A stretch of 64,000 nucleotides of DNA from Patescibacteria group bacterium. Its GTDB lineage: Bacteria > Patescibacteriota > CPR2 > UBA1875 > CAIMLA01. The stretch lies in the NCBI GenBank assembly GCA_041738615.1, contig JBGSPL010000001.1, forward strand, positions 158,564 through 222,563, in the 5' to 3' direction. The notes beneath the pieces were generated by a model, which saw nothing but the letters and a program-made list of their open reading frames with translations, was not told the DNA's origin and ran no database searches. A program made the translations under genes and the position numbers. Shown here piece after piece: positions 1-64,000 of the stretch. The stretch's first letter is position 1; each line of letters begins with the position of its first letter.

Positions 1-1290
1 GATAACCTCAAGTTTATATATTTTGGCAAACTCCTCTGCTTCTGTGGCGGCTGTACCTGTCATACCGGCAAGCTTAACGTATAAACGGAAGTAATTTTGA
101 AAAGAAATAGTAGCAAGGGTAAGCGATTCACGGTTTACGGTCACGTTTTCCTTTGCCTCAATCGCTTGGTGAAGTCCTTCACTGTAACGGCGGCCAAACA
201 TCAAGCGCCCCGTAAACTCGTCGACGATTACAATCTCGCCGTCACGGATTACATAGTCCTTATCGATTTTGAACATTACGTTTGCCTTGAGTGCCTGCTC
301 TATGTGGTGGACGTTCTCAATCCCGAACTCTTCATAGATATTCTCTACACCGAGGAGTTTTTCCATGTGTGCAATGCCCTCATCGGTAAGAGAAACGGCT
401 TTTTGCTTCTCGTCGAGAGTGTAGTCGGTTTCAGCCTTTAGCTTCTTTACTAGCTGGTCAATTTCGGTATATTTATCGGTGCTTTCCTCTGCAGGTGCAG
501 AGATGATAAGCGGTGTCCTGGCTTCGTCTATAAGGATGGAGTCGACTTCGTCGACTACCGCGTAGTGAAGCGGGCGCTGGACCATTTGTTCGGCGGTTTG
601 TACCATATTGTCGCGTAAATAGTCAAACCCGTACTCGTTGTTGGTGCCATAGGTTATGTCAGCAGCATAAGCTTCCTTGCGGGTAACGGGGCGTAGATTC
701 TCGGTGGTTTCATCAATTACATTGGTGTTTTCGTACTCTGGATCATAAACAAAAGCCGCATCGTGGACAATGATCCCAACGCTTAGTCCCATGGCGTGAT
801 AAAGTTTGCCCATCCAGCCCGCATCACGTCTCGCCAGATAATCATTGACCGTGACAACATGGACGCCCTTGCCTGTAAGTGCGTTTAACACAACGGGCAG
901 GGTTGCTACTAGGGTTTTACCTTCGCCTGTCATCATTTCCGAGATGTTACCTTCGTGGAGCACTAGGCCGCCGATGAGCTGTACGTCAAAGTGGCGCATA
1001 CGGAGCGCTCGTTTCGATGTCTCACGGGTCAAGGCAAAAACCTCTGCAACGTGGGATTCCATGGCATCATTCTCGATAGTGCGGATAGAGTCCTTGTCGG
1101 TCTCTTTTTCGAGCTCCTTCTGTATTTTCAGCTCGATCTCCTTCCGGATTTCGGCAATGCGAGAGACAATCTGTTCATCTTTTAGTGAACTTACTTGGTT
1201 TTCCAGTGCGTTTGTAGCGTCAACGTATTTCTGTAGTTTAGCGACCCTCTTTTGATTGGGGTCACCAATGATTTTACTTAGAAGTGACAT
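1..1290 (-). CDS. secA: Preprotein translocase ATPase SecA, N-terminal ~430 aa; C-terminus lies beyond the window start
   Basis: Minus-strand translation [16 protein letters not shown]...[33 protein letters not shown]...[21 protein letters not shown] matches the SecA DEAD motor domain; ATG at 1288-1290. Confidence 0.9.
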
Positions 1291-1656
1291 CTATTGACGG
1301 CTTTCTATCCGGAGAATCTTTTTTAGCAGAGTCTTCCCCTTCGTGATGCGAGAAACCTTTGGGCTATGTGCGGCCTTATTTTTTTCAAGCAGACGAATAA
1401 GCTTTCTTTCTAACTCATCAACAGCAGCAAATAGAGTTTTGGCTTCTGCAGTAGCTGTGATATCAGGACCAGCTACCTGGATGGTAGCCTTTGCCGTAGC
1501 TAGTTTCTTTTCGGTTTTCTTTTTGCTTTCCTCTACTACCACGTCAATCACAAGTACCGACTTGTAGTGCTTGCAGAGCTTATTCATTTTCTTCTCAATA
1601 TATTTCTTGAGCTCGGGTGTTACTGCGGTTTCATGACCAGAAATGTTCAGTTTCAT
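1291..1656 (-). CDS. hpf: Ribosome hibernation promoting factor (HPF/RaiA family)
   Basis: MKLNISGHETAVTPELKKYIEKKMNKLCKHY is the typical HPF/YfiA N-terminus; internal Met of ORF 1291..1791; upstream part of that ORF overlaps serS in another frame. Confidence 0.8.
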   Translation of the reverse strand: MKLNISGHETAVTPELKKYIEKKMNKLCKHYKSVLVIDVVVEESKKKTEKKLATAKATIQVAGPDITATAEAKTLFAAVDELERKLIRLLEKNKAAHSPKVSRITKGKTLLKKILRIESRQ

Positions 1657-1666
1657 GATGTCCTCC

Positions 1667-2920
1667 TTATTTAATGCTGTCCTTGCCAACCCATTTTTGT
1701 AGTACCTTTGGTATTTTGATACTACCATCGGCTTGTTGGTTGTTTTCGATAATGGCGATGAGAGCCCTGGTTGTGGCGACTGCAGTACCATTTATCATAT
1801 AGACAAAGTCTTTCTTGTCGCCGTCTTTGTATTTAATGCTGAGGGCACGTGATTGATAGTCAGTACAATTTGATGTCGAGGTTACCTCGGCCCAATCGCC
1901 CAGCGAGCCGTCTTTATTCGGTTTACCTGGCATCCATGCCTCCAGGTCAAAGGTCTGAATCGCTGGTGCTCCAAGGTCTGCTGTACAGTGGTCGATGACA
2001 CGGTAAGGAATCTGAAGACCCGAAAATATCTCTTTTTCAATCTCCAGGAGTTCCCTGTGAGCGCTTTCGGCCTTCTCGGGTAAGACATATTGGAACATTT
2101 CTACCTTTGTAAATTGATGAACCCGGAAGATACCTTTTGAAAATTTGGAATAAGAGCCAGCCTCGGTGCGGAAACAGTGTGAAAGGGCCACATACTTTAG
2201 CGGAAGTGACTTAGCGTCCAGAACCTCGTCCATGTGGTAACCACCCATCGTGATTTCAGCAGTACCAATGAGTGAGAGGTCTGTGTCTTCCAGATTATAA
2301 ACCTGAGTTGAATCCCCACGAGGGTTGAACCCAAGTCCGTACAGAACCTCTCTTTTCGCCACATCGGGCGTAGTGAACGGGGTAAACCCATGCTTTACGG
2401 CTATCTCCATAGCATAGCTAGCGAGCGCAAGCTCCATGAGAGCAAGCTCATTCTTGAGGTAGTAAAATTTGGCGCCAGCAACCTTGGTAGCACGGTCAAA
2501 ATCGATAAGATTGTGCTTTTCAGCAAGAACTAGATGATCGAGAGGTGTAAAGCTGAATTTAGTGGGCCTACCCGCTTCGAGTACAGGATTGTCGTCTTCG
2601 TCTTGGCTCACATGGACTTCTGGGTGAGTCAGATTAGGTACGCTAAACCAAATATCCCGGTATTCGGCCTCTATGTCGGAAAGCTTGTCCGATAGTTTTT
2701 CTTCTTCGGCCTTGCTTTTCGCGAGTTTTGCGATCTCAGCAGCGCTGGGCTTACCTTTGATCTTATTCCGAACTGAGCGAAATTCGTCAATCTTAGCGGC
2801 AAGCTCATTCTTTTCTTTATCTAGAGTCAGGAGCCTCGGGATATCTGCCTTGGAGCCGCGATTAAGACAGTTTGTCGCTACTTCCTCTGCGTGATCCCGT
2901 ATATATTTAATGTCTAACAT
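1667..2920 (-). CDS. serS: Seryl-tRNA synthetase
   Basis: 417 aa with N-terminal coiled-coil arm, class II core (FRTEAGSYSK, GTAVATTRALIAIIEN). Confidence 0.93.
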   Translation of the reverse strand: MLDIKYIRDHAEEVATNCLNRGSKADIPRLLTLDKEKNELAAKIDEFRSVRNKIKGKPSAAEIAKLAKSKAEEEKLSDKLSDIEAEYRDIWFSVPNLTHPEVHVSQDEDDNPVLEAGRPTKFSFTPLDHLVLAEKHNLIDFDRATKVAGAKFYYLKNELALMELALASYAMEIAVKHGFTPFTTPDVAKREVLYGLGFNPRGDSTQVYNLEDTDLSLIGTAEITMGGYHMDEVLDAKSLPLKYVALSHCFRTEAGSYSKFSKGIFRVHQFTKVEMFQYVLPEKAESAHRELLEIEKEIFSGLQIPYRVIDHCTADLGAPAIQTFDLEAWMPGKPNKDGSLGDWAEVTSTSNCTDYQSRALSIKYKDGDKKDFVYMINGTAVATTRALIAIIENNQQADGSIKIPKVLQKWVGKDSIK

Positions 2921-2954
2921 ACTTTTCTCCTATCTCTATTATATCAAGGATGTG

Positions 2955-4496
2955 TTACTTTGCAGTTTCAGTGAGGCGAGCTATTACAAACTTTGGTTCT
3001 AGCGAGGCTAGGAGCCATCCAGCCTGGGGCCCCGATTCCTTACCAAGAAATGACAGGTAGATAGCCGAGAAAGCCTCTTTTGGCGATATCTCGCTACTCT
3101 TCTTGATTTCATGGATTGCCCCGTGCAGTTCCTCACCTGTCCAAGTAGCTTTTGATTGGAAGTTGAGAAGAAGCTGAAAAAGAAATCCTTTCTGGGCTGC
3201 GTTCAGGGTAATCTTTGGCAAGGATTCTGCGACCTTGAATACAAAGTCCGCAGGCGCATACTTCTCGAGCCATTTCTTGGCATAAAGGATTCTCTCTTCA
3301 AGGTTGGTGAGCTCGGTTCTACTGAGCTTACTACCCTTTTCGTTCTCTGCTTCAGCATAAATATCAACGCGAGGCATCTGAACAGCAAGGGCTACTTTGG
3401 AGAAGCGCATGCGGTATCCAGACTCGAAACCTGGGTTTTGAACAATTTCCCAGGCTCTTGCGATATCCGGGAAATCCACTTCGCCCAAATAGGCTTTCAT
3501 AGCGCGGTCATAGTCGTCAAAAAGATTGGGAATCGTAACTCCAGCTGGATCAAACTCAATTACCTTTTTTGGATTCTTTGCCATGAGATAGCGTACCAGT
3601 TCAGGAGGAAGGATCTCGGACATTTCCTTTGCAGAGACCCCGAGGCCTTTGGACGAGCTCATCTTCTTGCCTCCAATGACGAAGAAGTCGTAGCGAATAT
3701 CGGCAGGTGCTGGAAATTTGAATACTTCGCGAGTGAGCACGTCTGCCATTTCTCTACTCCCACCAGCGGCCCAGTGATCTTTGCCCTCGCCTTCAACGGT
3801 TATTCCAAGTGCCTTCCAACGCGCGGGCCACTCCACTCTCCAGTACAGCTTACCGGTGCCGTTGTAGGGGCTAACTTTGCCTGCATGGCCACAACCCTGT
3901 GCCCATTCTACTTTCGCTCGCTCACAACTATAGGTAACCAGCTCGCCGTCCCAGTCTGTGACAGTAGTGGTCCCGATCTTGCCACACTGTTCGCATATTG
4001 GTTGGAACGGAAACCACTTTTCACCTTTGTCTGCGTGACTGACGCGTTTGTAAATCTCTTTGATTTCTGTGACAGCGGTAAGAGCTTCTTTGATTACTTC
4101 ATTCATTTTGCCGCTCTTGTAGAGCTCTGACATGCGGAGAAACTCCGGTTTTGCTCCGACGCGGTTAGCAGTAGCGATAAATTCTTCGCTAAAATACTCA
4201 GAAAGTACGAGCCCTTCAGTAGGTGAAGGAATTGTAAATAAAGGTTTTCCCATCTCGTCGGCATATTTTTTGCTGTCCAGGTAGACTGGCATACCATCCA
4301 TAGGGTCGAAATCGTCGAGGATGAAGGTATAACTCGATTTTAGGCCGTCGTTAAGGAGGGCCCGGTTTGCAATATCGTGAACTATGAGTCCTCGCAGGCT
4401 ACCTACATGAGCAAAGCCAGAGGCACTCCAGGCGTCATCAACGAGCTGTGTTTTATTTTTGTCGAGTTTAGCGGCGATTTCGTCTGCCCAGAACAT
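2955..4496 (-). CDS. lysK: Lysyl-tRNA synthetase, class I (archaeal/LysK type)
   Basis: 513 aa; HVGS-like HIGH region (FAHVGSLRG) and KMSSSKG motif; Zn-binding Cys cluster CEQCGK...; class I LysRS architecture. Confidence 0.88.
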   Translation of the reverse strand: MFWADEIAAKLDKNKTQLVDDAWSASGFAHVGSLRGLIVHDIANRALLNDGLKSSYTFILDDFDPMDGMPVYLDSKKYADEMGKPLFTIPSPTEGLVLSEYFSEEFIATANRVGAKPEFLRMSELYKSGKMNEVIKEALTAVTEIKEIYKRVSHADKGEKWFPFQPICEQCGKIGTTTVTDWDGELVTYSCERAKVEWAQGCGHAGKVSPYNGTGKLYWRVEWPARWKALGITVEGEGKDHWAAGGSREMADVLTREVFKFPAPADIRYDFFVIGGKKMSSSKGLGVSAKEMSEILPPELVRYLMAKNPKKVIEFDPAGVTIPNLFDDYDRAMKAYLGEVDFPDIARAWEIVQNPGFESGYRMRFSKVALAVQMPRVDIYAEAENEKGSKLSRTELTNLEERILYAKKWLEKYAPADFVFKVAESLPKITLNAAQKGFLFQLLLNFQSKATWTGEELHGAIHEIKKSSEISPKEAFSAIYLSFLGKESGPQAGWLLASLEPKFVIARLTETAK

Positions 4497-4564
4497 GTAA
4501 TTCCTTCCTGTCTAACGGTATAAATGTACCTATATTTTACCGCATCTGGCGGTATTTGGCTATT

Positions 4565-4614
4565 AAAAAACCCCTTATGACGTTGCTATCTAGAGCTTTT
4601 GAAGGGGTTTTGTA
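4565..4614. terminator. Hairpin (AACCCCTT...AAGGGGTT) flanked by A/T runs between greA stop and lysK start
   Basis: Inverted repeat with A-run 5' and T-run 3', seen directly. Confidence 0.45.
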
Positions 4615-4629
4615 AACAATTTGTTTTGG

Positions 4630-5097
4630 CTACTTGATTTTCTTTATCTTGTACTCAATTTTCCCAGCAGGTACTTCGATTTCTACAGTTTCCCCTGCCT
4701 TCTTGCCAAGCAGTGCCTTGCCGATTGGTGATTCGTTGGAGATCCAGCCCTTCTCGGGGTCTGCCTCTGCACTTCCTACTATCATGAATTCCATCTCGCC
4801 CTTGTTGACCTCTACGTGTACAGAACAGCCGACATTGACCTGAGTACAGTTATCGTGGGACTCGTCAATGATGACGGCACCCTTGAGGATGTGCTCAAGC
4901 TCGGCGATACGACCCTCGATAAATACCTGTTGGTCTTTCGCGTCAGCGTACTCGGAATTTTCAGAAAGGTCGCCGTACTCTTTGGCTGTCTTGATCATGT
5001 CAGCAATCTTTTTGCGGCCATCAGTAGTAAGCTCATCGTATTCATGTTGTAGTTTTGTTAGTCCCGCTTTGGTCAGGTAGATTTCTTTTGTTTCCAT
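4630..5097 (-). CDS. greA: Transcription elongation factor GreA
   Basis: 155 aa, LTKAGLTKLQHEYDEL...DLSENSEYADAKDQQ coiled-coil plus FKBP-like C-domain. Confidence 0.92.
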   Translation of the reverse strand: METKEIYLTKAGLTKLQHEYDELTTDGRKKIADMIKTAKEYGDLSENSEYADAKDQQVFIEGRIAELEHILKGAVIIDESHDNCTQVNVGCSVHVEVNKGEMEFMIVGSAEADPEKGWISNESPIGKALLGKKAGETVEIEVPAGKIEYKIKKIK

Positions 5098-5143
5098 GAC
5101 TCTCCAAACTGTGTTTTTGGTTTATAAATCTTCAAATTGAGAG

Positions 5144-5172
5144 TAAAAAGATAGGAGTTTGGTCACTCCTAG
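5144..5172 (-). terminator. Intrinsic terminator/attenuator hairpin inside the greA 5' leader
   Basis: Minus strand TAGGAGT-GACCAA-ACTCCTA followed by TCTTTTT; lies between the promoter (5203-5231) and greA ATG. Confidence 0.5.
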
Positions 5173-5202
5173 CCCTTTTGCGTCCCCGCGGAACGCTTCC
5201 AA

Positions 5203-5243
5203 ATTCTAGTTTCTAGTGAGCTTTTTGTCAAGCCTTTTGTCAA
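5203..5243 (-). promoter_or_regulatory. Sigma70-like promoter for greA with duplicated TTGACA
   Basis: Minus strand TTGACA(5231-5226)-17 nt-TAGAAT(5208-5203); a second TTGACA at 5243-5238 overlaps the glyQS stop. Confidence 0.55.
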
Positions 5244-6607
5244 AGGCCGAGGCTGTGGAAAAAGGTGTTTAGTTCGGTGATTTTAACCCTTTCCTGCTTC
5301 ATGGTATCACGGTGTCTCACTGTGACGCACTTATCCTCTAGCGAGTCGAAGTCTACGGTGATGCAGAAGGGGGTACCTATCTCGTCCTGACGGCGATAAC
5401 GCTTACCAATATTACCATTATCGTCAAACTCACACATGAAGTCCTCTGCTAGATTCTCGTACAGTTTCTTCGCTAGGGAGACGAGATCGGGCTTGTTCTT
5501 CAGTAACGGGAAAACAGCAATCTTTATGGGGGCAATACTTGCCGGGAATTTCAAGACCACGCGTTCGTCTGTATCCAGTTTCTCTTCGGTGTAGGCCGAA
5601 CAGAGCGCCGCCAGAAGCGAGCGATCAAGCCCGAATGTCGGTTCAATAACGTGCGGTAGGAATTTCTCTCCGCCTGTAGGATCTGCGTAGGAAAGTTCAA
5701 CTCCTGAAGCCTTTTGATGTGAAGAAAGATCGAAGTCACCACGGTGCGCGAGGCCGAAAAGCTCGGAGAATCCAAACGGGTACTCGTACTCGATATCTAT
5801 CGTTTTCTTTGAATAATGGGAGAGTTTCTCCTTTGGGTGTTCGTAGCGACGGATTTGGCTATCTGTAATTCCGAGAGATTTTGCAAAGTCTTCTTGTGAG
5901 CCTAGCCATTCATCAAAGAGCGGTTCCCACTTTTTCTTAGGGTCTATAAAGTACTCAATCTCCATCTGTTCAAACTCGCGAAGGCGAAAGATGAAATTGC
6001 GCGCGACTATCTCGTTACGGAAAGCTTTACCGATTTGTGCAATTCCAAAAGGGATCCGTACCCGCATGGAGTCGATGATACTTTTGTATTCAACAAAAAT
6101 AGCACCGGCTGTTTCGGGACGTAGATAAACGTCGCCATCATAGCTATTCATCTGGGTCTTGAACATCATGTTAAGAAATTTTGCTTCTGCCCAGTCTGTT
6201 TTGCCACAATTTGGGCACTTGATAGCGCCAAGAGCTTTGTTGAGGGCAACTAGATCCCCTTCCAGGTCCTTCCCCGTAGCTTCCTCTACAACATGATCTG
6301 CACGAAAACGATTCTGACATTTTTTGCAGTCTACCATTGCATCGTTAAAGCCCTCGGTGTGCCCAGAAGCTTTCCATACGGCAGGAATTAACAAGATTGG
6401 CCCGTCGATACCCACGATATCAATTCGTTTCTGGACAAAGGTTTTCCACCACAAGTCTTTGATATTCTTCTTTAGTAGTGCACCGTATGGGCCGTATGAA
6501 TATGAGTTGGCAAACCCACCGTATATTTCGCAAGACGGGTAGACAAATCCACGTCTCTTACTGAGGCTTACTATCTTTTCCATCTTGTTCTGGGCTTTGG
6601 TACTCAT
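5240..6607 (-). CDS. glyQS: Glycyl-tRNA synthetase, dimeric (alpha2) type
   Basis: 455 aa; YGGFANSYSYGPYGALLKKNI, class II motifs, insertion domain with Cys pairs, C-terminal anticodon-binding domain. Confidence 0.92.
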   Translation of the reverse strand: MSTKAQNKMEKIVSLSKRRGFVYPSCEIYGGFANSYSYGPYGALLKKNIKDLWWKTFVQKRIDIVGIDGPILLIPAVWKASGHTEGFNDAMVDCKKCQNRFRADHVVEEATGKDLEGDLVALNKALGAIKCPNCGKTDWAEAKFLNMMFKTQMNSYDGDVYLRPETAGAIFVEYKSIIDSMRVRIPFGIAQIGKAFRNEIVARNFIFRLREFEQMEIEYFIDPKKKWEPLFDEWLGSQEDFAKSLGITDSQIRRYEHPKEKLSHYSKKTIDIEYEYPFGFSELFGLAHRGDFDLSSHQKASGVELSYADPTGGEKFLPHVIEPTFGLDRSLLAALCSAYTEEKLDTDERVVLKFPASIAPIKIAVFPLLKNKPDLVSLAKKLYENLAEDFMCEFDDNGNIGKRYRRQDEIGTPFCITVDFDSLEDKCVTVRHRDTMKQERVKITELNTFFHSLGL

Positions 6608-6616
6608 GAGATCTCC

Positions 6617-6931
6617 TTAAAGGGTATATAGGTCTTTGTTAAGCAATGCGGTTGCGTCTTCTGCTGTAAGCTTACCCAATGAAACTAGGTATTGCAAATC
6701 GTCTGTAAATTCCTGAAAAAGGGCGTCAAATCGCTCTTCACTGGCCTCACGTACTATGCAGAAGGTTTTGTTGGTGTCTATAATCCAGGCTTCCATCTCC
6801 TCCTGGTTCATGAGTTCCCCCTCTGTATGCAGTGTGTCGACAACTAGCTTCTCTGGAATTTCTTCATGTTTCGCTATGTAGTCTGATTGTTTCCAGGCGA
6901 GCGGAGAGGTGTGCTTTTTGTTCTTTTCCAT
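6617..6931 (-). CDS. Hypothetical acidic protein (104 aa)
   Basis: ORF tightly packed between recO and glyQS; no recognisable motif. Confidence 0.45.
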   Translation of the reverse strand: MEKNKKHTSPLAWKQSDYIAKHEEIPEKLVVDTLHTEGELMNQEEMEAWIIDTNKTFCIVREASEERFDALFQEFTDDLQYLVSLGKLTAEDATALLNKDLYTL

Positions 6932-6954
6932 AGGTAAATCATACCAAAATACTG

Positions 6955-7692
6955 CTAAGGGGTCAATTTGATACTAGCAAGAGAAAGGTACTCTCGGCCG
7001 GTGGTACTGGTGAGAAATTGTTCTACTACACTCGCTAGAATATTTGCTTGGTCTTCTGTGACGCTAAGTCTTTGGATCTGGTTTACTGAAGCCTCTTGGA
7101 TAAACCGCCAAAGCTTGATAGTGTCCTTATCTGCGTGTTTTAGGCTTTCGGTCACAGGGTTGCAGTCGACGCAAAAGATACCCCCAGCAGTGTGGCTAAA
7201 TCGAATCTCACCATCTGGTTTCTTGTGGCATACGAGACAAACAGAGAGTTCTGGGTAGCTGCCAAGTGCTTTTAGAATCTGCGAGATGTAGTACACCTTA
7301 AGTACCTGGCGGTTTATTTTGCCCAGGTTTCCTAGGCAGAAAGCTAGCGCCTCGTATACACTCGGTAATGAGTGTTCCTCGACGATTGCTTTCACCGTTA
7401 ACTCGGAAAAAAAGTGAGCATCTGCAATTAACTCTAGATCTGTCGTCTCGCTCAGGTAATGTTGTATTGGAGACACCTCGGTAATAATCTGAAAGGTCTT
7501 GCCAGTAGATAGAACAAACTCAGCCTCTGTAAAGAGCTCAACTGCTCCGCCGTACTTACTTTTCTGTTTCCTTGAGCCCTTGGCAATTGCAGAAATCCTT
7601 CCCAGCTCATATGAAAAAAGAGTGAGCACACGATCTGCCTCACCCTGGTTTCTTCTTTTTATAACGATTGCCTTTGTTCTATAGATTGACAT
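6955..7692 (-). CDS. recO: DNA repair protein RecO
   Basis: MSIYRTKAIVIKRRNQGEADRVLTLFS (OB-fold N-term) and CxxC...CxxC zinc motif (CLVCHKK...CVDCN); ATG at 7692 one nt from the upstream gene stop. Confidence 0.85.
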   Translation of the reverse strand: MSIYRTKAIVIKRRNQGEADRVLTLFSYELGRISAIAKGSRKQKSKYGGAVELFTEAEFVLSTGKTFQIITEVSPIQHYLSETTDLELIADAHFFSELTVKAIVEEHSLPSVYEALAFCLGNLGKINRQVLKVYYISQILKALGSYPELSVCLVCHKKPDGEIRFSHTAGGIFCVDCNPVTESLKHADKDTIKLWRFIQEASVNQIQRLSVTEDQANILASVVEQFLTSTTGREYLSLASIKLTP

Positions 7693-7693
7693 C

Positions 7694-8119
7694 TTAGTCG
7701 GTAAAGGCAACGCCGGCGATGTTCCCCTTGTTCTTTAGGGTCTCGTTTACAATTTCGACCACATCAGATGGGGTGTGCTCGGCTTTTATCAGGTAATCGG
7801 TAGCGCCAGCAGTGAAGCCGTTGGTCATCTGGTCTATCTCGCCAAAATTTGAAAGAATAATAACAGGAGTTTCCTTGGTGGGGTCGTATTTACGGAGTTG
7901 CTTAAGAACCTCAAAGCCGTTCATCACGGGCATCATAACGTCAAGTAAGATAATGTCTGGAAGCTCCTTCTTCGCCATATCTAGTCCCTTACCGCCATCT
8001 TCGGCGGCGAAGACCTCGAAACCACTTTTCTCGAGCTTTATACAATACAAATCACGAATTGATTTGTCATCTTCTACTATAAGTAATTTTGTTTTAGCCA
8101 CAGTTACCTCCGTTGACAT
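7694..8119 (-). CDS. Stand-alone response regulator receiver domain (CheY-like)
   Basis: 141 aa; LLIVEDDKSIRDLY...ILLDVMMPVMNGFEVLKQLR...KETPVIILS: phospho-acceptor Asp and conserved Lys context; no output domain. Confidence 0.8.
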   Translation of the reverse strand: MSTEVTVAKTKLLIVEDDKSIRDLYCIKLEKSGFEVFAAEDGGKGLDMAKKELPDIILLDVMMPVMNGFEVLKQLRKYDPTKETPVIILSNFGEIDQMTNGFTAGATDYLIKAEHTPSDVVEIVNETLKNKGNIAGVAFTD

Positions 8120-8143
8120 TATTATAGACGACTAATTTCAGAT

Positions 8144-10225
8144 TTAAAACTCTTTTAGATATGAACGGTCAGGATTTGTTGTGGGAATTGTCCCCTCCTT
8201 GAAATATTCTAAGATATTTGGGCTGCCTTGCCAAGTAGCTAGAGCGCCGGTATAAGGGTTTACCCAGGCCTGTTTGATGTTTGCGGGTTTTGGGAAGGGC
8301 GTGTCAGCTTTGTCGGCTAAAGCAGCGGTCATGATATCGTGCCAGACATAGGCTGCACCCTCGACTCCAGAAACATTTTTCATTGGCGCGTGGTCATTAT
8401 TCCCCATCCAAACTCCAACAACATAATCTGGAGAGTAGCCCATAGTCCACGAGTCGCTATAGTTGTCAGTGGTTCCAGTCTTTACGGCTGTGGTCTTGTC
8501 CGTTTTGAGCGGACTTACGCTGCCGAATGTCACCGAACGAGCATTGTTGTCCGAAAGGATGCTGCTAATAATGTATGCGGTCTCTTCACTAATGACTTGA
8601 TTCTTTACCCTGGTTGGTAGGGTTACTGTGTCTCCGCGATTGTTTTTAATGGAAAGAATCGCCGATTGTGGTGCTCGTTTGCCCCCGTCCGCAAAAGTAG
8701 AGAAGGCTTCTACCATATCAACTAGCTTCACTTCACCCGAACCAAGAGACAGTGGCAATCCATAATTATCAGGCCCAGAATTTAGCGATGATATTCCTAA
8801 CCTATGCGCCGTATCAATTACCTTCTCGAGTCCTACTAACTTGCCCATTTCGACTGCTGTGGTATTTAGAGACCTAGCTAGAGCGTTTCGCACGGTTAGA
8901 TAACCAGAATACCCACCACTATAGTTTTTCGGGGAGTAGGTTGGGTTGCTGCCAAACGATAAATATTTGTCGACAAGAATGGATGCAGCAGAGTAGCCGT
9001 TCTCAAGCGCCGTAGCATAGACCAGGGGCTTAAACGAAGATCCTGGTTGTCTTTCGCTCGTGGCAACATTGACCTTGCTGGTATTCCAATCGGCCCCGCC
9101 CACCATCGCAAGGATTGTGCTTGTTTTGGGGTCGGCCACCACTGCGGCGGCATTACTCGCGCCTTTGTAGGAAAGAGTGACAAGCTTTTCCTTGACCTGT
9201 TGTTCTGCGACGGCTTGCAGCTTTGGATCCAGACTGGTATATACCTTGAGCCCCTTCTCTGAAATGTTATCCTCCCCCAGCTTCGTCGCAAGCTCATCCT
9301 TCACATATTGTGAGAAATAGGGGTATTTATCAAAAGAATCAACCTTGCCTACAAGGGTAAGAGGCTCGTTGGCAGCAGCTTTCGCCTGCTCTAGTGTAAT
9401 CATTTTGGCACCTAGCATCTGCTGCAAGACATATTCTTGACGCTTTTTTGCCTGCAAATAATTTACTCCTAGGGGGTCGTAGTACGTTGGTGCCTGGGGC
9501 AAACCAGCCAGCATTGAAGATTCAGCGAGGTCTAGCTGAGAGAGATCCTTGTCAAAGAATACCCTAGCTGCATTCTTGATGCCCAAAGCCTGCTCACCGT
9601 AGTATATCTCGTTTAGATACATTTCGAGGATTTGGTCTTTACTGTACTTTTCTTCAAGCTTTGAAGAGAAGACGGCTTCTTTGATTTTACGTTCGAAGCT
9701 TTTCTCGGACGTGAGGTAAACATTCTTCACGAGTTGTTGAGTAATGGTGCTGCCACCTTGTGAGTAATTGCCCTCAGAAAAAAGGTTCGTGAGTTTTTCA
9801 ATTCCGCTTCCCTTACTGTTTTGCCAGTTTACATAGGCGGCTCTGGCAAGGCCCTTTAGATATATTGGCCCATGGTTATAAAATTCTAGGTCTTCAGCGG
9901 CTAGGGTTGCCTTCTTAACGTCCTCAGGGATGTCTGCAAGCTTGACTCTATTTGGCTCAGCAGCACCATAACCGCGAAAGATTTCCCCGCCGTCTTTGTC
10001 GTACATCACGAGCTGCGTCGAGTTGCTCTGGGGCTTAATCTTGGCAAATTCCGCCGAATATTTGAAATATAGTCCTAGGGTACCAAAGAAAACTGTAAGA
10101 AATAGCCCGGTAAATAAAAGCCCCAGCCCTACCATAAGGACGCGAAAAAACTTTAGCGTCACCTTCTTGGTTTTCGCCAGAGCATTTGAATAGGTCGTAA
10201 TGATTAGTTCTTCTCGTTCTTTCAC
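8144..10225 (-). CDS. Class A penicillin-binding protein (transglycosylase + transpeptidase, PBP1A-like)
   Basis: 693 aa; N-terminal TM; GT51 motifs (EDLEFYNHGP, GGSTITQQLVKN), TP motifs (SSFKP, SxN, KTGT). Confidence 0.9.
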   Translation of the reverse strand: MKEREELIITTYSNALAKTKKVTLKFFRVLMVGLGLLFTGLFLTVFFGTLGLYFKYSAEFAKIKPQSNSTQLVMYDKDGGEIFRGYGAAEPNRVKLADIPEDVKKATLAAEDLEFYNHGPIYLKGLARAAYVNWQNSKGSGIEKLTNLFSEGNYSQGGSTITQQLVKNVYLTSEKSFERKIKEAVFSSKLEEKYSKDQILEMYLNEIYYGEQALGIKNAARVFFDKDLSQLDLAESSMLAGLPQAPTYYDPLGVNYLQAKKRQEYVLQQMLGAKMITLEQAKAAANEPLTLVGKVDSFDKYPYFSQYVKDELATKLGEDNISEKGLKVYTSLDPKLQAVAEQQVKEKLVTLSYKGASNAAAVVADPKTSTILAMVGGADWNTSKVNVATSERQPGSSFKPLVYATALENGYSAASILVDKYLSFGSNPTYSPKNYSGGYSGYLTVRNALARSLNTTAVEMGKLVGLEKVIDTAHRLGISSLNSGPDNYGLPLSLGSGEVKLVDMVEAFSTFADGGKRAPQSAILSIKNNRGDTVTLPTRVKNQVISEETAYIISSILSDNNARSVTFGSVSPLKTDKTTAVKTGTTDNYSDSWTMGYSPDYVVGVWMGNNDHAPMKNVSGVEGAAYVWHDIMTAALADKADTPFPKPANIKQAWVNPYTGALATWQGSPNILEYFKEGTIPTTNPDRSYLKEF

Positions 10226-10317
10226 TTCTACTATTCTAGCAAGTTATACTGCTATCTGGAATATACAATTGAAAATTAGCTCCTCATGCGCTAGAATATA
10301 TCGGTAAATCAACCCGA

Positions 10318-10392
10318 TGGGGAGTCGCCAAGTGGTAAGGCACCGGTTTTTGGTACCGGCATTCGGGGGTTCGAGTCCCTCCTCCCCAGCCA
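10318..10392 (+). tRNA. tRNA-Gln (anticodon UUG)
   Basis: Cloverleaf read by eye: acceptor TGGGGAG/CTCCCCA, D-arm GCC-AAGTGGTAA-GGC, anticodon stem CCGGT/ACCGG with loop TTTTGGT, T-loop GGTTCGAGTCC, encoded CCA. Confidence 0.85.
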
Positions 10393-10433
10393 GAGAAAGG
10401 CTCCTCACTTGTGGGTGGCCTTTCTCTGTTTGT
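10393..10433 (+). terminator. Hairpin GAGAAAGGC...GCCTTTCTC after the tRNA, followed by TGTTTGT
   Basis: 9-bp inverted repeat immediately 3' of the tRNA. Confidence 0.5.
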
Positions 10434-10707
10434 AGGGTATGAGGGCGAGACCCCCGATATTGCCAAAACTGTGAGTTGGTGGAGACATAAATGAACTGTA
10501 TTGCTGTGTTTGAATAATAAGCACAGGTCTCCAAGATAGCGGTGAGAAGAAGGCTTGCCTTCGAGTCCCCGCCCGAACGGCTGTATACGTTCAGTCGCGC
10601 GGGCCTCCTACCCAGCCAAAAAGCAGTCACTCACTTGTCGGGAGACTTCTTTTTGTATTGCCTTAGATTCAATAGAAACGATGTGTTACACTTATTACAA
10701 TTAAGGG

Positions 10708-11493
10708 GTGGGTGTGAAGTTGGATTCTAAGGAAAGAACAAAATTTGCGAACGGCCGTTCTGGCGACAACATCTTTGTCAACGCCAAGCCGCTCGCTATC
10801 AGCTCGTATCGGAGCCCGAGAGCCATCGACTGGCAAGTTCTTTTTGTACATACGCGCCGAGTAAGCTTTGCTGCTCTGGGATTTCTCTGCGTCTCCTCAT
10901 TCGTTTTCCTCTCTACCCAATCCCCTTCCACCAAAACGACTGCACAGGACACCCAGAGCCTGCAGTACTCGGCAGCCGAGAATCCCCTATCCTTGACAAC
11001 CGCTGATAGTGCCACGACTACCGTTTCCCTCATTGGTCCTATCACTCGCCTCAAAGAAGCAGAAGACAAGGCCGAAAGTGATAAAGTGGGCATTGCTAGC
11101 GTGATATTGGCCCAGGTTTCAAGCAAAGGCAATTTTGAAGACACTTACGCATCTGCAGAGAAGAAATATGGAGTCTCGAGGTATTTACTGAAGGCAGTTC
11201 ACTACGTAGAAACCAGGCAAAAGGGTGACACCGATATCGAGAGTTACGCCGGAGCGCAAGGACCGATGCAGTTTATGCCAGAAACATTTGCAGCATATGC
11301 CCAGGATGGAGATGACGATGGCAGGAGGCAGATTACAGACGTTCACGATGCCATCTTCACAGCAGCAAAGCACCTGGCAATTCACGCCAAAACGAACGGT
11401 GGTATCAAGGCAGCACTATATAATTACAACCATAGTAACGCCTATGTGGAGCAGGTACTCTCTGTTGCGCGCGGGTTTGGATATACTCAGTAA
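10708..11493 (+). CDS. Membrane-anchored lytic transglycosylase (SLT domain) protein
   Basis: 261 aa, GTG start after AAGGGG; N-terminal TM; C-terminal ...ETRQKGDT...AGAQGPMQFMPETF... matches the SLT catalytic Glu and MQFxP motif. Confidence 0.72.
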   Translation: MGVKLDSKERTKFANGRSGDNIFVNAKPLAISSYRSPRAIDWQVLFVHTRRVSFAALGFLCVSSFVFLSTQSPSTKTTAQDTQSLQYSAAENPLSLTTADSATTTVSLIGPITRLKEAEDKAESDKVGIASVILAQVSSKGNFEDTYASAEKKYGVSRYLLKAVHYVETRQKGDTDIESYAGAQGPMQFMPETFAAYAQDGDDDGRRQITDVHDAIFTAAKHLAIHAKTNGGIKAALYNYNHSNAYVEQVLSVARGFGYTQ

Positions 11494-11518
11494 GTCCGTT
11501 CCCTCCCAGCCTTTTGCC

Positions 11519-11536
11519 GCGATTTGTGATATAATA
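11519..11536 (+). promoter_or_regulatory. Extended -10 promoter (TGaTATAAT) of an orphan transcription unit
   Basis: TGTGATATAAT at 11525-11535; no annotated gene downstream on this strand before terminator 11762. Confidence 0.45.
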
Positions 11537-11761
11537 TATCTATAGAAAATAAAGAGACTCAACTGAATAAGTTTATCGAGGACTACAACTCCCTTTTCAA
11601 CGTTCCAAACTATAAGGCGAATGTTGCTATTTGCGCTAGTTATCGGAAGGATCACGAAAACGAGTTCCGCACCTCGGATTGGGCTATCGAGAAGCATCGA
11701 AAGCGCTTTATGGACTGGATGTCACGGCAAAAGGAATCTGATCTCTCGGCTATTCAAAAAT

Positions 11762-11789
11762 AGAGACCCTTACTGGGTCTCTATTTTAG
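11762..11789. terminator. Bidirectional intrinsic terminator AGAGACCC-TTACT-GGGTCTCT
   Basis: Perfect 8-bp stem flanked by A-run and T-run, between convergent units. Confidence 0.7.
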
Positions 11790-12722
11790 ATCGGAAAGTA
11801 TATTATTGAGTTCCTCTTGACTCGAGACCAGCATCGCTCGTTTGCGAATGTCTTTTGCTCCTGCGAAGCCCTGAATATACCACCCTAGGTGTTTGCGCAT
11901 CATTCTCATGGCGTGCTCTTCGTCACCGACAAAATCAATCGTAGCTTGCGCTTGCCTTTTGATCACCTCGGAAATCTGCTCAAAAGTTATCTTATTATCT
12001 TTTTTAGTCTTAATCTCTTGAAATAGCCACGGCTTGCCCAGACATCCTCGTCCAACCATAATTCCTGAAAGCCCAGGAGTTTGTATTCTCTCTTGTGCAA
12101 TCCGCCAAGAGCTAATGTCGCCATTCCCGATGATTGGCATTTGGACCTGGGCGGTAATTTCTGCAATTTTGTCCCAGTCAGCCTCGCCAGAGTAGCCTTC
12201 TTTAGTGGTCCGACCGTGTATGGTGACCGCATCGATACCGATTTTTTCAAGTTCGAGGATAAATGGTAAAACATCTTTTTCCATCCAACCCAAGCGAACT
12301 TTAACCGATAGTTGGCCATGATAACCATCCCTCACCTTTTTCATTAGCTCGAGGGCTTTCGGATAGTCTTTGAGTAGGGCCGATCCGCATTCATTACCGG
12401 TTATCTTTGGTGCCGGACAACCCATATTGATGTCGATTCCTGCAGGCTTCAGTTCCTTCGCAACAATATTTGCAGCCTTTGCAATAGTGTCGCCATCGTA
12501 ACCGAAAATCTGCACAATCACCGGCTGCTCCTCCGGAAGAAAAGAGGCAATTCGGAGCGTTCTTTTGGGATTGTGAGTGATGGCGTTGGCTGAAAACATT
12601 GGTGTAAAAACGATATCGGCACCAAATTCTTTGCAAATTGAACGAAATGGCAGAGTCGTAATATCTGCCATAGGTGCCAGCACAACTGCCGGCTTTTTGA
12701 TTGTTGACCAAGCGAAAGCCAA
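11781..12722 (-). CDS. dus: tRNA-dihydrouridine synthase (Dus family)
   Basis: 313 aa; LAPMADITTLPFR...TIHGRT...PIIGNGDI TIM-barrel FMN motifs. Confidence 0.85.
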   Translation of the reverse strand: MAFAWSTIKKPAVVLAPMADITTLPFRSICKEFGADIVFTPMFSANAITHNPKRTLRIASFLPEEQPVIVQIFGYDGDTIAKAANIVAKELKPAGIDINMGCPAPKITGNECGSALLKDYPKALELMKKVRDGYHGQLSVKVRLGWMEKDVLPFILELEKIGIDAVTIHGRTTKEGYSGEADWDKIAEITAQVQMPIIGNGDISSWRIAQERIQTPGLSGIMVGRGCLGKPWLFQEIKTKKDNKITFEQISEVIKRQAQATIDFVGDEEHAMRMMRKHLGWYIQGFAGAKDIRKRAMLVSSQEELNNILSDLK

Positions 12723-12724
12723 GG

Positions 12725-14119
12725 TTATATCTTCCTTATTTTCTGGCCGTCTTTTGTGTCCTCTACCTCAAAACCTAGCGCAAGAATCTTAGCGCGGAGC
12801 TCATCGGAAGCAGCAAAGTCCTTGCTCTCTCTGGCAATCTCCCGTTTCTCAAGCAACGATCCTACCTTGGCCGGTGTCGTCACGATTCCGCTCTCATCTA
12901 GATCAAGGGCTAGGACGCGGTCGACATTTTGGAAAAAATGGAGGGCAACATCGGCATCGGACTTTGTCATTCCTTGTACAAAAGATTTGTTCACTTCTTT
13001 TAGGTAAACAAAAAGTGCAGCCAAGGCCTTCGGCGTGTTTAAATCGTCTTCAAGAGCTGCCACAAAGTCCTTCTCGGCATTCTTTGTTGCAACAACTAAG
13101 CTGCTAGTTGAGTCTTCTGAATATTTGATTCCCTTTAGCTCGGCGACGGTCATAAGCAGTTTCTGCCTGGTGTTGCGTGCCTGAACGATTGAGGCATCGG
13201 TGAAATTCATCTTTTCGCGATAATGCGACATCAGGCAAAGCATGCGAAAATCAAGTGGTTCTACCTGAAATTTCGCAACGATATCATCGAGGGTGTAGAA
13301 GTTGTGTAATGACTTCGACATCTTGGCGCCGTTTATCATCATGTGTTCCGGATGGAACCATAATTTCGCAAAGGGTTTGCCGGTACTGGCTTCGCTTTGT
13401 GCGATCTCGTTTTCGTGATGTGGGAATACAAGATCCACCGCACCTGCATGTATGTCCATAGTCTCACCGAGGTAGCGCATGCTCATAGCGGAACACTCGA
13501 TGTGCCATCCGGGACGACCTTCCCCAAATGGCGCTTCCCATGATGGCTCCCCTTCTTTTTTAGCCTTCCAAAGAACAAAATCCTGGGCATTCTCTTTGTC
13601 GTACTCATCCTGGTCGACACGGGCACCTTCTTTTAGTCCTTTAAAGTCGAGATTCGCCAGTTTGCCATATTCGGCAAATTTTACAATCGAAAAATAGATA
13701 CTGCCATCCTCTGATTTGTAGGCAAAGCCCTTATCCAAAAGGTCCGAAACCAGGGTAATCATGGAGTCGATTTCTTTGGTAGCCCTCGGCATATGTTCTG
13801 GAAGTTCGAAGTTGATGGCTTCGAGGTCTTTTAGGAAAAGTTTTGTGTATTTCTCGGAAATCTCGCTAATTTCGCTCTTATTCTCATTCGCCGCTTTGAT
13901 AATCTTGTCGTCAATGTCGGTAATATTCATCACTTCGTTTATCTGATAGCCCAAAAACTCTAGGGTCCTACGGAGTAGATCTTCGTTAACATAAGTCCTG
14001 AGATTGCCAATGTGCGCAGAGTTGTATACCGTGGGACCACAAATATAGATTTTTACTGGATTGGTTTTCTCTTTTTGGAAATCCTCTTTCTGTTTGGCGA
14101 GTGTGTTGTAGAGTTTCAT
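12725..14119 (-). CDS. cysS: Cysteinyl-tRNA synthetase
   Basis: 464 aa; HIGN (HIGH), KMSKS, Zn-binding Cys, C-terminal DALR-like domain. Confidence 0.93.
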   Translation of the reverse strand: MKLYNTLAKQKEDFQKEKTNPVKIYICGPTVYNSAHIGNLRTYVNEDLLRRTLEFLGYQINEVMNITDIDDKIIKAANENKSEISEISEKYTKLFLKDLEAINFELPEHMPRATKEIDSMITLVSDLLDKGFAYKSEDGSIYFSIVKFAEYGKLANLDFKGLKEGARVDQDEYDKENAQDFVLWKAKKEGEPSWEAPFGEGRPGWHIECSAMSMRYLGETMDIHAGAVDLVFPHHENEIAQSEASTGKPFAKLWFHPEHMMINGAKMSKSLHNFYTLDDIVAKFQVEPLDFRMLCLMSHYREKMNFTDASIVQARNTRQKLLMTVAELKGIKYSEDSTSSLVVATKNAEKDFVAALEDDLNTPKALAALFVYLKEVNKSFVQGMTKSDADVALHFFQNVDRVLALDLDESGIVTTPAKVGSLLEKREIARESKDFAASDELRAKILALGFEVEDTKDGQKIRKI

Positions 14120-15861
14120 GTGAGATATCCTCCAGATTGAATTTCAAATAGTTTTGAGTAAATTCCCTTTTGGGCTACGAGGTCGCTGTGGGTCCCCATC
14201 TCCGAGATGCGCCCCTTGTCCATTACGACAATTATATCAGCTTTCATCACTGTAGATAGTCTATGCGCGATTATAATCGTCGTTTTTCCCTCAATAAGGC
14301 GCCACAGCGCGTCCTGGATTAGCTGCTCACTTTCGGAGTCTAGACTGGAAGTAGCCTCGTCCAGCACCAAGATTGGTGGGTTTTTTAGGATTGCGCGAGC
14401 GATGTTGATACGTTGCTGCTCACCTCCGGAGAGCTTTACTCCACGCTCCCCTACGACCGTCTCGTATTTACTCGGTAGATTCGCAATAAACAGGTCTGCG
14501 TTCGCTTGTTTCGCCGCTATCTCGATCTCTTTACGTTTTGCGCTTGGTCTGGAGTAAGCAATGTTTTCTGCAACTGAATTATTGAACAGAATTGAATCCT
14601 GGAGTACGACCCCAATACCTTCCCTGAGGGATTTCTGGGTCACGTCGCAAACGTTCTGTCCATCTATGGTGATAATCCCCTTTTGTGTATCGTAGAAGCG
14701 TGAGAGAAGCTTTACGAGCGTGGTCTTGCCAGAGCCGCTCTTCCCTACTATCGCTAGGACTTTCCCCGCCGGCACTTCCAGGCTGAGATTCTTGACTACT
14801 TTGTGGTCTTTATATCCGAAGGTTATGTTTTTGAAACAGATACTACCCTTGGTGACTTTCAATTTCTTGGCATTTGGATTGTCAACAATCTCGGATTCTG
14901 TGTCGAGAAGCTCAAACACTCGCTTTACGCTGCGCATCTTTTTCTGCACATCGTCAATCAGCCTTGTGATATACCAAAGTGGCTGCATGGAGCGGTTGGT
15001 GTATTGCCATGCGAGGGTAAAGGCACCGAGAGTAATCTCGCCTGTAATGGTCCAGTAGACTCCCAGACCGATAATGGCAATCTGAGTAAAGTCCATAGCT
15101 AGGAGACGAAAGATATTCATAAATATCCTTCGCGACACATATTTGATATCGAGCCTTATGGATTCCAGTAGCTGGCTGATAAAGGCCTTTAGGTGTCGGT
15201 CTTCGGTTGCATAAGACTTGATCGTCTTAATATTGATGATTGATTCGGTCATGATCCCAGAAAGTTTCTCGTTGGAGTCCCTAGACTTGTCCTGGATTTG
15301 CAGCAGCAGTGGTGAGAATTTGAGACTGATAAGGATAAATATCGGGGCACTAGCCATCAGAATGGTACCAAAAACCCAGTTGACCGAGAAAAGGATTCCG
15401 GCTGCAATTAGGATGTAGATAAACTGTGGGACAATCTCGGTAAGAGTAGCCTCGATAATGTCGTTTAGCTCCCAGACTCCCTTGTCGATTCTTTCTTTGA
15501 TTTTACCTACACTATTATTCTCAAAGTAATTTAGTGACAATGATTCGAGATGTGCGTAGACCCTCCTAGAGAGAATTTCGCGAGTTTTGTTGTACCAGAG
15601 AACGGTATAGTAAAAATTGACCTGTCCAAAGGCGTCATTTGCGATCCAAAGGGTCGCGTAAAGTGCGATGGCTTGCCAAAATGAAGGAGGTACAGCCGTA
15701 GAACCGGACTTCGCTGCCTCGCCGATAACATCAAAAAGCATCTTGAAAGCCAAGGGAATAGCAACATTAAAGGCAATCGAGACCGTAACGGTCGCGAGAG
15801 CGATAAACATTAGTTTCTTGTCACTGGCTGCAAGCCTTAGGGCTCGCCAAAAATCACGCAT
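14116..15861 (-). CDS. ABC transporter, fused permease/ATP-binding exporter (MsbA-like)
   Basis: 581 aa; 6-TM domain then Walker A GKSGSGKTT, signature LSGGEQQR, Walker B ILVLDEATS. Confidence 0.9.
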   Translation of the reverse strand: MRDFWRALRLAASDKKLMFIALATVTVSIAFNVAIPLAFKMLFDVIGEAAKSGSTAVPPSFWQAIALYATLWIANDAFGQVNFYYTVLWYNKTREILSRRVYAHLESLSLNYFENNSVGKIKERIDKGVWELNDIIEATLTEIVPQFIYILIAAGILFSVNWVFGTILMASAPIFILISLKFSPLLLQIQDKSRDSNEKLSGIMTESIINIKTIKSYATEDRHLKAFISQLLESIRLDIKYVSRRIFMNIFRLLAMDFTQIAIIGLGVYWTITGEITLGAFTLAWQYTNRSMQPLWYITRLIDDVQKKMRSVKRVFELLDTESEIVDNPNAKKLKVTKGSICFKNITFGYKDHKVVKNLSLEVPAGKVLAIVGKSGSGKTTLVKLLSRFYDTQKGIITIDGQNVCDVTQKSLREGIGVVLQDSILFNNSVAENIAYSRPSAKRKEIEIAAKQANADLFIANLPSKYETVVGERGVKLSGGEQQRINIARAILKNPPILVLDEATSSLDSESEQLIQDALWRLIEGKTTIIIAHRLSTVMKADIIVVMDKGRISEMGTHSDLVAQKGIYSKLFEIQSGGYLT

Positions 15862-15914
15862 TTTTACTCCTTTGCATGGCCATTATATCCCAAAGCGGTC
15901 AGTAATTGTAGCTG

Positions 15915-16514
15915 TTAGTACTCGCGTCTGCCCTCTAGGGCTCGCGAAAGAGTCACCTCATCTGCATATTCCAGGTCTCCACCCACCGGTAGCCCCCTGG
16001 CAATTCTAGTAATAGAGATGCCTTGAGGGGAAATAATCTTTTGAAGATAGAGGGCGGTAGTTTCACCTTCGAGTGTGGGGTTGGTGGCGATTACCAGCTC
16101 TTCTACACGTCCATCTTTGATACGCGCAACTAGCTGAGAGATAAATAGCTCGTCTGGACCAATGCCGTCAACAGGTGATATTACGCCCCCCAGGACGTGG
16201 TAGAGACCTTTGTAGCTACCCGAGCGTTCAAGTGCCACCACGTCCAGTGGCTCGCCCACCACACATATCTTGCTCCCATCTCTGGTAGTGTCGCTGCAGA
16301 TTGAGCAGATCTCACTGTCTGTAAAGTTACAACAAACCTTACAAAACGTAATTCCCTGCTTCAGGCTGCTAGCTGCTGCGCCTAGGTCTAGAGCACTCTT
16401 ATCCGCCTTGCGCAGAAGATAAAAAGTAAGCCTCTGAGCGGTCTTTGGACCGATTCCAGGAAGCTTCGCAAATTCATCGATGAGATTCTGCACACTCGTT
16501 GGGATAATATTCAA
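15915..16514 (-). CDS. recR: Recombination protein RecR
   Basis: 199 aa; HhH KLPGIGPKTAQRL, C4 zinc finger CKVCCNFTDSEICSIC, Toprim domain. Confidence 0.93.
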   Translation of the reverse strand: MNIIPTSVQNLIDEFAKLPGIGPKTAQRLTFYLLRKADKSALDLGAAASSLKQGITFCKVCCNFTDSEICSICSDTTRDGSKICVVGEPLDVVALERSGSYKGLYHVLGGVISPVDGIGPDELFISQLVARIKDGRVEELVIATNPTLEGETTALYLQKIISPQGISITRIARGLPVGGDLEYADEVTLSRALEGRREY

Positions 16515-16529
16515 AACTTGGTTTCCTTA

Positions 16530-16832
16530 CTACTGCATTCCAGGGAAGCCGCCAAAATCCCCAATTTCCTTCATAATATTGGCTGAGTATTCCTGAGATC
16601 TTTTGACCGAAGATTCGATGGCTGATTTGATGTCTTTTTCTAGAACATCAAGTTTGTCGATCTCAATATCATCTTTGTTGAGCACAACTTTCTGAATTTT
16701 CTGCTCGCCATTCATAACAATTGTTACGGCGCCGGATTCCACGGTAAAGACTTCGGATTTGAGTTTCTTCTGAATCTCGCGTGCTTTCTTGATAAAGTCG
16801 AGTTGTTCCTTTGCTTTTCCAAACATAGCCAT
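16530..16832 (-). CDS. ybaB: Nucleoid-associated protein YbaB/EbfC
   Basis: 100 aa, MAMFGKAKEQLDF...VTIVMNGEQKIQKVVL typical YbaB. Confidence 0.88.
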   Translation of the reverse strand: MAMFGKAKEQLDFIKKAREIQKKLKSEVFTVESGAVTIVMNGEQKIQKVVLNKDDIEIDKLDVLEKDIKSAIESSVKRSQEYSANIMKEIGDFGGFPGMQ

Positions 16833-16890
16833 AATAAAACCCCTTCTTAATAACAGAGTCCATTATACAAGAAGGGGTCGTGCTTGTAAA

Positions 16891-18681
16891 TTAGCGCTTT
16901 TTGAGGTCGTAGATTAGGATAGAGCCACCGATGTTTGTGATCGGGGTCTCTGAATCTAACCAGGCATAGTCCATGCCCCCATTCGCCTCTTTCTTGAGCT
17001 TGGAGTTCTGGTAGAAGGTAGCCGAGATGGCAAAACAACCAGTGGGTTTGCCATTTTGTACGTGCCACTCTATCATGCGATCCCGGCCTATATAGTAGGC
17101 CGCAGGCATGCTACCCGGGAAGACATCAACGTAAGTTTGGTACTGACACTTGTGTTCTTTACTCAGCTCACTAGTCTTGATCCACTCAGAGAGTCTTTTT
17201 ACGTCCTGACCCCAGTCGAGGTTTGAATCTGTCAGGTATTTATAACCATTCTGATAGCCACCCACGAATTCATTAAAGTAAGATAGGTAGTGAGGATAAG
17301 TCGTAAGAGAACCGACAACATACCAAATCAACAATATCACTACTATTGCTCCTGCGGCACCTTGCTTCCATTGCCTACTAATAACATTCTTTATAGTGCC
17401 AAAGTCGATCAAGTTACCGAGTCTCGATAGAGCCACGAACAAGAATGGGAATATCGGTAACATGTACCGAATGCCTAGATTGATACTACCCTGCATTCCC
17501 ATGGCGAGCAGAACTATTGGTAGAATCCAAAGATAAATCTCCGTAAACCATCCTTTCCACTCCAGCTGTTTTCTAAACAAGAACAACAGAATCATGAAAA
17601 TGAAGATAGGTATAGCGGTTTTTAGCGCCAAGACTACGGGGTAGTAGTACCACCAACCCTTGTTGGAGGTCATGCCCAATAGAAATGCGTCATGCCCGCC
17701 TTCTACATGTCCGGCAACCATTGAGAAGCCAAGCAAATACTGAGCCATAGGTTTAAGGACTACGTTGTCAGACATGCCAGCTAGCGTATCGGAAACTACA
17801 TTTTTCGGCATAGACTCGTAGATAAGATTCTTCTGGACTTCTGCTGGCATATTCATAGTGTGAAAGAAGTAGAAACCCCACATCATAATTACACCAGTAA
17901 TACAGATAACGGCGAACGAGACTAGGGCAGACACAAAGCGTTTAGAAAGTTTTTCATCGAAGATGCCTGTCAGTATATCGGTTTTTTTCTCAGTCCCCTT
18001 GCGGAATACTAGCATCAAGAAGACGACGACATAAGTCGGTGCCAAGACAGCGGCTGAAAACTTGGAAACTAACGCAACAAAGAAAGTAAATGCTGCCAGC
18101 AGCATGCTCTTCTTGGTCGGCTTTTCGAAATAGTAATATAGGGCCATCATGTTCAGGAAGAAAGCGAAAGATATCCCTAGGTCAGTAGTGACAAATCTAC
18201 CGTGCGCAATGATGCTTGCATCAAAGGCCAGGAGTGTAAGAGCAAAAATACCGGCTTTGGGACCGAATAATTTCTTCGACCAAAGAAAAACTAATAACCC
18301 AAGTGTAAGGGTAATAAGCATCATCGGTATGTGTGAGGCCATCAGAATCTTGGCGGGATCATTGCCCGCTGTTTCATAGATAAATTTCCAGCCCATTTGC
18401 CACTGGTTGTTTATAACGGGAAGATTGGCTCTCCAGTAATCATAGGGAAACTTAAGATTCAGAAAAAGTAATGGTACAGCTGCTAAGTCTTTGATCAGTG
18501 GTGGATGTTCTGGGTTTAGCCTGTAATCACCTGTCGTTATGTAGCTATAGCCAGATGGGATGTGTGCGATTTCATCGACAATCGCCGAGTCCCCTTTTGA
18601 AGAGTAAAACATGGTAACAAACATTACCCCGAGGATTACCGGAACAAGCGCCCAGTACCAGTACCTTTTAAATAGATTCAT
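16891..18681 (-). CDS. GT-C fold membrane glycosyltransferase (ArnT/PMT/GtrC-like, family 39/83)
   Basis: 596 aa, >10 TM helices, DE-containing first loop (VDEIAHIPSGYSY), large C-terminal extracytoplasmic domain. Confidence 0.7.
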   Translation of the reverse strand: MNLFKRYWYWALVPVILGVMFVTMFYSSKGDSAIVDEIAHIPSGYSYITTGDYRLNPEHPPLIKDLAAVPLLFLNLKFPYDYWRANLPVINNQWQMGWKFIYETAGNDPAKILMASHIPMMLITLTLGLLVFLWSKKLFGPKAGIFALTLLAFDASIIAHGRFVTTDLGISFAFFLNMMALYYYFEKPTKKSMLLAAFTFFVALVSKFSAAVLAPTYVVVFLMLVFRKGTEKKTDILTGIFDEKLSKRFVSALVSFAVICITGVIMMWGFYFFHTMNMPAEVQKNLIYESMPKNVVSDTLAGMSDNVVLKPMAQYLLGFSMVAGHVEGGHDAFLLGMTSNKGWWYYYPVVLALKTAIPIFIFMILLFLFRKQLEWKGWFTEIYLWILPIVLLAMGMQGSINLGIRYMLPIFPFLFVALSRLGNLIDFGTIKNVISRQWKQGAAGAIVVILLIWYVVGSLTTYPHYLSYFNEFVGGYQNGYKYLTDSNLDWGQDVKRLSEWIKTSELSKEHKCQYQTYVDVFPGSMPAAYYIGRDRMIEWHVQNGKPTGCFAISATFYQNSKLKKEANGGMDYAWLDSETPITNIGGSILIYDLKKR

Positions 18682-18698
18682 AGTGTCCCTCCTAGAAA

Positions 18699-19580
18699 TT
18701 ATTTAGTTATGATGTATTCGTTATAGGTATTACCTAGCTTACGTCTAGCATGTCTCTTCGAATATTTACCAACCATCAGATTTCGCATGATCACCGCAAT
18801 GTCCGTAAAGGAGCTAAGGATGGCAGAACTTCCTACCTTGGAGCCCTCCTCGTCTATCCACTGCACAGGTACCTCAATAATCTTTAGTTTGTACTTTTGC
18901 GCGATTGACAGGTACTCCGTATCGAACCCGAAACCTGGGATTGTCTGGAGTGAAGCGAGGAGTTTTGTAACATCTTGACGGTAGAGTTTAAATCCGCAGC
19001 GTTGATCGATATAGCTCTGGTTCAAAAATATAGTGAAGAGAAAGTTACCGCCACGCGAGACAAGCTGTCGGAACCTTCCTTGCTTGCCGATAGCCTGGTA
19101 GTCCTTGCTGTGACCAAAGACTAATACTTCCACGATACTCTTGATGCCGTGGAAGACACCACCAAACCAGTTCGGTTTGTATGGATGCGGGTTCTTGATA
19201 TAGCGAGAACCGAGGACAATGTCGTACTTATCTGCGAACTGGAGAAGCTTATCAATTTCTGTGATCGGTGTGGAGTTATCAGCATCCATAAACATGACAT
19301 ACTTGCCCCTGGCGTCGGCAAAACCGCGCTGAATGCCTGCCCCTTTGCCCTTTGGTTCATTTACTTTTGGTTCTAAGTATCTAAAATGCTTTATCTCTGC
19401 AGCATACTTCTTTGCAATTTCGATAGACCTGTCCGTACTTTTGTCGTCGCTAAGGATAACTTCACAGTTAAACTTTGCATTTCTAGTGTATTCATCAATT
19501 ACCTTGAGTGTTTTCTCTATCCTAGCTTCTTCATTGAAGAAAGAGATGATTATCGAGAGATAAATTTCTTCTTCTGCCAT
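18699..19580 (-). CDS. GT2 polyprenyl-phosphate sugar transferase (GtrB/ArnC/Dpm1-like)
   Basis: 293 aa; SIIISFFNEE...ILSDDKSTDRS...FMDADNSTP (DxD) GT-A motifs. Confidence 0.85.
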   Translation of the reverse strand: MAEEEIYLSIIISFFNEEARIEKTLKVIDEYTRNAKFNCEVILSDDKSTDRSIEIAKKYAAEIKHFRYLEPKVNEPKGKGAGIQRGFADARGKYVMFMDADNSTPITEIDKLLQFADKYDIVLGSRYIKNPHPYKPNWFGGVFHGIKSIVEVLVFGHSKDYQAIGKQGRFRQLVSRGGNFLFTIFLNQSYIDQRCGFKLYRQDVTKLLASLQTIPGFGFDTEYLSIAQKYKLKIIEVPVQWIDEEGSKVGSSAILSSFTDIAVIMRNLMVGKYSKRHARRKLGNTYNEYIITK

Positions 19581-19608
19581 TGGGCCTCCTTATCAATAGT
19601 ATAACTCG

Positions 19609-20850
19609 TTACTTTTTCAAATCCAGTGTTTTTGTATACATCTCTTGAACCGCGGGATTGCCCTGCCAAGCATAAAAGTACTTCTGGAAATTGTAGTAGA
19701 CCGAAAGGAATAGAAAAACGGAGAAAAGGAGCGTCATGACAATTCTAGCTGAGCGATTGTAGGGAAAGGTTCGTACCCAGCTCGTGAGCAAGTAATCTAG
19801 CATTATTGAGCTCAGAATGAAAATGGCAGGGAGCAATATCGTGACATTCGCAATCTGCTGTACCTTTGCAAAGGAGATAATGATAACACTGAAGAGTACC
19901 CAAAGTAATATAAATTGATGTTTTCTTTTGCCACTATGAAAGAAAGCGTAGACGATACCGCAAATACTACTTACCGCCACAAAGGGGTCCAAAATTGGTT
20001 CAAGCGCTACGTTGACTGGAGAAACCGTTGCCGAACCCGCAAAGAGGGTCAGGATATTTTGCCCAACATTGAGGTAGAAGGCTGCGATAGATCCTGGCAA
20101 AAACGCTGCTACCGAAGAGCCTATTGCACCCCAGTTCAAGTACAAAAACGCCCCTGATGTCAGCAAGATAGGCGTTGCGAGTAGCATCAGCTCGTACTTA
20201 TACAGAGCAAACACTTTTTTGTTTTTTGCAATCATCGTAAGACCCGCGATAAAGATTAGGATACCAGTAAGGATAAAAAGAGGGCTCAGGAATATCCCAG
20301 CAGACGATAAGAGAGCGGTTAGGAGAAAGAGCCATTTGTTTTTTTCACGAAAAGCAGCCGTGGCGATATACAGGATAGCCATCTGCAATGCCAGAATCAC
20401 CACCGTGGTATTGGCCACTCGGGAGAGGATGAGCATAGTCGTATTGGTTGCCATCAGAAGCGTTGCAATAAGAGCAACTTGCTTATTGAACCAGCTGCGA
20501 GTAAAGATAAAGAAAAAGATGGACACGACGATTCCAGCCAGAGCTGAAAATAATCTAAAATAGAGAACACTGAAACTGGTCAGTTGCCCCAGGACGGCTA
20601 TCTTGTATAGATACAATGATTCGCCAATGAGCTTTGTGGGTACAGTCCAGTGTTGGTTCACTATCTCTCGGGCGCTCTTTAGGAGCGTTATTTCATCTAC
20701 AGAAAAACCTTTGAAGGTTGTAAGCCCCCAGAATCTCCATAGGGCACCTAGAAAAATTACAACTAGGGTAAGTAGTAGGAATTGATTATCTGAAGCAAAT
20801 GTCGAGAATTTTTCGCGTGTCCCACGGAGAATAGCAGAGAGTTTCTTCAT
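19609..20850 (-). CDS. Second GT-C-like polytopic membrane glycosyltransferase (candidate)
   Basis: 413 aa, many TM; SVDEITLLKSAREIV loop resembles the ArnT/PMT first periplasmic loop. Confidence 0.55.
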   Translation of the reverse strand: MKKLSAILRGTREKFSTFASDNQFLLLTLVVIFLGALWRFWGLTTFKGFSVDEITLLKSAREIVNQHWTVPTKLIGESLYLYKIAVLGQLTSFSVLYFRLFSALAGIVVSIFFFIFTRSWFNKQVALIATLLMATNTTMLILSRVANTTVVILALQMAILYIATAAFREKNKWLFLLTALLSSAGIFLSPLFILTGILIFIAGLTMIAKNKKVFALYKYELMLLATPILLTSGAFLYLNWGAIGSSVAAFLPGSIAAFYLNVGQNILTLFAGSATVSPVNVALEPILDPFVAVSSICGIVYAFFHSGKRKHQFILLWVLFSVIIISFAKVQQIANVTILLPAIFILSSIMLDYLLTSWVRTFPYNRSARIVMTLLFSVFLFLSVYYNFQKYFYAWQGNPAVQEMYTKTLDLKK

Positions 20851-20901
20851 AGGTGTATTGTACCAATTTTAGCTTGCTTTGTGAACACTAAGCAAGCGCT
20901 T

Positions 20902-21354
20902 CTATTTCACAAAGACAAGGAACTTGTATGCAAAAAAGTTATATACCAAGGTGACAGCTATAGCGCATACTTTTGCAAAGTTGTCTGTCACAAAGGAGTC
21001 CGAAAGCTTATTTAGGAACGGCAACCAACGAACTATCTTTAGCGCTAGTTTTCCTGGCCACAGAACCTTCTTTGTTAACAGGTAGACAATACCGTTATGG
21101 ATGATATAAATCCCCAGGATTGTAATCGTGAAGAACTTGAGAGCCTGGCTTGCGGAATCGCCCTTGGCAGCAAATGTCCAAGACTTGTTTAAGAAATAGC
21201 TACCAATCATTGCTATGGTGGTGGAAACATAGCTTGCCGTCGTGGCAGAAAACCCCTTGATTTTGCGGAGTACGTTAAAGAAACCGAGATCAACCAGAGT
21301 GTTAATGATGCCGACCGAAACAAATTTCATGATTTGCGCGATTAGAACTTCCAA
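20902..21354 (-). CDS. GtrA-family small membrane protein (lipid-linked sugar translocation)
   Basis: 150 aa, 4 TM, KFVSVGIINTLVDLGFFNVL N-terminus typical of GtrA. Confidence 0.72.
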   Translation of the reverse strand: MEVLIAQIMKFVSVGIINTLVDLGFFNVLRKIKGFSATTASYVSTTIAMIGSYFLNKSWTFAAKGDSASQALKFFTITILGIYIIHNGIVYLLTKKVLWPGKLALKIVRWLPFLNKLSDSFVTDNFAKVCAIAVTLVYNFFAYKFLVFVK

Positions 21355-21402
21355 CTTACCCTCCTATTTATGATTCGATTATAGCACCCCTTCAATAAAA
21401 AA

Positions 21403-22752
21403 CTATATCTTTTGTGAGGTTTCGTGCTTCTTGTCTAGGTTTGTAAATAGCATTTGCTCTGGCTTGAAATACAGTTCAATCTGACCGACGGGACCATTAC
21501 GGTGCTTGCGGATGAGCACGTCGGCAATGTTTTTGCGCTCTGAATCCTTATCGTAGTAGTCGTCACGATATATAAACATCACAACGTCGGCATCTTGCTC
21601 GATGGATCCAGACTCGCGTAGGTCAGAAAGTTGTGGTCTACGGTCAGGCCTACTCTCAACCGCACGGGAGAGCTGTGAAAGAGCGATTACAGGTACATTT
21701 AGCTCACGGGCGAGCCCCTTGAGCGAACGTGAAATCTCACTCACCTCTTCTACACGACTGTTGCTTGAGTTACCTTGCATTAGCTGAAGATAGTCGATAA
21801 TCACCAGTCCTAGACCATGTTCTGATTGCAGGCGTCGTGCCTTGGTACGCATCTCGAGTACATTGATACCGGCGGAGTCATCGAAATAGAGTGGTGCCTC
21901 AGAGAGCTTCGCCATCGCCTCTCCGATTCGCCCAAAGTCGGCGTCTGACAGATTGGCATTTCTGAGTTTCCATGAGTCGACGTTTGCTTCCGAACAAAGT
22001 AAACGGTCTACGAGCTGCTCTTTGCTCATTTCGAGTGAGAAAATAGCTACTGGGATGCCCTCGTGGATGGCAACGTTCTGCGCAATATTGATAGCGAGGG
22101 AAGATTTACCCATGGAGGGGCGAGCGGCTAGGATTACAAGGTCGGAATTCTGAAGTCCGGCGAGTAAGTTATCGAGGTCGCGGAACCCAGTCGGTACTCC
22201 CCTGATTTGATCCTTGTTGTTGTGTAGCTCGTCTAGACGGTCAAAACTATCTGTTAGAATGTCTTTAATGGCGATAAAGCTTTCCTTCGTATGTTTCTGC
22301 GAAACCGCAAAGATAGCCTGTTCGGCACGGTCTAGGATTTCAGGTATTTCCTTCTCCTCATGAAAGGCAATATCTGAGATTTCTGTAGATGCATGAATTA
22401 GGCGGCGTAAAATCGACTTTGAAGCCACGATTTTGGCATAATGCACAATGTTCGAAGCAGAAGGAACGGAGCTTGCGAGAGTAGCGATATAGCTACCTCC
22501 TCCGATAACGTCTAGCTTCTTCATCGCTTCCAGTTTGTTTGTGAGAGTTACTACATCTATCGGCTCCCTGTGTTCGAAAAGGTTCAGCATTGCTGCGTAT
22601 ATAATGCCATGGACATCTTTGTAGAAATCATCGGCCGTTATAATATCGGCAACTTTGATTAGCGCATCTTTGTCGAGTAGAATAGCGCCTAGTAAAGAAA
22701 TTTCAGCTTCTACGTTCTGCGGTGGAATAGTGGGGTTTATATTTGCCATCAT
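21403..22752 (-). CDS. dnaB: Replicative DNA helicase DnaB
   Basis: 449 aa; PQNVEAEISLLGAIL N-domain, Walker A ARPSMGKSS, RecA-like core. Confidence 0.95.
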   Translation of the reverse strand: MMANINPTIPPQNVEAEISLLGAILLDKDALIKVADIITADDFYKDVHGIIYAAMLNLFEHREPIDVVTLTNKLEAMKKLDVIGGGSYIATLASSVPSASNIVHYAKIVASKSILRRLIHASTEISDIAFHEEKEIPEILDRAEQAIFAVSQKHTKESFIAIKDILTDSFDRLDELHNNKDQIRGVPTGFRDLDNLLAGLQNSDLVILAARPSMGKSSLAINIAQNVAIHEGIPVAIFSLEMSKEQLVDRLLCSEANVDSWKLRNANLSDADFGRIGEAMAKLSEAPLYFDDSAGINVLEMRTKARRLQSEHGLGLVIIDYLQLMQGNSSNSRVEEVSEISRSLKGLARELNVPVIALSQLSRAVESRPDRRPQLSDLRESGSIEQDADVVMFIYRDDYYDKDSERKNIADVLIRKHRNGPVGQIELYFKPEQMLFTNLDKKHETSQKI

Positions 22753-24275
22753 TCTAGTATTTCTCCCCCAAAAATATTAATTGCGTCGTCTAGGAGATCA
22801 TCTCCTCCGCTTTCGGTCTTTGTAATTACGGATTTTTGACTGAGAGAATTTCGAAGTACGCACTTTACGCGATATTTAGTGCCATAAACTTTGGTAAGGG
22901 TGTTTTCTACTACTTGTCGGTTCTTGGCGTCTTCGATTCGCTCTTTATGAAATTTGTAAGGAAAGGCTAGCGTCACTGTATCTGCCGTGAATTCTGGTTC
23001 ACATACTTTGAGAACTGCATGAATTGAGTTGTTAGTACTCTTCACTTCCAGGAGAAAGTGCTGCCACTTGCCACGATCGTCCATATTTGCCGTTTCTATC
23101 CGAGGCTTTGTCTCTACCTTTTCGCTTGTCGCCTTTGCTGCGGTAGCAGGTTTAGAAACCCTCTCTGCAAGACCAGTACAGGCCTTTATTGTCGCTACTT
23201 CTAAGGAGAGTTGATGCAGCCCCGAGTATTTATAAAGAGAATCGTTCTGTATATAGGTGTCCATTAATATAATGAGGTCCGAAGTCGAAGCACCTTTGAG
23301 TAGTTCTACATAGAGTTTCTCCGATGCTTCCGATAGCCCAATCTCTGAGATGCCTGTAGCACTTGCCAGTGACAATCTGCGAAGGACCTCGACTGTATTT
23401 TTTAGAAATTGCGCCGGTTCGTATCCGTTTTCCAGGGCCTTACTTAGGACCTCAAGGGCTCCGCTAGTATCTTTTTTGACTACCGCAAAGACATAATCCT
23501 CTACCAGGCTGTAATCGCTGATGCCGAGAAGTGCTTCCATCTCAGTAACAGTGATCTCGGATTTACTCATATCAGCAACCTGGTCTAGCATAGAGATAGC
23601 ATCTCGAAATCCGCCTTCGCTGGCGCGGACGATGAGCTCGATTGCCTTCTGGTCTATCTTGATCTTCTCTTGGTCTGCGATGTAGCGCAGACGTTCTGAA
23701 AGAGCCTTCTCATTTATTCGATGGAAGTCAAATCGTTGGCATCGCGATTGGATAGTAGGGATTATCTTTTGGATTTCTGTAGTGGCAAGGATAAATACCG
23801 TATGTTCTGGCGGCTCTTCTAGCGTCTTTAAGAGCGCATTGAATGAGGACTTGGATAACATATGCGCTTCATCAATAATGTAGACTTTGTATTTTAGATT
23901 CGTCGGAGCAAACTTCGCTCGCTCGATAATCACTTCACGAATGTTGTCTACCTGTGTGTGGGAGGCCGCGTCAATCTCGATTATATCAACGGTGGAACCG
24001 GACGAGATAAGTTTGCATTTATCACACTTGTTGTCTGGATTTCCAGCTACGTTGTGCTCGCAGTTGATAGCTTTGGCTAGGATACGAGCGGCCGAGGTCT
24101 TACCTACACCGCGTGGACCATGGAAAAGGTAGGCATGAGCAAAGCGTCCTTCAGCGACCGAATTCTTCAGGGTTCTAGTAATGTGATCTTGGCCATAGAG
24201 GTCATCAAAATCAACAGATCGATATTTACGATACAGGGCTACTTTGGCCAAAATCCACCTCAAACAGATAATCAA
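22749..24275 (-). CDS. dnaX: DNA polymerase III gamma/tau subunit
   Basis: 508 aa; YRKYRSVDFDDLYGQDH, HAYLFHGPRGVGKTS, C4 zinc module, SRC; likely true start is TTG at 24251 (M-AKVALYRKYR). Confidence 0.9.
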   Translation of the reverse strand: MIICLRWILAKVALYRKYRSVDFDDLYGQDHITRTLKNSVAEGRFAHAYLFHGPRGVGKTSAARILAKAINCEHNVAGNPDNKCDKCKLISSGSTVDIIEIDAASHTQVDNIREVIIERAKFAPTNLKYKVYIIDEAHMLSKSSFNALLKTLEEPPEHTVFILATTEIQKIIPTIQSRCQRFDFHRINEKALSERLRYIADQEKIKIDQKAIELIVRASEGGFRDAISMLDQVADMSKSEITVTEMEALLGISDYSLVEDYVFAVVKKDTSGALEVLSKALENGYEPAQFLKNTVEVLRRLSLASATGISEIGLSEASEKLYVELLKGASTSDLIILMDTYIQNDSLYKYSGLHQLSLEVATIKACTGLAERVSKPATAAKATSEKVETKPRIETANMDDRGKWQHFLLEVKSTNNSIHAVLKVCEPEFTADTVTLAFPYKFHKERIEDAKNRQVVENTLTKVYGTKYRVKCVLRNSLSQKSVITKTESGGDDLLDDAINIFGGEILE

Positions 24276-24381
24276 TAATAGTTAGCCTATGTATTATAGG
24301 TCAAAACAAGCGCAATATCGAGCACAAAAAGAAGGTTTTTGGGTTATAAACGACCTTTATTGGTGGAAAAGCTGGGGAAAG

Positions 24382-25308
24382 CTATATCTCGAGCTCAGCT
24401 ATAGGCTCGTCAGACTTGCTTGGAGTCGGTTTTTCACTTGCAGCTAGGTCAGAAGCAACCAACCCTTCAGGTGGTAGCTCAGCGGCAACCGGCGAGACAA
24501 ATTCTGGCGTTGTGATATTCTTCAGATTGTTCTTGAGATTTTCGAGTAATTGTTCATCGCTGAGATTTTCATCTCCTTGTGCGAATTCAATCTTAGGAGC
24601 CAACGGGTCCTCTGCTGCGGTCTCCACTGGAGCTGTTGGTTCCTCAGTCTCGGCTACTGGTTCTGGACTTGAATCTACCTGTTCGGCTGCAATCTCAGGC
24701 AAAGCCGAAGCTGTTGTCACGGCTTCTATGGCGTCCGGCAGTGTAATCTCTGGTTCCTGTGTTTCCACATCAGCAGATTCGATGCTTGTGCCCTTGGAGA
24801 TAACATTTTCTAGGGCTGCCCAGCTAGCATCCGGACCTACCGGTACCAGTACTGTCACTGAGTCTCCTGGCTCAGCCTTGTAAAAGGTAATGCTAGCTGT
24901 AAGTACTTTGTATTTCTTGTCTTCTGCGAGGACTACATAGCTACTCCCATCTAGGCTCAGGGTACCGACCAGGCTCTTTCGCTCTATAGGACGGATTTGC
25001 TTGAAGATAAAGCTGCCATCAGCGGCTATGGTAAGCTTCAGACCGTCTCCTTCGACTAGTTTGGACTTAGACGCGTAGTTTGCGGGAACTGGATAATTCT
25101 TGCCATCTGCGGCAATCATTTCCTCGCCGTTAAAAGTACCTTCGATTACGTTATCTACAGTATCTTCCAGCGGTGTTGTTTCCGCTACAGGACCCTTATC
25201 CGTAGCAGGGGATTTCCCAACAACCTCACGCAACATGTTTCTTGCAGATGCCAGATTGCCCTCTGCGGCGTCCAGTAACTTCTGTATTTTTATCAATTTT
25301 TCATCCAT
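24382..25308 (-). CDS. Hypothetical protein with highly acidic low-complexity Pro/Glu/Ala-rich C-terminal half
   Basis: 308 aa ORF; ordered N-terminal ~180 aa then PEPVAETEEPTAPVETAAEDP repeats. Confidence 0.55.
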   Translation of the reverse strand: MDEKLIKIQKLLDAAEGNLASARNMLREVVGKSPATDKGPVAETTPLEDTVDNVIEGTFNGEEMIAADGKNYPVPANYASKSKLVEGDGLKLTIAADGSFIFKQIRPIERKSLVGTLSLDGSSYVVLAEDKKYKVLTASITFYKAEPGDSVTVLVPVGPDASWAALENVISKGTSIESADVETQEPEITLPDAIEAVTTASALPEIAAEQVDSSPEPVAETEEPTAPVETAAEDPLAPKIEFAQGDENLSDEQLLENLKNNLKNITTPEFVSPVAAELPPEGLVASDLAASEKPTPSKSDEPIAELEI

Positions 25309-25347
25309 GGGGCCTCCTTTTTGTTTTTGTTTTACACCTAGATTGTA

Positions 25348-27679
<2,332 letters not shown>

Positions 27680-27693
27680 GGCATTATTATATC

Positions 27694-27727
27694 AAAAAAG
27701 AGGCCCGCATGGGGCCCCTTTTTTGAT
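27694..27727. terminator. Intrinsic terminator GGCCC-GCAT-GGGCC flanked by A6 and T6 downstream of rplL
   Basis: Hairpin plus T-run on the minus strand immediately after the rplL stop. Confidence 0.65.
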
Positions 27728-27734
27728 AAGTAGA

Positions 27735-28139
27735 TTATTGAAGTTCTACAGTAGCGCCAGCTTCTACAAGCTTAGCTTTTGCAGCTTCAGCATCTTCCTT
27801 CTTCAGGTTCTCCTTAACAGTTGCTGGAGCACCGTCAACAAGGTCCTTAGCTTCTTTTAGTCCTAGCTCAGGAAGTACTTCACGTACTGCCTTGATAACC
27901 GAGATCTTGTTTGCACCAGCGGCTGTGATAACTACATTGAAAGAAGATTTCTCTTCTACTTCAGCAGCAGCGCCACCGGCAGCAGGCCTAGCACCCATCA
28001 TCATTGGAGCAGCGGCAGAAACGCCGAATTTGTCCTCAAGTGCTTTTACGAGCTCCGAAAGCTCTAGTACACTCATGGTTTCGATTTGTTTGATAAGTTC
28101 TGCGAACTTAGGATTTACTTCTTTTGCTTCTTCAGACAT
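27735..28139 (-). CDS. rplL: 50S ribosomal protein L7/L12
   Basis: 134 aa; Ala-rich hinge, C-terminal SVIKAVREV...[11 protein letters not shown]...KEDAE. Confidence 0.95.
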
Positions 28140-28169
28140 AATGTCTCCTTCGTTTTTGTAATTAATTAA

Positions 28170-28691
28170 TTATTTTTGTTCAGCGACTGCGTTTAGAACG
28201 TTTACTAGTCCACGGATGTTACCCGCAAGCACATTTACCATGCCTGACATAGGGGCGGCTATGGTACCAACCAGCTGGCCTAGTAGCTGTTCTCTGCTTG
28301 GTAGGCTTGCAAGAGACTTGACCATAATGTCACTAATCTCTTTTCCTTCTAGAACGCCACCTACGATAGCGAATTTGTCATTTTTCTTGGAGTATTCAAA
28401 AGCTATCTTTGCTGGAGCAACTTCGTCTTCCATGCCAAATGCAACTGCAAATGGGTGGTTGTGAGTAGCGTCCTTTGAAAGCTCAATACCAGCTTCTTTT
28501 GATGCTATCTGGAACAAAGTATTCTTTACTACTTTGAGTTCCACGCCTTCAGCGCGAAGCTTGTTTCGCACCTCGTCTAGTTCTTCGACTGTAAGCCCAC
28601 GATAATCAGTAAAAACTACTGATTTTGCCGACTTTAGCTTGCTTACTAACGAAGCTACTAATTCTTCTTTTTTCTGTCGTGTAATTGCCAT
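28170..28691 (-). CDS. rplJ: 50S ribosomal protein L10
   Basis: 173 aa; MAITRQKKEELVASL...VVFTDYRGLTVEELDELR. Confidence 0.95.
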   Translation of the reverse strand: MAITRQKKEELVASLVSKLKSAKSVVFTDYRGLTVEELDEVRNKLRAEGVELKVVKNTLFQIASKEAGIELSKDATHNHPFAVAFGMEDEVAPAKIAFEYSKKNDKFAIVGGVLEGKEISDIMVKSLASLPSREQLLGQLVGTIAAPMSGMVNVLAGNIRGLVNVLNAVAEQK

Positions 28692-28759
28692 TTATTCTCC
28701 CTCTCCCCTCTGTCATTTCGACCGAAGTGGAGAAATCTCTTTAAGACACTTTCGCGCCT

Positions 28760-28789
28760 CTTGTCGACCCAATAAAAAATCTTCGATTT
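28760..28789 (-). terminator. Intrinsic terminator CTTCGA-GAAA-TCGAAG plus T-run upstream of rplJ, insulating rplJL from the island
   Basis: Minus-strand hairpin followed by ATTTTTTATTGG. Confidence 0.55.
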
Positions 28790-28998
28790 CTCGAAGACAC
28801 ATTGGAATAAAATTCATAAAGCTTATGCGTTTTACTCCCTCGGTAGCGGATTAAGCCCTGTGGGCAGCTACTGTCTCCGGAAATTACCTTTGTATTTTAG
28901 CAAATTATCAGGAGAAGGTCAAGTTCAATATCTAAAGGCGTTAGTGCCGGCGCCCTGTGTGGTTGCCGGCACTAACAGTACCCCTTGCGCCGTTGGCG

Positions 28999-29376
28999 CT
29001 ACTTCGGACGAAGCTGAATCTCATGGTTCAGAGTGTCCTTCATGGACTGAGGGACCGCGTCATACCATGCGCTGGTCGCCGAGATGTACGGTCCTCGAAG
29101 CTCAGTGGGGAGCAACTCGCTGGTCCAGAGACCGAGGTAGAGCTTGTTGCCGCCGGTGACGATAAGAGACTCGCGGCTCGGACGACCTGGATGATTGCTG
29201 GCGGCCTTCAGAGCTTGCCATTGGCGCAGCGCACTGCGCACGTTCGCGCGATAGACCGCATCCAAGACATTGGAATCGTGGGCGAGTATGGACTCCCCCA
29301 GCTGTTCGAGAATTTCTCCGGCCTCCAGAAGCCTTGTGGTGTCCGCCTCGACTTGCTCTTTGCTCCTTGTGTCCAT
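28999..29376 (-). CDS. Hypothetical protein (125 aa), high GC
   Basis: MDTRSKEQVEADTTRLLEAGEILEQL...; SD AGGAGAG before ATG 29376; longer overlapping ORFs on both strands judged artefacts of GC richness. Confidence 0.4.
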   Translation of the reverse strand: MDTRSKEQVEADTTRLLEAGEILEQLGESILAHDSNVLDAVYRANVRSALRQWQALKAASNHPGRPSRESLIVTGGNKLYLGLWTSELLPTELRGPYISATSAWYDAVPQSMKDTLNHEIQLRPK

Positions 29377-29509
29377 GACGACTCTCCTGTTCGTCGGGTG
29401 TTGGGCATAGTGGTACTGCGTCTTGCGACGCCTAAATATAACATTATTGCCATATGTGGTCAAGAAGACCGGGGCGTGAGCAAAACGCCACCTAGGACCT
29501 CGTGTGGGG

Positions 29510-29833
29510 TTACAGACCCTTTGCAGCCTGTATTTCTCGGCGCATCTGCTCGAGATCTGGTTCACTTCCCTTACAGAAGAATGCGCGACAAACCTGAGGT
29601 CGGCGAGAGTGGATACTGCACTTGCCCCCAGTGAGATATATGCAGCTCCCATCCGTATTCTGCGCGACTATATTGGCACCACACTCAGAGGCCGTAGGAA
29701 AATTATCAAATATATCGGCTTTTGGGAACATAGCTAAGTATTTGCCTGACCGATACTCCTTCTCATTCAGATTGATAAGAAATAGCCGGCAGCAAATTCC
29801 GCACGCGTCACAACTGTCTTCGGTATGTTTCAT
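29510..29833 (-). CDS. YkgJ-family Cys-cluster protein (CxxCxxCC putative Zn/Fe-chelating domain)
   Basis: 107 aa; CDACGICC...C...C..C pattern characteristic of PF03692-type proteins. Confidence 0.65.
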   Translation of the reverse strand: MKHTEDSCDACGICCRLFLINLNEKEYRSGKYLAMFPKADIFDNFPTASECGANIVAQNTDGSCIYLTGGKCSIHSRRPQVCRAFFCKGSEPDLEQMRREIQAAKGL

Positions 29834-29895
29834 GTATACATTCTAGCAGCAATCTCATAAACCTTGAATCAGTAGTTCAAAAGTGCTATATTACA

Positions 29896-30390
29896 TTGTC
29901 ACTATACTGTGGCGACGAACTCAAGGACGGGGGTGAGCATGTGGCTCATGAAGAATTGGTACGGAGTATCACAGAGGCGATGCAGGAATTCGAACGGCAC
30001 AACGTGCTTGGCGACAAGCTAAAGGCCCAGGCAAGAGCGGAGTACGTTACCGCCGATGATTCACTGCGGCATCGAGCCGATGATATGGCAAAACTGTATT
30101 GCCATATCATGTCACAAAGCCTAGCTACTGACGAGATCAGGCAATCAAGTGCCTACATCATCATTGTGTGCAGAAACCAGGAGCACGTTGATGTTGATCT
30201 CTGTCAGGCCATCCTAGTGCTCGCGGATGCCTCCGGGGAGGTCCTGAGCGACCTCGATCGAGCGGCACGGAAGACCGATTTCCCTAGTCTGCGTGCCATC
30301 TTCTGTACGCTTCAGGTGGAAGAGTCCAAAGCCGACTACTACGCCATGGCCATCATGAAACTCTATCGCAGCACAGGTTGCTGCAACTAG
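29896..30390 (+). CDS. Hypothetical protein (about 150-164 aa; TTG or GTG start)
   Basis: High-GC ORF, protein-like composition; no motif recognised. Confidence 0.4.
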   Translation: MSLYCGDELKDGGEHVAHEELVRSITEAMQEFERHNVLGDKLKAQARAEYVTADDSLRHRADDMAKLYCHIMSQSLATDEIRQSSAYIIIVCRNQEHVDVDLCQAILVLADASGEVLSDLDRAARKTDFPSLRAIFCTLQVEESKADYYAMAIMKLYRSTGCCN

Positions 30391-30527
30391 CGCTCAAAGC
30401 GCGCGCTCCGTACTATCCGTACGACGGCGCTGCACTTTGGGCGCCTTTCGTATATATTCAAAAGAAGACGCCCCCGTTGCAAGGAAACAACGAGGTTGTC
30501 TTCTTTGCCGCGGGGGCGGTAGTCTGG

Positions 30528-30968
30528 CTACTCCGTGGTCGGACAGCTCTCACAAGGCTGTGGACTCGTGACACTGAGCATCCCTGGAATGGGAGCTTTG
30601 TGGAGCACCCAACAAGCTAGAGTGAGGTGGAAGCATGGGTTCAGGTGTGAACAGAGCCCGTTTCCGTCATCGAAGTGACCAAGATCGAGCAGGCGCGTAA
30701 TAAGCTCAGAACGCCTGGTGATACTCAGAACCGGGATGAGCTCCCTTACCTTGGTCGTCACATACAACACGTGGTCAACCTGTGCAACAACTCTGGCATA
30801 GCGCCACTTGTCGAGGAGGGGGTCAAGGAGATCCCACCAAGGGTAACTGTCCTGTCGGACATACAGAAGTTCCAGCTCCTCGCGAAGCCTCGAAAGGTGC
30901 TTTTCGGCACCCGCCAAGAAGGCGTGAAGCTGTTCCTCAACGACTTCGCTTTCGTGCTCCTCAAGCAT
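30528..30968 (-). CDS. Hypothetical acidic helical protein (146 aa)
   Basis: MLEEHESEVVEEQLHAFLAGAEKHLSRLREELELLYV...; preferred over the overlapping plus-strand ORF 30675..31166. Confidence 0.35.
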   Translation of the reverse strand: MLEEHESEVVEEQLHAFLAGAEKHLSRLREELELLYVRQDSYPWWDLLDPLLDKWRYARVVAQVDHVLYVTTKVRELIPVLSITRRSELITRLLDLGHFDDGNGLCSHLNPCFHLTLACWVLHKAPIPGMLSVTSPQPCESCPTTE

Positions 30969-31045
30969 TGTTGCCCCTCTCCGAAGTATCGCAACAGTAG
31001 CTTACGACCGAGATTATACAACAGGGACTTAGTATTGTCTAGGGT

Positions 31046-32281
31046 CTATGAGTTACGTAGTACTCCATCTAGATTCCTAGCTTCCTCACTAGTCAGAAGT
31101 GACATTTCGTTATATCCGAGCAGACTGAGTCCCTCAATGTCACGGATACGAGATAAGGCCACATAACCCAGACCGTAGGTAAAAGACCTAGAAAGATCAA
31201 TTTCGGCATAGTCCAGGGTCATTCCTTGGCTTTTGTGGATTGTTATGGCCCAGGCCAAACGCAATGGTATTTGTTCTATCCAATCATCGGCGCCAATCTC
31301 ATCGGTCCCCCATCGCATTGGCGCGGCGAGCACAGTGTCTCCCCGGAATGTTTCTACTATCGGATATCCGGTATCTACATCAAAATCGGTTATGGTTCCC
31401 GTAGTTCCGTTCACGTAATTTTTGGTGGGATTGTTGAAAACAAACATTACAACAGCTCCTATTTTTAGCCTCAATACCTCTGGGGCTAGGCAACCCTTTC
31501 GCATCTGGGTGACGATATAACTGTCGCCACTATCTTTCATCTTAAATACATATTCCCTTTCAGTCAGAGCGCTTAACCGGTTTTCATTATAAGTGTCCAC
31601 ATTAACATTGTGTGTATATAGCTTAGTTGGGATTATAGTCTCGTCGAAAGGATACCTCAGCCTACTAGTAAGCAGTTCTACAGTATCTTCACTTACGCGA
31701 GACTCGCGTATCTCGTTGAGAACTTGGTGCAAAGAATTGTTTTCGGTTTGCCGATACTGTTTGTCCAAGTAGCAAACACTGAGGTCCATCTGCTGCCAGG
31801 CCGCGGAGAGATTCACAAAATTGCCCCGATTCTTTACCCTAGATACGGGAGGTAGCTGAAAAAAGTCACCGCAGAGAATCACTTGGAGTCCACCGAACGG
31901 TCCAAGCTCTGTACGGACTCTTCGACAAATCTCGTCTACAAGGTCTAGTTGATAATCGTGAAGCATAGAGACTTCGTCGATAATAAGGACGTCTGCTTCC
32001 TGAACTCGTTTTACCGCAGCCTTGTTCTTCGTAAACATCTTCTTGATTTCGCTTGGGGTCATGCGGTCCTTGATACCCATACCGCTCCATGAGTGAATGG
32101 TAACGCCACCCAGATGCGTTGCCGCGATACCGGTAGATGCCGTGATCCCCACCTTGATCTTGTTTTTGTTCAAATACGCTATGAATTGATTTAATAAATA
32201 GGTCTTGCCTGTGCCGGCCTGGCCTGTAATAAGAGCGTTTTTACCGCTTACTAGTATCTCGAAGGCTTCTTCTTGTGTCAT
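31046..32281 (-). CDS. PIF1/RecD-family SF1B DNA helicase
   Basis: 411 aa; Walker A GQAGTGKTYLL, Walker B LIIDEVSML, GDFFQLPPV, C-terminal ITIHKSQGMT; AAA_30 + UvrD_C_2-like arrangement. Confidence 0.85.
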   Translation of the reverse strand: MTQEEAFEILVSGKNALITGQAGTGKTYLLNQFIAYLNKNKIKVGITASTGIAATHLGGVTIHSWSGMGIKDRMTPSEIKKMFTKNKAAVKRVQEADVLIIDEVSMLHDYQLDLVDEICRRVRTELGPFGGLQVILCGDFFQLPPVSRVKNRGNFVNLSAAWQQMDLSVCYLDKQYRQTENNSLHQVLNEIRESRVSEDTVELLTSRLRYPFDETIIPTKLYTHNVNVDTYNENRLSALTEREYVFKMKDSGDSYIVTQMRKGCLAPEVLRLKIGAVVMFVFNNPTKNYVNGTTGTITDFDVDTGYPIVETFRGDTVLAAPMRWGTDEIGADDWIEQIPLRLAWAITIHKSQGMTLDYAEIDLSRSFTYGLGYVALSRIRDIEGLSLLGYNEMSLLTSEEARNLDGVLRNS

Positions 32282-32470
32282 TACATTATTATCCCTAGTT
32301 TCGGTTGCTAAAACTAGTAGACAGTCCCTCTTTGCAGGTAAATGTCATAATGCGCTATTCAAAACTCCGATTTAGTCGTATAATGCTCATGTTTTGCAGC
32401 TTTACAGACAGATAGTAGTTTACGTAGATTTCGGCGGCGATAATTGCCGAAAACAGGGAAGGAGCACTCC

Positions 32471-32644
32471 ATGTGCGGAGAAATACCGGCGGGATTTGGC
32501 CCGGGAGGAATTGGCTGGCTCGGGGATTGTCAGCCTGTCCAAGCTCCCAGTACAGCTGTACAGGGCGATACCACCAAGGCTAGTCTGGAGGTATCGGAGG
32601 CTTCGGCCCAAGACCCTGCCTCTAGCAGCGATACGCCGAGCTGA
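32471..32644 (+). CDS. Small acidic protein (57 aa) with strong SD
   Basis: GGAAGGAG-6 nt-ATG; MCGEIPAGFGPGGIGWLGDCQPV...; high GC; terminated by the hairpin at 32755-32795. Confidence 0.4.
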   Translation: MCGEIPAGFGPGGIGWLGDCQPVQAPSTAVQGDTTKASLEVSEASAQDPASSSDTPS

Positions 32645-32754
32645 CCCCCTCGATGCCCCCCACTCCCTATTTACTACTTTCTATCTACCGTCACTCAAGT
32701 GACAACCTGCACAGACTTGGCCGGATTCCACTCGTGGGACCCGGCCTAGTGCAT

Positions 32755-32795
32755 TAAAAAGGAGCGACCAAGCGGTCGCTCCTTGAGTATTTCTT
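32755..32795. terminator. Bidirectional terminator AAGGAGCGACC-AAGC-GGTCGCTCCTT
   Basis: Perfect 11-bp stem between convergent genes. Confidence 0.65.
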
Positions 32796-32798
32796 AGT

Positions 32799-33416
32799 CT
32801 ACAGTTTTACGTAAATCGTTTTGTTGCTCCAAAAGCTTGGTTTAAATACTAGCTTAAGGCCTGTGTCTCCCGCTGGGACCTCAAAAACCATTGTCCCTGT
32901 CACCTTACCGCCCGGTGCAAGGTTTCCAGAATTCAGCTTGTTCTCAGCGTCAACAAATGTCTCCGTTTTCAAGACGCCGCTACTGTCCTGAACCTGAAAA
33001 TCGAAGGTATTGAAACTCACCTGGTCTGTGCCGTTATTCTCAATACTTACCTCGACAAGAACATATTCTTTCCCTGACTCTGGAACCATATATTCATTGC
33101 CGGTGCTATAGTTTCGTGTTGCTTTAGTGACTCTTAGAATCTGCTTGTCTATACTCGCAGCTTCACCAACGATGTAATCTGATTTTGCAGCGGCAATCTT
33201 GGACTCAGTACTACTCTTACCCGTCGTGGTGGTAGTCGTTTTGCCGCCACCGGTGGCAGAGATAACTGCTCCAAGCAAAATGATACCCAGGATGACCGAG
33301 ATAACCTTATGTTGTACAAACCAATTTCTTAAATCTGCACCACAGTGCTTACATTTTACAGCGCCTTTTGCGATGTCCTCTTTACACTTTGGGCACTTTA
33401 CTACTTCTTCAGCCAT
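32799..33416 (-). CDS. Zinc-ribbon / single-TM / DUF4352-type beta-sandwich membrane protein
   Basis: 205 aa; CPKCK...CKHCG N-terminal zinc ribbon, TM helix, Thr-rich linker, C-terminal domain ...EYVLVEVSIENNGT...GTMVFEVP typical of DUF4352. Confidence 0.65.
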   Translation of the reverse strand: MAEEVVKCPKCKEDIAKGAVKCKHCGADLRNWFVQHKVISVILGIILLGAVISATGGGKTTTTTTGKSSTESKIAAAKSDYIVGEAASIDKQILRVTKATRNYSTGNEYMVPESGKEYVLVEVSIENNGTDQVSFNTFDFQVQDSSGVLKTETFVDAENKLNSGNLAPGGKVTGTMVFEVPAGDTGLKLVFKPSFWSNKTIYVKL

Positions 33417-33490
33417 GTATTCCCCTTTCGTGGTTAATATCTAGCCTGATTTTAGCCCTGCACTAGCATAAATGTCAAATATTAGCCCAG

Positions 33491-34072
33491 TTATTTAGCG
33501 CCGTACACTACGAACCCTTGGTGCCTAAGATCCTCGGCGAGTTTCTTCTCTGCTGTCTGGGCCTCTTCTTTGGTCTTAATAGCACTAGGTACCCAAAGAT
33601 CTGTTCGCAAGATGGGATTCTCGGCTTTGCGGACTTTTACAGATGAATTGTAACCTGAGATATGTTGTGCAAGCCGTATTTCTGGGTCGTATATAGACTG
33701 TCCCACGTAAACCTTTTTGGGATTATTATCGAGCTCGATGACGTACAGCTGCCAGAAACCCTTTTGAAGGTGTGAGCCAGCTATTACTTGATAGTTCTTT
33801 TCTGTAAGTATCTCTACTTGGTCCAAAACGAGCTTCTTTGCTTCGTCTTCTGTGTTTATTGGCTTGATTTTAGCTGATTTTTCAACCAGCATTGCAGGCT
33901 TCTTGCCATGACGAACACTGCGCACAAACTTTTCAAAACACTTTTGGATGTGATCTTGGCTATACTGAATAAATAGCTTTCTGGAGCCCTTATTGATCTC
34001 GAAAATATATATCTGATAAGGAATGATCGCCGAATCGGGGCTGATATCTAGATTGGGAGTAACTTCTTTCAT
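33491..34072 (-). CDS. GIY-YIG nuclease-domain protein with uncharacterised N-terminal domain
   Basis: 193 aa; ...WQLYVIELDNNPKKVYVGQSIYDPEIRLAQHISG... fits GIY-(10-11)-YIG-...-R-...-H; AT-rich host-like composition. Confidence 0.6.
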   Translation of the reverse strand: MKEVTPNLDISPDSAIIPYQIYIFEINKGSRKLFIQYSQDHIQKCFEKFVRSVRHGKKPAMLVEKSAKIKPINTEDEAKKLVLDQVEILTEKNYQVIAGSHLQKGFWQLYVIELDNNPKKVYVGQSIYDPEIRLAQHISGYNSSVKVRKAENPILRTDLWVPSAIKTKEEAQTAEKKLAEDLRHQGFVVYGAK

Positions 34073-34200
34073 GAGTGTATTATAACGTACTTTTGTGCTT
34101 AATAATAGGTAAACCTACAGTTACGAAAGGCGCCCAGTAGTGCAGCGCCAATCTTGCGGATAGGCGTGCGCTCTGGGCGCTTGGTGACCAACTAGCCGTG

Positions 34201-34671
34201 TTACGAAACCGGTTCGGTGGCGTATTGCCGGGTTGGCTTTGGCTCTTCGTAGAGAGGGTTCTCGATGCGGCCGCCGACGACGGCCTGCTTGTAGGTGTCC
34301 TGGTCGACGATGATGGTGAAGTCGAGCTTGTCCCAGTATGTGGGCTCGTCGTCGCCTGGGTCGGCTAGTACAGCGTAGCGCGCACGGACAAGTAGCTCGA
34401 AACAGGTCGGTTCCCCGAGCTCCCACGGGTAGGATGAGAGTAGAGATAGGTCATTTCCAAGTGGGCCGTTCGTGAACGAAAGCGCTGGCGCGAGCTTCTC
34501 GACGACCGTGACGTACCGGTGGCTCTTCTTGATTGCCACCTTCTCGTTTCTATTGTCGATCGCGATGGCGCAGATGAACAAGACGATAATAATGACCACC
34601 AGTGCGACGATGAGGGCCAGGAAGCCCCCAGTAATCGCAAGTGCCCATTGCCACCAAGCCCAATACGGCAT
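34201..34671 (-). CDS. Hypothetical N-terminally membrane-anchored protein (156 aa), high GC
   Basis: SD GGGGAGGGG before ATG; TM LALIVALVVIIIVLFICAIAI then soluble domain. Confidence 0.5.
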   Translation of the reverse strand: MPYWAWWQWALAITGGFLALIVALVVIIIVLFICAIAIDNRNEKVAIKKSHRYVTVVEKLAPALSFTNGPLGNDLSLLSSYPWELGEPTCFELLVRARYAVLADPGDDEPTYWDKLDFTIIVDQDTYKQAVVGGRIENPLYEEPKPTRQYATEPVS

Positions 34672-34740
34672 GACCCCTCCCCTGACGAAGTGACCTTACG
34701 CCTTAGTATAGGCAAAGATTACAAATAGTCAAGAGTATAT

Positions 34741-34790
34741 ACGAAAAGAGTCCGCGCCGGAGGCGCATAGCGCAGACTCCTTCGCGGACC
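34741..34790 (-). repeat. Copy 1 of ~50-bp palindromic terminator-like repeat
   Basis: ACGAAAAGAGTCCGCGCCGGAGGCGCATAGCGCAGACTCCTTCGCGGAC; minus strand forms a long imperfect hairpin followed by TCTTTTCGT; sits just 3' of gene 34797..35804. Confidence 0.7.
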
Positions 34791-34796
34791 GTAGTG

Positions 34797-35804
34797 TTAG
34801 GACCCGATACTTGACGTGTCTTCGTCATCCTTAGACAGCTCGATACCCTCTTCTTCCTCGTAGTGAATGTCGATCGGTCCTGGCATGTATGAAGCAATCA
34901 CCTGGCAGATAGCGACATCGAGGCCGTCGTCCTGCCAATCCTTGCCTGGACTACGAACAACAACGATACCGCCGAGGATTTCACCGACGAGAACGAGTCC
35001 GGGAATCTGACCTATCTCGAGCCGTATCTCTGGTAGAGCCAAGCTAGAAGCTGCGGGTCGACCCAAATCGTCGAAATCTCCACCGAATGGATATGGGTGA
35101 TAAGGAGGCAACCCGTAGACAGTGTAACGGTGGACGTTCTCGGCTAGCGCGTCGATGTAGATGAAAAGCAATGGGTTGTCTCCGTTGCGCTTCTCTCGAA
35201 CGAGGCTGTCGATTTCGCCAACCAGTACTTTGACCTTCTCTGAGACATCAGCGGAACCGATGAACCCAACGGCTTTGTCGGCTGGGTCTGACGTCTCGAG
35301 GTCTTCCCACAATTCCTCAGAAGTGAGACCTGAGAGCTCGCGACGAAACTCGTCGACAATGTCATGTGTCGCGAGCTCTTGTTTGCGCTGACGCGCGATT
35401 TCTTCAGTCACAGCTTCGTCAAGACCGACGAGGATAGAGGTGATGAACGCCTCTAGCTCGATAAGCTCATCGGTAGCCACCCGGCTCTTTGCCAACATTC
35501 GTTTGTAGGTGAATTGAGCTTGCCGCGCTTCCTCGGTAAGATCAGAGTGATTCTTCTTGTACTCCTGGGCAATGCCCTGGATCCACCTCGACCGGCGCAT
35601 CTTGAGAAAGATCTCACCGGTATCGTCGGTGAGTTCCTCGGCCGGTAGGATGAGCATCCTCTCGAGCAACACCATCACTGACGAAAGGTTCGGCAGTAGT
35701 CTCTCGGGCTCTTCGTAGCCTACGACCTCAAAGTCATGAGCGACGGCGGCGAGGCAGTCGATCACGTCTCGCACCCATGCTGTGCTGGTGTCATGGAACG
35801 ACAT
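34797..35804 (-). CDS. Hypothetical acidic protein (335 aa), high GC
   Basis: SD GGAGGGAG-6-ATG; no recognisable catalytic motif; flanked on both sides by the palindromic repeat. Confidence 0.55.
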   Translation of the reverse strand: MSFHDTSTAWVRDVIDCLAAVAHDFEVVGYEEPERLLPNLSSVMVLLERMLILPAEELTDDTGEIFLKMRRSRWIQGIAQEYKKNHSDLTEEARQAQFTYKRMLAKSRVATDELIELEAFITSILVGLDEAVTEEIARQRKQELATHDIVDEFRRELSGLTSEELWEDLETSDPADKAVGFIGSADVSEKVKVLVGEIDSLVREKRNGDNPLLFIYIDALAENVHRYTVYGLPPYHPYPFGGDFDDLGRPAASSLALPEIRLEIGQIPGLVLVGEILGGIVVVRSPGKDWQDDGLDVAICQVIASYMPGPIDIHYEEEEGIELSKDDEDTSSIGS

Positions 35805-35890
35805 GACCGGCTCCCTCCGTCGGTTTTCAAGGTATCGTTGTCCTTGCGGGTATTATACATAAGGCCACTAGATATACAAGCCCCATAAAC

Positions 35891-35940
35891 GAAGGGAGTC
35901 CGCGCCGGAGGCGCATGGCGCAGACTCCTTCGCGGACTCG
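35891..35940 (-). repeat. Copy 2 of the palindromic repeat (about 3 mismatches to copy 1)
   Basis: ACGAAGGGAGTCCGCGCCGGAGGCGCATGGCGCAGACTCCTTCGCGGACTC just 3' of gene 35971..36288. Confidence 0.7.
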
Positions 35941-35970
35941 TGTTGCCGTACACACGGCTGAAGGGGATGT

Positions 35971-36288
35971 CTACAGACAGAATCTCTCCGGAACCTTGAA
36001 GCGGAAGGGAGAGAATTCCCTCTTCGGTGCAGGACGATAGTAGCCTATACAAGGGCTTTCGTCCTCTGCTTCAATCAGAACGTAGAGCTCCTGCCCGTGT
36101 AGCTGCTTCTTGAGAAACTCCAGAACTGGGCCTATCTTGCCTCGATTACCCTTGGGTTTGTAGTAGAGGCAGAAGTAGAGAATCCCTTGGTACCGCCTCA
36201 GTACTACCTTGCCGTTCACCCACTGGCGAACGATTTCTGTCACCTCTTCGGGTGTCAAGGGACGGTTGTTCGTCTTCCTTCTTCCCAT
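35971..36288 (-). CDS. Hypothetical basic protein (105 aa)
   Basis: SD GAGAGGGGAAAC-ATG; MGRRKTNNRPLTPEEVTEIVRQW... Confidence 0.45.
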   Translation of the reverse strand: MGRRKTNNRPLTPEEVTEIVRQWVNGKVVLRRYQGILYFCLYYKPKGNRGKIGPVLEFLKKQLHGQELYVLIEAEDESPCIGYYRPAPKREFSPFRFKVPERFCL

Positions 36289-36423
36289 GTTTCCCCTCTC
36301 GGCGTTCGGAACTATACAACAAGCGTACTAGTTTGCACCTCCATTTGTCGTAGGTGACGCTTGTGGATTCTGTAAGGTACTCTCATCGGTATACCCAGAT
36401 GTCGGGAAACGGGCAGCTGACCC

Positions 36424-36750
36424 CTAGGAAACCAGGGCGGCGGCGATGAAGGCGAGCAGCTCGCTCGGCTTGGACGAGTGAACGTGGACTTCCTGAAGGC
36501 CACTCGGCCGACGGTCGATGACCTTCACCCCGACGACAGGGGCTTCCTTGCCCGGTGTGCAGGCGTGCAGCTCAGTGGCCCTGCGGTAGGGCCTTGCGGG
36601 ACGCATCGGCTTCTCGGTAGGCTTAGCGCTCTTGTGCGTAATGCGGGCGGTTGGGTCAGGACAGTCCTCATGAGCGAGGATTGCCTGGACGTCACCGAGA
36701 AGCGGAAAGGCCTTCTGGCTGTGCTTTTCGCGCTGAGATCGAGTTGACAT
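36424..36750 (-). CDS. Hypothetical protein (108 aa), high GC
   Basis: SD GGGGAGAAC before ATG 36750; first gene after the island's right-end promoter. Confidence 0.45.
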   Translation of the reverse strand: MSTRSQREKHSQKAFPLLGDVQAILAHEDCPDPTARITHKSAKPTEKPMRPARPYRRATELHACTPGKEAPVVGVKVIDRRPSGLQEVHVHSSKPSELLAFIAAALVS

Positions 36751-36845
36751 TCGTTCTCCCCTGTCGATGCCTACAAGACTGGTACTTAACCTATACTCCC
36801 TTCGGCATGATGCAACCGCATCCTTGGATCCCTTAGAATGCTAAG

Positions 36846-36875
36846 ATTATATCCCCTAGATAGGGCAAAACGCAA
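36846..36875 (-). promoter_or_regulatory. Candidate promoter TTGCGT-18-TATAAT with a palindrome (CCCTA-GA-TAGGG) in the spacer
   Basis: Minus-strand -35/-10 read directly; positioned ~90 nt upstream of gene 36750 and reading leftward into the island. Confidence 0.35.
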
Positions 36876-36880
36876 GGTGT

Positions 36881-37885
36881 CTAGATATCCCAGGCAAAAC
36901 CATTCCCAAAGTGGCCTTGCGAGGCAGTTTGCCGATACACTGGGTCCCTGAGTCCCAGACTTGATATTATCCCATCCGGTGAAAGGTCGTACTCACCGTC
37001 TATGAGAAGATTAATTTCTTTGTGTCCGTCAATTATGGCAATGGCCATTACTGGCTGGACGACACCAATGCTGTAAGCGAGTTTCACCAGCACCTCATTA
37101 CAGTTCAACTTTCTAAGATAATCAACTGCGATGCGCCGTGCCATATAGGCAGCACTACGGTCGACCTTGGTAGCATCTTTGCCGCTATAGCAACCGCCGC
37201 CAATTGGTATTTGAGGTCCATAATTATCGACAGCTAATTTCCGACCGGTAAGACCGGTATCAGCCGTAAAACCTCCGATAGAAAAGTCCCCGGTCGGATT
37301 TATATGAATATGTATTGGCTTTAAAGTTTCTGCCAACTCGCGAAGCGGAGCAAAATCCTCACCGGGTTGGTGTTGCGCACTTATGACGACGGTATCGACA
37401 CTACCATCCTCGGCCAAGGTAACCTGACTTTTGGCGTCAGGGCCAAAACCTACCGGCAAAGCGTGGATTAGCTTACGCGAAAGGTAAAGTCCTTGGGGTA
37501 TCATCGCTTCATTCTCGTTACAAGCATAACCAACCATAATCCCCTGATCTCCTGCCCCACCAACATCAACACCCTGTGCGATCTCTGGACTTTGATGAAC
37601 GACATTCGTAAATACCTGTAGAGTGTCGTTGTAACCAATTACTGTATAAATATTTTGTACAATTGAGGTCAAATCAAAGTGTGCCTTCGAAGTCACTTCG
37701 CCGGTTATATATATCTGCCCATGTCCTCCCATAACCTCTACTGCCACTCTGCTCCCGGGGTCCTGCCGCAGATATTCATCCAAGATAGCATCTGATATCT
37801 GGTCACATACTTTGTCTGGATGTCCAGCGCTCACACATTCTGCAGTTCGCATTCCCTTGTTTTTAAAATAGTCATTTTCGCTCAT
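36881..37885 (-). CDS. metK: S-adenosylmethionine synthetase (short form)
   Basis: GHPDKVCDQISDAILD, GAGDQGIMVGYA, DAKSQVT, GGGCYSGKDATKVDRSAAY; SD AAGGAGA-6-ATG at 37885. Confidence 0.9.
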   Translation of the reverse strand: MSENDYFKNKGMRTAECVSAGHPDKVCDQISDAILDEYLRQDPGSRVAVEVMGGHGQIYITGEVTSKAHFDLTSIVQNIYTVIGYNDTLQVFTNVVHQSPEIAQGVDVGGAGDQGIMVGYACNENEAMIPQGLYLSRKLIHALPVGFGPDAKSQVTLAEDGSVDTVVISAQHQPGEDFAPLRELAETLKPIHIHINPTGDFSIGGFTADTGLTGRKLAVDNYGPQIPIGGGCYSGKDATKVDRSAAYMARRIAVDYLRKLNCNEVLVKLAYSIGVVQPVMAIAIIDGHKEINLLIDGEYDLSPDGIISSLGLRDPVYRQTASQGHFGNGFAWDI

Positions 37886-37907
37886 TATGCTCTCCTTTTG
37901 TTTTAGC

Positions 37908-37936
37908 AATCAAAAATCTCTTTCCACCGAAAGAGA
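37908..37936 (-). terminator. Expression-platform intrinsic terminator of the metK riboswitch
   Basis: Minus strand TCTCTTTC-GGTG-GAAAGAGA followed by TTTTT, 25 nt before the metK SD. Confidence 0.65.
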
Positions 37937-37960
37937 CAAGTTCGACCTTTTCATATAGGA

Positions 37961-38095
37961 CTTATCGCTCCACTTTCGTGGCTAGCATTGGCACCCTACA
38001 GCTCTAGGGTTGCCGGCAGGTACCACCATCGCAAAAGATTGCTCTTTCGGTCAGGCATCGGGCTAGTTCCCTATCTGCGCTCTTGATATATTTGA
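37961..38095 (-). promoter_or_regulatory. SAM-I (S-box) riboswitch aptamer candidate upstream of metK
   Basis: Minus strand ...TATCAAGAGCGCAGATAGGGAACTAGCCCGATGCC...GGCAACC...GGGTGCCAATGCTAGCC...GAGCGATAAG matches the SAM-I core (AUCAAGAG, AGGGA, GCCCGAUG, GGCAACC, GGUGCCAAU, P1 closing GAUAAG) with an enlarged P3 insert. Confidence 0.6.
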
Positions 38096-38134
38096 TTGTG
38101 ATCTAAGTATACTAAGGTTTGAGCCTGGAATCAA

Positions 38135-38170
38135 ATAATCCCCACTAAGTTAGTGGGGATTATTTTGGTT
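38135..38170. terminator. Hairpin AATCCCCACT-AAGTT-AGTGGGGATT with flanking T-runs, 3' of the DEAD-box helicase gene
   Basis: 10-bp perfect stem. Confidence 0.6.
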
Positions 38171-39396
38171 TACTCTACAAAAGTTAGGGCTTTGCCGAGA
38201 CTATGCCCTCGGCCAGTACGACCGATGCGGTGGACGTAATCATCATATGTCTTAGGGGTGGTGTAGTTGATTACATGAGAAACGTCCTTGATGTCCAGAC
38301 CACGAGCGGCAACGTCGGTTGCAACCAGGATCTTAATTCGTTCGTCCTTGAAGTCACGAAGTGCTTTCTGTCGCTGTCCTTGGCGTTTATCACCGTGGAT
38401 TGATTCTGCCTTGAAGCCATTCTCAATAAGCTCAACTGCTAGTCTCTCAACGTCACGCTTGGTTTCAGAGAAGATGATAACCTTCTCCATTTCGGGCTGA
38501 GCGAGAATCTCATGTAGTTTAGCTTTTTTGTCAAAACGAGTCGTCTTGATCACTTCCTGATGGACATTGACCGCAGTCTCGCCGCTACTGACCTTTACGG
38601 TAATAGGATTCTTAGCGAAACTCTCTGTGAGTCGCGCGATCTTCTCGGGCATAGTTGCCGAGAAAAAGAGACTCTGTCGCTCAACTGGTAGCTGAGAAAG
38701 GAAATATCGAATTTCATCGACAAAACCCATGTCTAACATGCGGTCTACTTCGTCTAATACGACATTGTTGAAGCTCGAGAACGTGATAAAACCACGGTTT
38801 GCAAGATCCTTTAGACGTCCTGGCGTACCGATAACAAAGTCCTGGCGCATACGCAGGGACGCTATCTGCTTACCAATTGGTAAGCCGCCGACACAAGAGG
38901 TATAAAATATCTTCATTCCCCAAGAGAATTTGCGCAGCTCATCCTCGATCTGGAGAGCGAGTTCACGTGTAGGTGCAATCACCAGCACTTTTTGTGAACG
39001 ATCCTGATAAACTTTGTTGATTAGAGGCAGCAAAAATGCAGCTGTCTTACCTGTACCAGTATTTGCAAGACCGATAAGGTCGCGACCTGCAATGATTGCT
39101 TCGATCGACTGGTCCTGGATAGGAGTCGGTACTCTATAGCCCTGTTTTACAAGATTGGCCTGCAAATGCTCGATGAAGGAAAAATCGGTAAATTTACTAG
39201 TTACTTCTACGACTGGTACTGGATTCGCGAGCGCTTTCTTGGCATTACGTTCGATAAAAGCGTGAATATCAATCTTGCTTTCACCTTTATTGCGGCCGTT
39301 CTTAGACGGACCGAAAGTTCTGTTTGATCCGCGCGAACGGAAATTGCTAGGGCTCTTCTTGATAAAAGACCCCTTAGAGGAGTTGATTTTTTGCAT
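38170..39396 (-). CDS. DEAD-box ATP-dependent RNA helicase
   Basis: 408 aa; Q-motif, Walker A ANTGTGKT, PTRELA, DEVD, SAT, HRIGRTGR; basic RS-rich N-terminal tail. Confidence 0.9.
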   Translation of the reverse strand: MQKINSSKGSFIKKSPSNFRSRGSNRTFGPSKNGRNKGESKIDIHAFIERNAKKALANPVPVVEVTSKFTDFSFIEHLQANLVKQGYRVPTPIQDQSIEAIIAGRDLIGLANTGTGKTAAFLLPLINKVYQDRSQKVLVIAPTRELALQIEDELRKFSWGMKIFYTSCVGGLPIGKQIASLRMRQDFVIGTPGRLKDLANRGFITFSSFNNVVLDEVDRMLDMGFVDEIRYFLSQLPVERQSLFFSATMPEKIARLTESFAKNPITVKVSSGETAVNVHQEVIKTTRFDKKAKLHEILAQPEMEKVIIFSETKRDVERLAVELIENGFKAESIHGDKRQGQRQKALRDFKDERIKILVATDVAARGLDIKDVSHVINYTTPKTYDDYVHRIGRTGRGHSLGKALTFVE

Positions 39397-39503
39397 GGTT
39401 TCCCTTTTCCGGCATTTACCGGTTATTACTTTTATCGATTCGATCTAGAGAACAAAGGAATCGCATAAGCAACCTGCAATCTATAGAACAAATTCGTTTT
39501 ACA

Positions 39504-39532
39504 ATAATAGCAGAAATATTAGTTATTGTCAA
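39504..39532 (-). promoter_or_regulatory. Sigma70-like promoter TTGACA-17-TATTAT for the DEAD-box helicase gene
   Basis: Perfect -35 and good -10 read on the minus strand right after the gmk stop. Confidence 0.5.
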
Positions 39533-39535
39533 TGA

Positions 39536-40114
39536 TTACTCTTCCTTGGATAAGTATTCCGCGACAATAGTTTCTATCATTTGTGCTGTAGTCTCAGGTT
39601 CACCCTCTATAGTAGTAATGCTGTGGTCAATTATATTTTGGGCATATGCGCGTTCTATTTCCAGCAGTTCCTTTTGTACAACCACTAGGCGCTCCGCTAT
39701 CTGAGCTTCATTCCAATTGCGTTCTGCGATTCTAGTCCTAGTATTCGCTACAATCGGGTCTGGCAGGGATAGATGGATAACCACCGCTTCTGGAATATGC
39801 TCTTTGAGCTCAGCTATCCTGTCAGTAGTCATATCGATAATGGCGTGTGAGCCTTCTAGCGTATCTAGCAAATCTGACCTACGACGACCGTAGTAATTAC
39901 TATTAAACACAGTGTACTCCAGCATCTCGCCGTTACTTACCATGTCCTCAAACTCTGATTTTGTGACGTGAATGTATTCGTCTGGATGCGTAGGACGAAC
40001 CGGTCGAGTAGTAATCGCAAATACACGGGCAAGTCCGTACTTCTCAACGAGTTTTTTTGAGTAATACGTCTTTCCCACACCAGTAGTGCCAATAAATACA
40101 AAAAGTTTCTTCAT
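39536..40114 (-). CDS. gmk: Guanylate kinase-like nucleoside monophosphate kinase
   Basis: 192 aa; P-loop GTTGVGKTY, ITTRPVRP...YG(R)RR lid-like segment. Confidence 0.7.
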   Translation of the reverse strand: MKKLFVFIGTTGVGKTYYSKKLVEKYGLARVFAITTRPVRPTHPDEYIHVTKSEFEDMVSNGEMLEYTVFNSNYYGRRRSDLLDTLEGSHAIIDMTTDRIAELKEHIPEAVVIHLSLPDPIVANTRTRIAERNWNEAQIAERLVVVQKELLEIERAYAQNIIDHSITTIEGEPETTAQMIETIVAEYLSKEE

Positions 40115-40151
40115 ATTCCAACTATTTTACAGATAAATCCTGTTAGTAGCA

Positions 40152-40184
40152 ATAAAAAAAGCCCCCAAAGGGGCTTTAAAAGTT
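40152..40184. terminator. Bidirectional terminator AAGCCCC-CAAA-GGGGCTT flanked by A7/T-run
   Basis: Seen directly between gmk start side and the NTF2-like gene stop. Confidence 0.6.
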
Positions 40185-40545
40185 ATTCTGAACAATACCA
40201 CTGGTGAAATTCGGTACATTTACCCGACTCGTCTAATTTAAACTCGAAGATTCCATCCAATTCTACTTTTTCACCACTGGGAACCCTGGTAAAATTCGCT
40301 TTCCAATTAGCGACACAAACCACATCGTTTTCACAGATAATATGGTATTTACACACTATAACTTCTTGCTCAAGTACACTTTGCCATTCGCTGATAAGCG
40401 CCGCCTGGTCATTGATTATTGGTACCGAAAAGGGTGTTTCATACCAAGAAAACTGCTCAGCAACGAGAGACTGAACCTCTTCTGGCTTCCTTTCCATCCA
40501 GATTCGACAGATATTATCGAGCCAGGAAGTGTACAGCTGATTCAC
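40183..40545 (-). CDS. Hypothetical NTF2/SnoaL-like small protein (120 aa)
   Basis: Size and alternating hydrophobic pattern fit the NTF2-like fold; weak. Confidence 0.4.
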   Translation of the reverse strand: MNQLYTSWLDNICRIWMERKPEEVQSLVAEQFSWYETPFSVPIINDQAALISEWQSVLEQEVIVCKYHIICENDVVCVANWKANFTRVPSGEKVELDGIFEFKLDESGKCTEFHQWYCSE

Positions 40546-40547
40546 GG

Positions 40548-41768
40548 CTATTTTATCCCTGGTACGGGCTTATCAACGACTAATTTTGCCACTTCGGCTC
40601 TCACTTCTTCGTAAATCGTCTCATTTTCCACGTTTCGGAGCGTTTTTACGATTAGCCCCGCCACTTTGGCCGCATCCTCCTCCTTGAAACCTCGTGTTGT
40701 AACTGCAGCTGTACCTACTCGGATGCCAGATGTTACGAATGGACTCTCTGGATCGTTTGGAATTGCGTTCTTGTTTACCGTAATATGAACCCTGTCGAGC
40801 TCCTTTTCCGCTACCTTACCTGTAACGCTAAGACTACGCAAGTCTAGGAGTAGAAGGTGGTTGTCAGAGCCGCCAGAAACCATATTCACGCCCTCTGCTT
40901 CAAAAACGCGTTGCATGGCCTGTACGTTGGCCACAACCTGCTTTGCATACTGTGTAAACTCAGGCTTTAGGGCCTCGCCGAAGCAAATGGCCTTGGCAGC
41001 GATAATGTGCTCCAGGGGACCACCTTGCATCCCAGGGAAAACGGCCTTATCTACGGCCTTCGCATATTTTTCTTTACAAAGAATTACTCCACCACGCGGA
41101 CCGCGTAGGGTTTTGTGAGTTGTGGTAGTAACGATATCGGCATAAGGTACTGGGGAAGGGTGAATACCTGTAGCCACTAGTCCGGCAATATGGGCCATAT
41201 CCACCATTAGCATTGCCCCTACCTTGTCGGCAATCTCACGAAATCGCTTGAAGTCTATCTCACGTGGATAGGCACTGGCACCGGCCACAATGAGCTTGGG
41301 CTTGTGTTCTAGCGCAAGCTTCTCAATGTTATCATAATCAAGATAACCCTCTGCCGTCAGACCATAGGCTACAAAGTTATAAAACTTACCCGAGAAGTTT
41401 ACCGGACAACCGTGAGTCAGGTGACCTCCCTGATCAAGAGCCTGGCCCATTACGGTGTCCCCTAACTCGATGATTGCAAAGTAGGCAGCGATATTGGCGC
41501 TGGCACCACTATGTGGTTGGACATTGGCGTGTTCCGCTCCGAAGAGCTTCTTTACTCGATCTCTAGCCAGGTCCTCTACTCGATCGATATATTCACATCC
41601 CCCGTAGTAGCGGTGTGATGGTGTGCCCTCGGCGTACTTGTTGGTAAGAATTGATCCAGCTGCTGCTAATATCTCTTCTGAGACATAATTCTCGCTGGCA
41701 ATTAGCTCTATTCCGTTTTTTTGGCGACCTTTCTCGAGGTCTATGATGTCAAAAATCTCTGTATCCAT
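40548..41768 (-). CDS. glyA: Serine hydroxymethyltransferase
   Basis: [12 protein letters not shown]-Lys context [14 protein letters not shown]; start at [12 protein letters not shown] makes it abut the CYTH gene stop. Confidence 0.93.
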
Positions 41769-41769
41769 C

Positions 41770-42360
41770 TCATTCTCCTTGTTTATCGTACTGATAAACT
41801 TCATTACTTTCTGCGTTTAGGCGGTCTATGTAGTCGTGGAAGCCTTCCTCTGAAAACACCTTGAGCCCAAGCTCCTCAAGAACCGTCTCGATGTTCTTTT
41901 TTACCAAATCATGATCCGAATCATAGGGAGCGACAATCTCTGCCTCGAAGTAGTAACTGTGGCCAGGAACTTCGACAAGAGCCACTTCCACACCTTTGTA
42001 ATCGTAGGCGAAGGTGTGACGGTTACCCTTGATTGCCTTCACGAATCCCATTTCTCCAAAAATCTTTAACAGCCGTTCCGTGCTACCCCGCTCTGTCATT
42101 ACAGATATTTCTTCGCGGTGGTCGGAACCTTGCCAGGTGCCAAGCTTCAATATTACTTCTGGGTTACCATTAGTTTCGCGAATGCGGAAGTCCTTGGTTC
42201 GTCCTCTCAGTCCCTCTCCTTCTATGAAGGTCGAGAAGTCGTAGAATATTCTATTCTTTTCTTCTTTGAAGGTCCCCTTTTCGTCTAAGAATTCCTTGGT
42301 TTTGGCGTACTTCTGCCCGTCTATCTCCCCGCGTAGCTCAATCTCAAAATCAGCAATCAT
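41770..42360 (-). CDS. CYTH-domain protein (CyaB/triphosphate tunnel metalloenzyme family)
   Basis: 196 aa; N-terminal EIELRGEI (EXEXK-like) motif and alternating charged beta-strand pattern. Confidence 0.65.
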
Positions 42361-42401
42361 AGAGTACTCCTACTAATAAAAAATATTTGTGTTCCCAATA
42401 A

Positions 42402-43226
42402 TCATAGCTCACCTGCTTTCACAACGTTTGAAAGCAGCATCGAAACTGTCATCGGACCTACCCCTCCTGGGCTGGGGGTGACATATGCCGCTTTTTTCAT
42501 AACATTCTTGTAGTCCACGTCCCCAACAATCTTACCCTGGTAAAAGGAAGTGCCGATGTCGATAACGACAGCACCATCCTTTATCATGTCTGCCTTCACT
42601 AAGTTCCGTTTTCCAACGGCCGAGATGACGATATCTGATTCGGAAGTGATTGCCTTTAAGTTTTTGGTAAGGCTGTTTGCACTTAGAACCGTTGCTTCTT
42701 CGTTTAGGAGCATCTGCGCTAGCGGGCGACCTACAAGGTTACTCTGACCGATCACTGCAACCCTCTTACCGGCTATATCTATCTGATAATAACGAAGTAA
42801 ATTGATCACTCCCTCTGGAGTCGCCGGGTAGAGTCCAGGTAGCCCCTTGATCAGTCTGCCTAAATTTACCGAAGACAAACCATCCACGTCCTTGTTTGGG
42901 GCAATTGCCTCTAGGAGCTCGTTTGGAACGTAGTCTCCGGGAAGTGGTAGCTGTATCAAAATTCCAGTAGTCTTCTTGTCTCTGTTCAGCTTGGCAATGA
43001 GCTTCAAAACATCTGCCTGTTTGCCGGCTGAATCAAAACGCCAAAGGGTCATGGTGATTCCAACCCTCTCGCAAGCCTGCCTCTTGAGTTGGACGTACTT
43101 TTCACTGGCGGGGTCGTCCCCTATCAGAATTACAGCCAAGGAATACTTACGTTTCGATAACAAAGCAGCCTCTTTCACACCTTCTTCAATTGTCTTAGCT
43201 AGCTCACGGCCAGACATCTCTGTCAT
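42402..43226 (-). CDS. folD: Bifunctional methylene-THF dehydrogenase/methenyl-THF cyclohydrolase
   Basis: 274 aa; LAVILIGDDPASEKYV, ILIQLPLP, GRSNLVGRPLAQ. Confidence 0.9.
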   Translation of the reverse strand: MTEMSGRELAKTIEEGVKEAALLSKRKYSLAVILIGDDPASEKYVQLKRQACERVGITMTLWRFDSAGKQADVLKLIAKLNRDKKTTGILIQLPLPGDYVPNELLEAIAPNKDVDGLSSVNLGRLIKGLPGLYPATPEGVINLLRYYQIDIAGKRVAVIGQSNLVGRPLAQMLLNEEATVLSANSLTKNLKAITSESDIVISAVGKRNLVKADMIKDGAVVIDIGTSFYQGKIVGDVDYKNVMKKAAYVTPSPGGVGPMTVSMLLSNVVKAGEL

Positions 43227-43723
43227 TTTCTCTCCAATACTACATACTTGAGTTTATACCCACCAGATTGAGAGTCAACTGATTCTGTCTCTTGGAATTC
43301 CTCAGAATATTCTGGGAAGAAAGTGTCTGCATCGTCAATTTCAGCATCCACAACGGTAAGGTATAGTCTGTCGGCGTCCTTAATTGCCTGTGAGTAAACA
43401 TAGCCACCGCCTATGACGAATATTTCGCTATCGTCACTCAGGGCTGCAACTTCGTATGCTTCTTGTAGACTGTGAGTAACGGTGGCACCAGGGATTTCGA
43501 TATTTTCTGGCGTTAAAACAACATTGAGCCTGCCCGGGAGCAAGAAAGGTAATGACTGGTAGGTCTTGTATCCCATAATCACAGGGTGACCATGCGTAAT
43601 CTTCTTAAAATGAGCCAAATCTTCGGGTAGTTCAAACAGTAACTGGTTGTTGCGTCCGATTGCCCTATTACCAGCAGCTACAACTGCTATCATGCTAATT
43701 GTTGGTTTCTTTTCATTATTCAA
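43223..43723 (-). CDS. folA: Dihydrofolate reductase
   Basis: MIAVVAAGNRAIGRNNQLLFELPEDLAHFKKITHGHPVIMGYKTY; likely TTG start 8 nt after AAGGAG. Confidence 0.85.
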   Translation of the reverse strand: MNNEKKPTISMIAVVAAGNRAIGRNNQLLFELPEDLAHFKKITHGHPVIMGYKTYQSLPFLLPGRLNVVLTPENIEIPGATVTHSLQEAYEVAALSDDSEIFVIGGGYVYSQAIKDADRLYLTVVDAEIDDADTFFPEYSEEFQETESVDSQSGGYKLKYVVLERK

Positions 43724-43727
43724 GACA

Positions 43728-44783
43728 TTACTCCTTAGGGTCGGCACAAGCATCTGGCTTTTTTTCTTCAAACCCACCTATATTGGCAATCTCGGCCTTA
43801 ATTGCCGCGTGAGATTCGTAGCCAACAAGCTCGATGTCCTCGAACTTAAAATCGTCAATATTTTTGATCTCAGGATTTAGCTTTACTGTCGGAAAGGCAA
43901 AAGGTTCCCTGGATAACTGCTCGTTCACCGCATCAAAATGGTTGCTATAGATGTGAACGTCGCCAAAGGAATGAACAAATTCACCGGGTTCTAGGCCTGT
44001 GACTTGCGCCACCATCAGAAGTAGAAGGGCGTAGCTGGCGATATTGAAGGGTACTCCCAAAAAGGAGTCTGCACTACGCTGATACAGGCCCAAATTTAGC
44101 TTATTACCATCCGTGACTGCAAACTGGAAAGTGGTGTGGCAAAATGGTGGTACTTGACTTTTGTTCTTTTCTGAGGCCATGGCATAGATAAAATCGGGAT
44201 TCCAAGCAGAGACGACATAGGATTTCCGAAAAGGCTTGTCTTTTAGCCCCTGGATTACCCATCCGAGCTGGTCTATCTCTCTGCCGTCGGATGCAGGCCA
44301 ACGTCGCCACATTCTACCGTAAATGGTAACAAGGTCACCCCACTTAACCACAAATGGGTCATCTGCAGGCAGGGACTTGAGCTTGGCAATAAACTCTTTC
44401 TGTTCGAGGTCGTTCCCTCGGTCGTTCTTCACGCAATGCATGTGGTAGTGTTTCCATGCCCATTCGTCCCAAATATGGACATCGTGGTCTACTAGATACT
44501 TGATATTTGAAGATCCAGATAGGAACCAAAGTAGTTCCTCGATGATTCCCCTCATAAAAACTTTTTTGGTAGTGAGGACAGGGAGTCCTTTACTCAGATC
44601 GAATCTTATCTGACGACCAAAGACAGAGCGAATAAATGGTGGCTGCTCTCCCTTTGCGGCGTACTGGTCGCGGACCTCCTGATTAAAAAACACTTCCTTG
44701 TCGGATCCGTTATCTAAAATATCCTGCAAAAGGTTTAGATATTGATATTCTGGGTGTTTCTTCTCTGCCATGATTCGCTCCAA
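43728..44783 (-). CDS. thyA: Thymidylate synthase (ThyA, long form)
   Basis: 351 aa; ...[14 protein letters not shown]..., catalytic Cys region [17 protein letters not shown]. Confidence 0.9.
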
Positions 44784-44788
44784 TCTAG

Positions 44789-45328
44789 TTACACTTGTAC
44801 TTCTTGTCCGTCAGTAGTGACTCTGCCGCCTTGCCACTGACCACGATAGAGGTGGGTAGCGCCGTTTACCTCGTGAAAAACAACGTGACAGAGACGAGCA
44901 CCCATCTCGAGCTTTACTTCGCATGGACCAACATTTGCAAACGCGAAGGTTAGCTCTCCTGAGTAACCAGGACCACCCAAAGCCGAGCGAAACATCAGTC
45001 CCATTCGCTGCATTGTCGAACGCGGCTTGAACTCAGCTACTAAATTATCTGGAATATTTACTTTCTCAATGGTCTTAAAGAGGAAATAGTCCCCTGGTTT
45101 TACAACGAATGTTGTGACTTCACCCTCGGTATATTTGGCAACCGATTCGATATCACAAGTCTTCCGTTCTGTCTCGCCTAGGTAACCCTCGCCCGAAATC
45201 TTAAAGAGTTCACCTACACGTAGGTCGAAGCCTGTTCCCTCTGGATTCGTAAGCTCCCGCTCGCACAGATTCTCCACCAAATTATCGCTTTTCACAAGCT
45301 CGAGCAACTTATCAACACCAAGTACCAT
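44789..45328 (-). CDS. dcd: dCTP deaminase / dUTPase-superfamily protein
   Basis: 179 aa; jelly-roll dUTPase-like motifs ([20 protein letters not shown]). Confidence 0.7.
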
Positions 45329-45996
45329 TATTTCTCCTCCATATTCTTAGGTTTTCCGTATACCAGTTCATTTCCTGCTGTTTTGCCGTTTTCATCGCGT
45401 TTTATCAGATGCTCCAATGATTTGTATAGCGCGGCCGCGACTCTATCCTTCGGAATCATTTCGGTCTCTACGCCAGCCTCTTCCAACAATTGATCGCTAA
45501 ATGAGCTGTTCGGGAGCTTCTCGGTGTAAACAATCTTCTTGATCCCGGCATTTATAAGGAGCCTCGTGCAATCCACGCAAGGAAAAGCTATAGTGTACAT
45601 TATTGAGTCCTTCGTCGGCGCGCCACCGTTGAAAGCCACGCTAACAATAGCGTTGGCCTCTGCGTGTGTAGCAAGACAGTTGTGATACATCTTGTCATTC
45701 TTATCGGTTCTGGCCGCCTCTCGCATACAACCAACACCACGTTCGATGCAGTCCCGAACGCCTTTAGGGGCGCCATTATAACCAATACCGATTAGGGCCT
45801 TGTCTTTCACAAGAACCGCACCAAGCTGCCTGTCGAGACAGGTACTACGAACCGAAATGTAATAGCACATTCCCATCCAGTAAATATCAAAATCAGCACG
45901 TTCGCCTACGAGGTGAGCAAGCTCATCGGGGATTTTAACCATATCACGGAGTTCTTTGGTAGTGATACTACCATCTGCGTTCGGAGTCATAGCCAC
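45328..45996 (-). CDS. dCMP deaminase (cytidine/deoxycytidylate deaminase family) with ~80-aa N-terminal extension
   Basis: HAEANAIV...PCVDCTRLL zinc-binding CDA motifs. Confidence 0.85.
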   Translation of the reverse strand: MAMTPNADGSITTKELRDMVKIPDELAHLVGERADFDIYWMGMCYYISVRSTCLDRQLGAVLVKDKALIGIGYNGAPKGVRDCIERGVGCMREAARTDKNDKMYHNCLATHAEANAIVSVAFNGGAPTKDSIMYTIAFPCVDCTRLLINAGIKKIVYTEKLPNSSFSDQLLEEAGVETEMIPKDRVAAALYKSLEHLIKRDENGKTAGNELVYGKPKNMEEK

Positions 45997-46051
45997 CTCA
46001 AGTTATCAGTACTCACTATTTTACAGGATTAAAAGACTGAAATAAAGGCGA

Positions 46052-47986
46052 TTAACGCGAATAATACCACTTTAATACATCATGGGCCGCCGGTGCTGCA
46101 TAGACATCACCACCCCCGGCTCCTTCTATAAGAATTGCCATGGCGATTGGGTTTGTGGCGTCCTTGGAAAAACAAATAAACCAAGCATGTGATTTGCTAT
46201 TATTCGGTCCGTACTGGGCCGTTCCCGTTTTTGCATACATTTCCACTGGGATGTCCTGCAGAACTCGTCCAGACCCAGCTGTGACGGTTTCACGCATTGC
46301 TCGTTGTACTATATCCATAGTTTCTGATTTGACAATATTCTTACGGATAACTTTTCCTGTTTTCGTCTCTATTGTCTTCCCATCTCCATTTAGAATCTGA
46401 TTTACAAAGGTTGGCTCATAGAGCGTGCCGCCGCTAGCAATAGCCGCTGTGGCGTTCGCCATCTGCAAGGGCGTTACAAGTACGTCTCCCTGACCAATTG
46501 CCATGTGGTAAGTATCTCCTAGGTACCAAGGCTCATTGAAGAGACGCAGCTTCCAGTCTGGATCAGGAATACTCCCCTTGGCTTCCCCTCCGATGTCAAT
46601 CCCGGAGTAGGCATTGAAGCCAAACTTGTCGAGATAGCTCTTTATCTTGTCTGGACCAAGCCCCTTGATCTCACCATAACCACCGCCAATAGCATAGAAG
46701 AAAGTATTTACAGACTCGGCTATAGCTTTTAAGACATTTGTTGTACCGTGACCCCCGGCCTTCCAATCAGGGAAAGTAAAATCACCTATCTTGATGCCGC
46801 CTGTTGAGCTTACCGTTGTACCTTCGTTTATATACCCTTCCTCAAGCGAGGCTGCAGCAACAAATGGTTTGATTGTGGAACCGGATGGATACTCACCAGC
46901 GGCCGCCCTGTTTAATAGGGGTGTGTCCTCGTCTTCTAGGAGCTTATTGTAAGCATCTGTACTAATACCATTGGCGAAAAGATTGTTGTCATATGTCGGC
47001 AGACTAGCCATTGCGAGCACCTGACCGTTGCTTGGATTAATTGCAACGGCAGTAGCGCGCTTTACATTTGCTTTCCCCATCTGCACCTTCAGAGAATCCA
47101 CTAGGTGTTGTTGGAGCTCAAAGTCAATTGAGAGCTTGATCCCATTACCTGGTGTGGGCTCTACCCTACCGAGTACGTTCTTTACTTTGCCTGTCGAATC
47201 CACCTCATAGCGATCGCTGCCCATCTTACCACGAAGTTTCGACTCATATGATTTTTCTAAACCCGACTTACCAATGTAATCTGTGAGCAAATAATCACCA
47301 CCAGCTCTCTTCAGCTCCTCGGCCGAAATTCTACCCACATATCCAAAAACGTGTGAGAGTAGTCCACCGTCAAGGTATTCACGAATTGGATTCACTTCTA
47401 TGTGGATACCTGGAAGATTAGCAATTCTAGACTCAAACAGAATAGATTGATCCTTCGTAAGATTCTTGGCAAGCAGCACTGGTTGAGTAGAGTGTTCCCC
47501 GTTCACAGCTATTTTCTTCTTCAGTTCTTGGGTAGCAGTCCCGGAAATATTTGCTATCTCGGCGAGAGTTTTTTCGCGTTCCTTGGGGTCAAGAGGTAGG
47601 TCGCTAGGAGTAACGGAGAGGTCATAATTGGGGACGTTCTTAACAAGAGCTTTGCCCTTCGTATCGAAAATAATACCCCTGGGCGCTCTAATCGGAATAT
47701 CGTGTACGTAGTTATTCTCTGCCTTTGACAGGTTATTTTTGCCACTGATGACTTCCATGGTGAATAACCTACCCGCAAGAACGGTTAAAAGTAATAGCGA
47801 GATCCCAATTATCGCTATAAATGGCTCGTGTTTTCGGTCGTTCTCTATATTGGGAGCTTCTGCGTCCGCTGGCATGATGTGTTGCAGCCATCTTTCGGAA
47901 TTGGCAGCCTTTGGTGTGGCAATCTGCCAACGCTTGCTCCCTCCCTCAAGATATACTAGTTTTTTAAAGATATCCTTGTTTCTCAT
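46052..47986 (-). CDS. mrdA: Class B penicillin-binding protein 2 (peptidoglycan D,D-transpeptidase)
   Basis: 644 aa; N-terminal TM, dimerisation domain, STIKP, SSN, KTGT. Confidence 0.9.
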   Translation of the reverse strand: MRNKDIFKKLVYLEGGSKRWQIATPKAANSERWLQHIMPADAEAPNIENDRKHEPFIAIIGISLLLLTVLAGRLFTMEVISGKNNLSKAENNYVHDIPIRAPRGIIFDTKGKALVKNVPNYDLSVTPSDLPLDPKEREKTLAEIANISGTATQELKKKIAVNGEHSTQPVLLAKNLTKDQSILFESRIANLPGIHIEVNPIREYLDGGLLSHVFGYVGRISAEELKRAGGDYLLTDYIGKSGLEKSYESKLRGKMGSDRYEVDSTGKVKNVLGRVEPTPGNGIKLSIDFELQQHLVDSLKVQMGKANVKRATAVAINPSNGQVLAMASLPTYDNNLFANGISTDAYNKLLEDEDTPLLNRAAAGEYPSGSTIKPFVAAASLEEGYINEGTTVSSTGGIKIGDFTFPDWKAGGHGTTNVLKAIAESVNTFFYAIGGGYGEIKGLGPDKIKSYLDKFGFNAYSGIDIGGEAKGSIPDPDWKLRLFNEPWYLGDTYHMAIGQGDVLVTPLQMANATAAIASGGTLYEPTFVNQILNGDGKTIETKTGKVIRKNIVKSETMDIVQRAMRETVTAGSGRVLQDIPVEMYAKTGTAQYGPNNSKSHAWFICFSKDATNPIAMAILIEGAGGGDVYAAPAAHDVLKWYYSR

Positions 47987-48483
47987 TATCTAAATCTTTC
48001 CGAAGTAAATTTCTCCACCCAGTCAAAATAGGGCGTTAAGGCACGATATAGAACTAGTTGCCAGACAAAAAGAAAGAGTAAATTGGTTGCTAACTGTAAG
48101 TACAAACCCGAGTGAGTTAAATTTGCACCAATCCTTTGCCAGTCAGAAAACAGAATCAAGCCATAGCCCATCAGGGTGAGTAGCCATCCCGTACGCTCGA
48201 CTCCGTAGCTTGTAATCTTTGAGAAGAAGCTCTTACCAACCATTGTGACCAGGAGAAACGTTACGGAAAACACAGGGAAGGAAGAGGCCGTCAAGGTGTC
48301 GTAGTAAACCCCTAGGGTAACCGCCAATAGGTAGGAAAAGATGGTTTTATCCTTGAGTGAATAGATTGACAGAAAAGGTAAGACAAAAACTATTTGGGCA
48401 ATAGGCATCCAAAAATGAGGTAGCAAACTTACGTTTACAACACTAATTCCGAAGGCTATCAAAAAAGCAGAGAAATATAACAT
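47986..48483 (-). CDS. mreD: Rod shape-determining protein MreD (candidate)
   Basis: 165 aa polytopic membrane protein between mrdA and mreC. Confidence 0.6.
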   Translation of the reverse strand: MLYFSAFLIAFGISVVNVSLLPHFWMPIAQIVFVLPFLSIYSLKDKTIFSYLLAVTLGVYYDTLTASSFPVFSVTFLLVTMVGKSFFSKITSYGVERTGWLLTLMGYGLILFSDWQRIGANLTHSGLYLQLATNLLFLFVWQLVLYRALTPYFDWVEKFTSERFR

Positions 48484-49262
48484 TATTTAGCAATCATCAC
48501 CCTTTCGATCTTTGAAAAATCAATCATTGGCAGTAATTCTACGTTTTGAAAAATAGAACCGGAAGCCTTTGATATTTCTCCGACCTTTGCAATAATTATC
48601 CCCTTTGGTAAATCGCCGCCTAACCCAGATGTGACTACAAGGTCGTTTTCGGCTACACCTTCGCTCTGCGGAACCTGATCCATCATCAAACCGTTTCCAA
48701 TAATACCCTTCGCAATACCCGTGATATCCTTGCCAAGAATCACTGCAGGTACAGCGCTAACGCTATCGACAATCAGGCTAACCTTTACGATGTTGCCGTT
48801 AATTTCTGTTACTTTCCCTATCAAGAAACCCTCTGCTACTACTGGCCTGCCTTTAGTAATACCAGCCGTAGAGTCTACGCGAACGTTGATTCCACTCCTT
48901 AGGGTAGGATCGAAAGACACCACAGTCGCTGGGGTCAAATCCAAATTACTACTGTTTTTAAACCCCAAGTCCTTACGCAAGGATTCGTTCTCGTCTTTGG
49001 CTGTCTTTATCGACGATATCTCTGAGAGGGCGGTACTCAGCTTATCCTTGAGGGACGAGTTTTCTTTTTGAAGATTACCAATATTACCTATTCCAGAAAA
49101 AAACCCTGAAATATAATTACCAGTGTCACTAATAACAATACCAACCGGCGAGAGTACGGTGGAGAACCAACTACCTACTCCTAGGTGCAATGTCGAGTCC
49201 GCAAAAAGCAATCCAAGGAGCAAAAAGACCGTAAAGATGCTTGCATAAAGTTTATTTTGCAT
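48483..49262 (-). CDS. mreC: Rod shape-determining protein MreC
   Basis: 259 aa; N-terminal TM, coiled coil, beta-rich C-terminal domains. Confidence 0.82.
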   Translation of the reverse strand: MQNKLYASIFTVFLLLGLLFADSTLHLGVGSWFSTVLSPVGIVISDTGNYISGFFSGIGNIGNLQKENSSLKDKLSTALSEISSIKTAKDENESLRKDLGFKNSSNLDLTPATVVSFDPTLRSGINVRVDSTAGITKGRPVVAEGFLIGKVTEINGNIVKVSLIVDSVSAVPAVILGKDITGIAKGIIGNGLMMDQVPQSEGVAENDLVVTSGLGGDLPKGIIIAKVGEISKASGSIFQNVELLPMIDFSKIERVMIAK

Positions 49263-49263
49263 A

Positions 49264-50319
49264 TTAGACCCTCGGTGACTTAGCGTACTGAGTCGTCACA
49301 AGAACATCTTTTAGTAGATCAATATCCTCAAGTACTAGACCCGTGCCGCGTACTACAGAGGTCAGGGGGTCATCTGCAATATGGACAGGCATTTTTGTGT
49401 TGAGAGCAAGTAAATGATCCAGTCCGCGTAGCAAGGCACCGCCGCCAGCGAGTACAATCCCCTTTTCCATAATATCCGCGACGAGCTCGGGGGGTGTTTC
49501 CTCGACTGTCATTTTTACTGCATCTACGATAGACATAACTGACTTAGATAGCGCCTGCCGTATCTGATCAGAATCAACAGATATCGCTTTTGGTAAACCT
49601 GTTACCAGGTCTCTTCCACGCATCACTGCCTCGAGTCTTTCCTCTGTAGGGTAGGCGGAACCAATACTGATTTTGATGTCCTCTGCCGTTCGCTCCCCTA
49701 GCAATAGATTGAACTCGTCTTTGGCATACTGAATAATATCTTCGTTAAGCTCGTCCCCTGCAATGCGCAGTGAGCGCGACGCCACGATGCCGCCCAAGGA
49801 GACTACTGCAACTTCTGTTGTACCACCGCCAATATCTACAATCATCGAACCGGCCGCTTCCTGGATCGGGAGACGGGCCCCAATCGCAGCAGCCATAGGT
49901 TCCTCTATCAGAAAAGCCTGTCTTGCGCCTGCATTGATACTCGCGTCTTCTACCGCTCTTTTTTCCACTTCGGTCACACCCGATGGGATTCCAATGACAA
50001 CTCGCGGTCTAGGGATTAGAGTAAAGGTTTCCTTATGTACCTTCTCGATGAAATATCTCAACATCTGCTCGGTGACCTCAAAGTCAGAGACCACTCCGTC
50101 GACTAAAGGGCGCCTGGCAACTATATTTGCCGGGGTTCTGCCAACCATGCGCTTGGCTTCTTCTCCAATGGCGAGTATCTGCTTTGTTTTAACATTAAGT
50201 GCCACCACTGAAGGTTCATTGATTACAATGCCTTTACCCTTAACGTACACTAGAGTGTTGGCCGTACCGAGATCGATGCCGATATCGTGAGAAAAGTAGC
50301 CAAAGAACTTATTTAGCAT
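49264..50319 (-). CDS. mreB: Rod shape-determining protein MreB (actin homologue)
   Basis: IGIDLGTANTLVYV, DIGGGTTEVAV, Hsp70/actin fold motifs. Confidence 0.95.
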   Translation of the reverse strand: MLNKFFGYFSHDIGIDLGTANTLVYVKGKGIVINEPSVVALNVKTKQILAIGEEAKRMVGRTPANIVARRPLVDGVVSDFEVTEQMLRYFIEKVHKETFTLIPRPRVVIGIPSGVTEVEKRAVEDASINAGARQAFLIEEPMAAAIGARLPIQEAAGSMIVDIGGGTTEVAVVSLGGIVASRSLRIAGDELNEDIIQYAKDEFNLLLGERTAEDIKISIGSAYPTEERLEAVMRGRDLVTGLPKAISVDSDQIRQALSKSVMSIVDAVKMTVEETPPELVADIMEKGIVLAGGGALLRGLDHLLALNTKMPVHIADDPLTSVVRGTGLVLEDIDLLKDVLVTTQYAKSPRV

Positions 50320-51574
50320 TCAACTTCTCCGCTAGTACGGCCGTGTATTCGTCTAGCCTTACAAGTTCTGCCTGGTCGCTACTGCGTAGTTTGATTTCAA
50401 CACTGTCGTTGTCCAGTGTCTTTTTACTTACGACGATCCTTACTGGTACCCCGATAAGGTCGGCGTCCGCGAGCTTAGTACCTGCCGATTCGTTTCTATC
50501 ATCGTAAATGACGTCTACGCCACGTTTTAGCAAGTCTTTATATATTTTGTCCGCGGTAGCACGCACCTTGTCGTCTCCGAGTGAGACCAAAACAACAGAG
50601 AATGGGGAAATAGAAACAGGCCAAATAATGCCCCTCGCGTCGTGGCAAACCTCGACCACAGTCCCCATGAGGCGTCCCAGCCCAATACCATAGCAACCCG
50701 TAAGAACAACCTGTCTCCCACCATTCTCGTCGGTATAATTGACGTCAAAAGCCTGGGTGTACTTGTCTTTGTTCTTGAAGATATTCCCGACTTCAACGGC
50801 TTTGGTTTCGGTAAGATTACTAGAGCCACACTCTGGGCAAGTCTTCTGATCTTCGATAACTTCTTTATTTATCGCCACATTACATTTCTTGCAGAGATAG
50901 ATAATGTCCTCGCCCGCCTCGGTTTCTGTTTGAAACTCATGTGAGAAGCGCGAGAAAGACCCCCCGGAAGCAAATGTTAGATAGGTCTTCTCCCCTATTC
51001 CGCAGCGTTCAAAAATATTACGATACGATTGCTTCATTACTTCGTAGTAGCTATCGAGATCTTCTTGAGTGGCATGGAAAGAATACAAGTCCTTCATCAG
51101 GAATTCGCGTCCGCGAAGAATGCCAGATTTTGCACGCTTCTCGTCTCGAAATTTGTTTTGTATCTGATAAACATACTTTGGAAGGTCACGGTAGGATTCG
51201 ATGTATTTTTTCATAAGCGGCATCACTACTTCTTCGTGCGTAGGCCCTAGTGCCAGCTCGTTCTTGGTATAGAAACTAGTAAACTTGTATAGGTTGTCTT
51301 CCGTCTCCCACCTTCCAGTACGAACCCAGTTCTCCTTGGGTTGGAGCGTCGGCATGAAGAGCTCCACTCCGCCAGCTTTGTTCATCTCATCTTTTATGAT
51401 TTCGGAAATCTTGTCTATTACGCGAATCCCGAGAGGCAAATAGGTATAAACACCCGCCATTAACTGATCTACAAAATTACCCCTTAGCAGTAAGTCGGCA
51501 TTGATACTCTCTACTTGTTCGGAGGAATCTCTCCTTGTTTTAATTAAGAATTGACTATATTTCATTTGAACCAA
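50309..51574 (-). CDS. proS: Prolyl-tRNA synthetase (short form without editing insert)
   Basis: 421 aa; class II motifs, C4 zinc knuckle CKKCN...CPECG, C-terminal anticodon-binding domain. Confidence 0.88.
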   Translation of the reverse strand: MVQMKYSQFLIKTRRDSSEQVESINADLLLRGNFVDQLMAGVYTYLPLGIRVIDKISEIIKDEMNKAGGVELFMPTLQPKENWVRTGRWETEDNLYKFTSFYTKNELALGPTHEEVVMPLMKKYIESYRDLPKYVYQIQNKFRDEKRAKSGILRGREFLMKDLYSFHATQEDLDSYYEVMKQSYRNIFERCGIGEKTYLTFASGGSFSRFSHEFQTETEAGEDIIYLCKKCNVAINKEVIEDQKTCPECGSSNLTETKAVEVGNIFKNKDKYTQAFDVNYTDENGGRQVVLTGCYGIGLGRLMGTVVEVCHDARGIIWPVSISPFSVVLVSLGDDKVRATADKIYKDLLKRGVDVIYDDRNESAGTKLADADLIGVPVRIVVSKKTLDNDSVEIKLRSSDQAELVRLDEYTAVLAEKLNAK

Positions 51575-52719
51575 TCTATTACGTACTTAATGATACCAAA
51601 ATTCAGCAAATCTTTCACGGTGATAATCAGGAATAGTCCGATAATAAATGCAAAGCCAGCTAGTTGAACAGTGTTTTTTACCTTCGCACTAAATTTTCGT
51701 CGCATTACAATTTCTAGCGCCGTGACCATTATCTGCCCTCCATCGAGCGCAGGTATTGGTAGCACATTGAAGATTGCCAAGCTGATACTAAGTACGGCAG
51801 CAAACTGAAGCAAGGGCACAAAGCCGAGTTGGGCAAAATAGTTTGTCATAACCACAATCCCCACAGGTCCCGAGACCTCACTGCTAAGTTGAAAGTGCAG
51901 TAGAAGCTGTCTAAATAGGCCAATAATACCTTCGAAGGTCAGTACCGTAACATCCCAAACCGTTACAAAGGCTGCCCCGAGAGATGAAACAAAACCACCA
52001 TGTACGTTGCCTGTGGTTTCGAGTGCGATTCCAATCCTACTGACTTCTTTCTCACCGCCGTTTGCGAGCTTTACTTTGCTTTTGTAAGCAGTAACATCTT
52101 TAGTGAGCTCTTCGGTCCCTCGTTTTACGACCAGTTTGGTCGTGGTCCCGACTGGATCTGTCTTTTGAGAGATTATCGAAACTACCTCGTTGTCTGTGTG
52201 GACCAGTTTGCCGTCTACGGAAAGGATATAGTCCGACGATCTCAGATCCATTTTGTTTGATGGTGAATCTTTTTCGACAGAGACAATCCTGACCTTCATG
52301 TCGTTTTGGATGCCTTTGTGTTTAGTAGCTCCATCCAAAATAGGCTGAAAACCAACAAGATAGCAAACGAAAAAGAGTGTAATTGCCAAAACGACGTTCA
52401 TTAGAACCCCAGCAATCATAATAATCACAATCTGCCACGGTTCCTTGGTACTTAGACTACCCGGATCCAACCTTGAATCCTTAGGATCTCCGGAAAGCTG
52501 CTCGTCTTCGCCTAGCATACTGACATAACCACCTAGAGGGATAAGGTTCAGTTTGTACACTGTGTCGCCGATTTTCTTTGAAAAAAGTGTCGGTGGAAAA
52601 CCAAAAGCAAATGTCTTTACCGTAACACCCATCCATCTAGCGGCAAGAAAATGCCCGAGTTCATGAACAAAAACCAGCATACCAAAGACAAAAATAAAGG
52701 CTACTACCGTAATGATCAT
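51562..52719 (-). CDS. rseP: RIP zinc metalloprotease RseP (site-2 protease, M50) with PDZ domain
   Basis: HELGHFLAA HExxH in TM1, PDZ insert, LDGG in C-terminal TM. Confidence 0.88.
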   Translation of the reverse strand: MIITVVAFIFVFGMLVFVHELGHFLAARWMGVTVKTFAFGFPPTLFSKKIGDTVYKLNLIPLGGYVSMLGEDEQLSGDPKDSRLDPGSLSTKEPWQIVIIMIAGVLMNVVLAITLFFVCYLVGFQPILDGATKHKGIQNDMKVRIVSVEKDSPSNKMDLRSSDYILSVDGKLVHTDNEVVSIISQKTDPVGTTTKLVVKRGTEELTKDVTAYKSKVKLANGGEKEVSRIGIALETTGNVHGGFVSSLGAAFVTVWDVTVLTFEGIIGLFRQLLLHFQLSSEVSGPVGIVVMTNYFAQLGFVPLLQFAAVLSISLAIFNVLPIPALDGGQIMVTALEIVMRRKFSAKVKNTVQLAGFAFIIGLFLIITVKDLLNFGIIKYVIDWFK

Positions 52720-53426
52720 GCCCCAAACCTCCTGTCACGTCTGTTGTATTCAGCAATCGCCTTATCCAGCTCCGCCGCATCAAAATCCGGCCAGCAAGTG
52801 TCTGTAAAATATAATTCTGCATATGGCGATTGCCAGAGCAAAAACCCAGATAGTCTGAATTCACCAGAAGTACGCACGATAAGGTCGGGATCTGGCTGTC
52901 CAGCTTCAAAAGTGAGGCTAGAAAACAGTTCCTCCGTAACTTCCTCAGCGGAAATGCCAGATGCCACGATTTGCCTTGTTACATTCAATATTTCGTCGCG
53001 TCCACCATAAGACAAGCCAATATTGAAGGTGAGCTTGGTGTTACCGCTAGTCTTATCCATCGCTTGGCGAGCCAGTTTCTGTACCTTTTTCGGAAAGTCC
53101 TGGAGCCGACCGATAACGTTAAGCCTTACGCCTTTTTCGTGGAGTTCTTCTATCTTGTCCCTAAATATTTGCTCTATTAGTCCTATGAGATAGCTAATCT
53201 CTGCCTCACTGCGATCCCAATTTTCTGTCGAGAAAGCCCAAACGGTCATGTGCTTTATCCCACGATCAGCGCAGGTCTCTACTAGGGGTAGTAGGGCGTC
53301 ATACAAACCCCGGCGATGCCCCTCTAGCGTGGGTAAATTATGAGCTTTTGCCCAACGACGATTTCCATCCATAATAAAAGCCACGTGCTTTGGCATGCTA
53401 ATTGTATGCTGAGCAGCTTTTGCCAT
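52716..53426 (-). CDS. uppS: Undecaprenyl diphosphate synthase (cis-prenyltransferase)
   Basis: HVAFIMDGNRRWAK, TVWAFSTENW, RTSGEFRLSGFLLWQ. Confidence 0.93.
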   Translation of the reverse strand: MAKAAQHTISMPKHVAFIMDGNRRWAKAHNLPTLEGHRRGLYDALLPLVETCADRGIKHMTVWAFSTENWDRSEAEISYLIGLIEQIFRDKIEELHEKGVRLNVIGRLQDFPKKVQKLARQAMDKTSGNTKLTFNIGLSYGGRDEILNVTRQIVASGISAEEVTEELFSSLTFEAGQPDPDLIVRTSGEFRLSGFLLWQSPYAELYFTDTCWPDFDAAELDKAIAEYNRRDRRFGA

Positions 53427-53983
53427 TAGACTTCTAAGAGTTCCTTTTCCTTCTGGGTCAGGACTTCTTCTACTTTTCTATTGTACATATCTACCTGTTT
53501 CTGGATCTCAGCTTCGCCTCTATACATATCATCTTCGCCGATTTCACCGTCTGTTTTTGCCTTCTTGATCGCGTTCCAGGCTTCGGTTCGGGCGTTGCGA
53601 ATGCCTACACGTGCTTCCTCGGCCTTTTCCTTGGCAATTTTCACGTAGTCACGGCGGCGTTCCTCTGTAAGCTCTGGGATGTTAATGCGAACCACGTCAC
53701 CTGTATTTACCGGATTGAACCCCATCTCGCTATCGCGTATAGCAGACTCAATCTGTCCCACAATCCCTTTATCCCAAGGCTGAATCATGATCTGTCGTGC
53801 CTCGGGAATTGTAATGTTAGCGACTTGCTTTAGTTGCTGCTTCGAACCATAGGCAGTCACTAGAAGTTCGTCCACCATAGAAACTGAAGCCCTGCCAGTA
53901 TGTATATTTGAGAGCTCTGATTCCAGAAATTCTATTGATTTGTCGAGCTTAACTGGTAATCCCTTAAGTATTGCGTCCACCAT
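53426..53983 (-). CDS. frr: Ribosome recycling factor
   Basis: 185 aa, typical Frr three-helix plus beta domain sequence. Confidence 0.93.
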   Translation of the reverse strand: MVDAILKGLPVKLDKSIEFLESELSNIHTGRASVSMVDELLVTAYGSKQQLKQVANITIPEARQIMIQPWDKGIVGQIESAIRDSEMGFNPVNTGDVVRINIPELTEERRRDYVKIAKEKAEEARVGIRNARTEAWNAIKKAKTDGEIGEDDMYRGEAEIQKQVDMYNRKVEEVLTQKEKELLEV

Positions 53984-53999
53984 GTCTTTGCTCCTAACT

Positions 54000-54590
54000 T
54001 TATTTACCTAGTTCGTAACGAACAAAACGACGCACAACCAGCTTCTCACCAATTGCGGCTGTCTTTTCGTTGATAATATCCTCTATTGTCACGTCAGGGT
54101 TCTTCACAAATGATTGTTTCATCAAGCAAACCTGTGAGAAATATTTAGCGATCTTGCCTTCTAGAATCTTCTCGATCACTTCGGCCGGCTTTCCAGCCTC
54201 GAGCAATTTAGCCTTTTCGATCTCTTTTTCCTTCTCGACAATCTCAGCAGGCACATCTTCTGGCGAAACATACTCTGGTGCTGCTGCTGCCACGTGCATC
54301 ACGATATCGGCTGCAAGCGCTTTGAAGTCCTCGTTGCGAGCCACAAAGTCGGTCTCAGAATTTAGCTCTAGCAGTGCCCCAATGCGACCGTTATGAATAT
54401 AGCTCACAACAATGCCTTCTTTGGCATCGCGATCGGAGCGTTTGGCTGCAGTAGCTGCCCCTTTTTTACGTAAAATCTCAATTGCTTTGTCGAAGTCGCA
54501 AGCAGCCTCATCGAGAGCCTTTTTGCAATCCATCATCCCCGCACCAGTCGTCTCGCGCAGTTTAGCAATGTCTTCCATATTTGTAGCCAT
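54000..54590 (-). CDS. tsf: Elongation factor Ts (short form)
   Basis: LRETTGAGMMDCKKAL UBA-like N-terminus. Confidence 0.9.
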   Translation of the reverse strand: MATNMEDIAKLRETTGAGMMDCKKALDEAACDFDKAIEILRKKGAATAAKRSDRDAKEGIVVSYIHNGRIGALLELNSETDFVARNEDFKALAADIVMHVAAAAPEYVSPEDVPAEIVEKEKEIEKAKLLEAGKPAEVIEKILEGKIAKYFSQVCLMKQSFVKNPDVTIEDIINEKTAAIGEKLVVRRFVRYELGK

Positions 54591-54614
54591 ATATTCCTCC
54601 TGTGGATTTAGTAA

Positions 54615-55319
54615 TTACTCTCCCGTAACGTCGGCTTCTTTAGGAGCGACCGGGCTGTTCTCCCTGATAACCCCGGCGATTTCGTCAAGTAGTAGCTTGA
54701 TCGCCTTAACTGCATCGTCATTTCCAGGGATTACATAGTCGATAACGTCAGGATTTGCATTTGTGTCTGTAATTGCGATCACTGGTATCTTAAGCTTTCG
54801 TGCTTCGGTAACGGCGTTAGACTCCTTGACGGCGTCCACAACAAAGATTGCATCAGGAACTTTTTTCATGTCCTTGATACCACCAAGTACAATCGCTAGC
54901 TTTTCGGCCTGCTTTTTTGCTACTGTAAGTTGTTTCTTAGTTGCGAAATCGTTATTTGCGATCTTTTCTTCTAGTTTCTTGAGGTTCTTTACTTGACCTA
55001 AAATCGTACCAAAGTTGGTCAGCATTCCGCCTAACCATCTCTCGCAAACGTAAGGCATAGAACAGCTCTCTGCGGCTTCCTTGACCAAAGCCTGGGCCTG
55101 TTTCTTTGTACCTACAAAAAGCACACTACCGCCGTTTGAGGCGATAGTGCGAACAAATTTGTCGGCCTCCAAGAGGCTTTCCTCGGTTTTTGCGAGGTCA
55201 AAGATATGGACGCCTCCACGTTCAGTAAAAATAAAAGAAGCCATCTTTGGATTCCAACGCGACTTTTGGTGTCCAAAATGTACTCCCGCTTCTAGCATAT
55301 CCTTCATGCTAACGCTCAT
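54615..55319 (-). CDS. rpsB: 30S ribosomal protein S2
   Basis: MLEAGVHFGHQKSRWNPKM... Confidence 0.95.
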   Translation of the reverse strand: MSVSMKDMLEAGVHFGHQKSRWNPKMASFIFTERGGVHIFDLAKTEESLLEADKFVRTIASNGGSVLFVGTKKQAQALVKEAAESCSMPYVCERWLGGMLTNFGTILGQVKNLKKLEEKIANNDFATKKQLTVAKKQAEKLAIVLGGIKDMKKVPDAIFVVDAVKESNAVTEARKLKIPVIAITDTNANPDVIDYVIPGNDDAVKAIKLLLDEIAGVIRENSPVAPKEADVTGE

Positions 55320-55495
55320 GTTTTCTCCTTTTCTTCCGAGCTAGGGCTTACCCTGCCGGACCTCCGCTACCTTCAACTGCCACTAAGCCCGTTAACGGGA
55401 GGATAGTCGCATCTGGTTGCGTGTGAATTAATATTTACAGCTAGTATTTTAGCAAATCTAGGCACGTTTGTCAATTATGAGTCTCGGCAAAACAC

Positions 55496-55524
55496 TTGAA
55501 AGCCGTGCAAAAATTTGTTACAAT
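55496..55524 (+). promoter_or_regulatory. Sigma70-like promoter TTGAAA-17-TACAAT for rpmE
   Basis: Read directly; ~27 nt upstream of the rpmE start with SD ACGGAG. Confidence 0.55.
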
Positions 55525-55551
55525 ATTACCTGCGTTAGTTACGGAGTAAAT

Positions 55552-55884
55552 ATGAAGACAGAAATCCACCCAAAATATGACAAAACAGTAGTTACCTGCA
55601 CTTGCGGTAACACTTTTGAGACCCAGTCTACTGCTGGCGACATAAATGTTGAAATCTGTTCAGCGTGTCACCCTTTCTATACTGGCAAGCAAAAGCTTGT
55701 TGACACCGCTGGTCGCGTGGATCGCTTCAAGATGCGCCTAGAGGCCTCTGCTGCCAAACAGGCGGTAAAGGTTGAGAAGAAGAAGACCGTTAAAGAAAGT
55801 GCGGCTCCAGTAACTCTGTCCGAGATTAAGGCAGAGCTCAAGGACGAACTCGTAGAGAATACGCCCGAAACCACAGAAGCTTAA
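55552..55884 (+). CDS. rpmE: 50S ribosomal protein L31 with Lys/Glu-rich C-terminal extension
   Basis: MKTEIHPKY...CTCG...[13 protein letters not shown] zinc-ribbon L31. Confidence 0.9.
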
Positions 55885-55944
55885 CGATAATTTTTATAGC
55901 GCTATAAGATAACCATCTTTAGCGCTATAATTGTATCTGGAGTT

Positions 55945-57015
55945 ATGATGCAAGAGAAACTACAAAGAATCAAAGAGCAATTTGACGAAATCGAGGCGAA
56001 GCTTAGTAACCCCGAGGTTATTGCCGACCAAAAACAACTGATGAATCTGAGCCGTGAACGCGTCTCTCTCCTTCCTCTAGTAGAACTTTACGAAAAATAC
56101 ACTAAGGTTGCTCTTGAGTTTCAAGAATCGGAGGAAATCCTCAAATCGGAAGGTGACCCAGAGATGGTTTCTATGATTGAAGAAGAAGTAACCACCCTTA
56201 AAGAACAATTAGAAAAACTTACCAAAGAAATTGAGCTAGAACTGCTACCAAAGGATGAAAACGACAACAAGAACGTAATTGTCGAAATCCGCGCCGGAGC
56301 TGGGGGTGATGAATCGGCCCTTTTTGCAGCCGAGCTTTTCAAGATGTATAGTCGCTACGCAGAGGTACATAAATTCAAAGTGGAGATAATTGATGCTCAC
56401 GAAAACGAAATCGGAGGGTATAAAGAGATCATTTTCTCACTGGCCGGCCAGAACGTCTACAAGCACCTGAAATTCGAGAGCGGCGTACATAGAGTTCAGA
56501 GAGTCCCCGAGACCGAATCCGGTGGCCGTATTCATACCTCTACCGTAACAGTCGCTGTCCTACCTGAAGCCGAAGAGGTGGATGTGGAAATAAATCCAGC
56601 GGAGATTCGAGTAGACGTCTTCCGCTCCTCGGGGCCCGGCGGGCAGAGTGTCAATACTACCGATTCTGCAATTCGCATTACTCACCTCCCGACTGGACTC
56701 GTGGTTTCATGCCAAGATGAGAAATCGCAAATCAAGAATCGCGAGAAAGCAATGAAGGTTCTACGTTCCAGACTGCTTGTCCAGAAACAGGAAGAAGAAG
56801 CCAAAAAGCGAGGTGATGCCAGAAACAGCCAGATAGGAACCGGCGATCGCTCAGAAAAAATACGTACTTACAACTTTCCGCAGGACAGAATCACCGATCA
56901 CAGAATAGGTTTTAGCGTAAACAACTTACCAGATTTTATGGCTGGGAATATCGATAAAATGCTCGACCAGCTCACAGAAGCAGACCGAGAAAAAGCCCTT
57001 GAAGGGATCTCTTAA
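55945..57015 (+). CDS. prfA: Peptide chain release factor 1
   Basis: GGQ motif ([12 protein letters not shown]), [17 protein letters not shown] recognition loop (RF1-type PxT); start may be second ATG 55948. Confidence 0.93.
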
Positions 57016-57029
57016 ATTCAGGGGGGCAG

Positions 57030-58205
57030 TTATTGACTTTCAGAAAGCTGAATAGTCGCTGTCTTGGTCTTGCCATCACGAAGCCAAGTAATCTTGACAC
57101 TTTCCGAAGGAGAATGTTTTGAAAGCAAGGAGATCAAACTCTTCTGGGCTGTAATCTTATCCAATCCTAGCTCTGTGACAATATCACCTGGTTGCAGGCC
57201 TATCTTAGCTGCCGGGCTACCTGCAACAACGGCTGGCGAGGCCGCATTGTTTGAATATATATATGCCCCCTCATAAACAGGTAGATTGTTCTGTGTTGCG
57301 GTATCTTTTGTTAACGAAACATAGCGTACCCCGAGCATTGCACGAACGATTTTCCCTTTGGTAAGATAGCTATCCAGGGCGGACTTTATCAGTTCGACGG
57401 GTAGCGCAAAGCCGATTCCTTGGCCCTGAGAGTCGACTGCCGTATTCATTCCGATGACTTGGCCGGCGATGTTGAGTAGCGGGCCACCAGAATTCCCGGA
57501 ATTTATAGCTGCATCTGTCTGAATAACGTTGTCAAGAGACTCTGTAGACGTCCCTGTGGAGTCGCTGGCCTCAATAACCCGCCCCATACCCGAAATCACG
57601 CCTACAGTGACGCTGTTTTGATATTGGCCCAAGGCATTACCAATAGCGATGGCTGTCTGTCCAGCCACGAGGTCAGCCGTAGAGCCAAGCTCGACCGTTG
57701 GTAGGTTGGAAGCCTCAATCTTTAGTATCGCTATATCAAAGAGAGGGTCCAGTGACTTCACAACCGCTGAATACGTTTTACCGTCGTTTGTTATCACGCT
57801 GTACTTGGTGGCGGCATTGCCTGCCACATGCTTATTGGTTACGATAATCCCGTCTTTGCTTACAATATAGCCCGTGCCAGCAATTTCCGAGCTGCTCGCC
57901 TGTCCAAAGAAATTCACGCTCTCTGTTACACCAGTGATACTGACTACTGCGGGCATCGCCTGCTCGGCAGTAGTTGTGATTGCTGAACTTTCCTTAATAT
58001 TTATGGTGGCATTTGAAATTTTTGAAGAGCTCTTTACGGGACCAAAGTAGTTGATATACACAAAGCTCCCCATTAGACCACTGGCTACAGATAAAGTTAC
58101 AAGCAAGGCGCCCCAGAATAACTTCGTTCTATCCACTGTCACGACCCTCTGAAGCTTTTTGGGTTCTAAGGGCTCTTCGTTTTGCGGTAAACCATTCTCT
58201 TCCAT
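57030..58205 (-). CDS. htrA: HtrA/DegP-family trypsin-like serine protease with PDZ domain
   Basis: Catalytic TNKHV (His), D, GNSGGPL (Ser) and C-terminal PDZ; N-terminal TM; probable start MEENGLPQ. Confidence 0.85.
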   Translation of the reverse strand: MEENGLPQNEEPLEPKKLQRVVTVDRTKLFWGALLVTLSVASGLMGSFVYINYFGPVKSSSKISNATINIKESSAITTTAEQAMPAVVSITGVTESVNFFGQASSSEIAGTGYIVSKDGIIVTNKHVAGNAATKYSVITNDGKTYSAVVKSLDPLFDIAILKIEASNLPTVELGSTADLVAGQTAIAIGNALGQYQNSVTVGVISGMGRVIEASDSTGTSTESLDNVIQTDAAINSGNSGGPLLNIAGQVIGMNTAVDSQGQGIGFALPVELIKSALDSYLTKGKIVRAMLGVRYVSLTKDTATQNNLPVYEGAYIYSNNAASPAVVAGSPAAKIGLQPGDIVTELGLDKITAQKSLISLLSKHSPSESVKITWLRDGKTKTATIQLSESQ

Positions 58206-58221
58206 GCTTCCTCCGAGATTA

Positions 58222-59058
58222 TTAGCTAATTGGCAACCATTTCGCCGTAACAAACAGGATGACAAAAAACATTATAGTAAAAAGCAGGTACTCTGTCAGA
58301 ACCTTACGAGTCAGATTCTGGTCCAACTTGTGAGAAATCATTCCCCAGAGAAAATAATATGTCAAAGTAATTACGATTGCCGCTATCGGGGTCCCGCCAA
58401 GGGTCGCTTTTTCTGTGGTGCCGAGTACCGGATAGTTGATCGACCAGATAGAACCCACCCAGGCCATCTGAGCGCACAAAAATGCTGATATAACACCATA
58501 GGCACGATCTTTTGATTCTAGCGCCCCCTTTTCCCAGGTAAGAAAATATGTTACGAAATAGATTAGACCAAAAACTGCGAGCACTATCGCTGCACGCACA
58601 TAGTTTATCGTGCCGCGTTCGGAAACCGACATCAGCAGTCTGAATAGCATCGAAGTGGAGAGAAAGACCGTAAAAAATGATATAACGATGAGAACGTTTC
58701 TGTACAAAAGAGCTGCTCGATCTGCCAGGTTACGAACTTTTCTAAGAGAAATAAACAGGTAAAAGTTCGCGATGATAGCGAGCAATGTTAGTACGAGTCG
58801 TCCTATACCGATATAGACAAAAGAAATATATGAAAGTGCCGAAACGTTAAAAAGGAGGGGCATCATCAGGAACTTGAAGTTTGTAAAGAGAGAATCTCTG
58901 TTTAGCTGCATATTAAAGAAATACTTTGCACAGACAGCAACCATCACAAGTGCAGAGGTCACCGAGAAAACGATAAGCTCGGGGCGAATGAAATTAAAAA
59001 TATAGACAACTGAAATAACCGAAACTGCTATTATACTATTCTTGGTAATTTGCTTCAT
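58222..59058 (-). CDS. Hypothetical polytopic membrane protein (278 aa)
   Basis: ~8 hydrophobic helices; no motif. Confidence 0.45.
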   Translation of the reverse strand: MKQITKNSIIAVSVISVVYIFNFIRPELIVFSVTSALVMVAVCAKYFFNMQLNRDSLFTNFKFLMMPLLFNVSALSYISFVYIGIGRLVLTLLAIIANFYLFISLRKVRNLADRAALLYRNVLIVISFFTVFLSTSMLFRLLMSVSERGTINYVRAAIVLAVFGLIYFVTYFLTWEKGALESKDRAYGVISAFLCAQMAWVGSIWSINYPVLGTTEKATLGGTPIAAIVITLTYYFLWGMISHKLDQNLTRKVLTEYLLFTIMFFVILFVTAKWLPIS

Positions 59059-59064
59059 GATAAC

Positions 59065-60510
59065 CTACGACTTTGTTGGATAGTTTGAGCCTATAATAAT
59101 CTCTATGTCAGCCCCACTTGCGGAAGTACCCGTGCCCCTAGTTGCTTTGGCGGAAAAAAGTTTCTCCAGGGCTGCGATAGTAGATTTCTTGGCACCACCA
59201 GTATAGTCAATTATTGCATTTTGTGAATAAGTGGCTGTATCTGCCGTACTTATGTCTATTACATTATACCCTGTGGAGGTAAGGTTAGTAGCCGCTTTGT
59301 TCGCGAGGCCAGAGGTTGTAGTACCGTTTTGAACCGAGATCGAGGCATTTTCGGACTGGACCGAATTATCTTCAAAGATATTTTTTACGGCAGCTTGAAG
59401 CTTGCTATAATTGTATATACCCGCCCTAGGCACCAGGATATAGCCAGCGGCTCCGCTGTCGTCAATCAGTAGCCCCTCTGGGGAATTATCAAAAACCTTA
59501 TTCTTAATCTTAGCAGAATCGACGCCCTTAAAGAGCTCGATACCTCGTGGTATCTCTCCTACCGAGAAATCTGTTTTCAAGTGTTTTCCGAGCGCAGTGG
59601 CTATGTCAGAAATCTTTTGTGGATTAAGAAAGGTATCAACCGACATGACCTTGGTTTTTATCGCCGTGAGAACGATCTGCTGTCTTCTCGCCCGATCAAA
59701 GTCACTGGTAGTTTCACGAGACCTGGCATAACGCAGCGCGGTATCGCCACTCATATGCTGCTGTCCCTTTTTGATATAAAGGGCCTTGTTACCCAGACCG
59801 TCATCAGAAGGATACAGAGGGTCGTAGAGATCCTCAGTGACGTTGACATCAATACCACCAACAGCATTTACAATTTCTTTCAGTCCTGTAAAGTCTACTC
59901 GCGCATAGTAGTGAATAGGAGTCCCCAGAACTTCACTAATGGTCTTTGTTGCTAGCGCCGGACCACCGCCGGCGTATTTGTAGTATTCTCCGTAGGCATG
60001 CGCGGCATTTATCTTTGCGCTGCCATAGTCATCGATCTTAACATACAGGTCCCTAGGGACAGAAATCATCGCTGCTTGCTTGGTCTTTACGTCGTAACTT
60101 ATGACCATGATGGTATCAGAGAGATTCGCTCCATCATGTCCAGTATCTCCAACACCAAGTAAGAGAATGTTTATCCTGCCAGAGCTCTCCCCCTTTAACT
60201 GCTGGCCACTAAACAGGCTGAGTACGTTGGAACCACCGCCAAACATCGATGCCAAACGACTATACATATTCCAACCAAAGACGCCTAGACCAGCAAGCAC
60301 CACAGTCAACACCGCAAGTACAAGATATAGTTTAAGGTGTTTGATTTTTCTTTTACCTCGTTTATTGAATTTTACCGGTGTTCGGCCCTTGTTGTCCATT
60401 CTTGGGGACGATTCTTGGGGAGAGATGCTAGTAACACTCTTTTCAATCTCGTCTATAGTAAGTTTCTTTTTCTTTGCATCTTGTTTTTTCATCTTTACTA
60501 TTATAGACAA
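59065..60510 (-). CDS. LytR-CpsA-Psr (LCP) family cell-envelope phosphotransferase with C-terminal LytR_C-like domain
   Basis: N-terminal TM; INILLLGVGDTGHDGANLSDTIMVISYD...ISVPRDLYV LCP core. Confidence 0.85.
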   Translation of the reverse strand: MSIIVKMKKQDAKKKKLTIDEIEKSVTSISPQESSPRMDNKGRTPVKFNKRGKRKIKHLKLYLVLAVLTVVLAGLGVFGWNMYSRLASMFGGGSNVLSLFSGQQLKGESSGRINILLLGVGDTGHDGANLSDTIMVISYDVKTKQAAMISVPRDLYVKIDDYGSAKINAAHAYGEYYKYAGGGPALATKTISEVLGTPIHYYARVDFTGLKEIVNAVGGIDVNVTEDLYDPLYPSDDGLGNKALYIKKGQQHMSGDTALRYARSRETTSDFDRARRQQIVLTAIKTKVMSVDTFLNPQKISDIATALGKHLKTDFSVGEIPRGIELFKGVDSAKIKNKVFDNSPEGLLIDDSGAAGYILVPRAGIYNYSKLQAAVKNIFEDNSVQSENASISVQNGTTTSGLANKAATNLTSTGYNVIDISTADTATYSQNAIIDYTGGAKKSTIAALEKLFSAKATRGTGTSASGADIEIIIGSNYPTKS

Positions 60511-60575
60511 TATATCCTAGACAGCCAATACTTTTTATCCGATAATTGTACAAGCAATAGAACTAAAGTGAGGGA

Positions 60576-61472
60576 GTGCCAGTGTTAGGGTTAATAATCG
60601 TTGTATATTCAATCTACGTTCTCGGAGTTGGGAAGATGATCTGGTCAAAGAAGGTCCAACTGGTTGGTACAGAAGCCAGGGTGATGGCTGTATATTTCCT
60701 CTTTCTCGCTTTTTTCCTAGCAATCATTGCCCCACAGGTCTTTCCAGCATTTTCTTCAAACCTTTTTCTTCGAGTTCCGGTTTCACTTGGCCTAGTATTT
60801 CTTTTTCCTTACCTCTATGTTGTCGTACGAGATCTCGTTACAAAATCAGATAAGAAAGCTCAGATTGAGACCGAGGCCTATATGGGCTGGGAGATATTCA
60901 AAACCATAGTGGGAGTGGCACTCTTTGTGGTTTTCTTCCGATATTTTGTTATCCAGCCTTTCTACATAATCGGCAACAGCATGAACCCAGGTTTCCTGCA
61001 GGGTGAATACCTATTTATCGACGAAGCAAGCTACTATCTCCGCGCTCCTGCTCGAGGCGAAGTTGTTGTTTTCAAACACCCAGAGAGTGGCTGCACGGAG
61101 TTTGTGGAACAGAACAAATTCTGGAGCCGAATTGCACAAGGCCCTTGTACTAGCTACATCAAGAGAGTGATCGCGCTCCCCGGCGAAACTGTCACACTAA
61201 AAAACGGCAAATTCAAAATCAAGAATAAAGAATACCCAAGCGGAATCACTCTCAGCGAGGATTATATCGAACCAGGCGTAACAACACTGGGAGACCAAAC
61301 AGTTACTCTGGCCAAGGATGAATACTTTGTAATCGGCGACAACAGAGAACCGAATCAAAGTTACGACTCCAGACAGTGGGGCCCGCTAAAACGCGACTAC
61401 ATAACAGGCAGGGCTTGGCTACGGATGCTACCAGTGGACAAACTAGGCTTTATAACAAAAGCTAAATACTAG
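60576..61472 (+). CDS. lepB: Signal peptidase I with long N-terminal membrane extension
   Basis: GNSMNPGF (Ser box), YIKRVIALPGE (Lys box), FVIGDNREPNQSYDSRQWG. Confidence 0.85.
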   Translation: MPVLGLIIVVYSIYVLGVGKMIWSKKVQLVGTEARVMAVYFLFLAFFLAIIAPQVFPAFSSNLFLRVPVSLGLVFLFPYLYVVVRDLVTKSDKKAQIETEAYMGWEIFKTIVGVALFVVFFRYFVIQPFYIIGNSMNPGFLQGEYLFIDEASYYLRAPARGEVVVFKHPESGCTEFVEQNKFWSRIAQGPCTSYIKRVIALPGETVTLKNGKFKIKNKEYPSGITLSEDYIEPGVTTLGDQTVTLAKDEYFVIGDNREPNQSYDSRQWGPLKRDYITGRAWLRMLPVDKLGFITKAKY

Positions 61473-61475
61473 AAC

Positions 61476-61521
61476 AAAAGACAGAAGGCCGCCCGAAAGG
61501 GCGGTCTTCTGTCTTTTAACT
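61476..61521. terminator. Bidirectional terminator with 18-bp perfect stem (AAAGACAGAAGGCCGCCC-GAAA-...)
   Basis: Between convergent lepB and parB. Confidence 0.75.
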
Positions 61522-61528
61522 TTTGGCC

Positions 61529-62389
61529 TTATTTAGAGGTTAGGTTTCTATATATTCGATCTAGATCTTCTGGACTGTAGAAATCGATTGTTATTCGACC
61601 GCCGGTGCCACTGGTTTTAATCAATACCTTCGTCCCCATTACCTCAGAGAGGCGCTTCTCTGCCGCACGCACGTTCGGATCCTTCCGAACTTTGGTCGTG
61701 TTTTTCTCCTTCACGTGATGCTCGGCCTGTCGTACGTTTAGCCCGTCGCTAATGATACGGTGATAGAAGGCCAACTGGCCTTCGCGACTCTCTATCGCCA
61801 TGATGCTCCTGGCGTGCCCTTCGGTTATTTTACCTTCCATGAGCCCCTGCTTGATCTCTGCTGGCAATGTAAGGAGACGTAGGGCATTCGCTACCGTAGA
61901 TCTTGCCTTTCCGACCTTCTTAGCGGCATCTTCTTGCGTAAGGTTGAACTCTTCCATTAACCGTTTGTAAGAAAGGGCTGCCTCTATAGGACTCAGGTTT
62001 TCGCGTTGAATATTTTCAATTATGGCAACTTCGAGCTTCTTTTGCTCGTCAAACGTCCTCTCGATAGCTGGGACCTTGGTAAAACCTGCCAGCTTAGCCG
62101 CTCTCAGACGTCTCTCACCCGCAACCAGCTGATAACGCCCGTTATCTGCTTTGGTAACCAAAAGGGGCTGTATGATGCCGTATTCTCGGATTGATGCTGC
62201 CAGCTCTGCCAGAGGAGCTTCGTCGAAACTCGTTCTTGGCTGGTGTGGATTTGGATCGACCAGATTGATGTCGATTTCGATGTCTCCAGCCTTTGCCTGA
62301 GCATTGTCATCATCTACTGGAATTAATGAATCCAGCCCTCTCCCTAAACCAAAATTACTCTTTTTCTTCTTTTCCTCTACTGGCTGCAT
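61529..62389 (-). CDS. parB: Chromosome partitioning protein ParB/Spo0J
   Basis: 286 aa; IQPLLV, GERRLRAAKLAG, HTH. Confidence 0.9.
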   Translation of the reverse strand: MQPVEEKKKKSNFGLGRGLDSLIPVDDDNAQAKAGDIEIDINLVDPNPHQPRTSFDEAPLAELAASIREYGIIQPLLVTKADNGRYQLVAGERRLRAAKLAGFTKVPAIERTFDEQKKLEVAIIENIQRENLSPIEAALSYKRLMEEFNLTQEDAAKKVGKARSTVANALRLLTLPAEIKQGLMEGKITEGHARSIMAIESREGQLAFYHRIISDGLNVRQAEHHVKEKNTTKVRKDPNVRAAEKRLSEVMGTKVLIKTSGTGGRITIDFYSPEDLDRIYRNLTSK

Positions 62390-63144
62390 TTGATGTGTAC
62401 CTCCTTGGCCAGCTGCTTGTATGCAGTTGCCCCCTTACCAAACTTGTCATAGTGCATAATTGTTTTCCCGTATGATGGTGCTTCTGCAAGGCGGATATTG
62501 CGAGGAATAATAGTATCAAAAACTTTATTCGGGAAGTGCTTCTTCACCTCGGATTCCACTTGCCTAGAAAGCAACGTATTCTTATTGTACATCGTAAGCA
62601 GCACCCCCAGAAGCGCTAGCTTTGGGTTTAGGTTCATCCGAACCCTCTGTACTGTATGAAGTAGCTGAGAGAGTCCCTCGAGAGCATAAAACTCAGTTTG
62701 GACAGGTATCAAGATACTATCGGCGCTTACCAGGCCATTTACAGTCAGAATCCCGAGTGATGGTGGTGAGTCTATCACAATATAATCATACTCATGCTTA
62801 ATCTTCTCGATAGCCTGCTTTAGACGATGTTCCCTGGCAATCTGGCTAGCAAGCTCCACTTCGGCGGCAGCCAAAACCACGGATGCTGGCGCTACGTCCA
62901 AGCCTTTAACGTTTGTAGAAACACGAATATCTCGTATAGGAGTTTCCCGCACCAAGACGTCATAGAGGCTGCCCCTTACGGTGTTTTTATCCACGCCAAG
63001 GCCGCTGGTCGCATTTCCTTGGGGGTCAAGATCGATAAGCAGCACCTTGCTGCCGTTCTTGGCTAGGTATCCAGCCAAGTTTACAGTGGTGGTCGTCTTT
63101 CCGACTCCGCCCTTTTGATTTGTTACAACTATTACATTAGCCAC
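62377..63144 (-). CDS. parA: Chromosome partitioning ATPase ParA/Soj
   Basis: deviant Walker A KGGVGKTT. Confidence 0.95.
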   Translation of the reverse strand: MANVIVVTNQKGGVGKTTTTVNLAGYLAKNGSKVLLIDLDPQGNATSGLGVDKNTVRGSLYDVLVRETPIRDIRVSTNVKGLDVAPASVVLAAAEVELASQIAREHRLKQAIEKIKHEYDYIVIDSPPSLGILTVNGLVSADSILIPVQTEFYALEGLSQLLHTVQRVRMNLNPKLALLGVLLTMYNKNTLLSRQVESEVKKHFPNKVFDTIIPRNIRLAEAPSYGKTIMHYDKFGKGATAYKQLAKEVHIKCSQ

Positions 63145-63189
63145 GAAACAATCTTACCAAAATTGTAGCGGTTTTAATAGTAAAAGATA

Positions 63190-63226
63190 AAAAAAGAGAC
63201 TGCGACGGCAGCCTCTTTTTTTATCT
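63190..63226. terminator. Hairpin GAGACTGC-GACG-GCAGCCTC flanked by A-run/T-run
   Basis: Seen directly between parA start side and the next gene. Confidence 0.55.
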
Positions 63227-63228
63227 AG

Positions 63229-63687
63229 CTATAAGGGAAATAATTGAACAAATATATCTTCCCCACCAGAGAGATGCATTTTTAGATAAAACACCGCCAT
63301 GCAGGCGATACCGGCAGAGATCATAACCATAAGGAAAATGAGGAAAACCGTAACAGTCCACTTCATCGCCCTGTCTATGTCAAAGTCCTTGAGTTCGGCA
63401 AAAAACTTCTTCTCGAAATCCTTGACTCTTACCGCGTGCTCCTTGACGTACTTGTCTCCGCGCACTCCCTCAACATAAACCTTATGCCAGGCAATACGAC
63501 CACAGATAAGCCCCACCAGGATACCAGCGAGCAAGAGAACTAAGAAATAGAGCGCTACCACCCAATCTCCCTGAATGTTGTTAGTAATCATTACCAGACT
63601 GATAAGACCTACCAGAGCTGTCGCTGTAAGTGCACCGGTAGCTATCCAAAGCATGCGGTAAACAAACTTCTTTGTTTTGTGATTCAT
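63229..63687 (-). CDS. Hypothetical membrane protein (152 aa, 4 TM)
   Basis: ORF with hydrophobic helices; no motif. Confidence 0.45.
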   Translation of the reverse strand: MNHKTKKFVYRMLWIATGALTATALVGLISLVMITNNIQGDWVVALYFLVLLLAGILVGLICGRIAWHKVYVEGVRGDKYVKEHAVRVKDFEKKFFAELKDFDIDRAMKWTVTVFLIFLMVMISAGIACMAVFYLKMHLSGGEDIFVQLFPL

Positions 63688-63747
63688 ATTCCCTCCTAAT
63701 TCCTATTCATTATGAAATTATCTGAGGCATAATGCAACAGTTTTTCT

Positions 63748-63993
63748 TTAAGAGTCATTTAAAACATCGCAGGTCTTGCTGCCAAATTGCCCCTTCTTTA
63801 TATACAAACGACAATACGGTGAGCCAGCTTTACCAGCCAGGAGTGCCTTTTTGCAGACTTCTCTTTGGTCTTCGGCAATTGGCTTGGAGTTTGCGTTTAT
63901 TAGTAATGCCGCTATCACTTGATAGACAAGATAAAAGAATACTACTGTAGCCAGCACAAACCCTGCAAAGATATATAGTAAGTTCATAGACAC
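63748..63993 (-). CDS. Hypothetical small membrane protein (81 aa)
   Basis: N-terminal TM helix; start near window end. Confidence 0.35.
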   Translation of the reverse strand: MSMNLLYIFAGFVLATVVFFYLVYQVIAALLINANSKPIAEDQREVCKKALLAGKAGSPYCRLYIKKGQFGSKTCDVLNDS

Positions 63994-64000
63994 CTCCTTT

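Follow-up and report, generated by a model that had tools for sequence, protein, structure and literature searches.

A conserved small-protein gene of Patescibacteria with a putative leaderless mRNA and AUA as its candidate start codon

The window analysed here, the whole stretch of 64,000 nucleotides taken from contig JBGSPL010000001.1 of a Patescibacteria group bacterium, contains a short unit in which an extended -10 element, an open frame and a strong hairpin follow one another (Table 1). A preliminary description of this DNA had proposed a promoter-to-terminator unit at this place, and the proposal is borne out as all three elements can be read in the sequence; besides, promoter, frame and terminator hairpin recur at homologous loci, indicating that their arrangement is more than chance. 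From the promoter onwards the order is TTTG TG A TATAAT ATATCT ATA GAA AAT AAA GAG ACT CAA CTG AAT AAG TTT ATC GAG. The frame is open from 11530 to 11760, an in-frame TGA (11527-29) lying before it and a TAG (11761-63) closing it. Its canonical start codons (ATG/GTG/TTG) are limited to ATG 11710 and ATG 11719, located 17 and 14 codons from the end, and this is the reason why the frame is missing from the mechanical list of ORFs. Some details of the preliminary description have to be corrected. The -10 element was rightly recognized but placed at 11525-11535, while TG-a-TATAAT actually begins at 11527; ATG 11710 was rightly located but is not the only ATG; and CTG 11563, taken as the only upstream candidate start, shares the frame with the near-cognate triplets ATA 11536, ATA 11542, AAG 11569 and ATC 11575. 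A simple consensus scan listed neither the promoter nor the terminator hairpin. The promoter lacks a recognisable -35 element; the U-run is short, and part of it pairs with an A-run.

Table 1. Elements of the small-gene locus, in positions of the window
Feature	Position	Strand	Basis
Degenerate copy of the tRNA-Gln 3' end, just 5' of the promoter	11500-11511	+	Repeat family D2
Extended -10 promoter, TG-a-TATAAT	11527-11535	+	Read directly from sequence
ATA, putative transcription start site (A at 11542) and most likely initiation codon	11542-11544	+	Deduced from geometry
Predicted CDS of a 73-residue protein, IENKETQLNKFIEDYNSLFNVPNYKANVAICASYRKDHENEFRTSDWAIEKHRKRFMDWMSRQKESDLSAIQK, stop codon TAG (11761-63) included	11542-11763	+	Homologues, codon constraint
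CTG (Leu8), judged an internal codon	11563-11565	+	Clade and family codon comparison
Predicted bidirectional intrinsic terminator hairpin, common to the convergent dus	11757-11787	both	Folding

The hairpin has a 13-bp stem (11757-69 / 11775-87) and a 5-nt loop, with a predicted dG of -20.8 kcal/mol on the + strand and -20.2 on the - strand, and none of 200 shuffled sequences folds as well (z about -5.7; -5.65). It is GC-rich and followed by a U-run on either side, of four U on the + strand, where part of it pairs with the A-run upstream, and of five U on the - strand. The stop codons of two genes fall inside this structure: the small frame ends there with its TAG and so does, on the - strand, a convergent gene of the Dus family (TAG 11781-83) that extends over 11781-12722. 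At three homologous loci (L001, L002, and L012) a hairpin is likewise found directly after the stop codon of the small gene, each one unlike that of the window in sequence.

On its 5' side the unit is preceded by a tRNA-Gln(UUG) gene (10318-10392), the 3' end of which occurs in copies at 10378-10391 (the genuine one), 10604-10617 and 11500-11511 (both degenerate); as repeat family D2 these are delimited as 10380-91 (the genuine tRNA end), 10606-17 and 11500-11, and the first two belong to a 45-nt repeat (10378-10422 / 10604-10648). The copies bracket about 1.1 kb of DNA, including an ORF for an SLT-domain lytic transglycosylase (10708-11493), and the bracketed segment of ~1.1 kb is absent from the syntenic locus L001. 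They resemble remnants of att sites, left by one or two integrations at this tRNA. The small gene of L001 and L002 lies directly after the 3' end of tRNA-Gln. Elsewhere in the window, the only cis-regulatory RNA called is a ribosomal protein L10 leader detected with Rfam at 28765-28898 on the - strand (64.2 bits vs a gathering threshold of 44).

The preliminary description had considered three identities for this unit, an sRNA, a small protein using a non-canonical start and a recent pseudogene. Using the 77-residue conceptual translation as query, 12 homologous proteins were retrieved (best E 5e-38); a profile search of 1.8 billion cluster representatives yielded 53 with E<1e-3, almost all of them of 73-116 residues, and scans of DNA collections added 9 genomic and 54 metagenomic loci (about 60 homologous loci). 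The closest relatives, L001 (= L003), L002 and L012, form with the window a clade of four distinct sequences that have a common synteny, PBP1A - tRNA-Gln - small gene, the last converging on dus - cysS. Counted from the codon aligned with ATA 11542, each copy has exactly 73 codons, and none has an indel or an internal stop. Between the window and L001, 36 of the 47 nucleotide differences are at third positions, with 32 synonymous and 8 non-synonymous codon changes; L002 and L012 differ by 29 synonymous and 9 non-synonymous codon changes. Within the clade pS reaches 0.78-0.97 (saturated) against a pN of 0.08-0.19, giving pN/pS ratios of 0.10-0.24, which are raw and uncorrected values, as pS lies beyond the Jukes-Cantor limit and NG86 dN/dS cannot be corrected. 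The encoded proteins are 73-89% identical and retain 28 of the 28 residues that are invariant in the family.

Homologues, third-position bias and an excess of pS over pN support the small protein among the three options, and the pattern of substitutions indicates that the gene is under purifying selection. We regard it as nearly certain that the locus is a genuine, independently transcribed coding gene. The contrary idea, of a non-coding sRNA or of a pseudogene in decay whose frame is a relic left after the loss of its ATG, draws on the absence of a canonical start codon and on the behaviour of gene callers, which miss the gene or extend it wrongly (in P0001 and P0002, through tRNA-Gln). Against a pseudogene, four lineages devoid of ATG have diverged to a pS of about 0.8 and still encode proteins with 73-89% identity and no indel or stop, all family-invariant residues being kept; neither a dN/dS near 1 nor frameshifts nor stops, the marks of a decaying gene, were found in any of them. 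Against an sRNA, the substitutions are of the coding type, Rfam gave no match for the small gene either at the gathering threshold or at E<=1, and the transcript body (11542-11756) folds no better than its shuffles (z -0.31). Both options are thus hardly credible. The preliminary description had also suggested that relatives be searched for an intact, ATG-initiated homologue; such homologues do exist, and their ATG is at the position aligned with ATA 11542 of the window.

All the named loci belong to Patescibacteria/CPR, including CPR2 and MAGs labelled "Candidatus Saccharibacteria", "Patescibacteria group" and WS5, and judging from these searches the protein family is restricted to Patescibacteria/CPR and previously undescribed. 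No match above threshold was obtained with Pfam, PHROGs, NCBIfam, PADLOC or PDB sequence profiles. The AlphaFold2 model, built on an alignment of 13 sequences, is a four-to-five-helix bundle (pLDDT 85.6, pTM 0.72) in which helix 1 is predicted to span residues 4-18, and comparison of the predicted fold with BFVD structures returned no match. The family shares the invariant pattern FI.xYN..FNVP...C..Y...H.N.F...W.I.KHRKRFMDWMS, AARCAYCGNAARCGNTTYATGGAYTGGATG being a conserved block. The most conserved feature is a nearly invariant basic helix, WSI-KHRKRFMDW (W-S-I-x-K-H-R-K-R-F-M-D-W), and based on its composition one may guess at binding to nucleic acids or to the ribosome. The genomic neighbourhood was also considered as a guide to function and was set aside, as the flanking ORFs vary from locus to locus and the dus/cysS/PBP1A synteny is limited to the four-member clade; adjacency to a tRNA gene is not general among the loci either. 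A few longer family hits (P0047, 323 aa; P0023, 129 aa) carry the domain in an N-terminal or internal position and have no Pfam domains. On one contig two paralogues are found ~2 kb apart (L026, 820 and 2977), each one preceded by its own TGnTATGAT-N6-ATG.

Small CPR proteins annotated as "hypothetical protein", for instance C4544_04385 (P0012) of a candidate division WS5 bacterium, belong to the same family as the product of the window gene (51-89% identity). Annotated CPR members of this type have an ATG start that gene finders recognise; in contrast, the copies in the window and in L012 cannot be called with the standard start codons. The gene has been called as a protein of 103 aa (P0001) in the closest public genome (GCA_964501135.1) and of 97 aa (P0002) in a JGI contig. 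These are mis-extended calls (L001 5001-5312 and L002 83-376), whose N-termini are the translated tRNA-Gln gene or its remnant ("...FGGSSPSSPA..."): as no canonical start is available, the caller reached upstream for an ATG. Since the copies of this clade are either mis-called or uncallable, the clade is under-represented in protein databases.

The position of the start codon was approached by comparing, at every locus, the DNA located 5' of the conserved FIEDYN motif. In 34 of about 50-52 distinct loci the sequence (G)TGnTAnnnT is followed, after exactly 6 nt, by ATG, and in 4 by GTG, the remaining loci including a few with ATG or GTG 8-9 nt after the -10 element; altogether, about 45 of some 52 distinct loci have TGnTAnnnT at a matching distance from the gene start. 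With the hexamer at -12..-7 and a 6-nt discriminator, +1 falls on the A of ATG and no room is left for a Shine-Dalgarno sequence, and the layout of the family appears to be that of leaderless mRNAs. The window conforms to this geometry, having TATAAT at 11530-35, the spacer ATATCT and then ATA 11542, so that the -10 hexamer lies at -12..-7 relative to the putative transcription start site and the 6-nt discriminator is all that separates it from codon 1, with neither a 5' UTR nor a Shine-Dalgarno sequence. The loci with GTG as leaderless start (L038 2989, L054 133, L060 2968, and L063 412) constitute a distant subfamily (30-40% identity) whose N-terminus is longer by about 10 residues and whose loci have a TTGATT -35-like element, which the window does not have.

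At least five other long ORFs of the window begin with the same layout (63144, 29833, 27679, 20850, and 6931, all on the - strand), and so does PBP1A (10225, - strand), with a 7-nt spacer and GTG. Leaderless transcripts seem, from this recurrence of the motif, to be common in the genome from which the window derives. Other genes of the window carry clear GAGGGA or GAAGGA Shine-Dalgarno motifs. In 379 kb of related DNA, TGnTAnnnT-N6 at the 5' ends of ORFs is followed by ATG in 25 cases, by GTG in 6, and by any other triplet in 1-2, and a genome-wide use of ATH at leaderless starts was not seen in this DNA.

It is at this very position that the window clade departs from its family. The promoter and the 6-nt spacer are kept, as is the second codon (GAA), and the codon at the position of ATG is ATA in the window and ATC in L001, L002, and L012, that is, ATH in four out of four; the 5'-terminal AUG or GUG of leaderless genes is thus replaced throughout the clade by one and the same class of near-cognate triplet. 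Codon 1 is moreover the sole near-cognate codon before the invariant Phe11 that is common to the four members. Codons 1-8 stay in frame and have the periodicity of coding sequence, variable sites at the first, second and third codon positions numbering 2, 2, and 6 (Fisher p = 0.028, from a small sample of 24 sites in four sequences). In all four members the first 15 or so nucleotides of the predicted mRNA stay unpaired, an unpaired 5' end being required for leaderless initiation (PMC8459731). A further case was found outside the clade, at L057 1814 (= L058 about 938), where TGGTATTAT-CACGCA-ATC places ATC at the start position; L057 and L058 are an identical sequence from two metagenome assemblies, encoding a protein 31% identical to that of the window, and in L062, the locus most closely related to them, the aligned codon is ATG. 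On the comparison of these aligned codons, the change from ATG to ATC has occurred at least two times in the family. As a counterpoint, conservation of the A at +1 and the T at +2 could reflect the needs of transcription initiation instead of decoding.

Based on this evidence, we favour, with moderate confidence, a monocistronic leaderless mRNA of about 11542-11790 that would be translated from its 5'-terminal AUA. The start would then be non-canonical, in line with one of the options of the preliminary description, and the CTG at 11563 that was named there as a candidate start is probably not the one, as the layout of the family points to ATA 11542. Other triplets in the frame were discarded: ATA 11536 would lie in the untranscribed discriminator and corresponds to AGT in L012, and ATG 11710 would produce a 17-residue peptide while conservation spans all 73 residues. 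An upstream extension of the frame through recoding of UGA (code 25) was rejected as well, as PBP1A, CysRS, and Dus are intact under table 11 and the sequence upstream consists of the promoter and the tRNA remnant.

The main competitor is CTG 11563 itself. The gene and its promoter would be the same, the 5' ATH would be dead, and translation would begin at this CTG (TTG in L002) after a leader of 21 nt, resulting in a 66-residue protein with the N-terminus MNK followed by FIEDYNSLFNVPNYK. Bacteria are known to use CTG and TTG as start codons, if weak ones, and one or the other occupies codon 8 in three of the four members of the clade; the called starts of P0006 and P0011 (MNKFITEYN) align with this codon, Met being found there in many homologues, and in the window a purine-rich AAAGAGA is located 6-12 nt upstream. 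The codons of the clade, CTG, CTG, TTG and CTA, are nevertheless synonymous for Leu, and the CTA of L012, two mismatches away from AUG, cannot initiate although L012 is equally constrained. In the family as a whole this column holds M, L, V, I or T, including ATA, ACT, and GTT codons, as an ordinary hydrophobic residue of helix 1 would. No Shine-Dalgarno sequence precedes CTG 11563, and nothing SD-like is found upstream in L002 and L012 (ACAGAAACT); the genes of the window that are led by a Shine-Dalgarno carry an evident GAGGGA or GAAGGA. Codons 2-8 stay in frame and vary at the third position, and in L057, where position 1 is likewise ATC, no start-like codon precedes the conserved core. Initiation at CTG 11563 is, on these comparisons, unlikely.

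Decidedly improbable are the other routes that can be conceived, which comprise initiation at ATC 11575 or AAG 11569, read-through from the SLT gene or from tRNA-Gln, and a non-standard initiation that needs no near-cognate codon. They owe their appeal to the fact that the small frame is in frame with the upstream SLT ORF, that several near-cognate triplets are present and that translation in CPR is unstudied. A fusion with the SLT ORF, or read-through from it, was rejected given that two in-frame stops, TAA 11491 and TGA 11527, separate both frames and that this ORF is missing in L001, L002, and L012. ATC 11575 encodes the invariant Ile12, next to the invariant Phe11, and a start there would remove conserved residues, while the AAG at codon 10 is not conserved, being AAA in L001 and L002.

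For translation from AUA 11542, the following sequence of events can be hypothesized. The -35-independent extended -10 element (11527-35) would start transcription at about A11542, producing an mRNA of roughly 250 nt without a 5' UTR or Shine-Dalgarno sequence, and the hairpin shared with dus would end the transcript at about 11790. The ancestral 5' AUG would have changed to AUC in the lineage and then to AUA in the window. Ribosomes would load at the 5' end and initiate on the 5'-terminal AUA with the initiator tRNA.

Bacterial leaderless mRNAs are known from lambda cI in Escherichia coli and from the large leaderless transcriptomes of Mycobacterium, Caulobacter, Deinococcus and Streptomyces. 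The window gene resembles them, in geometry only, by its -10 element 6 nt before the start codon, the lack of a 5' UTR and of a Shine-Dalgarno, and the unstructured 5' end, and differs from them by the 5' triplet, which is AUA or AUC in the window clade and AUG (GUG in mycobacteria) in the known cases. Near-cognate starts are in turn represented by infC and pcnB, both with AUU, which are conserved, sensitive to IF3 and expression-limiting. The window gene is similar to these in that a near-cognate AUH is kept across related genomes and in its likely low or conditional expression; unlike them, it is predicted to be leaderless, the starts of infC and pcnB being led by a Shine-Dalgarno that the window gene does not possess.

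In E. coli and Caulobacter leaderless initiation is strongly dependent on AUG, GUG being used as well in mycobacteria, and in Caulobacter leaderless reporters carrying AUC, AUA or AUU showed a drastically reduced expression (PMC8459731). Conversely, E. coli ribosomes can use AUA in the manner of AUG when tested in vitro with an optimised SD-led context, AUA then becoming sensitive to the nutrient state and ppGpp (PMC5499595). In mitochondria, leaderless mRNAs do begin with AUA, AUU or AUC (PMC11775629, PMC8459731), relying on f5C/m5C34 in tRNA-Met and on the extensions of IF-3mt (PMC11775629). The window gene is like mammalian mitochondrial leaderless mRNAs in having a 5'-terminal AUH triplet as putative start, a likeness in form only, and is unlike them in that ATH starts are limited here to one gene and ATA and ATC serve as ordinary Ile codons inside it.

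As the studied bacteria suggest, an AUA start would be expected to give a much lower yield, and the change of start codon would probably represent a gene-specific down-tuning or a conditional control of the protein. Because ATH starts are gene-specific and not genome-wide, an altered initiation machinery need not be assumed. More tentatively, and as a possibility to which we do not fully commit, CPR ribosomes may be able to initiate on 5'-terminal AUA or AUC in a mitochondria-like manner, the change from ATG to ATH having been used at least twice to throttle or condition a small basic protein. To our knowledge, leaderless initiation on AUA or AUC is undocumented for free-living or symbiotic bacteria, and our search of the literature on leaderless translation in CPR found nothing relevant.

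The gene of the window is missed by current gene callers, and the analysis defines a compact, highly conserved, CPR-specific protein family that had no annotation. CPR ribosomes lack several ribosomal proteins and biogenesis factors. If AUA and AUC are the true start codons in this clade, the gene would provide a natural example of a leaderless bacterial mRNA that starts with AUH, one that arose twice and is kept by purifying selection. It would then challenge the rule that leaderless initiation in bacteria needs a 5' AUG or GUG, and it would offer a simple model for the study of start-codon selection on CPR ribosomes.

Follow-up and report, generated by a model that had tools for sequence, protein, structure and literature searches.

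A long-lived variable zone between metK and rplJ of a Saccharibacteria chromosome, with GC-rich orphan genes among genes of host composition

Flexible genomic islands are integrase-free hotspots, also described in Patescibacteria, in which genomic islands are common (PMC12455944). They occupy a fixed interval between core genes while their content varies between related genomes; their composition deviates, hypothetical genes abound in them, and neither integrase nor tRNA borders them. Classical genomic islands, integrative and conjugative elements (ICEs) and prophage remnants show a compositional step against the host and accessory content. Integron cassette arrays—the systems of IntI, attI and attC—line up single-gene units head to tail. 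Helicase–nuclease anti-phage systems are represented in PADLOC by, among others, models for Nhi, Gabija, Hachiman and type IV RecD-like proteins. The Saccharibacteria locus described here, part of a stretch of 64,000 nucleotides that was analysed as a whole (the window), resembles each of these in part. It shares all the named traits of flexible genomic islands as well as the compositional step and accessory content of classical ones. Its single-gene units stand head to tail, and one of them (i10) is bracketed by imperfect-palindrome hairpin copies with conserved outer arms and a variable centre. Finally, a PIF1 helicase gene and a GIY-YIG gene are at most 1.3 kb apart.

The genes flanking the zone at 28870-36860 are all on the minus strand, and the region hence has the 3′ end of metK on one side and, on the other, the L10 leader 5′ of rplJ. 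The earlier note had located it between the terminator of rplJ and the riboswitch of metK. The true borders are the L10 leader below—with a promoter-like site at 28922-28894 (TTGACC-17-TAAAAT with TG)—and the metK stop (36881) above. The SAM-I-like element is found beyond metK, outside this interval, with a score below the Rfam gathering score of 44.4; a terminator-like hairpin (37937-37916) accompanies it upstream of metK. As had been stated, rplJL are uncoupled from rplKA and rpoBC, gene calls giving no rplK, rplA, rpoB or rpoC within ~10 kb of the region, and neither integrase, transposase nor tRNA marks the borders: domain scans of the island ORFs gave no integrase or transposase domain, and the closest tRNA is at 10318-10392 in the window. 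The features are given below with protein identities to a sister Saccharibacteria species (L003), an independent MAG whose RplJ is 98% identical and whose metK orthologue is 89% identical.

28765..28898, minus strand: L10 leader (ribosomal protein; Rfam RF00557, 64.2 bits, E 1.5e-8)
28999..29376, minus strand: i01, orphan, 125 aa, GC3 0.70; 46-48% amino acid identity to the L003 orthologue
29510..29833, minus strand: i02, CxxCxxCC protein (PF03692, Pfam E 7.5e-9), putatively Zn/Fe-chelating, 107 aa, GC3 0.48; 61% identity
29941..30390, plus strand: i03, orphan, 149 aa, GC3 0.62; 42-43% identity to the orthologue
30528..30968, minus strand: i04, orphan, 146 aa, GC3 0.63; 49% identity
31046..32281, minus strand: i05, PIF1-family SF1B helicase (PF05970, E 5.5e-38), 411 aa, host composition; 87% identity
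32471..32644, plus strand: i06, small GC-rich ORF divergent from PIF1, 57 aa; present in L003
32799..33416, minus strand: i07, Zn-ribbon, TM and DUF4352 (PF11611, E 2.7e-27; phrog_806, E 1.8e-31), 205 aa, host composition; no tblastn match in L003
33491..34072, minus strand: i08, GIY-YIG-domain protein (PF01541, 30.3 bits against a cut-off of 22.6), 193 aa, host composition; 81% identity
34201..34671, minus strand: i09, orphan, 156 aa, GC3 0.74; absent from L003
34797..35804, minus strand: i10, acidic orphan, 335 aa, pI 4.4, GC3 0.62; absent from L003
35971..36288, minus strand: i11, basic orphan, 105 aa, GC3 0.64; 83% identity, Ka/Ks 0.14
36424..36750, minus strand: i12, basic Pro/Arg-rich orphan, 108 aa, GC 63%, GC3 0.73; 90% identity, Ka/Ks 0.10
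36881..37909, minus strand: metK (S-AdoMet_synt N/M/C domains in the Logan gene call; probable ATG 37885)
37959..38092, minus strand: SAM-I-like riboswitch, 5′ of metK and outside the region (RF00162, 29.5 bits, E 0.0035)

GC content is 51.0% in 28870-36860 versus 45.8% in the remaining window; the background had been put near 43% and was measured at 46%. The mosaic composition that had been claimed is borne out by GC windows and GC3 z-scores. In 300-nt windows, GC peaks at 0.60-0.63 (28.95-29.4 kb), 0.54-0.57 (30.0-30.9 kb), 0.56 (32.4-32.7 kb) and 0.52-0.63 (34.05-36.75 kb), and elsewhere in the window the 1-kb bins stay at or below 0.503. The third codon positions hold the GC excess of the orphan ORFs. 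Measured against the 58 non-island ORFs of the window (mean GC3 0.482, sd 0.045, max 0.591), all eight orphans have a GC3 of 0.60-0.74, 12-26 points above the genome mean, and those of at least 100 aa reach 0.62-0.74 (15-26 points; z = +3.1 to +5.8). The domain-bearing genes are host-like—PIF1 0.48, DUF4352 0.46, GIY-YIG 0.45, each with z ~0, and CxxCxxCC 0.48—as had been noticed for PIF1 and GIY-YIG. They lie just 75-190 nt from GC-rich orphans, and the two classes switch every 0.3-1.2 kb. At the amino-acid-determining positions the orphans stay near host values (GC1 ~+4 points, GC2 ~+3 points), and the highly expressed host genes rplJ and rplL prefer AT-ending codons (GC3 0.33-0.36). The cross-genome regressions of Muto–Osawa and Lawrence–Ochman relate GC1, GC2 and GC3 to genome GC; on these, the orphans fit a gene pool of ~55-58% GC (~57%) and not one of 65-72%.

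About a dozen ORFs of no recognisable function had been counted in the region. This stands for eight orphans (i01, i03, i04, i06, i09, i10, i11 and i12), and not for the four genes with Pfam domains. Third-position substitutions dominate in the orphans, which are hence true protein-coding genes that purifying selection maintains. In i01 the substitutions rank pos3 > pos1 > pos2, and its C-terminal motif TSAWYDAVPQS.KD..NHE.QLR is kept in L003; it found no match in Pfam, NCBIfam, PHROG or PADLOC, and i03 none in Pfam or the other family libraries searched, PHROGs and PADLOC included. i04 combines a helical-hairpin N-terminus with a conserved Cys/His motif (FDDG.G.CSHLNPCFHLTLACWVLH); its family counts two members among 5.8e9 proteins, and its AF2 model (pLDDT 63) gave no significant PDB fold match. 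i06—with i03 the only plus-strand gene of the island—retains its N-terminus (MCGE..AGF..W.G.CQP), Shine-Dalgarno site and ATG in L003. i09, the GC3 maximum of the region, bears an N-terminal TM helix (hydropathy peak at residues 20-38) and has no relative but itself among 5.8e9 proteins. i11 has no relatives in viral contigs and no match in Pfam, PHROG, PADLOC or other family libraries; i12 found nothing in JGI metagenome or viral contigs and no Pfam match. For both, Ks against L003 is below that of neighbouring genes.

The largest orphan, i10, forms a tiny family with two remote homologues among 1.84e9 representatives: P0005 (in L133) and P0006 (in L134), at 24-32% protein identity and with GC3 of 0.63 and 0.67. 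In L133 the gene again follows the SHMT cluster and its neighbours have a GC3 of 0.30-0.44; L134 is a 1.5-kb contig without low-GC context for comparison. The family is confined to related genomes and GC3-rich wherever its surroundings are readable. The AF2 model of i10 is unusable (pLDDT 38), and neither the three-member profile nor its members matched PDB or Pfam.

Strong Shine-Dalgarno sites of foreign style had been described for the orphans. Strong GGAG-type sites at the correct distance are indeed present; the foreign style is not, as rplJ and metK carry the same GGAGAGGG-type site. Most orphan units carry hexamers resembling promoters, a GGAG site of host style or a GC-rich hairpin terminator with TTTCGT at its end. 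Promoter-like sites precede i01 (29463-29435), i03 (29864-29892; alternative TTG start at 29896), i04 (TAGACA-17-TATAAT), i06 (32401-32430), i07 (TTGACA-18-TAAAAT) and i09 (TTGACT-16-TATACT), and i02 and i08 look leaderless, with TAGAAT and TATAAT, respectively, 7 nt before the ATG. Sites resembling terminators are seen after i03, i04, i07 (host-type, 32759-32784) and i10. In total, 17 terminator-like sites were found versus 7.9 expected, and promoter-like hexamers are only slightly enriched (13 versus 9.2). The hairpins of interest are the following.

30426..30452, plus strand: type B GC-rich hairpin terminator of i03 (GGCGCTGCACTTTGGGCGCC + TTTCGTA), also after i03 in L003
32680..32756, minus strand: two conserved hairpins in a block of 80% identity, with compensatory changes relative to L003
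34122..34148, minus strand: type B terminator after i09, matching that of i03 at 25/27 nt
34736..34790, minus strand: type A hairpin terminator after i10, one arm of a 53-nt direct repeat (92% identity)
35884..35938, minus strand: type A hairpin terminator after i11, second arm of the 53-nt direct repeat

The i04 terminator (30495-30472) and the type B terminator of i03 are convergent, and the counterpart of the two-hairpin block in L003 is the GIY-YIG terminator region. Type A is conserved after i10-family genes in three genomes, with 4 covarying pairs, and stands on both sides of the gene in two of them; its covariance model finds only 6 copies in 680 kb. At i11, just one copy stands in the orthologous position of L003—an empty site without i10. 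The interspecies indels (i10+i09; i07) have their edges at terminator hairpins or their tails, and the junction from CCTTTCGTAA into the GIY-YIG promoter is the same in both species. With six copies, the link of the hairpin to recombination is circumstantial, and these might be mere conserved terminators.

The order metK-i12-i11-GIY-YIG-i06-PIF1-i04-i03-CxxC-i01-rplJ is common to the window and L003, with the same GC-rich blocks. The four-fold sites of i01+i03+i04 are 99% saturated between the two, and their GC4 is nevertheless 0.64 in the window and 0.61 in L003, against 0.43/0.44 in the interleaved host-like genes. An import before the species split would by itself predict drift to the host GC3; the persistence therefore calls for continued exchange or a gene-specific force. 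PIF1 genes of 48% identity stand 37 nt downstream of metK in ~25 other Saccharibacteria loci and, because of this position, PIF1 is an ancestral partner of metK. SHMT or another conserved gene abuts rplJ in L054 and L055, and the SHMT-to-rplJ gap is 2.9 kb in L053, ~9 kb in L003 and 11.9 kb in the window. Since distant relatives have SHMT beside rplJ or a short gap, zone content differs stepwise. GC3-outlier ORFs are confined to the zone in L003, L053, L133 and the window and are missing from L054 and L055, which lack the zone. The accretion hotspot proposed in the earlier note thus holds, and an island inserted as a unit or imported recently does not: the locus is a long-lived variable stretch of the chromosome, not one fresh foreign island. 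The direction of change—gain here or loss in L053, L054 and L055—is read from parsimony and from RplJ identity, by which the relatives were ordered as a proxy for phylogeny, and two to four genomes of the clade were compared. Patescibacteria genomes also shrink.

From flexible genomic islands, the zone differs in that its deviant genes are GC3-richer and stay so past synonymous saturation, and in that it contains core genes (metK-PIF1, gmk, DEAD). Imported genes are usually AT-richer than their host and ameliorate over time. Unlike integron arrays, the zone shows no IntI-type tyrosine recombinase, as judged from the ORFs characterised across the island plus ~10 kb of flanks, its type A hairpin lacks the attC R-box consensus GTTRRRY and is rare, and its units have their own promoter-like sites. 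Unlike classical islands, ICEs and prophages, it bears no integrase, tRNA target, element-wide direct repeat, conjugation or phage gene and no similarity to phage or plasmid records, and it alternates with native genes instead of forming a contiguous foreign block. As for helicase–nuclease systems, PIF1 matches them only through its generic helicase core and with partial model coverage, the GIY-YIG gene and the orphans match none, and across Saccharibacteria PIF1 keeps its synteny with metK in the absence of the nuclease.

The reading we favour, with a probability of roughly 0.55, is a patchwork whose GC-rich orphans enter and turn over by integrase-independent recombination among related Saccharibacteria. 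In one Saccharibacteria subclade, a variable zone would have opened between the thymidylate/folate cluster ending in SHMT and the rplJ L10 leader, the present region being its rplJ-proximal part. It would have come to hold housekeeping genes of host composition (gmk, the DEAD-box helicase and the riboswitch-metK-PIF1 block, ancestral in Saccharibacteria), host-like accessory genes (CxxCxxCC, GIY-YIG, DUF4352) and eight orphan single-gene units. The orphans might stem from a ~55-58% GC gene pool common to related Saccharibacteria, short homologies at hairpin terminators possibly serving as crossover points for gain and loss. Natural competence of Saccharibacteria is documented (PMC11665869). 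Since no donor was identified, it is their composition that suggests a foreign origin of the orphans. Alternatively, they might be native, vertically inherited, fast-evolving genes in which a gene-specific force—for example selection acting on the structure of mRNA or DNA, or GC-biased gene conversion in a zone prone to recombination—keeps GC3 high without horizontal transfer. This is a tentative yet serious option: orthologues are equal in GC3 despite complete four-fold saturation, Shine-Dalgarno sites and promoters are host-type, GC1 and GC2 are near host, no donor turned up in any library searched, the i10 family is GC3-rich even at its low protein identity, and the low Ks of i11 and i12 is expected under constrained synonymous sites. 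However, with host-GC3 genes 75-190 nt away such a force must work gene by gene, translational selection would push the opposite way judging from rplJ and rplL, and the joint GC1/GC2/GC3 shifts fit the regression for a ~57% GC genome.

The reading of the earlier note, taken as a recent multi-origin island that came out of a high-GC actinobacterial host or the phages of such a host and forms a defence, toxin-immunity or mobile module, appears unlikely. The abrupt GC3 shifts, the epibiont life of the naturally competent Saccharibacteria on Actinobacteria, the helicase and nuclease domains and the lack of i07, i09 and i10 in the sister species speak for it. Against it stand the shared gene order and GC-rich blocks at saturated Ks, the equally GC3-rich L003 orthologues, the ancestral PIF1, a composition below that of such a donor, and the lack of integrase, tRNA and element-wide repeats. 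PADLOC gave no defence system, with generic SF1-helicase similarity for PIF1 and no match for GIY-YIG or the orphans; the one other match in PADLOC and PHROGs was a phage family of unknown function, phrog_806, for the DUF4352 gene. No phage, plasmid or viral record similarity was found for the region. In the protein libraries, i04, i09 and i10 had no actinobacterial, phage or plasmid homologue, nor i01, i10, i11 and i12 a phage homologue in viral contigs; the only relatives of these orphan families are in related Patescibacteria-type contigs. That the GC-rich blocks are non-coding—structured RNAs or decayed remnants with ORFs arising by chance from high GC—is improbable. They do have long ORFs on both strands and no known domain, but codon positions follow GC1 > GC2 < GC3, substitutions in the called frames follow pos3 > pos1 >= pos2, Ka/Ks values are 0.10-0.14, protein motifs are conserved, Shine-Dalgarno sites are correctly spaced, i10 has protein-level homologues, and Rfam gave no match on these blocks at E < 0.1. 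Even less credible is a chimera, with GC-rich fragments of another organism joined into the contig during assembly or binning. The contig is metagenomic, and a break in the Logan assembly of SRR28170474 falls within the region, at ~30422-30446; yet the two contigs abutting there overlap by ~25 nt at the convergent-terminator hairpin. No misassembly, which had been raised as a concern, appears at 28.8 or 36.9 kb, where single Logan contigs run unbroken across both borders. The rapid alternation with host-type translation signals and the same interleaved architecture in the independent MAG also argue against a chimera.

Returning to the recombining patchwork, its genes would not amount to a single functional system. 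Most likely, the orphans encode accessory proteins that each act on their own—small acidic or basic ones in the cytoplasm and one that is membrane-anchored—and that possibly take part in host or phage interaction.

The alternation of GC-rich blocks with host-like genes, proposed in the earlier note, is real and far beyond chance. The region between metK and rplJ (28870-36860) has a GC content of 51.0%, compared with 46.5% for the window and 45.8% for the remainder; outside it, no 1-kb bin of the whole 64 kb exceeds 0.503. In 300-nt sliding windows, GC reaches 0.60-0.63 at 28.95-29.4 kb and 36.3-36.75 kb, 0.54-0.57 at 30.0-30.9 kb, 0.56 at 32.4-32.7 kb and 0.52-0.60 over 34.05-36.3 kb, and falls back to 0.40-0.48 at 31.0-32.3 and 32.8-34.0 kb. 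A set of 69 ORFs (non-overlapping, 90 aa or longer) served to determine GC3, with the 58 outside the region as reference (0.482 ± 0.045, maximum 0.591). The mosaic is real because the orphan genes lie far above these 58 ORFs—the seven of at least 100 aa have a GC3 of 0.62-0.74 (z = +3.1 to +5.8)—while the four domain-bearing genes (PIF1, DUF4352, GIY-YIG and CxxCxxCC) stay host-like at 0.45-0.48. The 57-aa orphan i06 has a GC of 0.60.

Two premises of the earlier note need correction. The background measures 46% GC and not 43%, and the locus reads the other way round: the minus strand carries rplL, rplJ, metK and almost every other gene. Therefore, the region is bounded below by the L10 leader in front of rplJ and above by the metK stop codon (36881). 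A search against Rfam (E <=0.1, 26-40 kb) returned only this leader and a weak SAM riboswitch. The latter element covers the whole model, is followed by a terminator-like hairpin (37937-37916), and may be a divergent Patescibacteria S-box variant. On the minus strand the order runs from metK to rplJ as follows.

Genes and RNA elements of the region and its borders, in minus-strand order
SAM-I-like riboswitch, 37959-38092, minus strand, beyond metK on its upstream side, 29.5 bits against a gathering score of 44.4
metK
i12, 108 aa, minus strand, orphan, basic (pI 9.7)
i11, 105 aa, minus strand, orphan, basic (pI 9.7)
i10, 335 aa, minus strand, orphan, strongly acidic (pI 4.4)
i09, 156 aa, minus strand, orphan with a predicted TM anchor
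i08, 193 aa, minus strand, GIY-YIG protein
i07, 205 aa, minus strand, Zn-ribbon/DUF4352 protein
i06, 57 aa, opposite (plus) strand, orphan
i05, 411 aa, minus strand, PIF1 helicase
i04, 146 aa, minus strand, orphan
i03, 149 aa, opposite (plus) strand, orphan
i02, 107 aa, minus strand, CxxCxxCC protein
i01, 125 aa, minus strand, orphan
L10 leader, 28765-28898, upstream of rplJ, RF00557, 64 bits
rplJ

The helicase i05 belongs to the PIF1 family of SF1B (PF05970, 131 bits against a cut-off of 25.9; 2B domain PF21530, 25.6 against 23.9), and i08, a putative nuclease, belongs to the GIY-YIG nuclease superfamily (PF01541, 30.3 bits against 22.6, residues 107-183). The eight orphans have no match in Pfam, NCBIfam, PHROGs or PADLOC, nor are they paralogues of one another, as an all-against-all BLASTP is empty. 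Their Shine-Dalgarno sites are GGAG-rich, in the same style as those of rplJ and metK. Promoter-like hexamers precede i01, i03, i04, i06, i07 and i09, and putative hairpin terminators follow i03, i04, i07, i09, i10 and i11. The region is therefore a string of mostly one-gene transcription units and not an operon. In front of GIY-YIG (33491-34072) and CxxCxxCC (29510-29833), both on the minus strand, a TATAAT/TAGAAT box ends about 7 nt before the ATG and a Shine-Dalgarno site is missing, which suggests leaderless mRNAs, unlike the orphans with their strong Shine-Dalgarno sites.

Relatives were collected from one genome per species, with metK as anchor, and from metagenome contigs, with rplJ as anchor; RplL, looked up by exact sequence for sister strains, returned no record. 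The closest is L003, a Saccharibacteria MAG of a sister species (RplJ 98%, DEAD 98% and MetK 89% identical to the window). Its order, metK-i12-i11-GIY-YIG-i06-PIF1-i04-i03-CxxC-i01-rplJ, is that of the window except that i07, i09 and i10 are missing, and its GC-rich blocks coincide with those of the window. The GIY-YIG and CxxCxxCC genes, of host composition, are 81% and 61% identical between the two. A PIF1 orthologue (48% identity) begins 37 nt after metK in about 25 other Saccharibacteria loci; hence metK-PIF1 is an ancestral pair and not cargo. In more distant relatives the interval is shorter. L053 (RplJ 72%) reads SHMT-146aa-DEAD-77aa-243aa-rplJ, with metK and PIF1 missing, SHMT adjoins rplJ directly in L054 (RplJ 64%), and in L055 (RplJ 57%) a still earlier gene of the cluster does so. 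The SHMT-to-rplJ distance ranges from about 0.1 kb in L054 over 2.9 kb in L053 and about 9 kb in L003 to 11.9 kb in the window, and a further relative, L133, bears other gene content after SHMT. Synteny thus breaks upstream of the L10 leader, in an interval whose gene content differs step by step from relative to relative, which supports the idea of an accretion hotspot; whether genes were gained here or lost elsewhere is judged by parsimony. GC3 outliers (>3 robust sd) occur only within this interval in L003, L053 and L133, and none is found in L054 and L055, which have no such interval.

Variability extends to the neighbourhood. The dCMP-deaminase/DCD-ThyA-DHFR-FolD-SHMT cluster (40548-45996 in the window) is not at this position in L055, where a 222-aa gene (9237-10522 examined) abuts rplJ; therefore, the thymidylate/folate block is also variable content upstream of rplJ in this clade. 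On the other side, rplL and tgt are separated by an MFS-type transporter gene (26501-27679, minus strand, slightly raised GC3 of 0.55). L003 has this gene as well (66% identity); in L053, L054 and L055 it is missing and tgt directly follows rplL. It marks a second indel site adjoining the rplJL pair.

The earlier note had allowed for a misassembly at the borders. In a Logan assembly of SRR28170474, the region is split over two contigs. The folate cluster, metK and everything down to i04 are on the first, and i03, rplJ and what follows on the second. Both borders named in that note therefore fall inside single contigs, and an independent MAG of a different species has the same interleaved architecture, so that a chimeric assembly is rejected. 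The two contigs meet at 30422-30446 with about 25 nt overlap, exactly at the convergent i03/i04 terminators, and may end there because of a graph branch or strain variant. The core of these terminators recurs after i09.

Comparison with L003 also bears on what the GC-rich blocks are. Substitutions between the orthologues fall mostly at third positions (positions 1/2/3: 0.06/0.06/0.30 in i12 and 0.40/0.30/0.65 in i01), Ka/Ks is 0.10 for i12 and 0.14 for i11, and C-terminal motifs are sharply conserved in i01 and i04. We hence rejected non-coding RNA as the nature of these blocks; the orphans are coding genes under purifying selection. Some evolve fast: i01, i03 and i04 are 43-49% identical to their L003 counterparts, compared with 98% for RplJ.

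According to the amelioration model of Lawrence and Ochman, the composition of an import decays to the host value as synonymous divergence accumulates. In most genes shared by the window and L003, synonymous divergence has reached saturation. When the four-fold sites of conserved codons are considered, i01, i03 and i04 together stand at 99% of the saturation value; nevertheless, GC4 in these three is 0.64 (window) and 0.61 (L003), compared with 0.43 and 0.44 for the interleaved host-like genes and 0.45 and 0.37 for the flanking genes. The decay toward the host value of about 0.44 that the model predicts is not seen. Since a passive import from before the split would have decayed, the high GC3 is continually renewed or actively maintained. 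For i11 and i12, only about 51% saturated compared with 73-78% for the nearby metK and DEAD, either constraint at synonymous sites or more recent sharing applies. Saturation is uneven along the locus as well: over 35971-39396, from DEAD through i11, it is 48-78% with intergenic DNA still alignable, and the stretch from PIF1 through i01 stands at 90-105%, as do tgt and the MFS gene. More recent recombination between lineages or codon constraint may underlie this regional difference.

A recent import, for which the earlier note considered a high-GC host as a conceivable source, does not agree with these data, since L003 shares gene order and GC-rich blocks despite synonymous saturation. Nor does the composition point there. 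Relative to host genes, the orphans are shifted on average by about +4 points in GC1, +3 in GC2 and +19 in GC3, which on the classical cross-genome regressions fits a gene pool of about 55-58% GC and not an actinobacterium of 65-72% GC. In their own codon choice, the highly expressed rplJ and rplL favour AT endings (GC3 0.33-0.36), which is opposite to this rise in GC3.

Homologues of the orphans are scarce. Word-seeded searches of 5.8e9 proteins with i10, an i04 profile and i09 returned only the query or its L003 orthologue; an i12 profile had no match in JGI metagenome contigs, and i01, i12, i11 and i10 had none in IMG/VR. An exhaustive phmmer search of 1.84 billion cluster representatives gave two remote relatives of i10. 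P0005 (32% identity, E 1e-32) is located in L133, a Saccharibacteria-type MAG whose SHMT is 90% identical to that of the window, and comes shortly after the DCD-ThyA-DHFR-FolD-SHMT cluster that the window also has. Its GC3 of 0.63 compares with 0.30-0.44 in neighbours, and beside it lie an ATP-grasp ligase (0.72) and a 99-aa ORF (0.65). P0006 (24% identity, GC3 0.67) is found on L134, a contig of 1.5 kb, next to an 85-aa ORF (GC3 0.71) that was considered as a relative of i11 or i12 and proved unrelated. The i10 family is therefore an old one that occurs in this clade only, in the same zone and with a high GC3 at each of these loci. On these grounds, the absence of i10 from L003 more probably reflects a loss there than a gain in the window. 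The stand-alone ATP-grasp ligase of L133 (7454-8473), similar to the ATP-grasp part of cyanophycin synthetase and GshAB, adjoins a low-GC Mur-ligase/FolC-like gene (8574-9857); within this variable zone, the two may represent a cyanophycin-synthetase-like pair that has been split.

The i10 gene is bracketed by a 53-nt direct repeat (34737-34789 and 35885-35937, 92% identical), of which the window contains no other copy. Its GC-rich stem-loop followed by TTTCGT makes it terminator-like. The underlying element, here type A, consists of GTCCGYGAAGGRG, a variable inner stem, GGCGCGGAC and then YYTTTCGT; its stem has 15 pairs, 4 of them covarying (RNAalifold), and it lies 6-35 nt past the stops of i10 and i11. 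It recurs after P0005 in L133 and on both sides of P0006 in L134, though the upstream gene there is unrelated to i11, and L003 has a single copy, after i11, exactly at the place of the missing i10. A covariance model detects only six copies in 680 kb, around i10 and i11 only, which led us to reject a dispersed REP- or MITE-like family. A pattern scan of viral contigs gave three matches, dismissed as chance within coding DNA of 62-68% GC. A second hairpin, type B, is common to i03 (in both the window and L003) and the window-specific i09. Both types have a GC-rich stem-loop with a T-rich tract downstream of the stop and are putative rho-independent terminators.

These hairpins coincide with the borders of variable genes. 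Window and L003 both run from '...CCTTTCGTAA' straight into the GIY-YIG promoter, and the indel of i10 and i09 is therefore bounded by terminator tails. The DUF4352 gene i07 carries its own host-type terminator and is inserted between GIY-YIG and the hairpins that end GIY-YIG in L003; this hairpin pair (32680-32756, between convergent genes in the window) is 80% identical to that of L003, with compensatory changes. Genes are thus gained and lost here in whole one-gene units with breakpoints at terminators, and the hairpins themselves might act as recombination substrates.

How does this locus relate to known element types? The orphans show the deviant composition of a classical genomic island or ICE. 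However, such elements are sporadically present with an empty site in close relatives, whereas L003 has the region and only i07, i09 and i10 vary. No recombinase or transposase domain was found in the 12 ORFs (Pfam, NCBIfam), flanked as they are by rplJ and metK, and no tyrosine recombinase domain in them or in the Logan-annotated flank genes about 10 kb to each side. No tRNA lies within 18 kb, and no direct repeat delimits the whole—the only substantial one, of 53 nt, brackets a single gene. We therefore reject a classical island or ICE. The sole tRNA of the 64 kb, a tRNA-Gln(TTG) at 10318-10392, is encoded on the plus strand, against the direction of nearly all genes around it. One-gene units followed by hairpins recall an integron cassette array. 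There, an IntI integrase with attI and a Pc promoter is accompanied by promoterless cassettes, each followed by an attC site with R''/L''-L'/R' boxes and a GTTRRRY core; here, the type A arms read GTCCGYG...CGCGGAC without GTTRRRY, the units bear promoter-like sites, and the hairpin family is confined to the surroundings of i10 and i11, which speaks against an array.

A prophage or its remnant is likewise rejected: PHROGs gave no phage structural, replication or lysis gene but only families of unknown function (for DUF4352 and CxxCxxCC), and when the region was compared by blastn with 50,697 phage records and with plasmid records, only conserved PIF1 motifs matched. The combination of helicase and nuclease had suggested a defence module. 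PADLOC-DB v2, however, returns only partial, generic SF1 helicase-core matches for PIF1 and none for GIY-YIG or any orphan, PIF1 accompanies metK across the class, and nothing links the genes into one system; a helicase-nuclease defence system, for which full-length matches of the components in the gene order of a known system would be needed, is therefore rejected. What does agree is a chromosomal hotspot between conserved core genes, as the content of the same interval varies among relatives; its behaviour is that of an integrase-free hotspot or flexible island. Genomic islands have been reported as common in Patescibacteria (PMC12455944), and Saccharibacteria are naturally transformable (PMC11665869). 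The region hence adds a further example to a kind of genomic feature already known, with several new orphan families. It is unusual in that the deviant genes are GC-richer, not AT-richer, than the host, that this deviation outlasts synonymous saturation, and that one gene family, i10, is tied to a conserved hairpin.

Structure prediction adds little on function. The single-sequence AlphaFold2 model of i10 is unusable (pLDDT 38); that of i04, from two sequences, shows a helical hairpin (pLDDT 63) for which Foldseek found no PDB match with E <0.7, and a profile of the three i10-family members has no match among PDB sequences. Our best guess is that the orphans would act individually as accessory proteins of an epibiont. 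Going further, with a probability of roughly one in eight, the orphan units might belong to a gene pool that circulates between related Saccharibacteria and perhaps also the hosts or phages of these, and this one zone would capture and lose them by recombination at conserved hairpin terminators. Such an integrase-independent, transformation-driven exchange of cassettes would keep the genes compositionally 'foreign' indefinitely, and the cassettes would encode fast-evolving proteins of an epibiont for host interaction or anti-defence.

With their tiny genomes, Saccharibacteria and other Patescibacteria live in dependence on host bacteria, by means of genes that are largely unknown and expected to be lineage-specific. 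The locus offers a small, well-delimited set of candidates: eight orphans under purifying selection, most with a promoter-like site or terminator of their own, at a chromosomal position recognisable in relatives. It also cautions that a compositional step together with a helicase and a nuclease need not mean a defence island. Finally, it poses an evolutionary puzzle, as the orphans remain about 15-25 GC3 points above the genome beyond synonymous saturation, a pattern that simple import followed by amelioration does not predict. Here, in a reduced genome open to natural transformation, the pattern could serve to weigh continued exchange against GC-biased conversion.

Follow-up and report, generated by a model that had tools for sequence, protein, structure and literature searches.

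The window, a 64,000-nt stretch of DNA, carries four open reading frames at positions 31046-34072, all confirmed at the coordinates given in the first-pass annotation. This segment lies in an 8-kb variable stretch of the chromosome that extends from metK to the rplJ leader. The order metK ... rplJ-rplL-TGT is kept in the related loci L003 and L005/6; the gene content in between differs. The features of the segment, and those nearby that bear on its interpretation, are as follows:

29510-29833, minus strand: CxxCxxCC protein, YkgJ-like, Zn/Fe-binding (PF03692, E 7.5e-9)
31046-32281, minus strand: Pif1-family helicase, 411 aa, SF1B, a bare core of domains 1A/2A/2B
32288-32322, minus strand: Pif1 promoter region, with GTCTACTAG at 32314-32322 and GATAAT at 32288-32293
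32471-32644, plus strand: divergent small gene, 57 aa, GC 0.60
32683-32784, strand not assigned: terminator block, consisting of the DUF4352 hairpin and a 73-nt conserved hairpin region
32799-33416, minus strand: DUF4352 membrane protein, 205 aa, with a zinc ribbon, a transmembrane (TM) segment and DUF4352
33449-33478, minus strand: promoter of the DUF4352 cassette, TTGACA-18-TAAAAT, 11/12 matches
33491-34072, minus strand: GIY-YIG protein, 193 aa, two domains
33494-33763, minus strand: catalytic GIY-YIG domain, residues 104-193
33770-34024, minus strand: degenerate pseudo-GIY-YIG domain, residues 17-101, a duplicate of the C-terminal domain
34079-34084, minus strand: -10 box TATAAT of the GIY-YIG gene, 6 nt 5' of the ATG
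34737-34789, minus strand: 53-nt terminator hairpin repeat, with a second copy at 35885-35937

Judged from their sequences, the Pif1, DUF4352 and GIY-YIG genes give strong family matches and are not chance reading frames; Pfam, PDB-sequence and fold matches bear out all the domains that the annotation had named (helicase, DUF4352 with zinc ribbon, GIY-YIG). The compositional contrast that it described is real as well: GC3 is 0.45-0.48 in the helicase, DUF4352 and GIY-YIG genes, making the helicase and the GIY-YIG gene host-like, whereas the small gene is GC-rich.

The Pif1 helicase and its conserved partner

The helicase matches the PIF1 profile (PF05970) with an E-value of 5.5e-38 and 131.2 bits (cut-off 25.9), and the 2B domain (PF21530) with 25.6 bits against 23.9. 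A sequence search against PDB matched the yeast and human PIF1 cores with E 2.6e-67 and 9e-66, with residues 7-396 of the helicase aligned to residues 13-400 of the PIF1 chain, a full-length core match, and Bacteroides Pif1 was matched with E 4e-48. The translation contains Walker A (GQAGTGKT), Walker B (LIIDEVSM) and a signature-like stretch, DEICRRVRTELGPFGGLQVILCGDFFQLPPV; the Pif1 signature motif is located between helicase motifs II and III. The protein is assigned to the Pif1 family of SF1B helicases, with 5'-3' unwinding predicted. It shares with ScPif1, human PIF1 and Bacteroides BaPif1 the full-length core (E 1e-67 to 1e-48), PF05970 together with 2B, the Walker motifs and the signature-like motif, but, unlike these known enzymes, is a minimal core of 411 aa that has no accessory domains and no N- or C-terminal extension. 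Homologues number 8000 at E <= 1e-30; among the 120 matches listed, identity is at least 51% throughout, and many are named at the source as proteins of Patescibacteria or candidate phyla. The counterpart in L003 is 87% identical at the amino acid level, with 56/29/248 substitutions at the three codon positions.

The promoter of this gene is strongly conserved: the columns of GTCTACTAG and GATAAT are invariant across 8 Saccharibacteria Pif1 upstream regions (alignment A4), and these 8 loci carry different upstream genes, yet the same promoter. The GATAAT box lies 6 nt before the ATG, and the Pif1 mRNA is probably leaderless. We also considered GTCYACTAG as an SOS-like regulon motif; the window contains one other copy, which is no more than expected by chance.

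On the 3' side, the recurring neighbor is the CxxCxxCC gene, which directly follows Pif1 in L012/13 (with an 8-nt overlap) and in L019, is one gene away in L011, and is detected by tblastn in L003 and L006; in the window, two inserted high-GC genes separate the two. In some relatives, rarA comes after the CxxCxxCC gene, and the Pif1 neighbors in L011, L012/13 and L019 are CxxCxxCC, rarA, dprA and topA. Most likely, Pif1 represents a housekeeping helicase core passed on by vertical descent, which would unwind DNA at replication forks or in secondary structures; its conserved partner is the small CxxCxxCC metal-binding protein, joined in relatives by rarA. The combination of this partner, often with rarA, and the GTCYACTAG...GATAAT promoter is a peculiarity of Saccharibacteria Pif1; we found no literature naming both Pif1 and Saccharibacteria, and the association could guide the study of bacterial Pif1 function.

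A GIY-YIG protein with one degenerate and one intact domain

PF01541 matches residues 107-183 of the GIY-YIG protein with 30.3 bits against a gathering score of 22.6, and the protein has the GIY-YIG alpha/beta fold, with the I-TevI catalytic domain as the best structural match, so the original assignment survives both the profile search and the fold comparison. There is no PDB sequence match to the C-terminal domain even at E 10. Across 22 sequences, Y122, G124 and R133 of this domain are invariant, and Y110, H137 and E175 are conserved in at least 90%.

The N-terminal domain of about 100 aa, which the annotation had listed as unknown, is not a new domain. Alignment of the N half with the C half by hhalign (alignment A2) gives a probability of 98.8% and E 6e-17 over 82 columns, compared to E >= 0.095 for all of 20 column-shuffled control alignments, and in the AF2 model, the N-terminal domain has the same beta-beta-alpha...beta topology as the C-terminal one. 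At the aligned catalytic positions, it carries F34, Q36, C45, F49 and V82, with no second Tyr, Arg, His or Glu. Because these positions are replaced, the copy is predicted to be inactive, and we conclude that the N-terminal domain is a degenerate, apparently catalytically dead GIY-YIG duplicate.

The C-terminal domain resembles the I-TevI catalytic domain, the UvrC N-terminal domain, SLX1 and UPF0213 in the fold and in the Tyr, Tyr-x-Gly, Arg, His and Glu residues; the difference is that its partner is a dead copy of the same fold rather than a DNA-binding, RING or other domain. Domain-profile searches detected no NUMOD, IENR1 or HTH DNA-binding module, and the sole other match was a sub-threshold one to DUF5836 (E 0.034). 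No relatives were found in phages, plasmids or viral contigs, and a literature phrase search retrieved no descriptions of tandem or duplicated GIY-YIG proteins. CMoRE / PD-T4-3, a type IV restriction enzyme made up of a single GIY-YIG protein, has its GIY-YIG domain at the N-terminus and a domain that senses 5hmC at the C-terminus (PMC12923530); compared with CMoRE, the present protein has the reverse domain order, 13% identity and no PADLOC match, and shows no sign of modification sensing, a feature of CMoRE.

The -10 box is kept in L003, L006, L008, L015 and L018 (alignment A5), suggesting that the gene has its own promoter and that its mRNA would be leaderless. More distant family members sit among restriction-modification (RM) and GmrSD-like genes: the relative in L018 lies in a GmrSD context, that in L022 near a type III-like MTase, an REase and a GmrSD-like gene, that in L023 near a type IIG RM, an MTase II and a GmrSD-like gene, and that in L008 near an AbiO/Nhi-like helicase and an HNH gene. 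This link to defense is guilt by association, from 4-5 contexts, and in the window, there is no methyltransferase or other defense gene within +/-10 kb. With several members among restriction and GmrSD-like genes, the family nevertheless becomes a testable phage-defense candidate in Saccharibacteria, the immune repertoire of which is poorly known.

The protein is probably a single-chain pseudo-dimer, in which the dead N-terminal copy packs against the live C-terminal copy; such a pseudo-dimer would have one active site, making it a natural candidate for a nicking enzyme. Its most likely role would be that of a stand-alone enzyme that nicks or cleaves foreign DNA, while the dead domain would bind DNA or act as a scaffold. 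One possibility is that the tandem nuclease is a type IV-like or nicking enzyme, with the dead domain reading the DNA.

An inserted DUF4352 cassette

From N- to C-terminus, the DUF4352 protein comprises Zn_ribbon_3 (residues 6-29), a hydrophobic stretch seen by hydropathy (about 38-56), a Thr-rich linker (KTTTTTTGKSS) and DUF4352 at residues 81-200 (Pfam, E 2.7e-27). The DUF4352 domain is predicted to be extracytoplasmic, with one TM helix upstream. A PHROG search matched phrog_806 (E 1.8e-31), and homologues occur in temperate phages; there are no close relatives in viral contigs.

The gene is absent from L003 and L014. A strong Shine-Dalgarno sequence, AAAGGGGAA, precedes its ATG, and a terminator scan places its hairpin at 32759-32784. 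The adjacent 73-nt hairpin region, 32683-32755, is conserved with L003 (80% identity in blastn, window 32755-32683 vs L003 10582-10655; alignment A3), where it lies directly 3' of the GIY-YIG stop; in the window, the cassette has entered precisely at the junction of the GIY-YIG stop codon with this conserved terminator. From this arrangement, we classify the gene as a self-contained single-gene insertion, specific to this genome, with a predicted promoter and terminator of its own; it was probably inserted recently as a promoter-ORF-terminator cassette.

In Mycobacterium smegmatis, the multicopy phage resistance protein Mpr (MSMEG_1236) starts with a short segment in the cytoplasm, crosses the membrane once by a TM helix and continues through a low-complexity linker into DUF4352 at its C-terminus (PMC9262609, PMC12596739). 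Our protein likewise proceeds from a single N-terminal TM helix through a linker of low complexity to DUF4352 at the C-terminal end, and agrees with Mpr in size (~205-215 aa) and in the order of parts, a likeness by domain layout alone; the DUF4352 domain is also found in temperate-phage proteins. Unlike Mpr, it carries a CxxC...CxxC zinc ribbon at the N-terminus, and its host, a Saccharibacterium, is outside Actinobacteria, making it a lead to Mpr-like proteins beyond that group. The ancestry of this Mpr-like protein probably lies in temperate phages, and its role may be to stop infecting phages at the cell envelope.

Independent transcription units or one system

The GIY-YIG gene lies upstream of Pif1 in 4 related genomes, with 52-81% GIY-YIG identity. 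As in the window, the two occur together in L003, L005/6 and L014, in the last case 61 nt apart, so the pairing noticed in the first-pass annotation does recur elsewhere. Pif1 is found without GIY-YIG in L011, L012/13, L019 and L020/21, and relatives of GIY-YIG are found without Pif1 in L008, L015, L018, L022 and L023/24. In the window, the two genes are separated by the DUF4352 cassette, a terminator, the divergent gene and the conserved Pif1 promoter; an operon, with tight conserved spacing and no terminator or promoter between its genes, is not what we observe. The adjacency is probably one inherited arrangement: every co-occurrence belongs to the same clade, so that together they may trace back to one event in evolution. 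The adjacency in 4 genomes and the 61-nt spacing in L014 make a functional link within that clade possible. On balance, we favor the view that the interval consists of independent transcription units of different origin and is not one system.

The first-pass annotation had instead pointed to a helicase-nuclease defense system or mobile element, and a new anti-phage system or element formed by the helicase, the nuclease and DUF4352 now appears highly improbable. Helicase-plus-nuclease pairs are common in defense systems, the locus is variable, DUF4352/Mpr is a reported phage-resistance factor (PMC9262609), and Pif1 has PADLOC matches to the helicase models RecD_like, PDC-S68 and PDC-M16A (E 1e-16 to 1e-20). 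These matches, however, reflect generic, partial SF1 similarity to much longer proteins (models of 468-1273 positions), true PIF1 scores far better, and Pif1 is the only match: at E <= 0.01, no PADLOC model matches the GIY-YIG protein, the DUF4352 protein or any of the unassigned genes. Moreover, DUF4352 is absent from all relatives carrying the GIY-YIG/Pif1 pair, every gene is served by a promoter and terminator of its own, the pair is split by a divergent gene, and the Pif1 context elsewhere is housekeeping and in several loci lacks GIY-YIG. As for a mobile element, no integrase, transposase, relaxase, flanking tRNA or target-site duplication was seen near the locus; the window has a single tRNA, at 10318, the flanking genes are housekeeping, and the repeats found are internal terminator hairpins. 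A helicase beside a nuclease is not automatically a defense system. With this false lead removed, the helicase stands as part of the core gene set of candidate-phyla bacteria, transcribed from a conserved promoter of its own and accompanied by a conserved partner other than the nuclease.

In eukaryotes, nucleases cooperate with Pif1, and the pair could form a two-gene replication/repair module, with an SLX1/UvrC-like structure-specific nuclease and a 5'-3' helicase acting on stalled forks, flaps or G-quadruplexes. We regard this as unlikely given that Pif1 orthologues of 73-76% identity lack GIY-YIG in 4 locus types, that the GIY-YIG relatives in L008, L015, L018, L022 and L023 lack Pif1 and stand beside RM or GmrSD-like genes, that the pair has been split in 3 genomes by the insertion of unrelated genes along with a terminator and a divergent gene, and that the co-occurrences are confined to the one clade. 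It is also highly improbable that GIY-YIG represents a free-standing homing endonuclease gene, selfish like the T4 seg genes and parked by its conserved target pif1. The best structural match to I-TevI, the patchy distribution across several different contexts and the intergenic sites beside highly conserved genes (pif1, tig) would fit such an element; what argues against it is a dead GIY-YIG copy in place of a NUMOD, IENR1 or HTH module, a host-like GC3, the lack of phage or viral relatives, the location of other members inside RM islands, and a divergence that tracks Pif1 (81/76/52% vs 87/78/74%), which fits vertical descent.

Returning to the independent units, we suggest, quite tentatively, that the dead + live tandem GIY-YIG proteins of 175-200 aa might be an undescribed single-gene anti-phage nuclease family, present in Saccharibacteria and unclassified metagenomic contigs, and that the metK-rplJ interval might be a defense/accessory hot spot fed by a GC-rich pool. 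What is new at this locus is the small uncharacterized nuclease family in which GIY-YIG is fused to an apparently inactive copy of itself; on the tentative reading, the hot spot would combine this nuclease, the Mpr-like protein and a changing set of GC3-rich promoter/Shine-Dalgarno/terminator cassettes.

The small divergent gene and the GC-rich genes of the interval

The small divergent gene, called as a gene in a Logan contig, has a counterpart of 48 aa in the same position in L003, 46% identical, and the two share the N-terminus MCGE..AGF..W.G.CQP. Substitutions between them lean to codon position 3 (21/14/31). In the product, the first 22 aa are conserved and include two Cys, and the acidic tail, rich in Ser/Thr, is variable; a ribosome-binding site, GGAAGGAG, and a promoter-like site at 32401-32430 were identified, and there is no Rfam match. 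Taken together, these features suggest that it is probably a real gene, and it counts among the several GC3-rich, family-less genes that have accumulated in the hot spot. About 8 such genes without family matches, the small gene included, fill the metK-rplJ interval, and GC3 in its neighbors is 0.62-0.74 overall (0.62-0.70 on the rplJ side, 0.62-0.74 on the metK side):

28999-30968, mixed strands: rplJ-side high-GC genes, with the CxxCxxCC gene among them
28999-29391, minus strand: gene of ~130 aa, rplJ side
29896-30390, plus strand: w164, rplJ side
30528-30968, minus strand: w146, rplJ side
34201-36750, minus strand: metK-side high-GC genes
34201-34671, minus strand: w156, metK side, TM-anchored
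34797-35804, minus strand: w335, metK side
35971-36288, minus strand: w105, metK side
36424-36750, minus strand: w108, metK side

The rplJ-side genes are protein-coding by their codon-position substitution pattern against L003 and belong to no Pfam, NCBIfam, PADLOC or PHROG family. On the metK side, each gene carries a promoter-like site, a strong Shine-Dalgarno sequence and a terminator hairpin; w108 shares 90% and w105 83% identity with its L003 counterpart, with substitutions at position 3, and w335 and w156 are absent from L003. No matches were found for w108 and w146 in viral contigs, or for w335 in phages or plasmids. The two copies of the 53-nt terminator repeat, 92% identical, flank the w335 cassette; L003 has a single copy. 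Modular shuffling, suggested in the annotation from the composition of the small gene, holds in extended form: the region between GIY-YIG and Pif1 has taken up two inserts, the small gene and the DUF4352 gene.

Several other explanations of the GC-rich segments were rejected. They are not rRNA, introns or one large structured RNA: the L10 leader is the sole Rfam match, both at gathering thresholds and at E <= 1, and the substitution bias toward codon position 3 against L003 also speaks against RNA. Recent transfer from actinobacterial hosts does not account for w335, which has no homologue among 5.8 billion proteins. An integron-like cassette array is discounted as well, there being no integrase and the 53-nt repeats being ordinary intrinsic terminators, each a GC-rich stem with a T-run, that are not attC-like. 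Finally, a 15-nt perfect inverted repeat (30438-30452 / 34122-34136) that might have marked the borders of an inversion or transposon represents similar terminator tails (GGCGCC-TTTCGTA), and the gene orientation around it is the same in L003.

The stretch between metK and the L10 leader

The feature lies within an 8-kb stretch bounded by the ribosomal protein L10 leader and metK (36881–37909), across which GC content is mosaic. The flanks of this stretch are syntenic with loci L003 and L005/6 of related genomes, and the gene content in between is different. The rest of the window consists of housekeeping genes (DnaB, DnaX, tRNA synthetases, TGT, rplJ/rplL with the L10 leader, metK, SHMT, FolD, DHFR and ThyA). 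In many bacteria, rplK and rplA are found immediately upstream of rplJ-rplL; here, what adjoins the L10 leader upstream is a variable island instead of rplK and rplA. All four ORFs reported in the first-pass annotation are found where it placed them, and its gene descriptions are borne out by profile matches to PIF1, DUF4352, the zinc ribbon and GIY-YIG.

Features of the stretch
28765–28898, minus: L10 leader (RF00557, 64 bits), upstream of rplJ-rplL
29510–29833, minus: CxxCxxCC protein (PF03692, YkgJ-like)
31046–32281, minus: Pif1 helicase, 411 aa (PF05970 PIF1, E 5.5e-38, and Pif1 2B domain)
32288–32322, minus: Pif1 promoter region (GTCYACTAG, ~20 nt, GATAAT, 6 nt, ATG)
32471–32644, plus: small divergent gene, 57 aa, best placement, with ribosome-binding site GGAAGGAG
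32759–32784: terminator hairpin of the DUF4352 gene
32799–33416, minus: DUF4352 protein (zinc ribbon, one hydrophobic helix, Thr-rich linker, DUF4352)
33478–33449, minus: DUF4352 gene's own promoter, 11/12 matches
33491–34072, minus: GIY-YIG protein, 193 aa (PF01541 at residues 107–183)
34737–34789 and 35885–35937: 53-nt GC-rich hairpin terminators, 92% identical, bracketing w335, a high-GC gene of 335 aa

A perfect 15-nt inverted repeat, TGGGCGCCTTTCGTA (30438–30452, plus; 34122–34136, minus), flanks a 3.7-kb segment from the high-GC gene w146 to the GIY-YIG gene, and both copies are terminator tails. A separate, independent Logan assembly from the same sample (SRR28170474_6082) stops at about window position 30422, adjoining one copy, so that the repeat may break assemblies.

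A tandem GIY-YIG protein

The GIY-YIG assignment holds, with the PF01541 match above the curated cut-off. The search for close homologues yielded just seven. Against 1.84 billion cluster representatives, a profile gave 765 matches at E ≤ 0.001, most of them single-domain GIY-YIG proteins of roughly 95 aa covering the C-terminal half only, and the two-domain layout (175–200 aa) was present in about 20 clusters. An alignment of 22 sequences shows no variation at Y122, G124 and R133 and at least 90% conservation at Y110, H137 and E175, so that the C-terminal domain looks catalytically competent.

The N-terminal domain, described in the first-pass annotation as unknown, is instead a degenerate GIY-YIG copy. 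In a confident AF2 model (pLDDT 88, pTM 0.78), it has the same beta-beta-alpha...beta topology as the C-terminal domain, and profile-profile comparison of the two halves gave a probability of 98.8% (E 6e-17, 82 columns), against E ≥ 0.095 in 20 column-shuffled controls. Where the C-terminal domain has Y122, G124, R133, H137 and E175, the N-terminal copy has F, Q, C, F and V. Judging from these sequences, it is a predicted dead duplicate, and the protein a putative single-chain pseudo-dimer with one predicted active site. Phrase searches of the literature found no description of a protein with tandem or duplicated GIY-YIG domains.

Given its neighbors in several loci, this tandem family recurs in restriction and defense neighborhoods: an acetyltransferase and then GmrSD in L018; a MazG-like gene, an AbiO/Nhi-like helicase and HNH in L008; a type III-like MTase/REase pair on one side and a GmrSD-like gene on the other in L022; and, following the GIY-YIG gene in L023/24, a type IIG RM enzyme, a type II MTase and a GmrSD-like gene. 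In L015, there are a few small ORFs downstream of tig. The putative dead/live tandem family, with its tie to restriction islands, is a new, modest finding. The islands with distant members of the family are dense (L008 10695–13606, L022 1–16540, L023 1088–9963); across them are type III-like and type IIG RM genes, GmrSD-like/HEC-06-like genes, the AbiO/Nhi-like helicase with HNH, the MazG-like gene, DUF2779 and NOV_C proteins, and several uncharacterized neighbors.

A TATAAT box is located 6–7 nt 5' of the GIY-YIG ATG in the window, L003, L006, L008 and L015; L018 has TATATT instead, further upstream. Just 5' of the -10 box, a conserved AAGCACAAAA element is present in four loci (window 34073–34110, minus; L003; L006; L018), a candidate for a regulator site or for an extended promoter.

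Pif1 and its partners

From one end to the other, the helicase can be aligned to the solved cores of yeast PIF1 (E 2.6e-67) and human PIF1 (9e-66), and to Bacteroides Pif1 (E 4e-48); Walker A, Walker B and a Pif1 signature-like stretch are readable in its translation, and its 411 aa include no accessory domain. Homologues are very numerous (8000 returned at E ≤ 1e-30), many of them named as Patescibacteria or candidate-phyla proteins, and all 120 matches listed are at least 51% identical.

Conservation of the 45 nt 5' of Pif1 extends to every one of the eight loci aligned (window, L003, L006, L011, L012, L014, L019 and L020), with GTCYACTAG and GATAAT invariant. Because this conservation holds whatever gene precedes, Pif1 has its own promoter, and its transcript is probably leaderless. 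GTCYACTAG is possibly a conserved regulator site; it occurs once more in the window, at 44487, no more than expected by chance.

Orthologues of 73–76% identity are arranged as dprA-topA...Pif1-CxxCxxCC-rarA in L011 and L012/13, as Pif1-CxxCxxCC in L019, and as metK...Pif1...rarA in L020/21; in L012, there is an 8-nt overlap between the CxxCxxCC gene and the Pif1 stop. In the window, two inserted high-GC genes separate the pair. Pif1 is a core gene with partners other than GIY-YIG, and its conserved CxxCxxCC(-rarA) pairing is among the modest new points. Across Saccharibacteria, the ~107-aa CxxCxxCC protein (L011 11484–11804, L012 11232–11573, L019 11264–11584) is the partner conserved downstream of Pif1, often with rarA/mgsA following it, and may serve bacterial Pif1 as an accessory, metal-binding subunit.

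Independent units or a joint system

The first-pass annotation pointed to a helicase-nuclease defense system or mobile element, and the co-occurrence it set as a check was found: four genomes (window, L003, L005/6 and L014) have the GIY-YIG gene upstream of Pif1. The two are separated by a 48-aa divergent gene in L003, by three small genes in L005/6, and by just 61 nt, with the Pif1 promoter inside, in L014. Identity declines in parallel (GIY-YIG 81/76/52%, Pif1 87/78/74%), a pattern that fits vertical co-inheritance of a single arrangement, as far as sequence identity can tell. That Pif1 and the GIY-YIG protein form a repair module is a live but rather unlikely alternative, given that the Pif1 link of the tandem family is confined to one clade and that, by tblastn, no GIY-YIG relative lies within 10 kb of the 73–76% identical Pif1 orthologues of L011, L012/13, L019 and L020/21. 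The suggested defense system or mobile element is not supported. Four independent units are favored because the feature has neither an integrase or transposase nor a tRNA or target duplication, PADLOC gave no defense-model match beyond generic SF1 similarity, and the GIY-YIG protein has no relatives among phages, plasmids or viral contigs.

The DUF4352 protein

L003, L005/6 and L014 all lack the DUF4352 gene. Its position in the window is precisely between the stop codon of the GIY-YIG gene and a hairpin region of 73 nt; in L003, that region comes right after the stop. Mpr (MSMEG_1236) of Mycobacterium smegmatis, reported as a membrane-bound phage-resistance factor, consists of a TM helix (33–50), a low-complexity linker and DUF4352 (83–211), a domain it shares with temperate phages (PMC9262609, PMC12596739). 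The window protein resembles Mpr in this layout and has an additional N-terminal zinc ribbon. Its phage homologues come from Bacillus, Lactobacillus, Brochothrix and Mycobacterium phages. A putative Mpr-like protein, by this analogy, in a Saccharibacterium is new, if modest.

A pool of GC3-rich genes

For the high-GC parts, rRNA, introns and large structured RNA were ruled out: Rfam matched the L10 leader only, and substitutions relative to L003 are biased to codon position 3 (positions 1/2/3: w108, 6/7/32; w105, 7/11/34; w146, 54/50/99; w164, 58/50/92), with a weaker signal in the small gene (21/14/31). These parts are protein-coding rather than RNA genes. GC3 is 0.62–0.74 in the high-GC genes and 0.53 in the small gene, compared to mostly 0.33–0.49 in the flanking housekeeping genes and 0.45–0.48 in Pif1, DUF4352 and GIY-YIG. 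None of the high-GC genes, nor the small gene, has Pfam, NCBIfam, PADLOC or PHROG matches; for w335, a set of 5.8 billion proteins contained no homologue, and no phage, plasmid or viral-contig relatives of w335, w108 or w146 were found.

The gene sets vary between genomes: at this locus, L005/6 carries different GC3-rich genes, and L019, from a 30%-GC Saccharibacterium, has GC-rich accessory genes beside Pif1. This accessory pool at the metK-L10 leader hot spot is a further new, modest point. Saccharibacteria genomes of 30–46% GC carry such clusters of no-family genes, with GC3 ~0.15–0.4 above core genes (window 28900–31000 and 34100–36870; L003 9000–14500; L005 6500–8100; L006 1500–8000; L019 2465–4843 and 9056–9814).

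Every gene of the island comes with its promoter-like site, strong Shine-Dalgarno sequence and hairpin terminator. The 53-nt hairpin is single-copy in L003, and w335 looks as if it were a promoter-ORF-terminator cassette added by recombination at the terminator. In 28957–29652, the mechanically called ORFs of 217 aa (minus) and 225 aa (plus) overlap one another as well as the CxxCxxCC gene. Judged against L003, the real gene is the C-terminal part of the 217-aa ORF, ~130 aa (28999–29391; GC3 0.70).

Follow-up and report, generated by a model that had tools for sequence, protein, structure and literature searches.

Phage morons, as reportedly described by Hendrix and colleagues, are autonomous units of promoter, gene and terminator that lie between genes and deviate in base composition. 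The interval analyzed here contains units of similar build, with a sigma-70-like promoter, one open reading frame, a stem-loop, and a GC content at third codon positions (GC3) unlike that of the neighbouring genes. This likeness is one of consensus-level evidence, since promoters and terminators were recognized as consensus matches. Like morons, the units vary in presence between close relatives. Unlike morons, they lie between core genes of a cellular chromosome and not in a prophage, relatives among PHROGs or viruses are lacking, and several of them share one sequence-conserved hairpin.

The minimal mobile elements of Neisseria, studied by Saunders and Snyder, are said to consist of alternative cassettes between conserved flanks that are exchanged by transformation and homologous recombination. 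In the present case, the genes for MetK and PIF1 are the flanks, the content that they enclose differs between genomes, and mobility genes are absent. The cassettes are distinguished from minimal mobile elements by being GC-shifted orphans with a shared hairpin, and any exchange of them is putative. Integron cassettes are also comparable, in that single genes end in an imperfect palindrome with a structure that is better conserved than its inner sequence, and in that the boundaries here fall at a short conserved core. However, attC cores and an integrase were not found at this locus, the cassettes have their own promoters, and the copy number is very low. REP palindromes follow ordinary genes and are present at tens to hundreds of copies in each genome. 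The hairpin that we call T1 resembles REP and BIME sequences as a GC-rich conserved palindrome directly downstream of stop codons, for which a stabilizing or terminating role is plausible, but the 64 kb contain it only twice, in both cases after a GC-rich orphan gene.

With moderate confidence, we interpret the interval as part of a plasticity site in the chromosome of a Candidatus Saccharibacteria genome, between MetK and PIF1, that holds accessory cassettes of a self-contained, moron-like kind. A cassette would be built from a sigma-70-like promoter, a strong Shine-Dalgarno site, one GC3-rich orphan open reading frame, and a conserved hairpin ending in YTTCGT. The features are listed in Table 1, with positions in the window, i.e. 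the whole analyzed stretch of 64,000 nt.

Table 1. Features of the cassette interval, in order of transcription. T1 and T2 are hairpins, P_A, P_C and P_D promoter-like sites; L002 is the nearest relative.
Feature	Position	Strand	Description
P_A	36846-36875	-	TTGCGT (36875-36870), 18-nt spacer, TATAAT (36851-36846)
Gene A leader (5' UTR)	36751-36845	-	about 90 nt; 81% identical to L002
Gene A	36424-36750	-	108 aa, basic, pI 9.75, Pro-rich, orphan
Gene B	35971-36288	-	105 aa, basic, pI 9.71, small alpha/beta protein, orphan
T1 after B	35885-35939	-	GUCCGCG-AAGGAG-inner stem-CCGG-CGCGGAC-UCCCUUCGU; 77 bits with model R1
P_C	35852-35879	-	TTGTAT, 16-nt spacer, TATAAT
Gene C	34797-35804	-	335 aa, very acidic, pI 4.41, net charge -35
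T1 after C	34737-34791	-	92% identical to the copy after B; 72.8 bits
P_D	34705-34732	-	TTGACT, 16-nt spacer, TATACT; 10/12 matches
Gene D	34201-34671	-	candidate open reading frame, 156 aa; N-terminal transmembrane anchor, soluble domain of about 110 aa; singleton
T2 after D	34122-34149	-	GGCGCUGCACUACUGGGCGCC-UUUCGUA; marks the right-hand border of the segment that L002 lacks
Segment absent from L002	34127-35884	-	P_C-C-T1-P_D-D-T2; from alignments with L002

The site is surrounded by core genes (DEAD helicase, MetK, PIF1, rplJ/rplL, Tgt, DnaX and DnaB). PIF1 directly abuts MetK, beginning about 37 nt after it, in about 25 loci of more distant Saccharibacteria. In L002, which is labelled Candidatus Saccharibacteria, the gene order is MetK-A-B-GIY-YIG-PIF1, and in the window it is MetK-A-B-C-D-GIY-YIG-DUF4352-PIF1. 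The distance from MetK to PIF1 is 37 nt, 2.2 kb or 4.6 kb. The segment with C and D begins right after a CTTCGT and ends with a TTTCGT, and the flanks align with L002 from the first base outside it. Two syntenic genomes, the window and L002, were compared, and a gain of C and D in the former is indistinguishable from a loss in the latter. Exact look-ups of core proteins, used to find other strains spanning the islet, matched the same sample only.

The four open reading frames on the minus strand lie exactly where a preliminary description of this DNA had placed them; it had counted five genes, and the interval contains four. Its statements on their Shine-Dalgarno motifs and on the nature of the products also held. 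G-rich Shine-Dalgarno sites are found 5-8 nt upstream of all four genes (GGGGAG, GAGAGGGG, GGAGGGAG and GGGGAGGGG), and computed pI, charge and hydrophobicity agree with a small basic, a 335-aa very acidic and a membrane-anchored protein. Protein C comprises an N-terminal helical bundle, an acidic disordered linker and a C-terminal ferredoxin-like domain. Protein D has one strongly hydrophobic segment at residues ~15-38 (KD19 maximum 3.71).

A, B and C are shown to be coding, C through the homologues described below. The L002 orthologue of A is 90% identical, with 32 of the 45 differences at third codon positions and a dN/dS of 0.10; for B, differences are again concentrated at third positions, and dN/dS is 0.14. 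Judging from this substitution pattern, A and B are under purifying selection. At four-fold sites, their synonymous divergence is 0.35-0.38, a level as low as in ribosomal protein genes; this fits high expression and also later transfer.

Transcription of A would start from P_A, the -35 element of which begins 6 nt past the MetK stop codon. The site could be read directly from the DNA, as had been proposed, and L002 has TTGCAT-18-TATAAT in the same place (22/30 identical). A palindrome in its spacer, described as a possible operator, is present as CCCTA-TC-TAGGG; L002 does not retain it in this form but reads CCTAGG there. The spacer between A and B is 36% identical to L002, against 81% for the gene A leader. 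The notion of a single operon was not supported: there are hairpins after B, C and D and promoter-like sites before C and D, and both kinds of element are found within the 125-nt gap between C and D. A to D are probably transcribed as three units and not as one operon. Parts of the C 5' UTR are conserved in the C cassettes of two other loci (L052 and L053). A and B occur in L002 without C and D, and the four genes are therefore not one obligatory system.

The palindromes of ~50 bp that had been noted after two genes, and taken for terminators, were confirmed as a 53-nt direct repeat with 92% identity (35885-35937 and 34737-34789), which no shuffle of the window matched. The copies fold with -27 and -40 kcal/mol (z -3.3 and -4.4). 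The inner stem of T1 after C passes the terminator scan (tail GACUCUUUUC), whereas T1 after B has a U-poor tail and may not terminate transcription. T2 recurs in near-identical copies after gene X164 (window 30426-30455, plus strand) and at the orthologous site of L002. L002 has an additional hairpin after A, which the window lacks.

T1 was found in 6 copies on 4 contigs, flanking every C homologue. In the alignment of these copies, 97% of cells are paired and 3 pairs show compensatory changes, compared to 39-52% paired cells in slid controls. Neither the outer stem nor the AAGG loop varies in sequence, while the inner stem does so with compensation. Between the window and L002, T1 is ~90% identical over its first 51 nt, compared to 58% immediately upstream. 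The two distant C homologues are both flanked by T1, with compensatory changes, and T1 is therefore better conserved than the proteins that precede it. The covariance model built from T1 (R1) retrieved these 6 copies only from 839 kb of Saccharibacteria DNA. Neither the hairpins nor the island had an Rfam covariance-model match, even at E values up to 10. Pattern scans for T1 in viral contigs gave 2, 48 and 16 matches, all by chance and inside coding sequence; these were mostly in high-GC phages and had no hairpin and no TTCGT tail. A metagenome scan, with a pattern too loose for that collection, gave at least 120 chance matches, with no true copy among the matches listed, and scanning the loci with a loose AAGG...CCTT pattern gave no information. 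A DNA-uptake sequence was ruled out by the presence of only 2 copies in 64 kb, and an antisense mini-ORF inside the hairpin by an ATG in one copy only. At the RNA level, T1 would act as a terminator and 3' stabilizer that insulates each cassette.

The statement that the proteins show no recognizable motif was borne out: Pfam, PHROG, PADLOC, NCBIfam and PDB sequence searches and fold searches were negative or generic for A to D. Fold searches gave generic matches only and no toxin or immunity fold. Against the PADLOC-DB defence models, A, B and D had no match, and C had one at chance level (E 0.012, 12.5 bits). In word-indexed protein searches, B found itself and its L002 orthologue, and C itself alone. 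A HMMER search with C identified two remote homologues (E 1e-32 and 2e-07), to which a profile search with the C family added no new members. B and C are near-orphan families, with two and three members, respectively, among billions of proteins. The 90%-identity cluster of D contains D alone, and no relative of D was present in any locus fetched or in viral contigs. As a set, the proteins are lineage-restricted; they comprise two small basic proteins, an acidic cytoplasmic protein of two domains and a single-pass membrane protein.

The C homologue of L052 is only 31% identical to that of the window, yet both belong to the same genus (SHMT 90% identical). It is located at another site, with a kinase gene on one side and an ATP-grasp gene on the other. 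In the C family at least, evolution is very fast. This suits involvement in some form of conflict, and speaks for a role in a niche or in conflict over a housekeeping one.

A specific role of this kind, in toxin/immunity or anti-phage defence, had been proposed from composition. D or a small basic protein would be the effector or toxin, and C the neutralizer, a DNA mimic or a sensor. The fast divergence of C within one genus, the pairing of an acidic with a membrane protein, and the position in a variable islet beside a PIF1 helicase and a GIY-YIG nuclease would suit such a system, which we nevertheless regard as unlikely. None of the four proteins matches PADLOC, Pfam, PHROG or NCBIfam models, and the claim is thus unsupported. 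C homologues occur without a D-like neighbour, as in L052, and A and B without C and D. C and D each have their own promoter-like site and hairpin, unlike tightly coupled toxin-antitoxin pairs. Type II toxin-antitoxin systems are identified by a recognizable domain in at least one partner and a tightly linked, co-transcribed and co-occurring pair; A to D present neither. PIF1, which matches RecD-like PADLOC models, is a phylum-wide neighbour of MetK and not a member of the island.

The region is a GC island (52-65% versus a background of ~46%). GC3 is 0.62-0.74 in A to D, with the highest value in D, versus 0.43-0.50 in host genes. High-GC3 outliers are confined to two islets flanking the PIF1/DUF4352/GIY-YIG block and to the GC-rich gap upstream of PIF1, and no paralogy was found among the GC-rich orphan genes. 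Foreign GC3, strong Shine-Dalgarno sites unlike those of the neighbours, of which the GIY-YIG gene, for example, looks leaderless, moron-like units and presence/absence differences between close relatives would all be expected if A to D were leftover cargo of a mobile element (prophage, plasmid or ICE) that came from a higher-GC donor, integrated and then decayed. We consider this origin improbable. BLAST searches of phages and plasmids at the DNA and protein level and scans of viral contigs with A, B, C and D revealed no relatives, and thus no donor, plasmid or phage carrying these genes. There is no integrase, att repeat or tRNA at the borders, the sole homologues are in chromosomal contexts of the same genus, and A and B are under purifying selection and syntenic in two species.

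Under the moron-like cassette interpretation, A and B would be the older residents, common to the sister species and here probably co-transcribed from P_A. C and D would be separate cassettes, restricted to the window genome and either gained there or lost in the relative. We infer the recombination route, like the function of the hairpin, the transcription units and the biological role, from sequence features. Gain or loss of C and D would occur by recombination at the hairpin/TTCGT junctions. A single crossover between hairpin-carrying DNA and a resident hairpin would leave C bracketed by two 92%-identical copies; the two T1 copies are indeed direct repeats, spaced with a period of 1148 nt, on either side of the C cassette. 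At the DNA level, the hairpin could serve as portable homology through which a naturally competent lineage exchanges cassettes. Natural competence of Saccharibacteria has been reported (PMC10633639). One result sits less well with this interpretation: in the neighbouring islet, GC-rich orthologues are still GC-rich despite saturating divergence, which is awkward for a simple recent import and suggests that the composition is actively maintained.

The same junctions can also be read as an integron-like, site-specific system, in which the hairpin and its YTTCGT core would be an attC-like recombination site for circular cassettes and an unspecified recombinase. Every cassette boundary lies directly after hairpin-YTTCGT, the direct copies bracket C as they would after integration of a one-site circle, and C homologues at different chromosomal sites carry the same hairpin. 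Moreover, an invariant outer stem and AAGG loop with a compensated inner stem are typical of protein-recognized sites. This system is quite improbable in our view: T1 and T2 have no RYYYAAC/GTTRRRY cores, the cassettes bring their own promoters, and no integrase or recombinase is present in the interval, among its neighbours or in 10 other open reading frames of the window. The 64 kb contain 2 T1 copies only, D ends in a different hairpin (T2), and YTTCGT may be a mere terminator tail.

Speculatively, and with a low probability, the hairpin GUCCGYG-AAGGRG-variable stem-CGCGGAC-YYYUUCGU could be the signature of an undescribed Saccharibacteria cassette system, in which a structured site that ends in TTCGT would serve to capture and shuffle orphan genes, or would mark them for a dedicated RNA- or DNA-binding factor. 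The captured genes may be self-expressing, GC-rich, fast-evolving orphans. If true, the candidate phyla radiation would have a counterpart of integron cassettes, one that carries its own promoters.

Genomes of the candidate phyla radiation are very small, and unannotated lineage-specific genes are believed to encode much of the biology of host interaction. The locus is a concrete comparative example of the entry of orphan genes into a streamlined genome, as ready-to-express single-gene modules at one core-gene junction, and the T1 model is a searchable marker for more such modules. If T1 is a recombination or recognition site, it would represent a new gene-capture mechanism; if it is a plain terminator, the locus would be an ordinary accessory islet of orphan genes.

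An assembly chimera or contamination, with GC-rich foreign fragments stitched into a Saccharibacteria contig, might account for the sharp GC steps and for the break of an independent Logan assembly of the same sample at about window 30422-30446 in the neighbouring islet, but it is effectively refuted by the same A-B arrangement from MetK to GIY-YIG in L002 (an independent MAG from another study), by a Logan contig that is continuous from MetK through C and D to PIF1, and by junctions that match L002 base for base.

ORF calling in the interval 34201-36875 returned four minus-strand ORFs, A to D, and no fifth, one fewer than the preliminary description had counted. Its other structural particulars agree with our results: the TTGCGT-18-TATAAT promoter is present ahead of A, a G-rich Shine-Dalgarno site lies upstream of each gene, and the near-identical palindromes of about 50 bp placed after two genes are copies of a repeat, T1, that folds as a strong hairpin and to which shuffles of the window gave no match. 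The products, too, bear out the description, with a pI of ~9.7 for the basic A and B, a pI of 4.4 and a net charge of -35 for the highly acidic C, and in D a single strongly hydrophobic segment at the N-terminus. GC content marks the interval as an island (52-65% against a background of ~46%), and GC3 is 0.62-0.74 in its genes compared with 0.43-0.50 in surrounding genes.

Features of the islet and its surroundings (window positions unless another sequence is named)
Feature	Position	Strand	Description
Gene A	36424-36750	-	ORF, 108 aa
Gene B	35971-36288	-	ORF, 105 aa
Gene C	34797-35804	-	ORF, 335 aa
Gene D	34201-34671	-	ORF, 156 aa
P_A	TTGCGT 36875-36870, TATAAT 36851-36846	-	promoter ahead of A, 18-nt spacer; direct reading
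P_C	35879-35852	-	TTGTAT-16-TATAAT, promoter-like hexamers ahead of C
P_D	34732-34705	-	TTGACT-16-TATACT, promoter-like hexamers ahead of D
T1 after B	35885-35937 (listed also to 35939)	-	53-nt repeat, 92% identical to copy after C
T1 after C	34737-34789 (listed also to 34791)	-	53-nt repeat, 92% identical to copy after B
T1, other copies	L052 7328-7380; L053 266-324 and 1387-1448		flank C homologues
T2	after D	-	hairpin, GGCGCTGCACT..TGGGCGCCTTTCGTA
Extra segment relative to L002	~34127-35884	-	P_C-C-T1-P_D-D-T2
Second GC3-rich islet	28957-30968		between rplJ leader and PIF1, on the far side of PIF1; shared with L002

Comparison with L002, a close syntenic relative assembled in another study, indicates that A and B are clearly genes, because 32 of 45 nucleotide differences in A and 34 of 52 in B fall at third codon positions, with dN/dS values of 0.10 and 0.14. 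Of the remaining reading frames, only the codon-phased antisense frame did not give values above 1. Divergence at four-fold sites was 0.35-0.38 for A and B, 0.38-0.41 for rplJ and rplL, and 0.53-0.74 for other genes; high expression could account for the low values of A and B, and so could a shared origin of later date. C is supported as a gene by two remote homologues (HMMER, E = 1e-32 and 2e-07). D lacks comparative support, and the signals that speak for it come from its own sequence: GC1/2/3 values patterned as in coding DNA, a hairpin, a promoter-like site and a strong Shine-Dalgarno site.

The proteins are extremely rare. B has 2 members among 5.8 billion proteins; C matched only itself in a word-indexed protein search, and its two homologues came from a full HMMER reading of 1.84 billion representatives. 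Each of the four is the sole member of its 90%-identity cluster. For A-D there was no match in Pfam, PHROGs, PADLOC or NCBIfam, nor among PDB sequences, and searches of phages, plasmids and viral contigs returned no relatives. To call the set an uncharacterised cassette was fair. Paralogy among the GC-rich orphan genes was ruled out. The locus amounts to an islet of accessory, near-orphan genes carried by a Saccharibacteria genome. Such islets are common in the phylum; the added interest of this one is a hairpin, conserved in sequence and covarying, that accompanies the cassettes.

B, C and D are each followed by a hairpin, and promoter-like hexamers precede C and D, so the single operon proposed earlier is probably not what is present. 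From consensus matches and folding, the most economical reading would be three transcription units, one for A-B together and one each for C and D. The A-B spacer contains no hairpin in the window; in L002 it has a 71-nt insert carrying one.

Core genes flank the islet: beyond one end lie a DEAD helicase and MetK, beyond the other the PIF1 helicase, rplJ/rplL with the L10 leader, Tgt, DnaX and DnaB. A scan with MetK, one genome per species, found mainly Candidatus Saccharibacteria MAGs, of which L002 was closest (MetK 89% identical). PIF1 begins ~37 nt past MetK in some 25 Saccharibacteria loci of greater distance; in L002 the junction takes up ~2.2 kb, with A, B and a GIY-YIG-domain gene, and in the window ~4.6 kb, with C, D and a DUF4352 gene in addition to those three. 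The junction is therefore a site of gene turnover within the genus. The L002 alignment runs without a break as far as the hairpin that follows B, stopping at ...GGACTCCYTTCGT, and resumes directly past the hairpin after D (...GGGCGCCTTTCGT, then AA), running on into the GIY-YIG promoter. C lies between two T1 copies 1148 nt apart. With two syntenic genomes compared, C and D may have been either gained in the window genome or lost from L002.

T1 also occurs elsewhere with C homologues. One, P0004, is 31% identical to C and belongs to the same-genus genome L052 (SHMT 90% identical), at another chromosomal site, where its neighbours are a kinase gene on one side and an ATP-grasp gene on the other; the second, P0005, is on L053, a 1.4-kb metagenome contig. 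The element lies downstream of both, and in L053 also upstream of the gene. Its consensus is GUCCGYG - AAGGRG - variable inner stem-loop - YCGG - CGCGGAC - YYYUUCGU. Standard pairs make up 97% of pair cells over the six copies, and compensatory changes occur at 3 pairs; with partners slid by 1-3 columns, pairing was only 39-52%. A covariance model run over 839 kb of Saccharibacteria DNA found exactly those six copies, at 60-77 bits, with everything else below 17 bits. Window and L002 share ~90% identity in the first 51 nt of the hairpin, against 58% in the preceding 31 nt and 36% in the A-B spacer. The different hairpin T2 recurs after X164 (30426-30455), an orphan gene of the second islet, and at the orthologous L002 site; it is almost unaltered between genomes, next to a protein just 43% identical. 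Since both hairpins are better conserved than adjoining DNA or protein, they are constrained in sequence as well as fold. Neither matched Rfam. The 5' arm of T1 contains an invariant, Shine-Dalgarno-like GAAGGAG complementary to the anti-Shine-Dalgarno-like tail CUCCUUUC; their pairing would allow an alternative long stem, so that the copies in the window and in L002 could adopt either of two mutually exclusive folds.

We favour, at somewhat better than even odds, self-contained, moron-like accessory cassettes that occupy a plasticity site of the chromosome. A and B would be older residents, and C and D strain- or species-specific additions that may have joined or left when their hairpin/TTCGT ends recombined. 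Each cassette transcript is probably insulated and stabilised by its hairpin, which may double as portable homology in this naturally competent lineage (PMC10633639).

A toxin/immunity or defence module, the label first suggested, is improbable: it lacks positive evidence, PADLOC included, and A-B, C and D each occur independently. We doubt to the same degree a decayed mobile element, given the lack of a viral or plasmid relative, an integrase or an att site. Slightly less credible still is an attC-like capture system; the fixed junctions and the repeats that bracket C would fit it, but core motifs, an integrase and a sizeable copy number are all missing. The idea of an assembly chimera is as good as refuted by two independent sources, the MAG L002 and a Logan contig reaching from MetK to PIF1.

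The three orphan genes of the second islet are X217 (probably really ~130 aa), X164 and X146. Its proteins are 42-49% identical to their L002 orthologues, against 83-99% for core proteins, and the fast divergence of these and of the C family suggests niche or conflict functions. Two Logan contigs (sample SRR28170474) end at ~30422-30446, at the T2 hairpin between the convergent X164 and X146, a break that may stem from strain variation or from the palindrome. An AF2 model of C, built from 3 sequences (mean pLDDT 62.7), has a confident N-terminal helical bundle (residues ~6-140, pLDDT 86-95), an acidic disordered linker and a C-terminal beta-alpha-beta domain of lower confidence.

The GIY-YIG gene (33491-34072), which L002 also has, is of normal GC; because its TATAAT lies only 7 nt ahead of the ATG, a leaderless mRNA is predicted. 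We take its motif, VYVGQS…RLAQH, to be closer to small YhbQ/Slx1-type GIY-YIG proteins than to homing endonucleases. The zinc-ribbon/DUF4352 gene (32799-33416), also of normal GC, has its own TTGACA-18-TAAAAT promoter and palindromic terminator and lacks a counterpart in L002, making it a third presence/absence module of the interval. Between its stop and the PIF1 start lies a GC-rich (54-57%) gap of ~500 nt (32282-32798), partly conserved in L002 (12728-13194), with two hairpins whose stems are retained and loops altered, MFE z-scores of -3.0 (+ strand) and -2.5 (- strand), no Rfam match even at E up to 10, and a perfect palindrome at its end (32759-32784); the gap may represent a decayed gene or an ncRNA not described before. 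Ordinary housekeeping genes fill the right-hand part of the window (55945-62389), among them those for RF-1, ParB, L31, signal peptidase, an HtrA-like protease and an LCP family protein, with no recombinase seen there.

In L052, the GC-rich islet at 10029-10176 has a gene for a Cys-rich peptide of 48 aa (…GGCGCTNCSCGSCSNCGANCR) with a further ORF behind it, a pair that looks like a RiPP precursor with its maturase. Right after the C homologue and T1, at 7454-8473, is a further GC-rich cassette with TTGACA-17-TATAAT and a strong Shine-Dalgarno site; it encodes a D-Ala-D-Ala-ligase-like ATP-grasp enzyme, and such cassettes can therefore carry enzymes.
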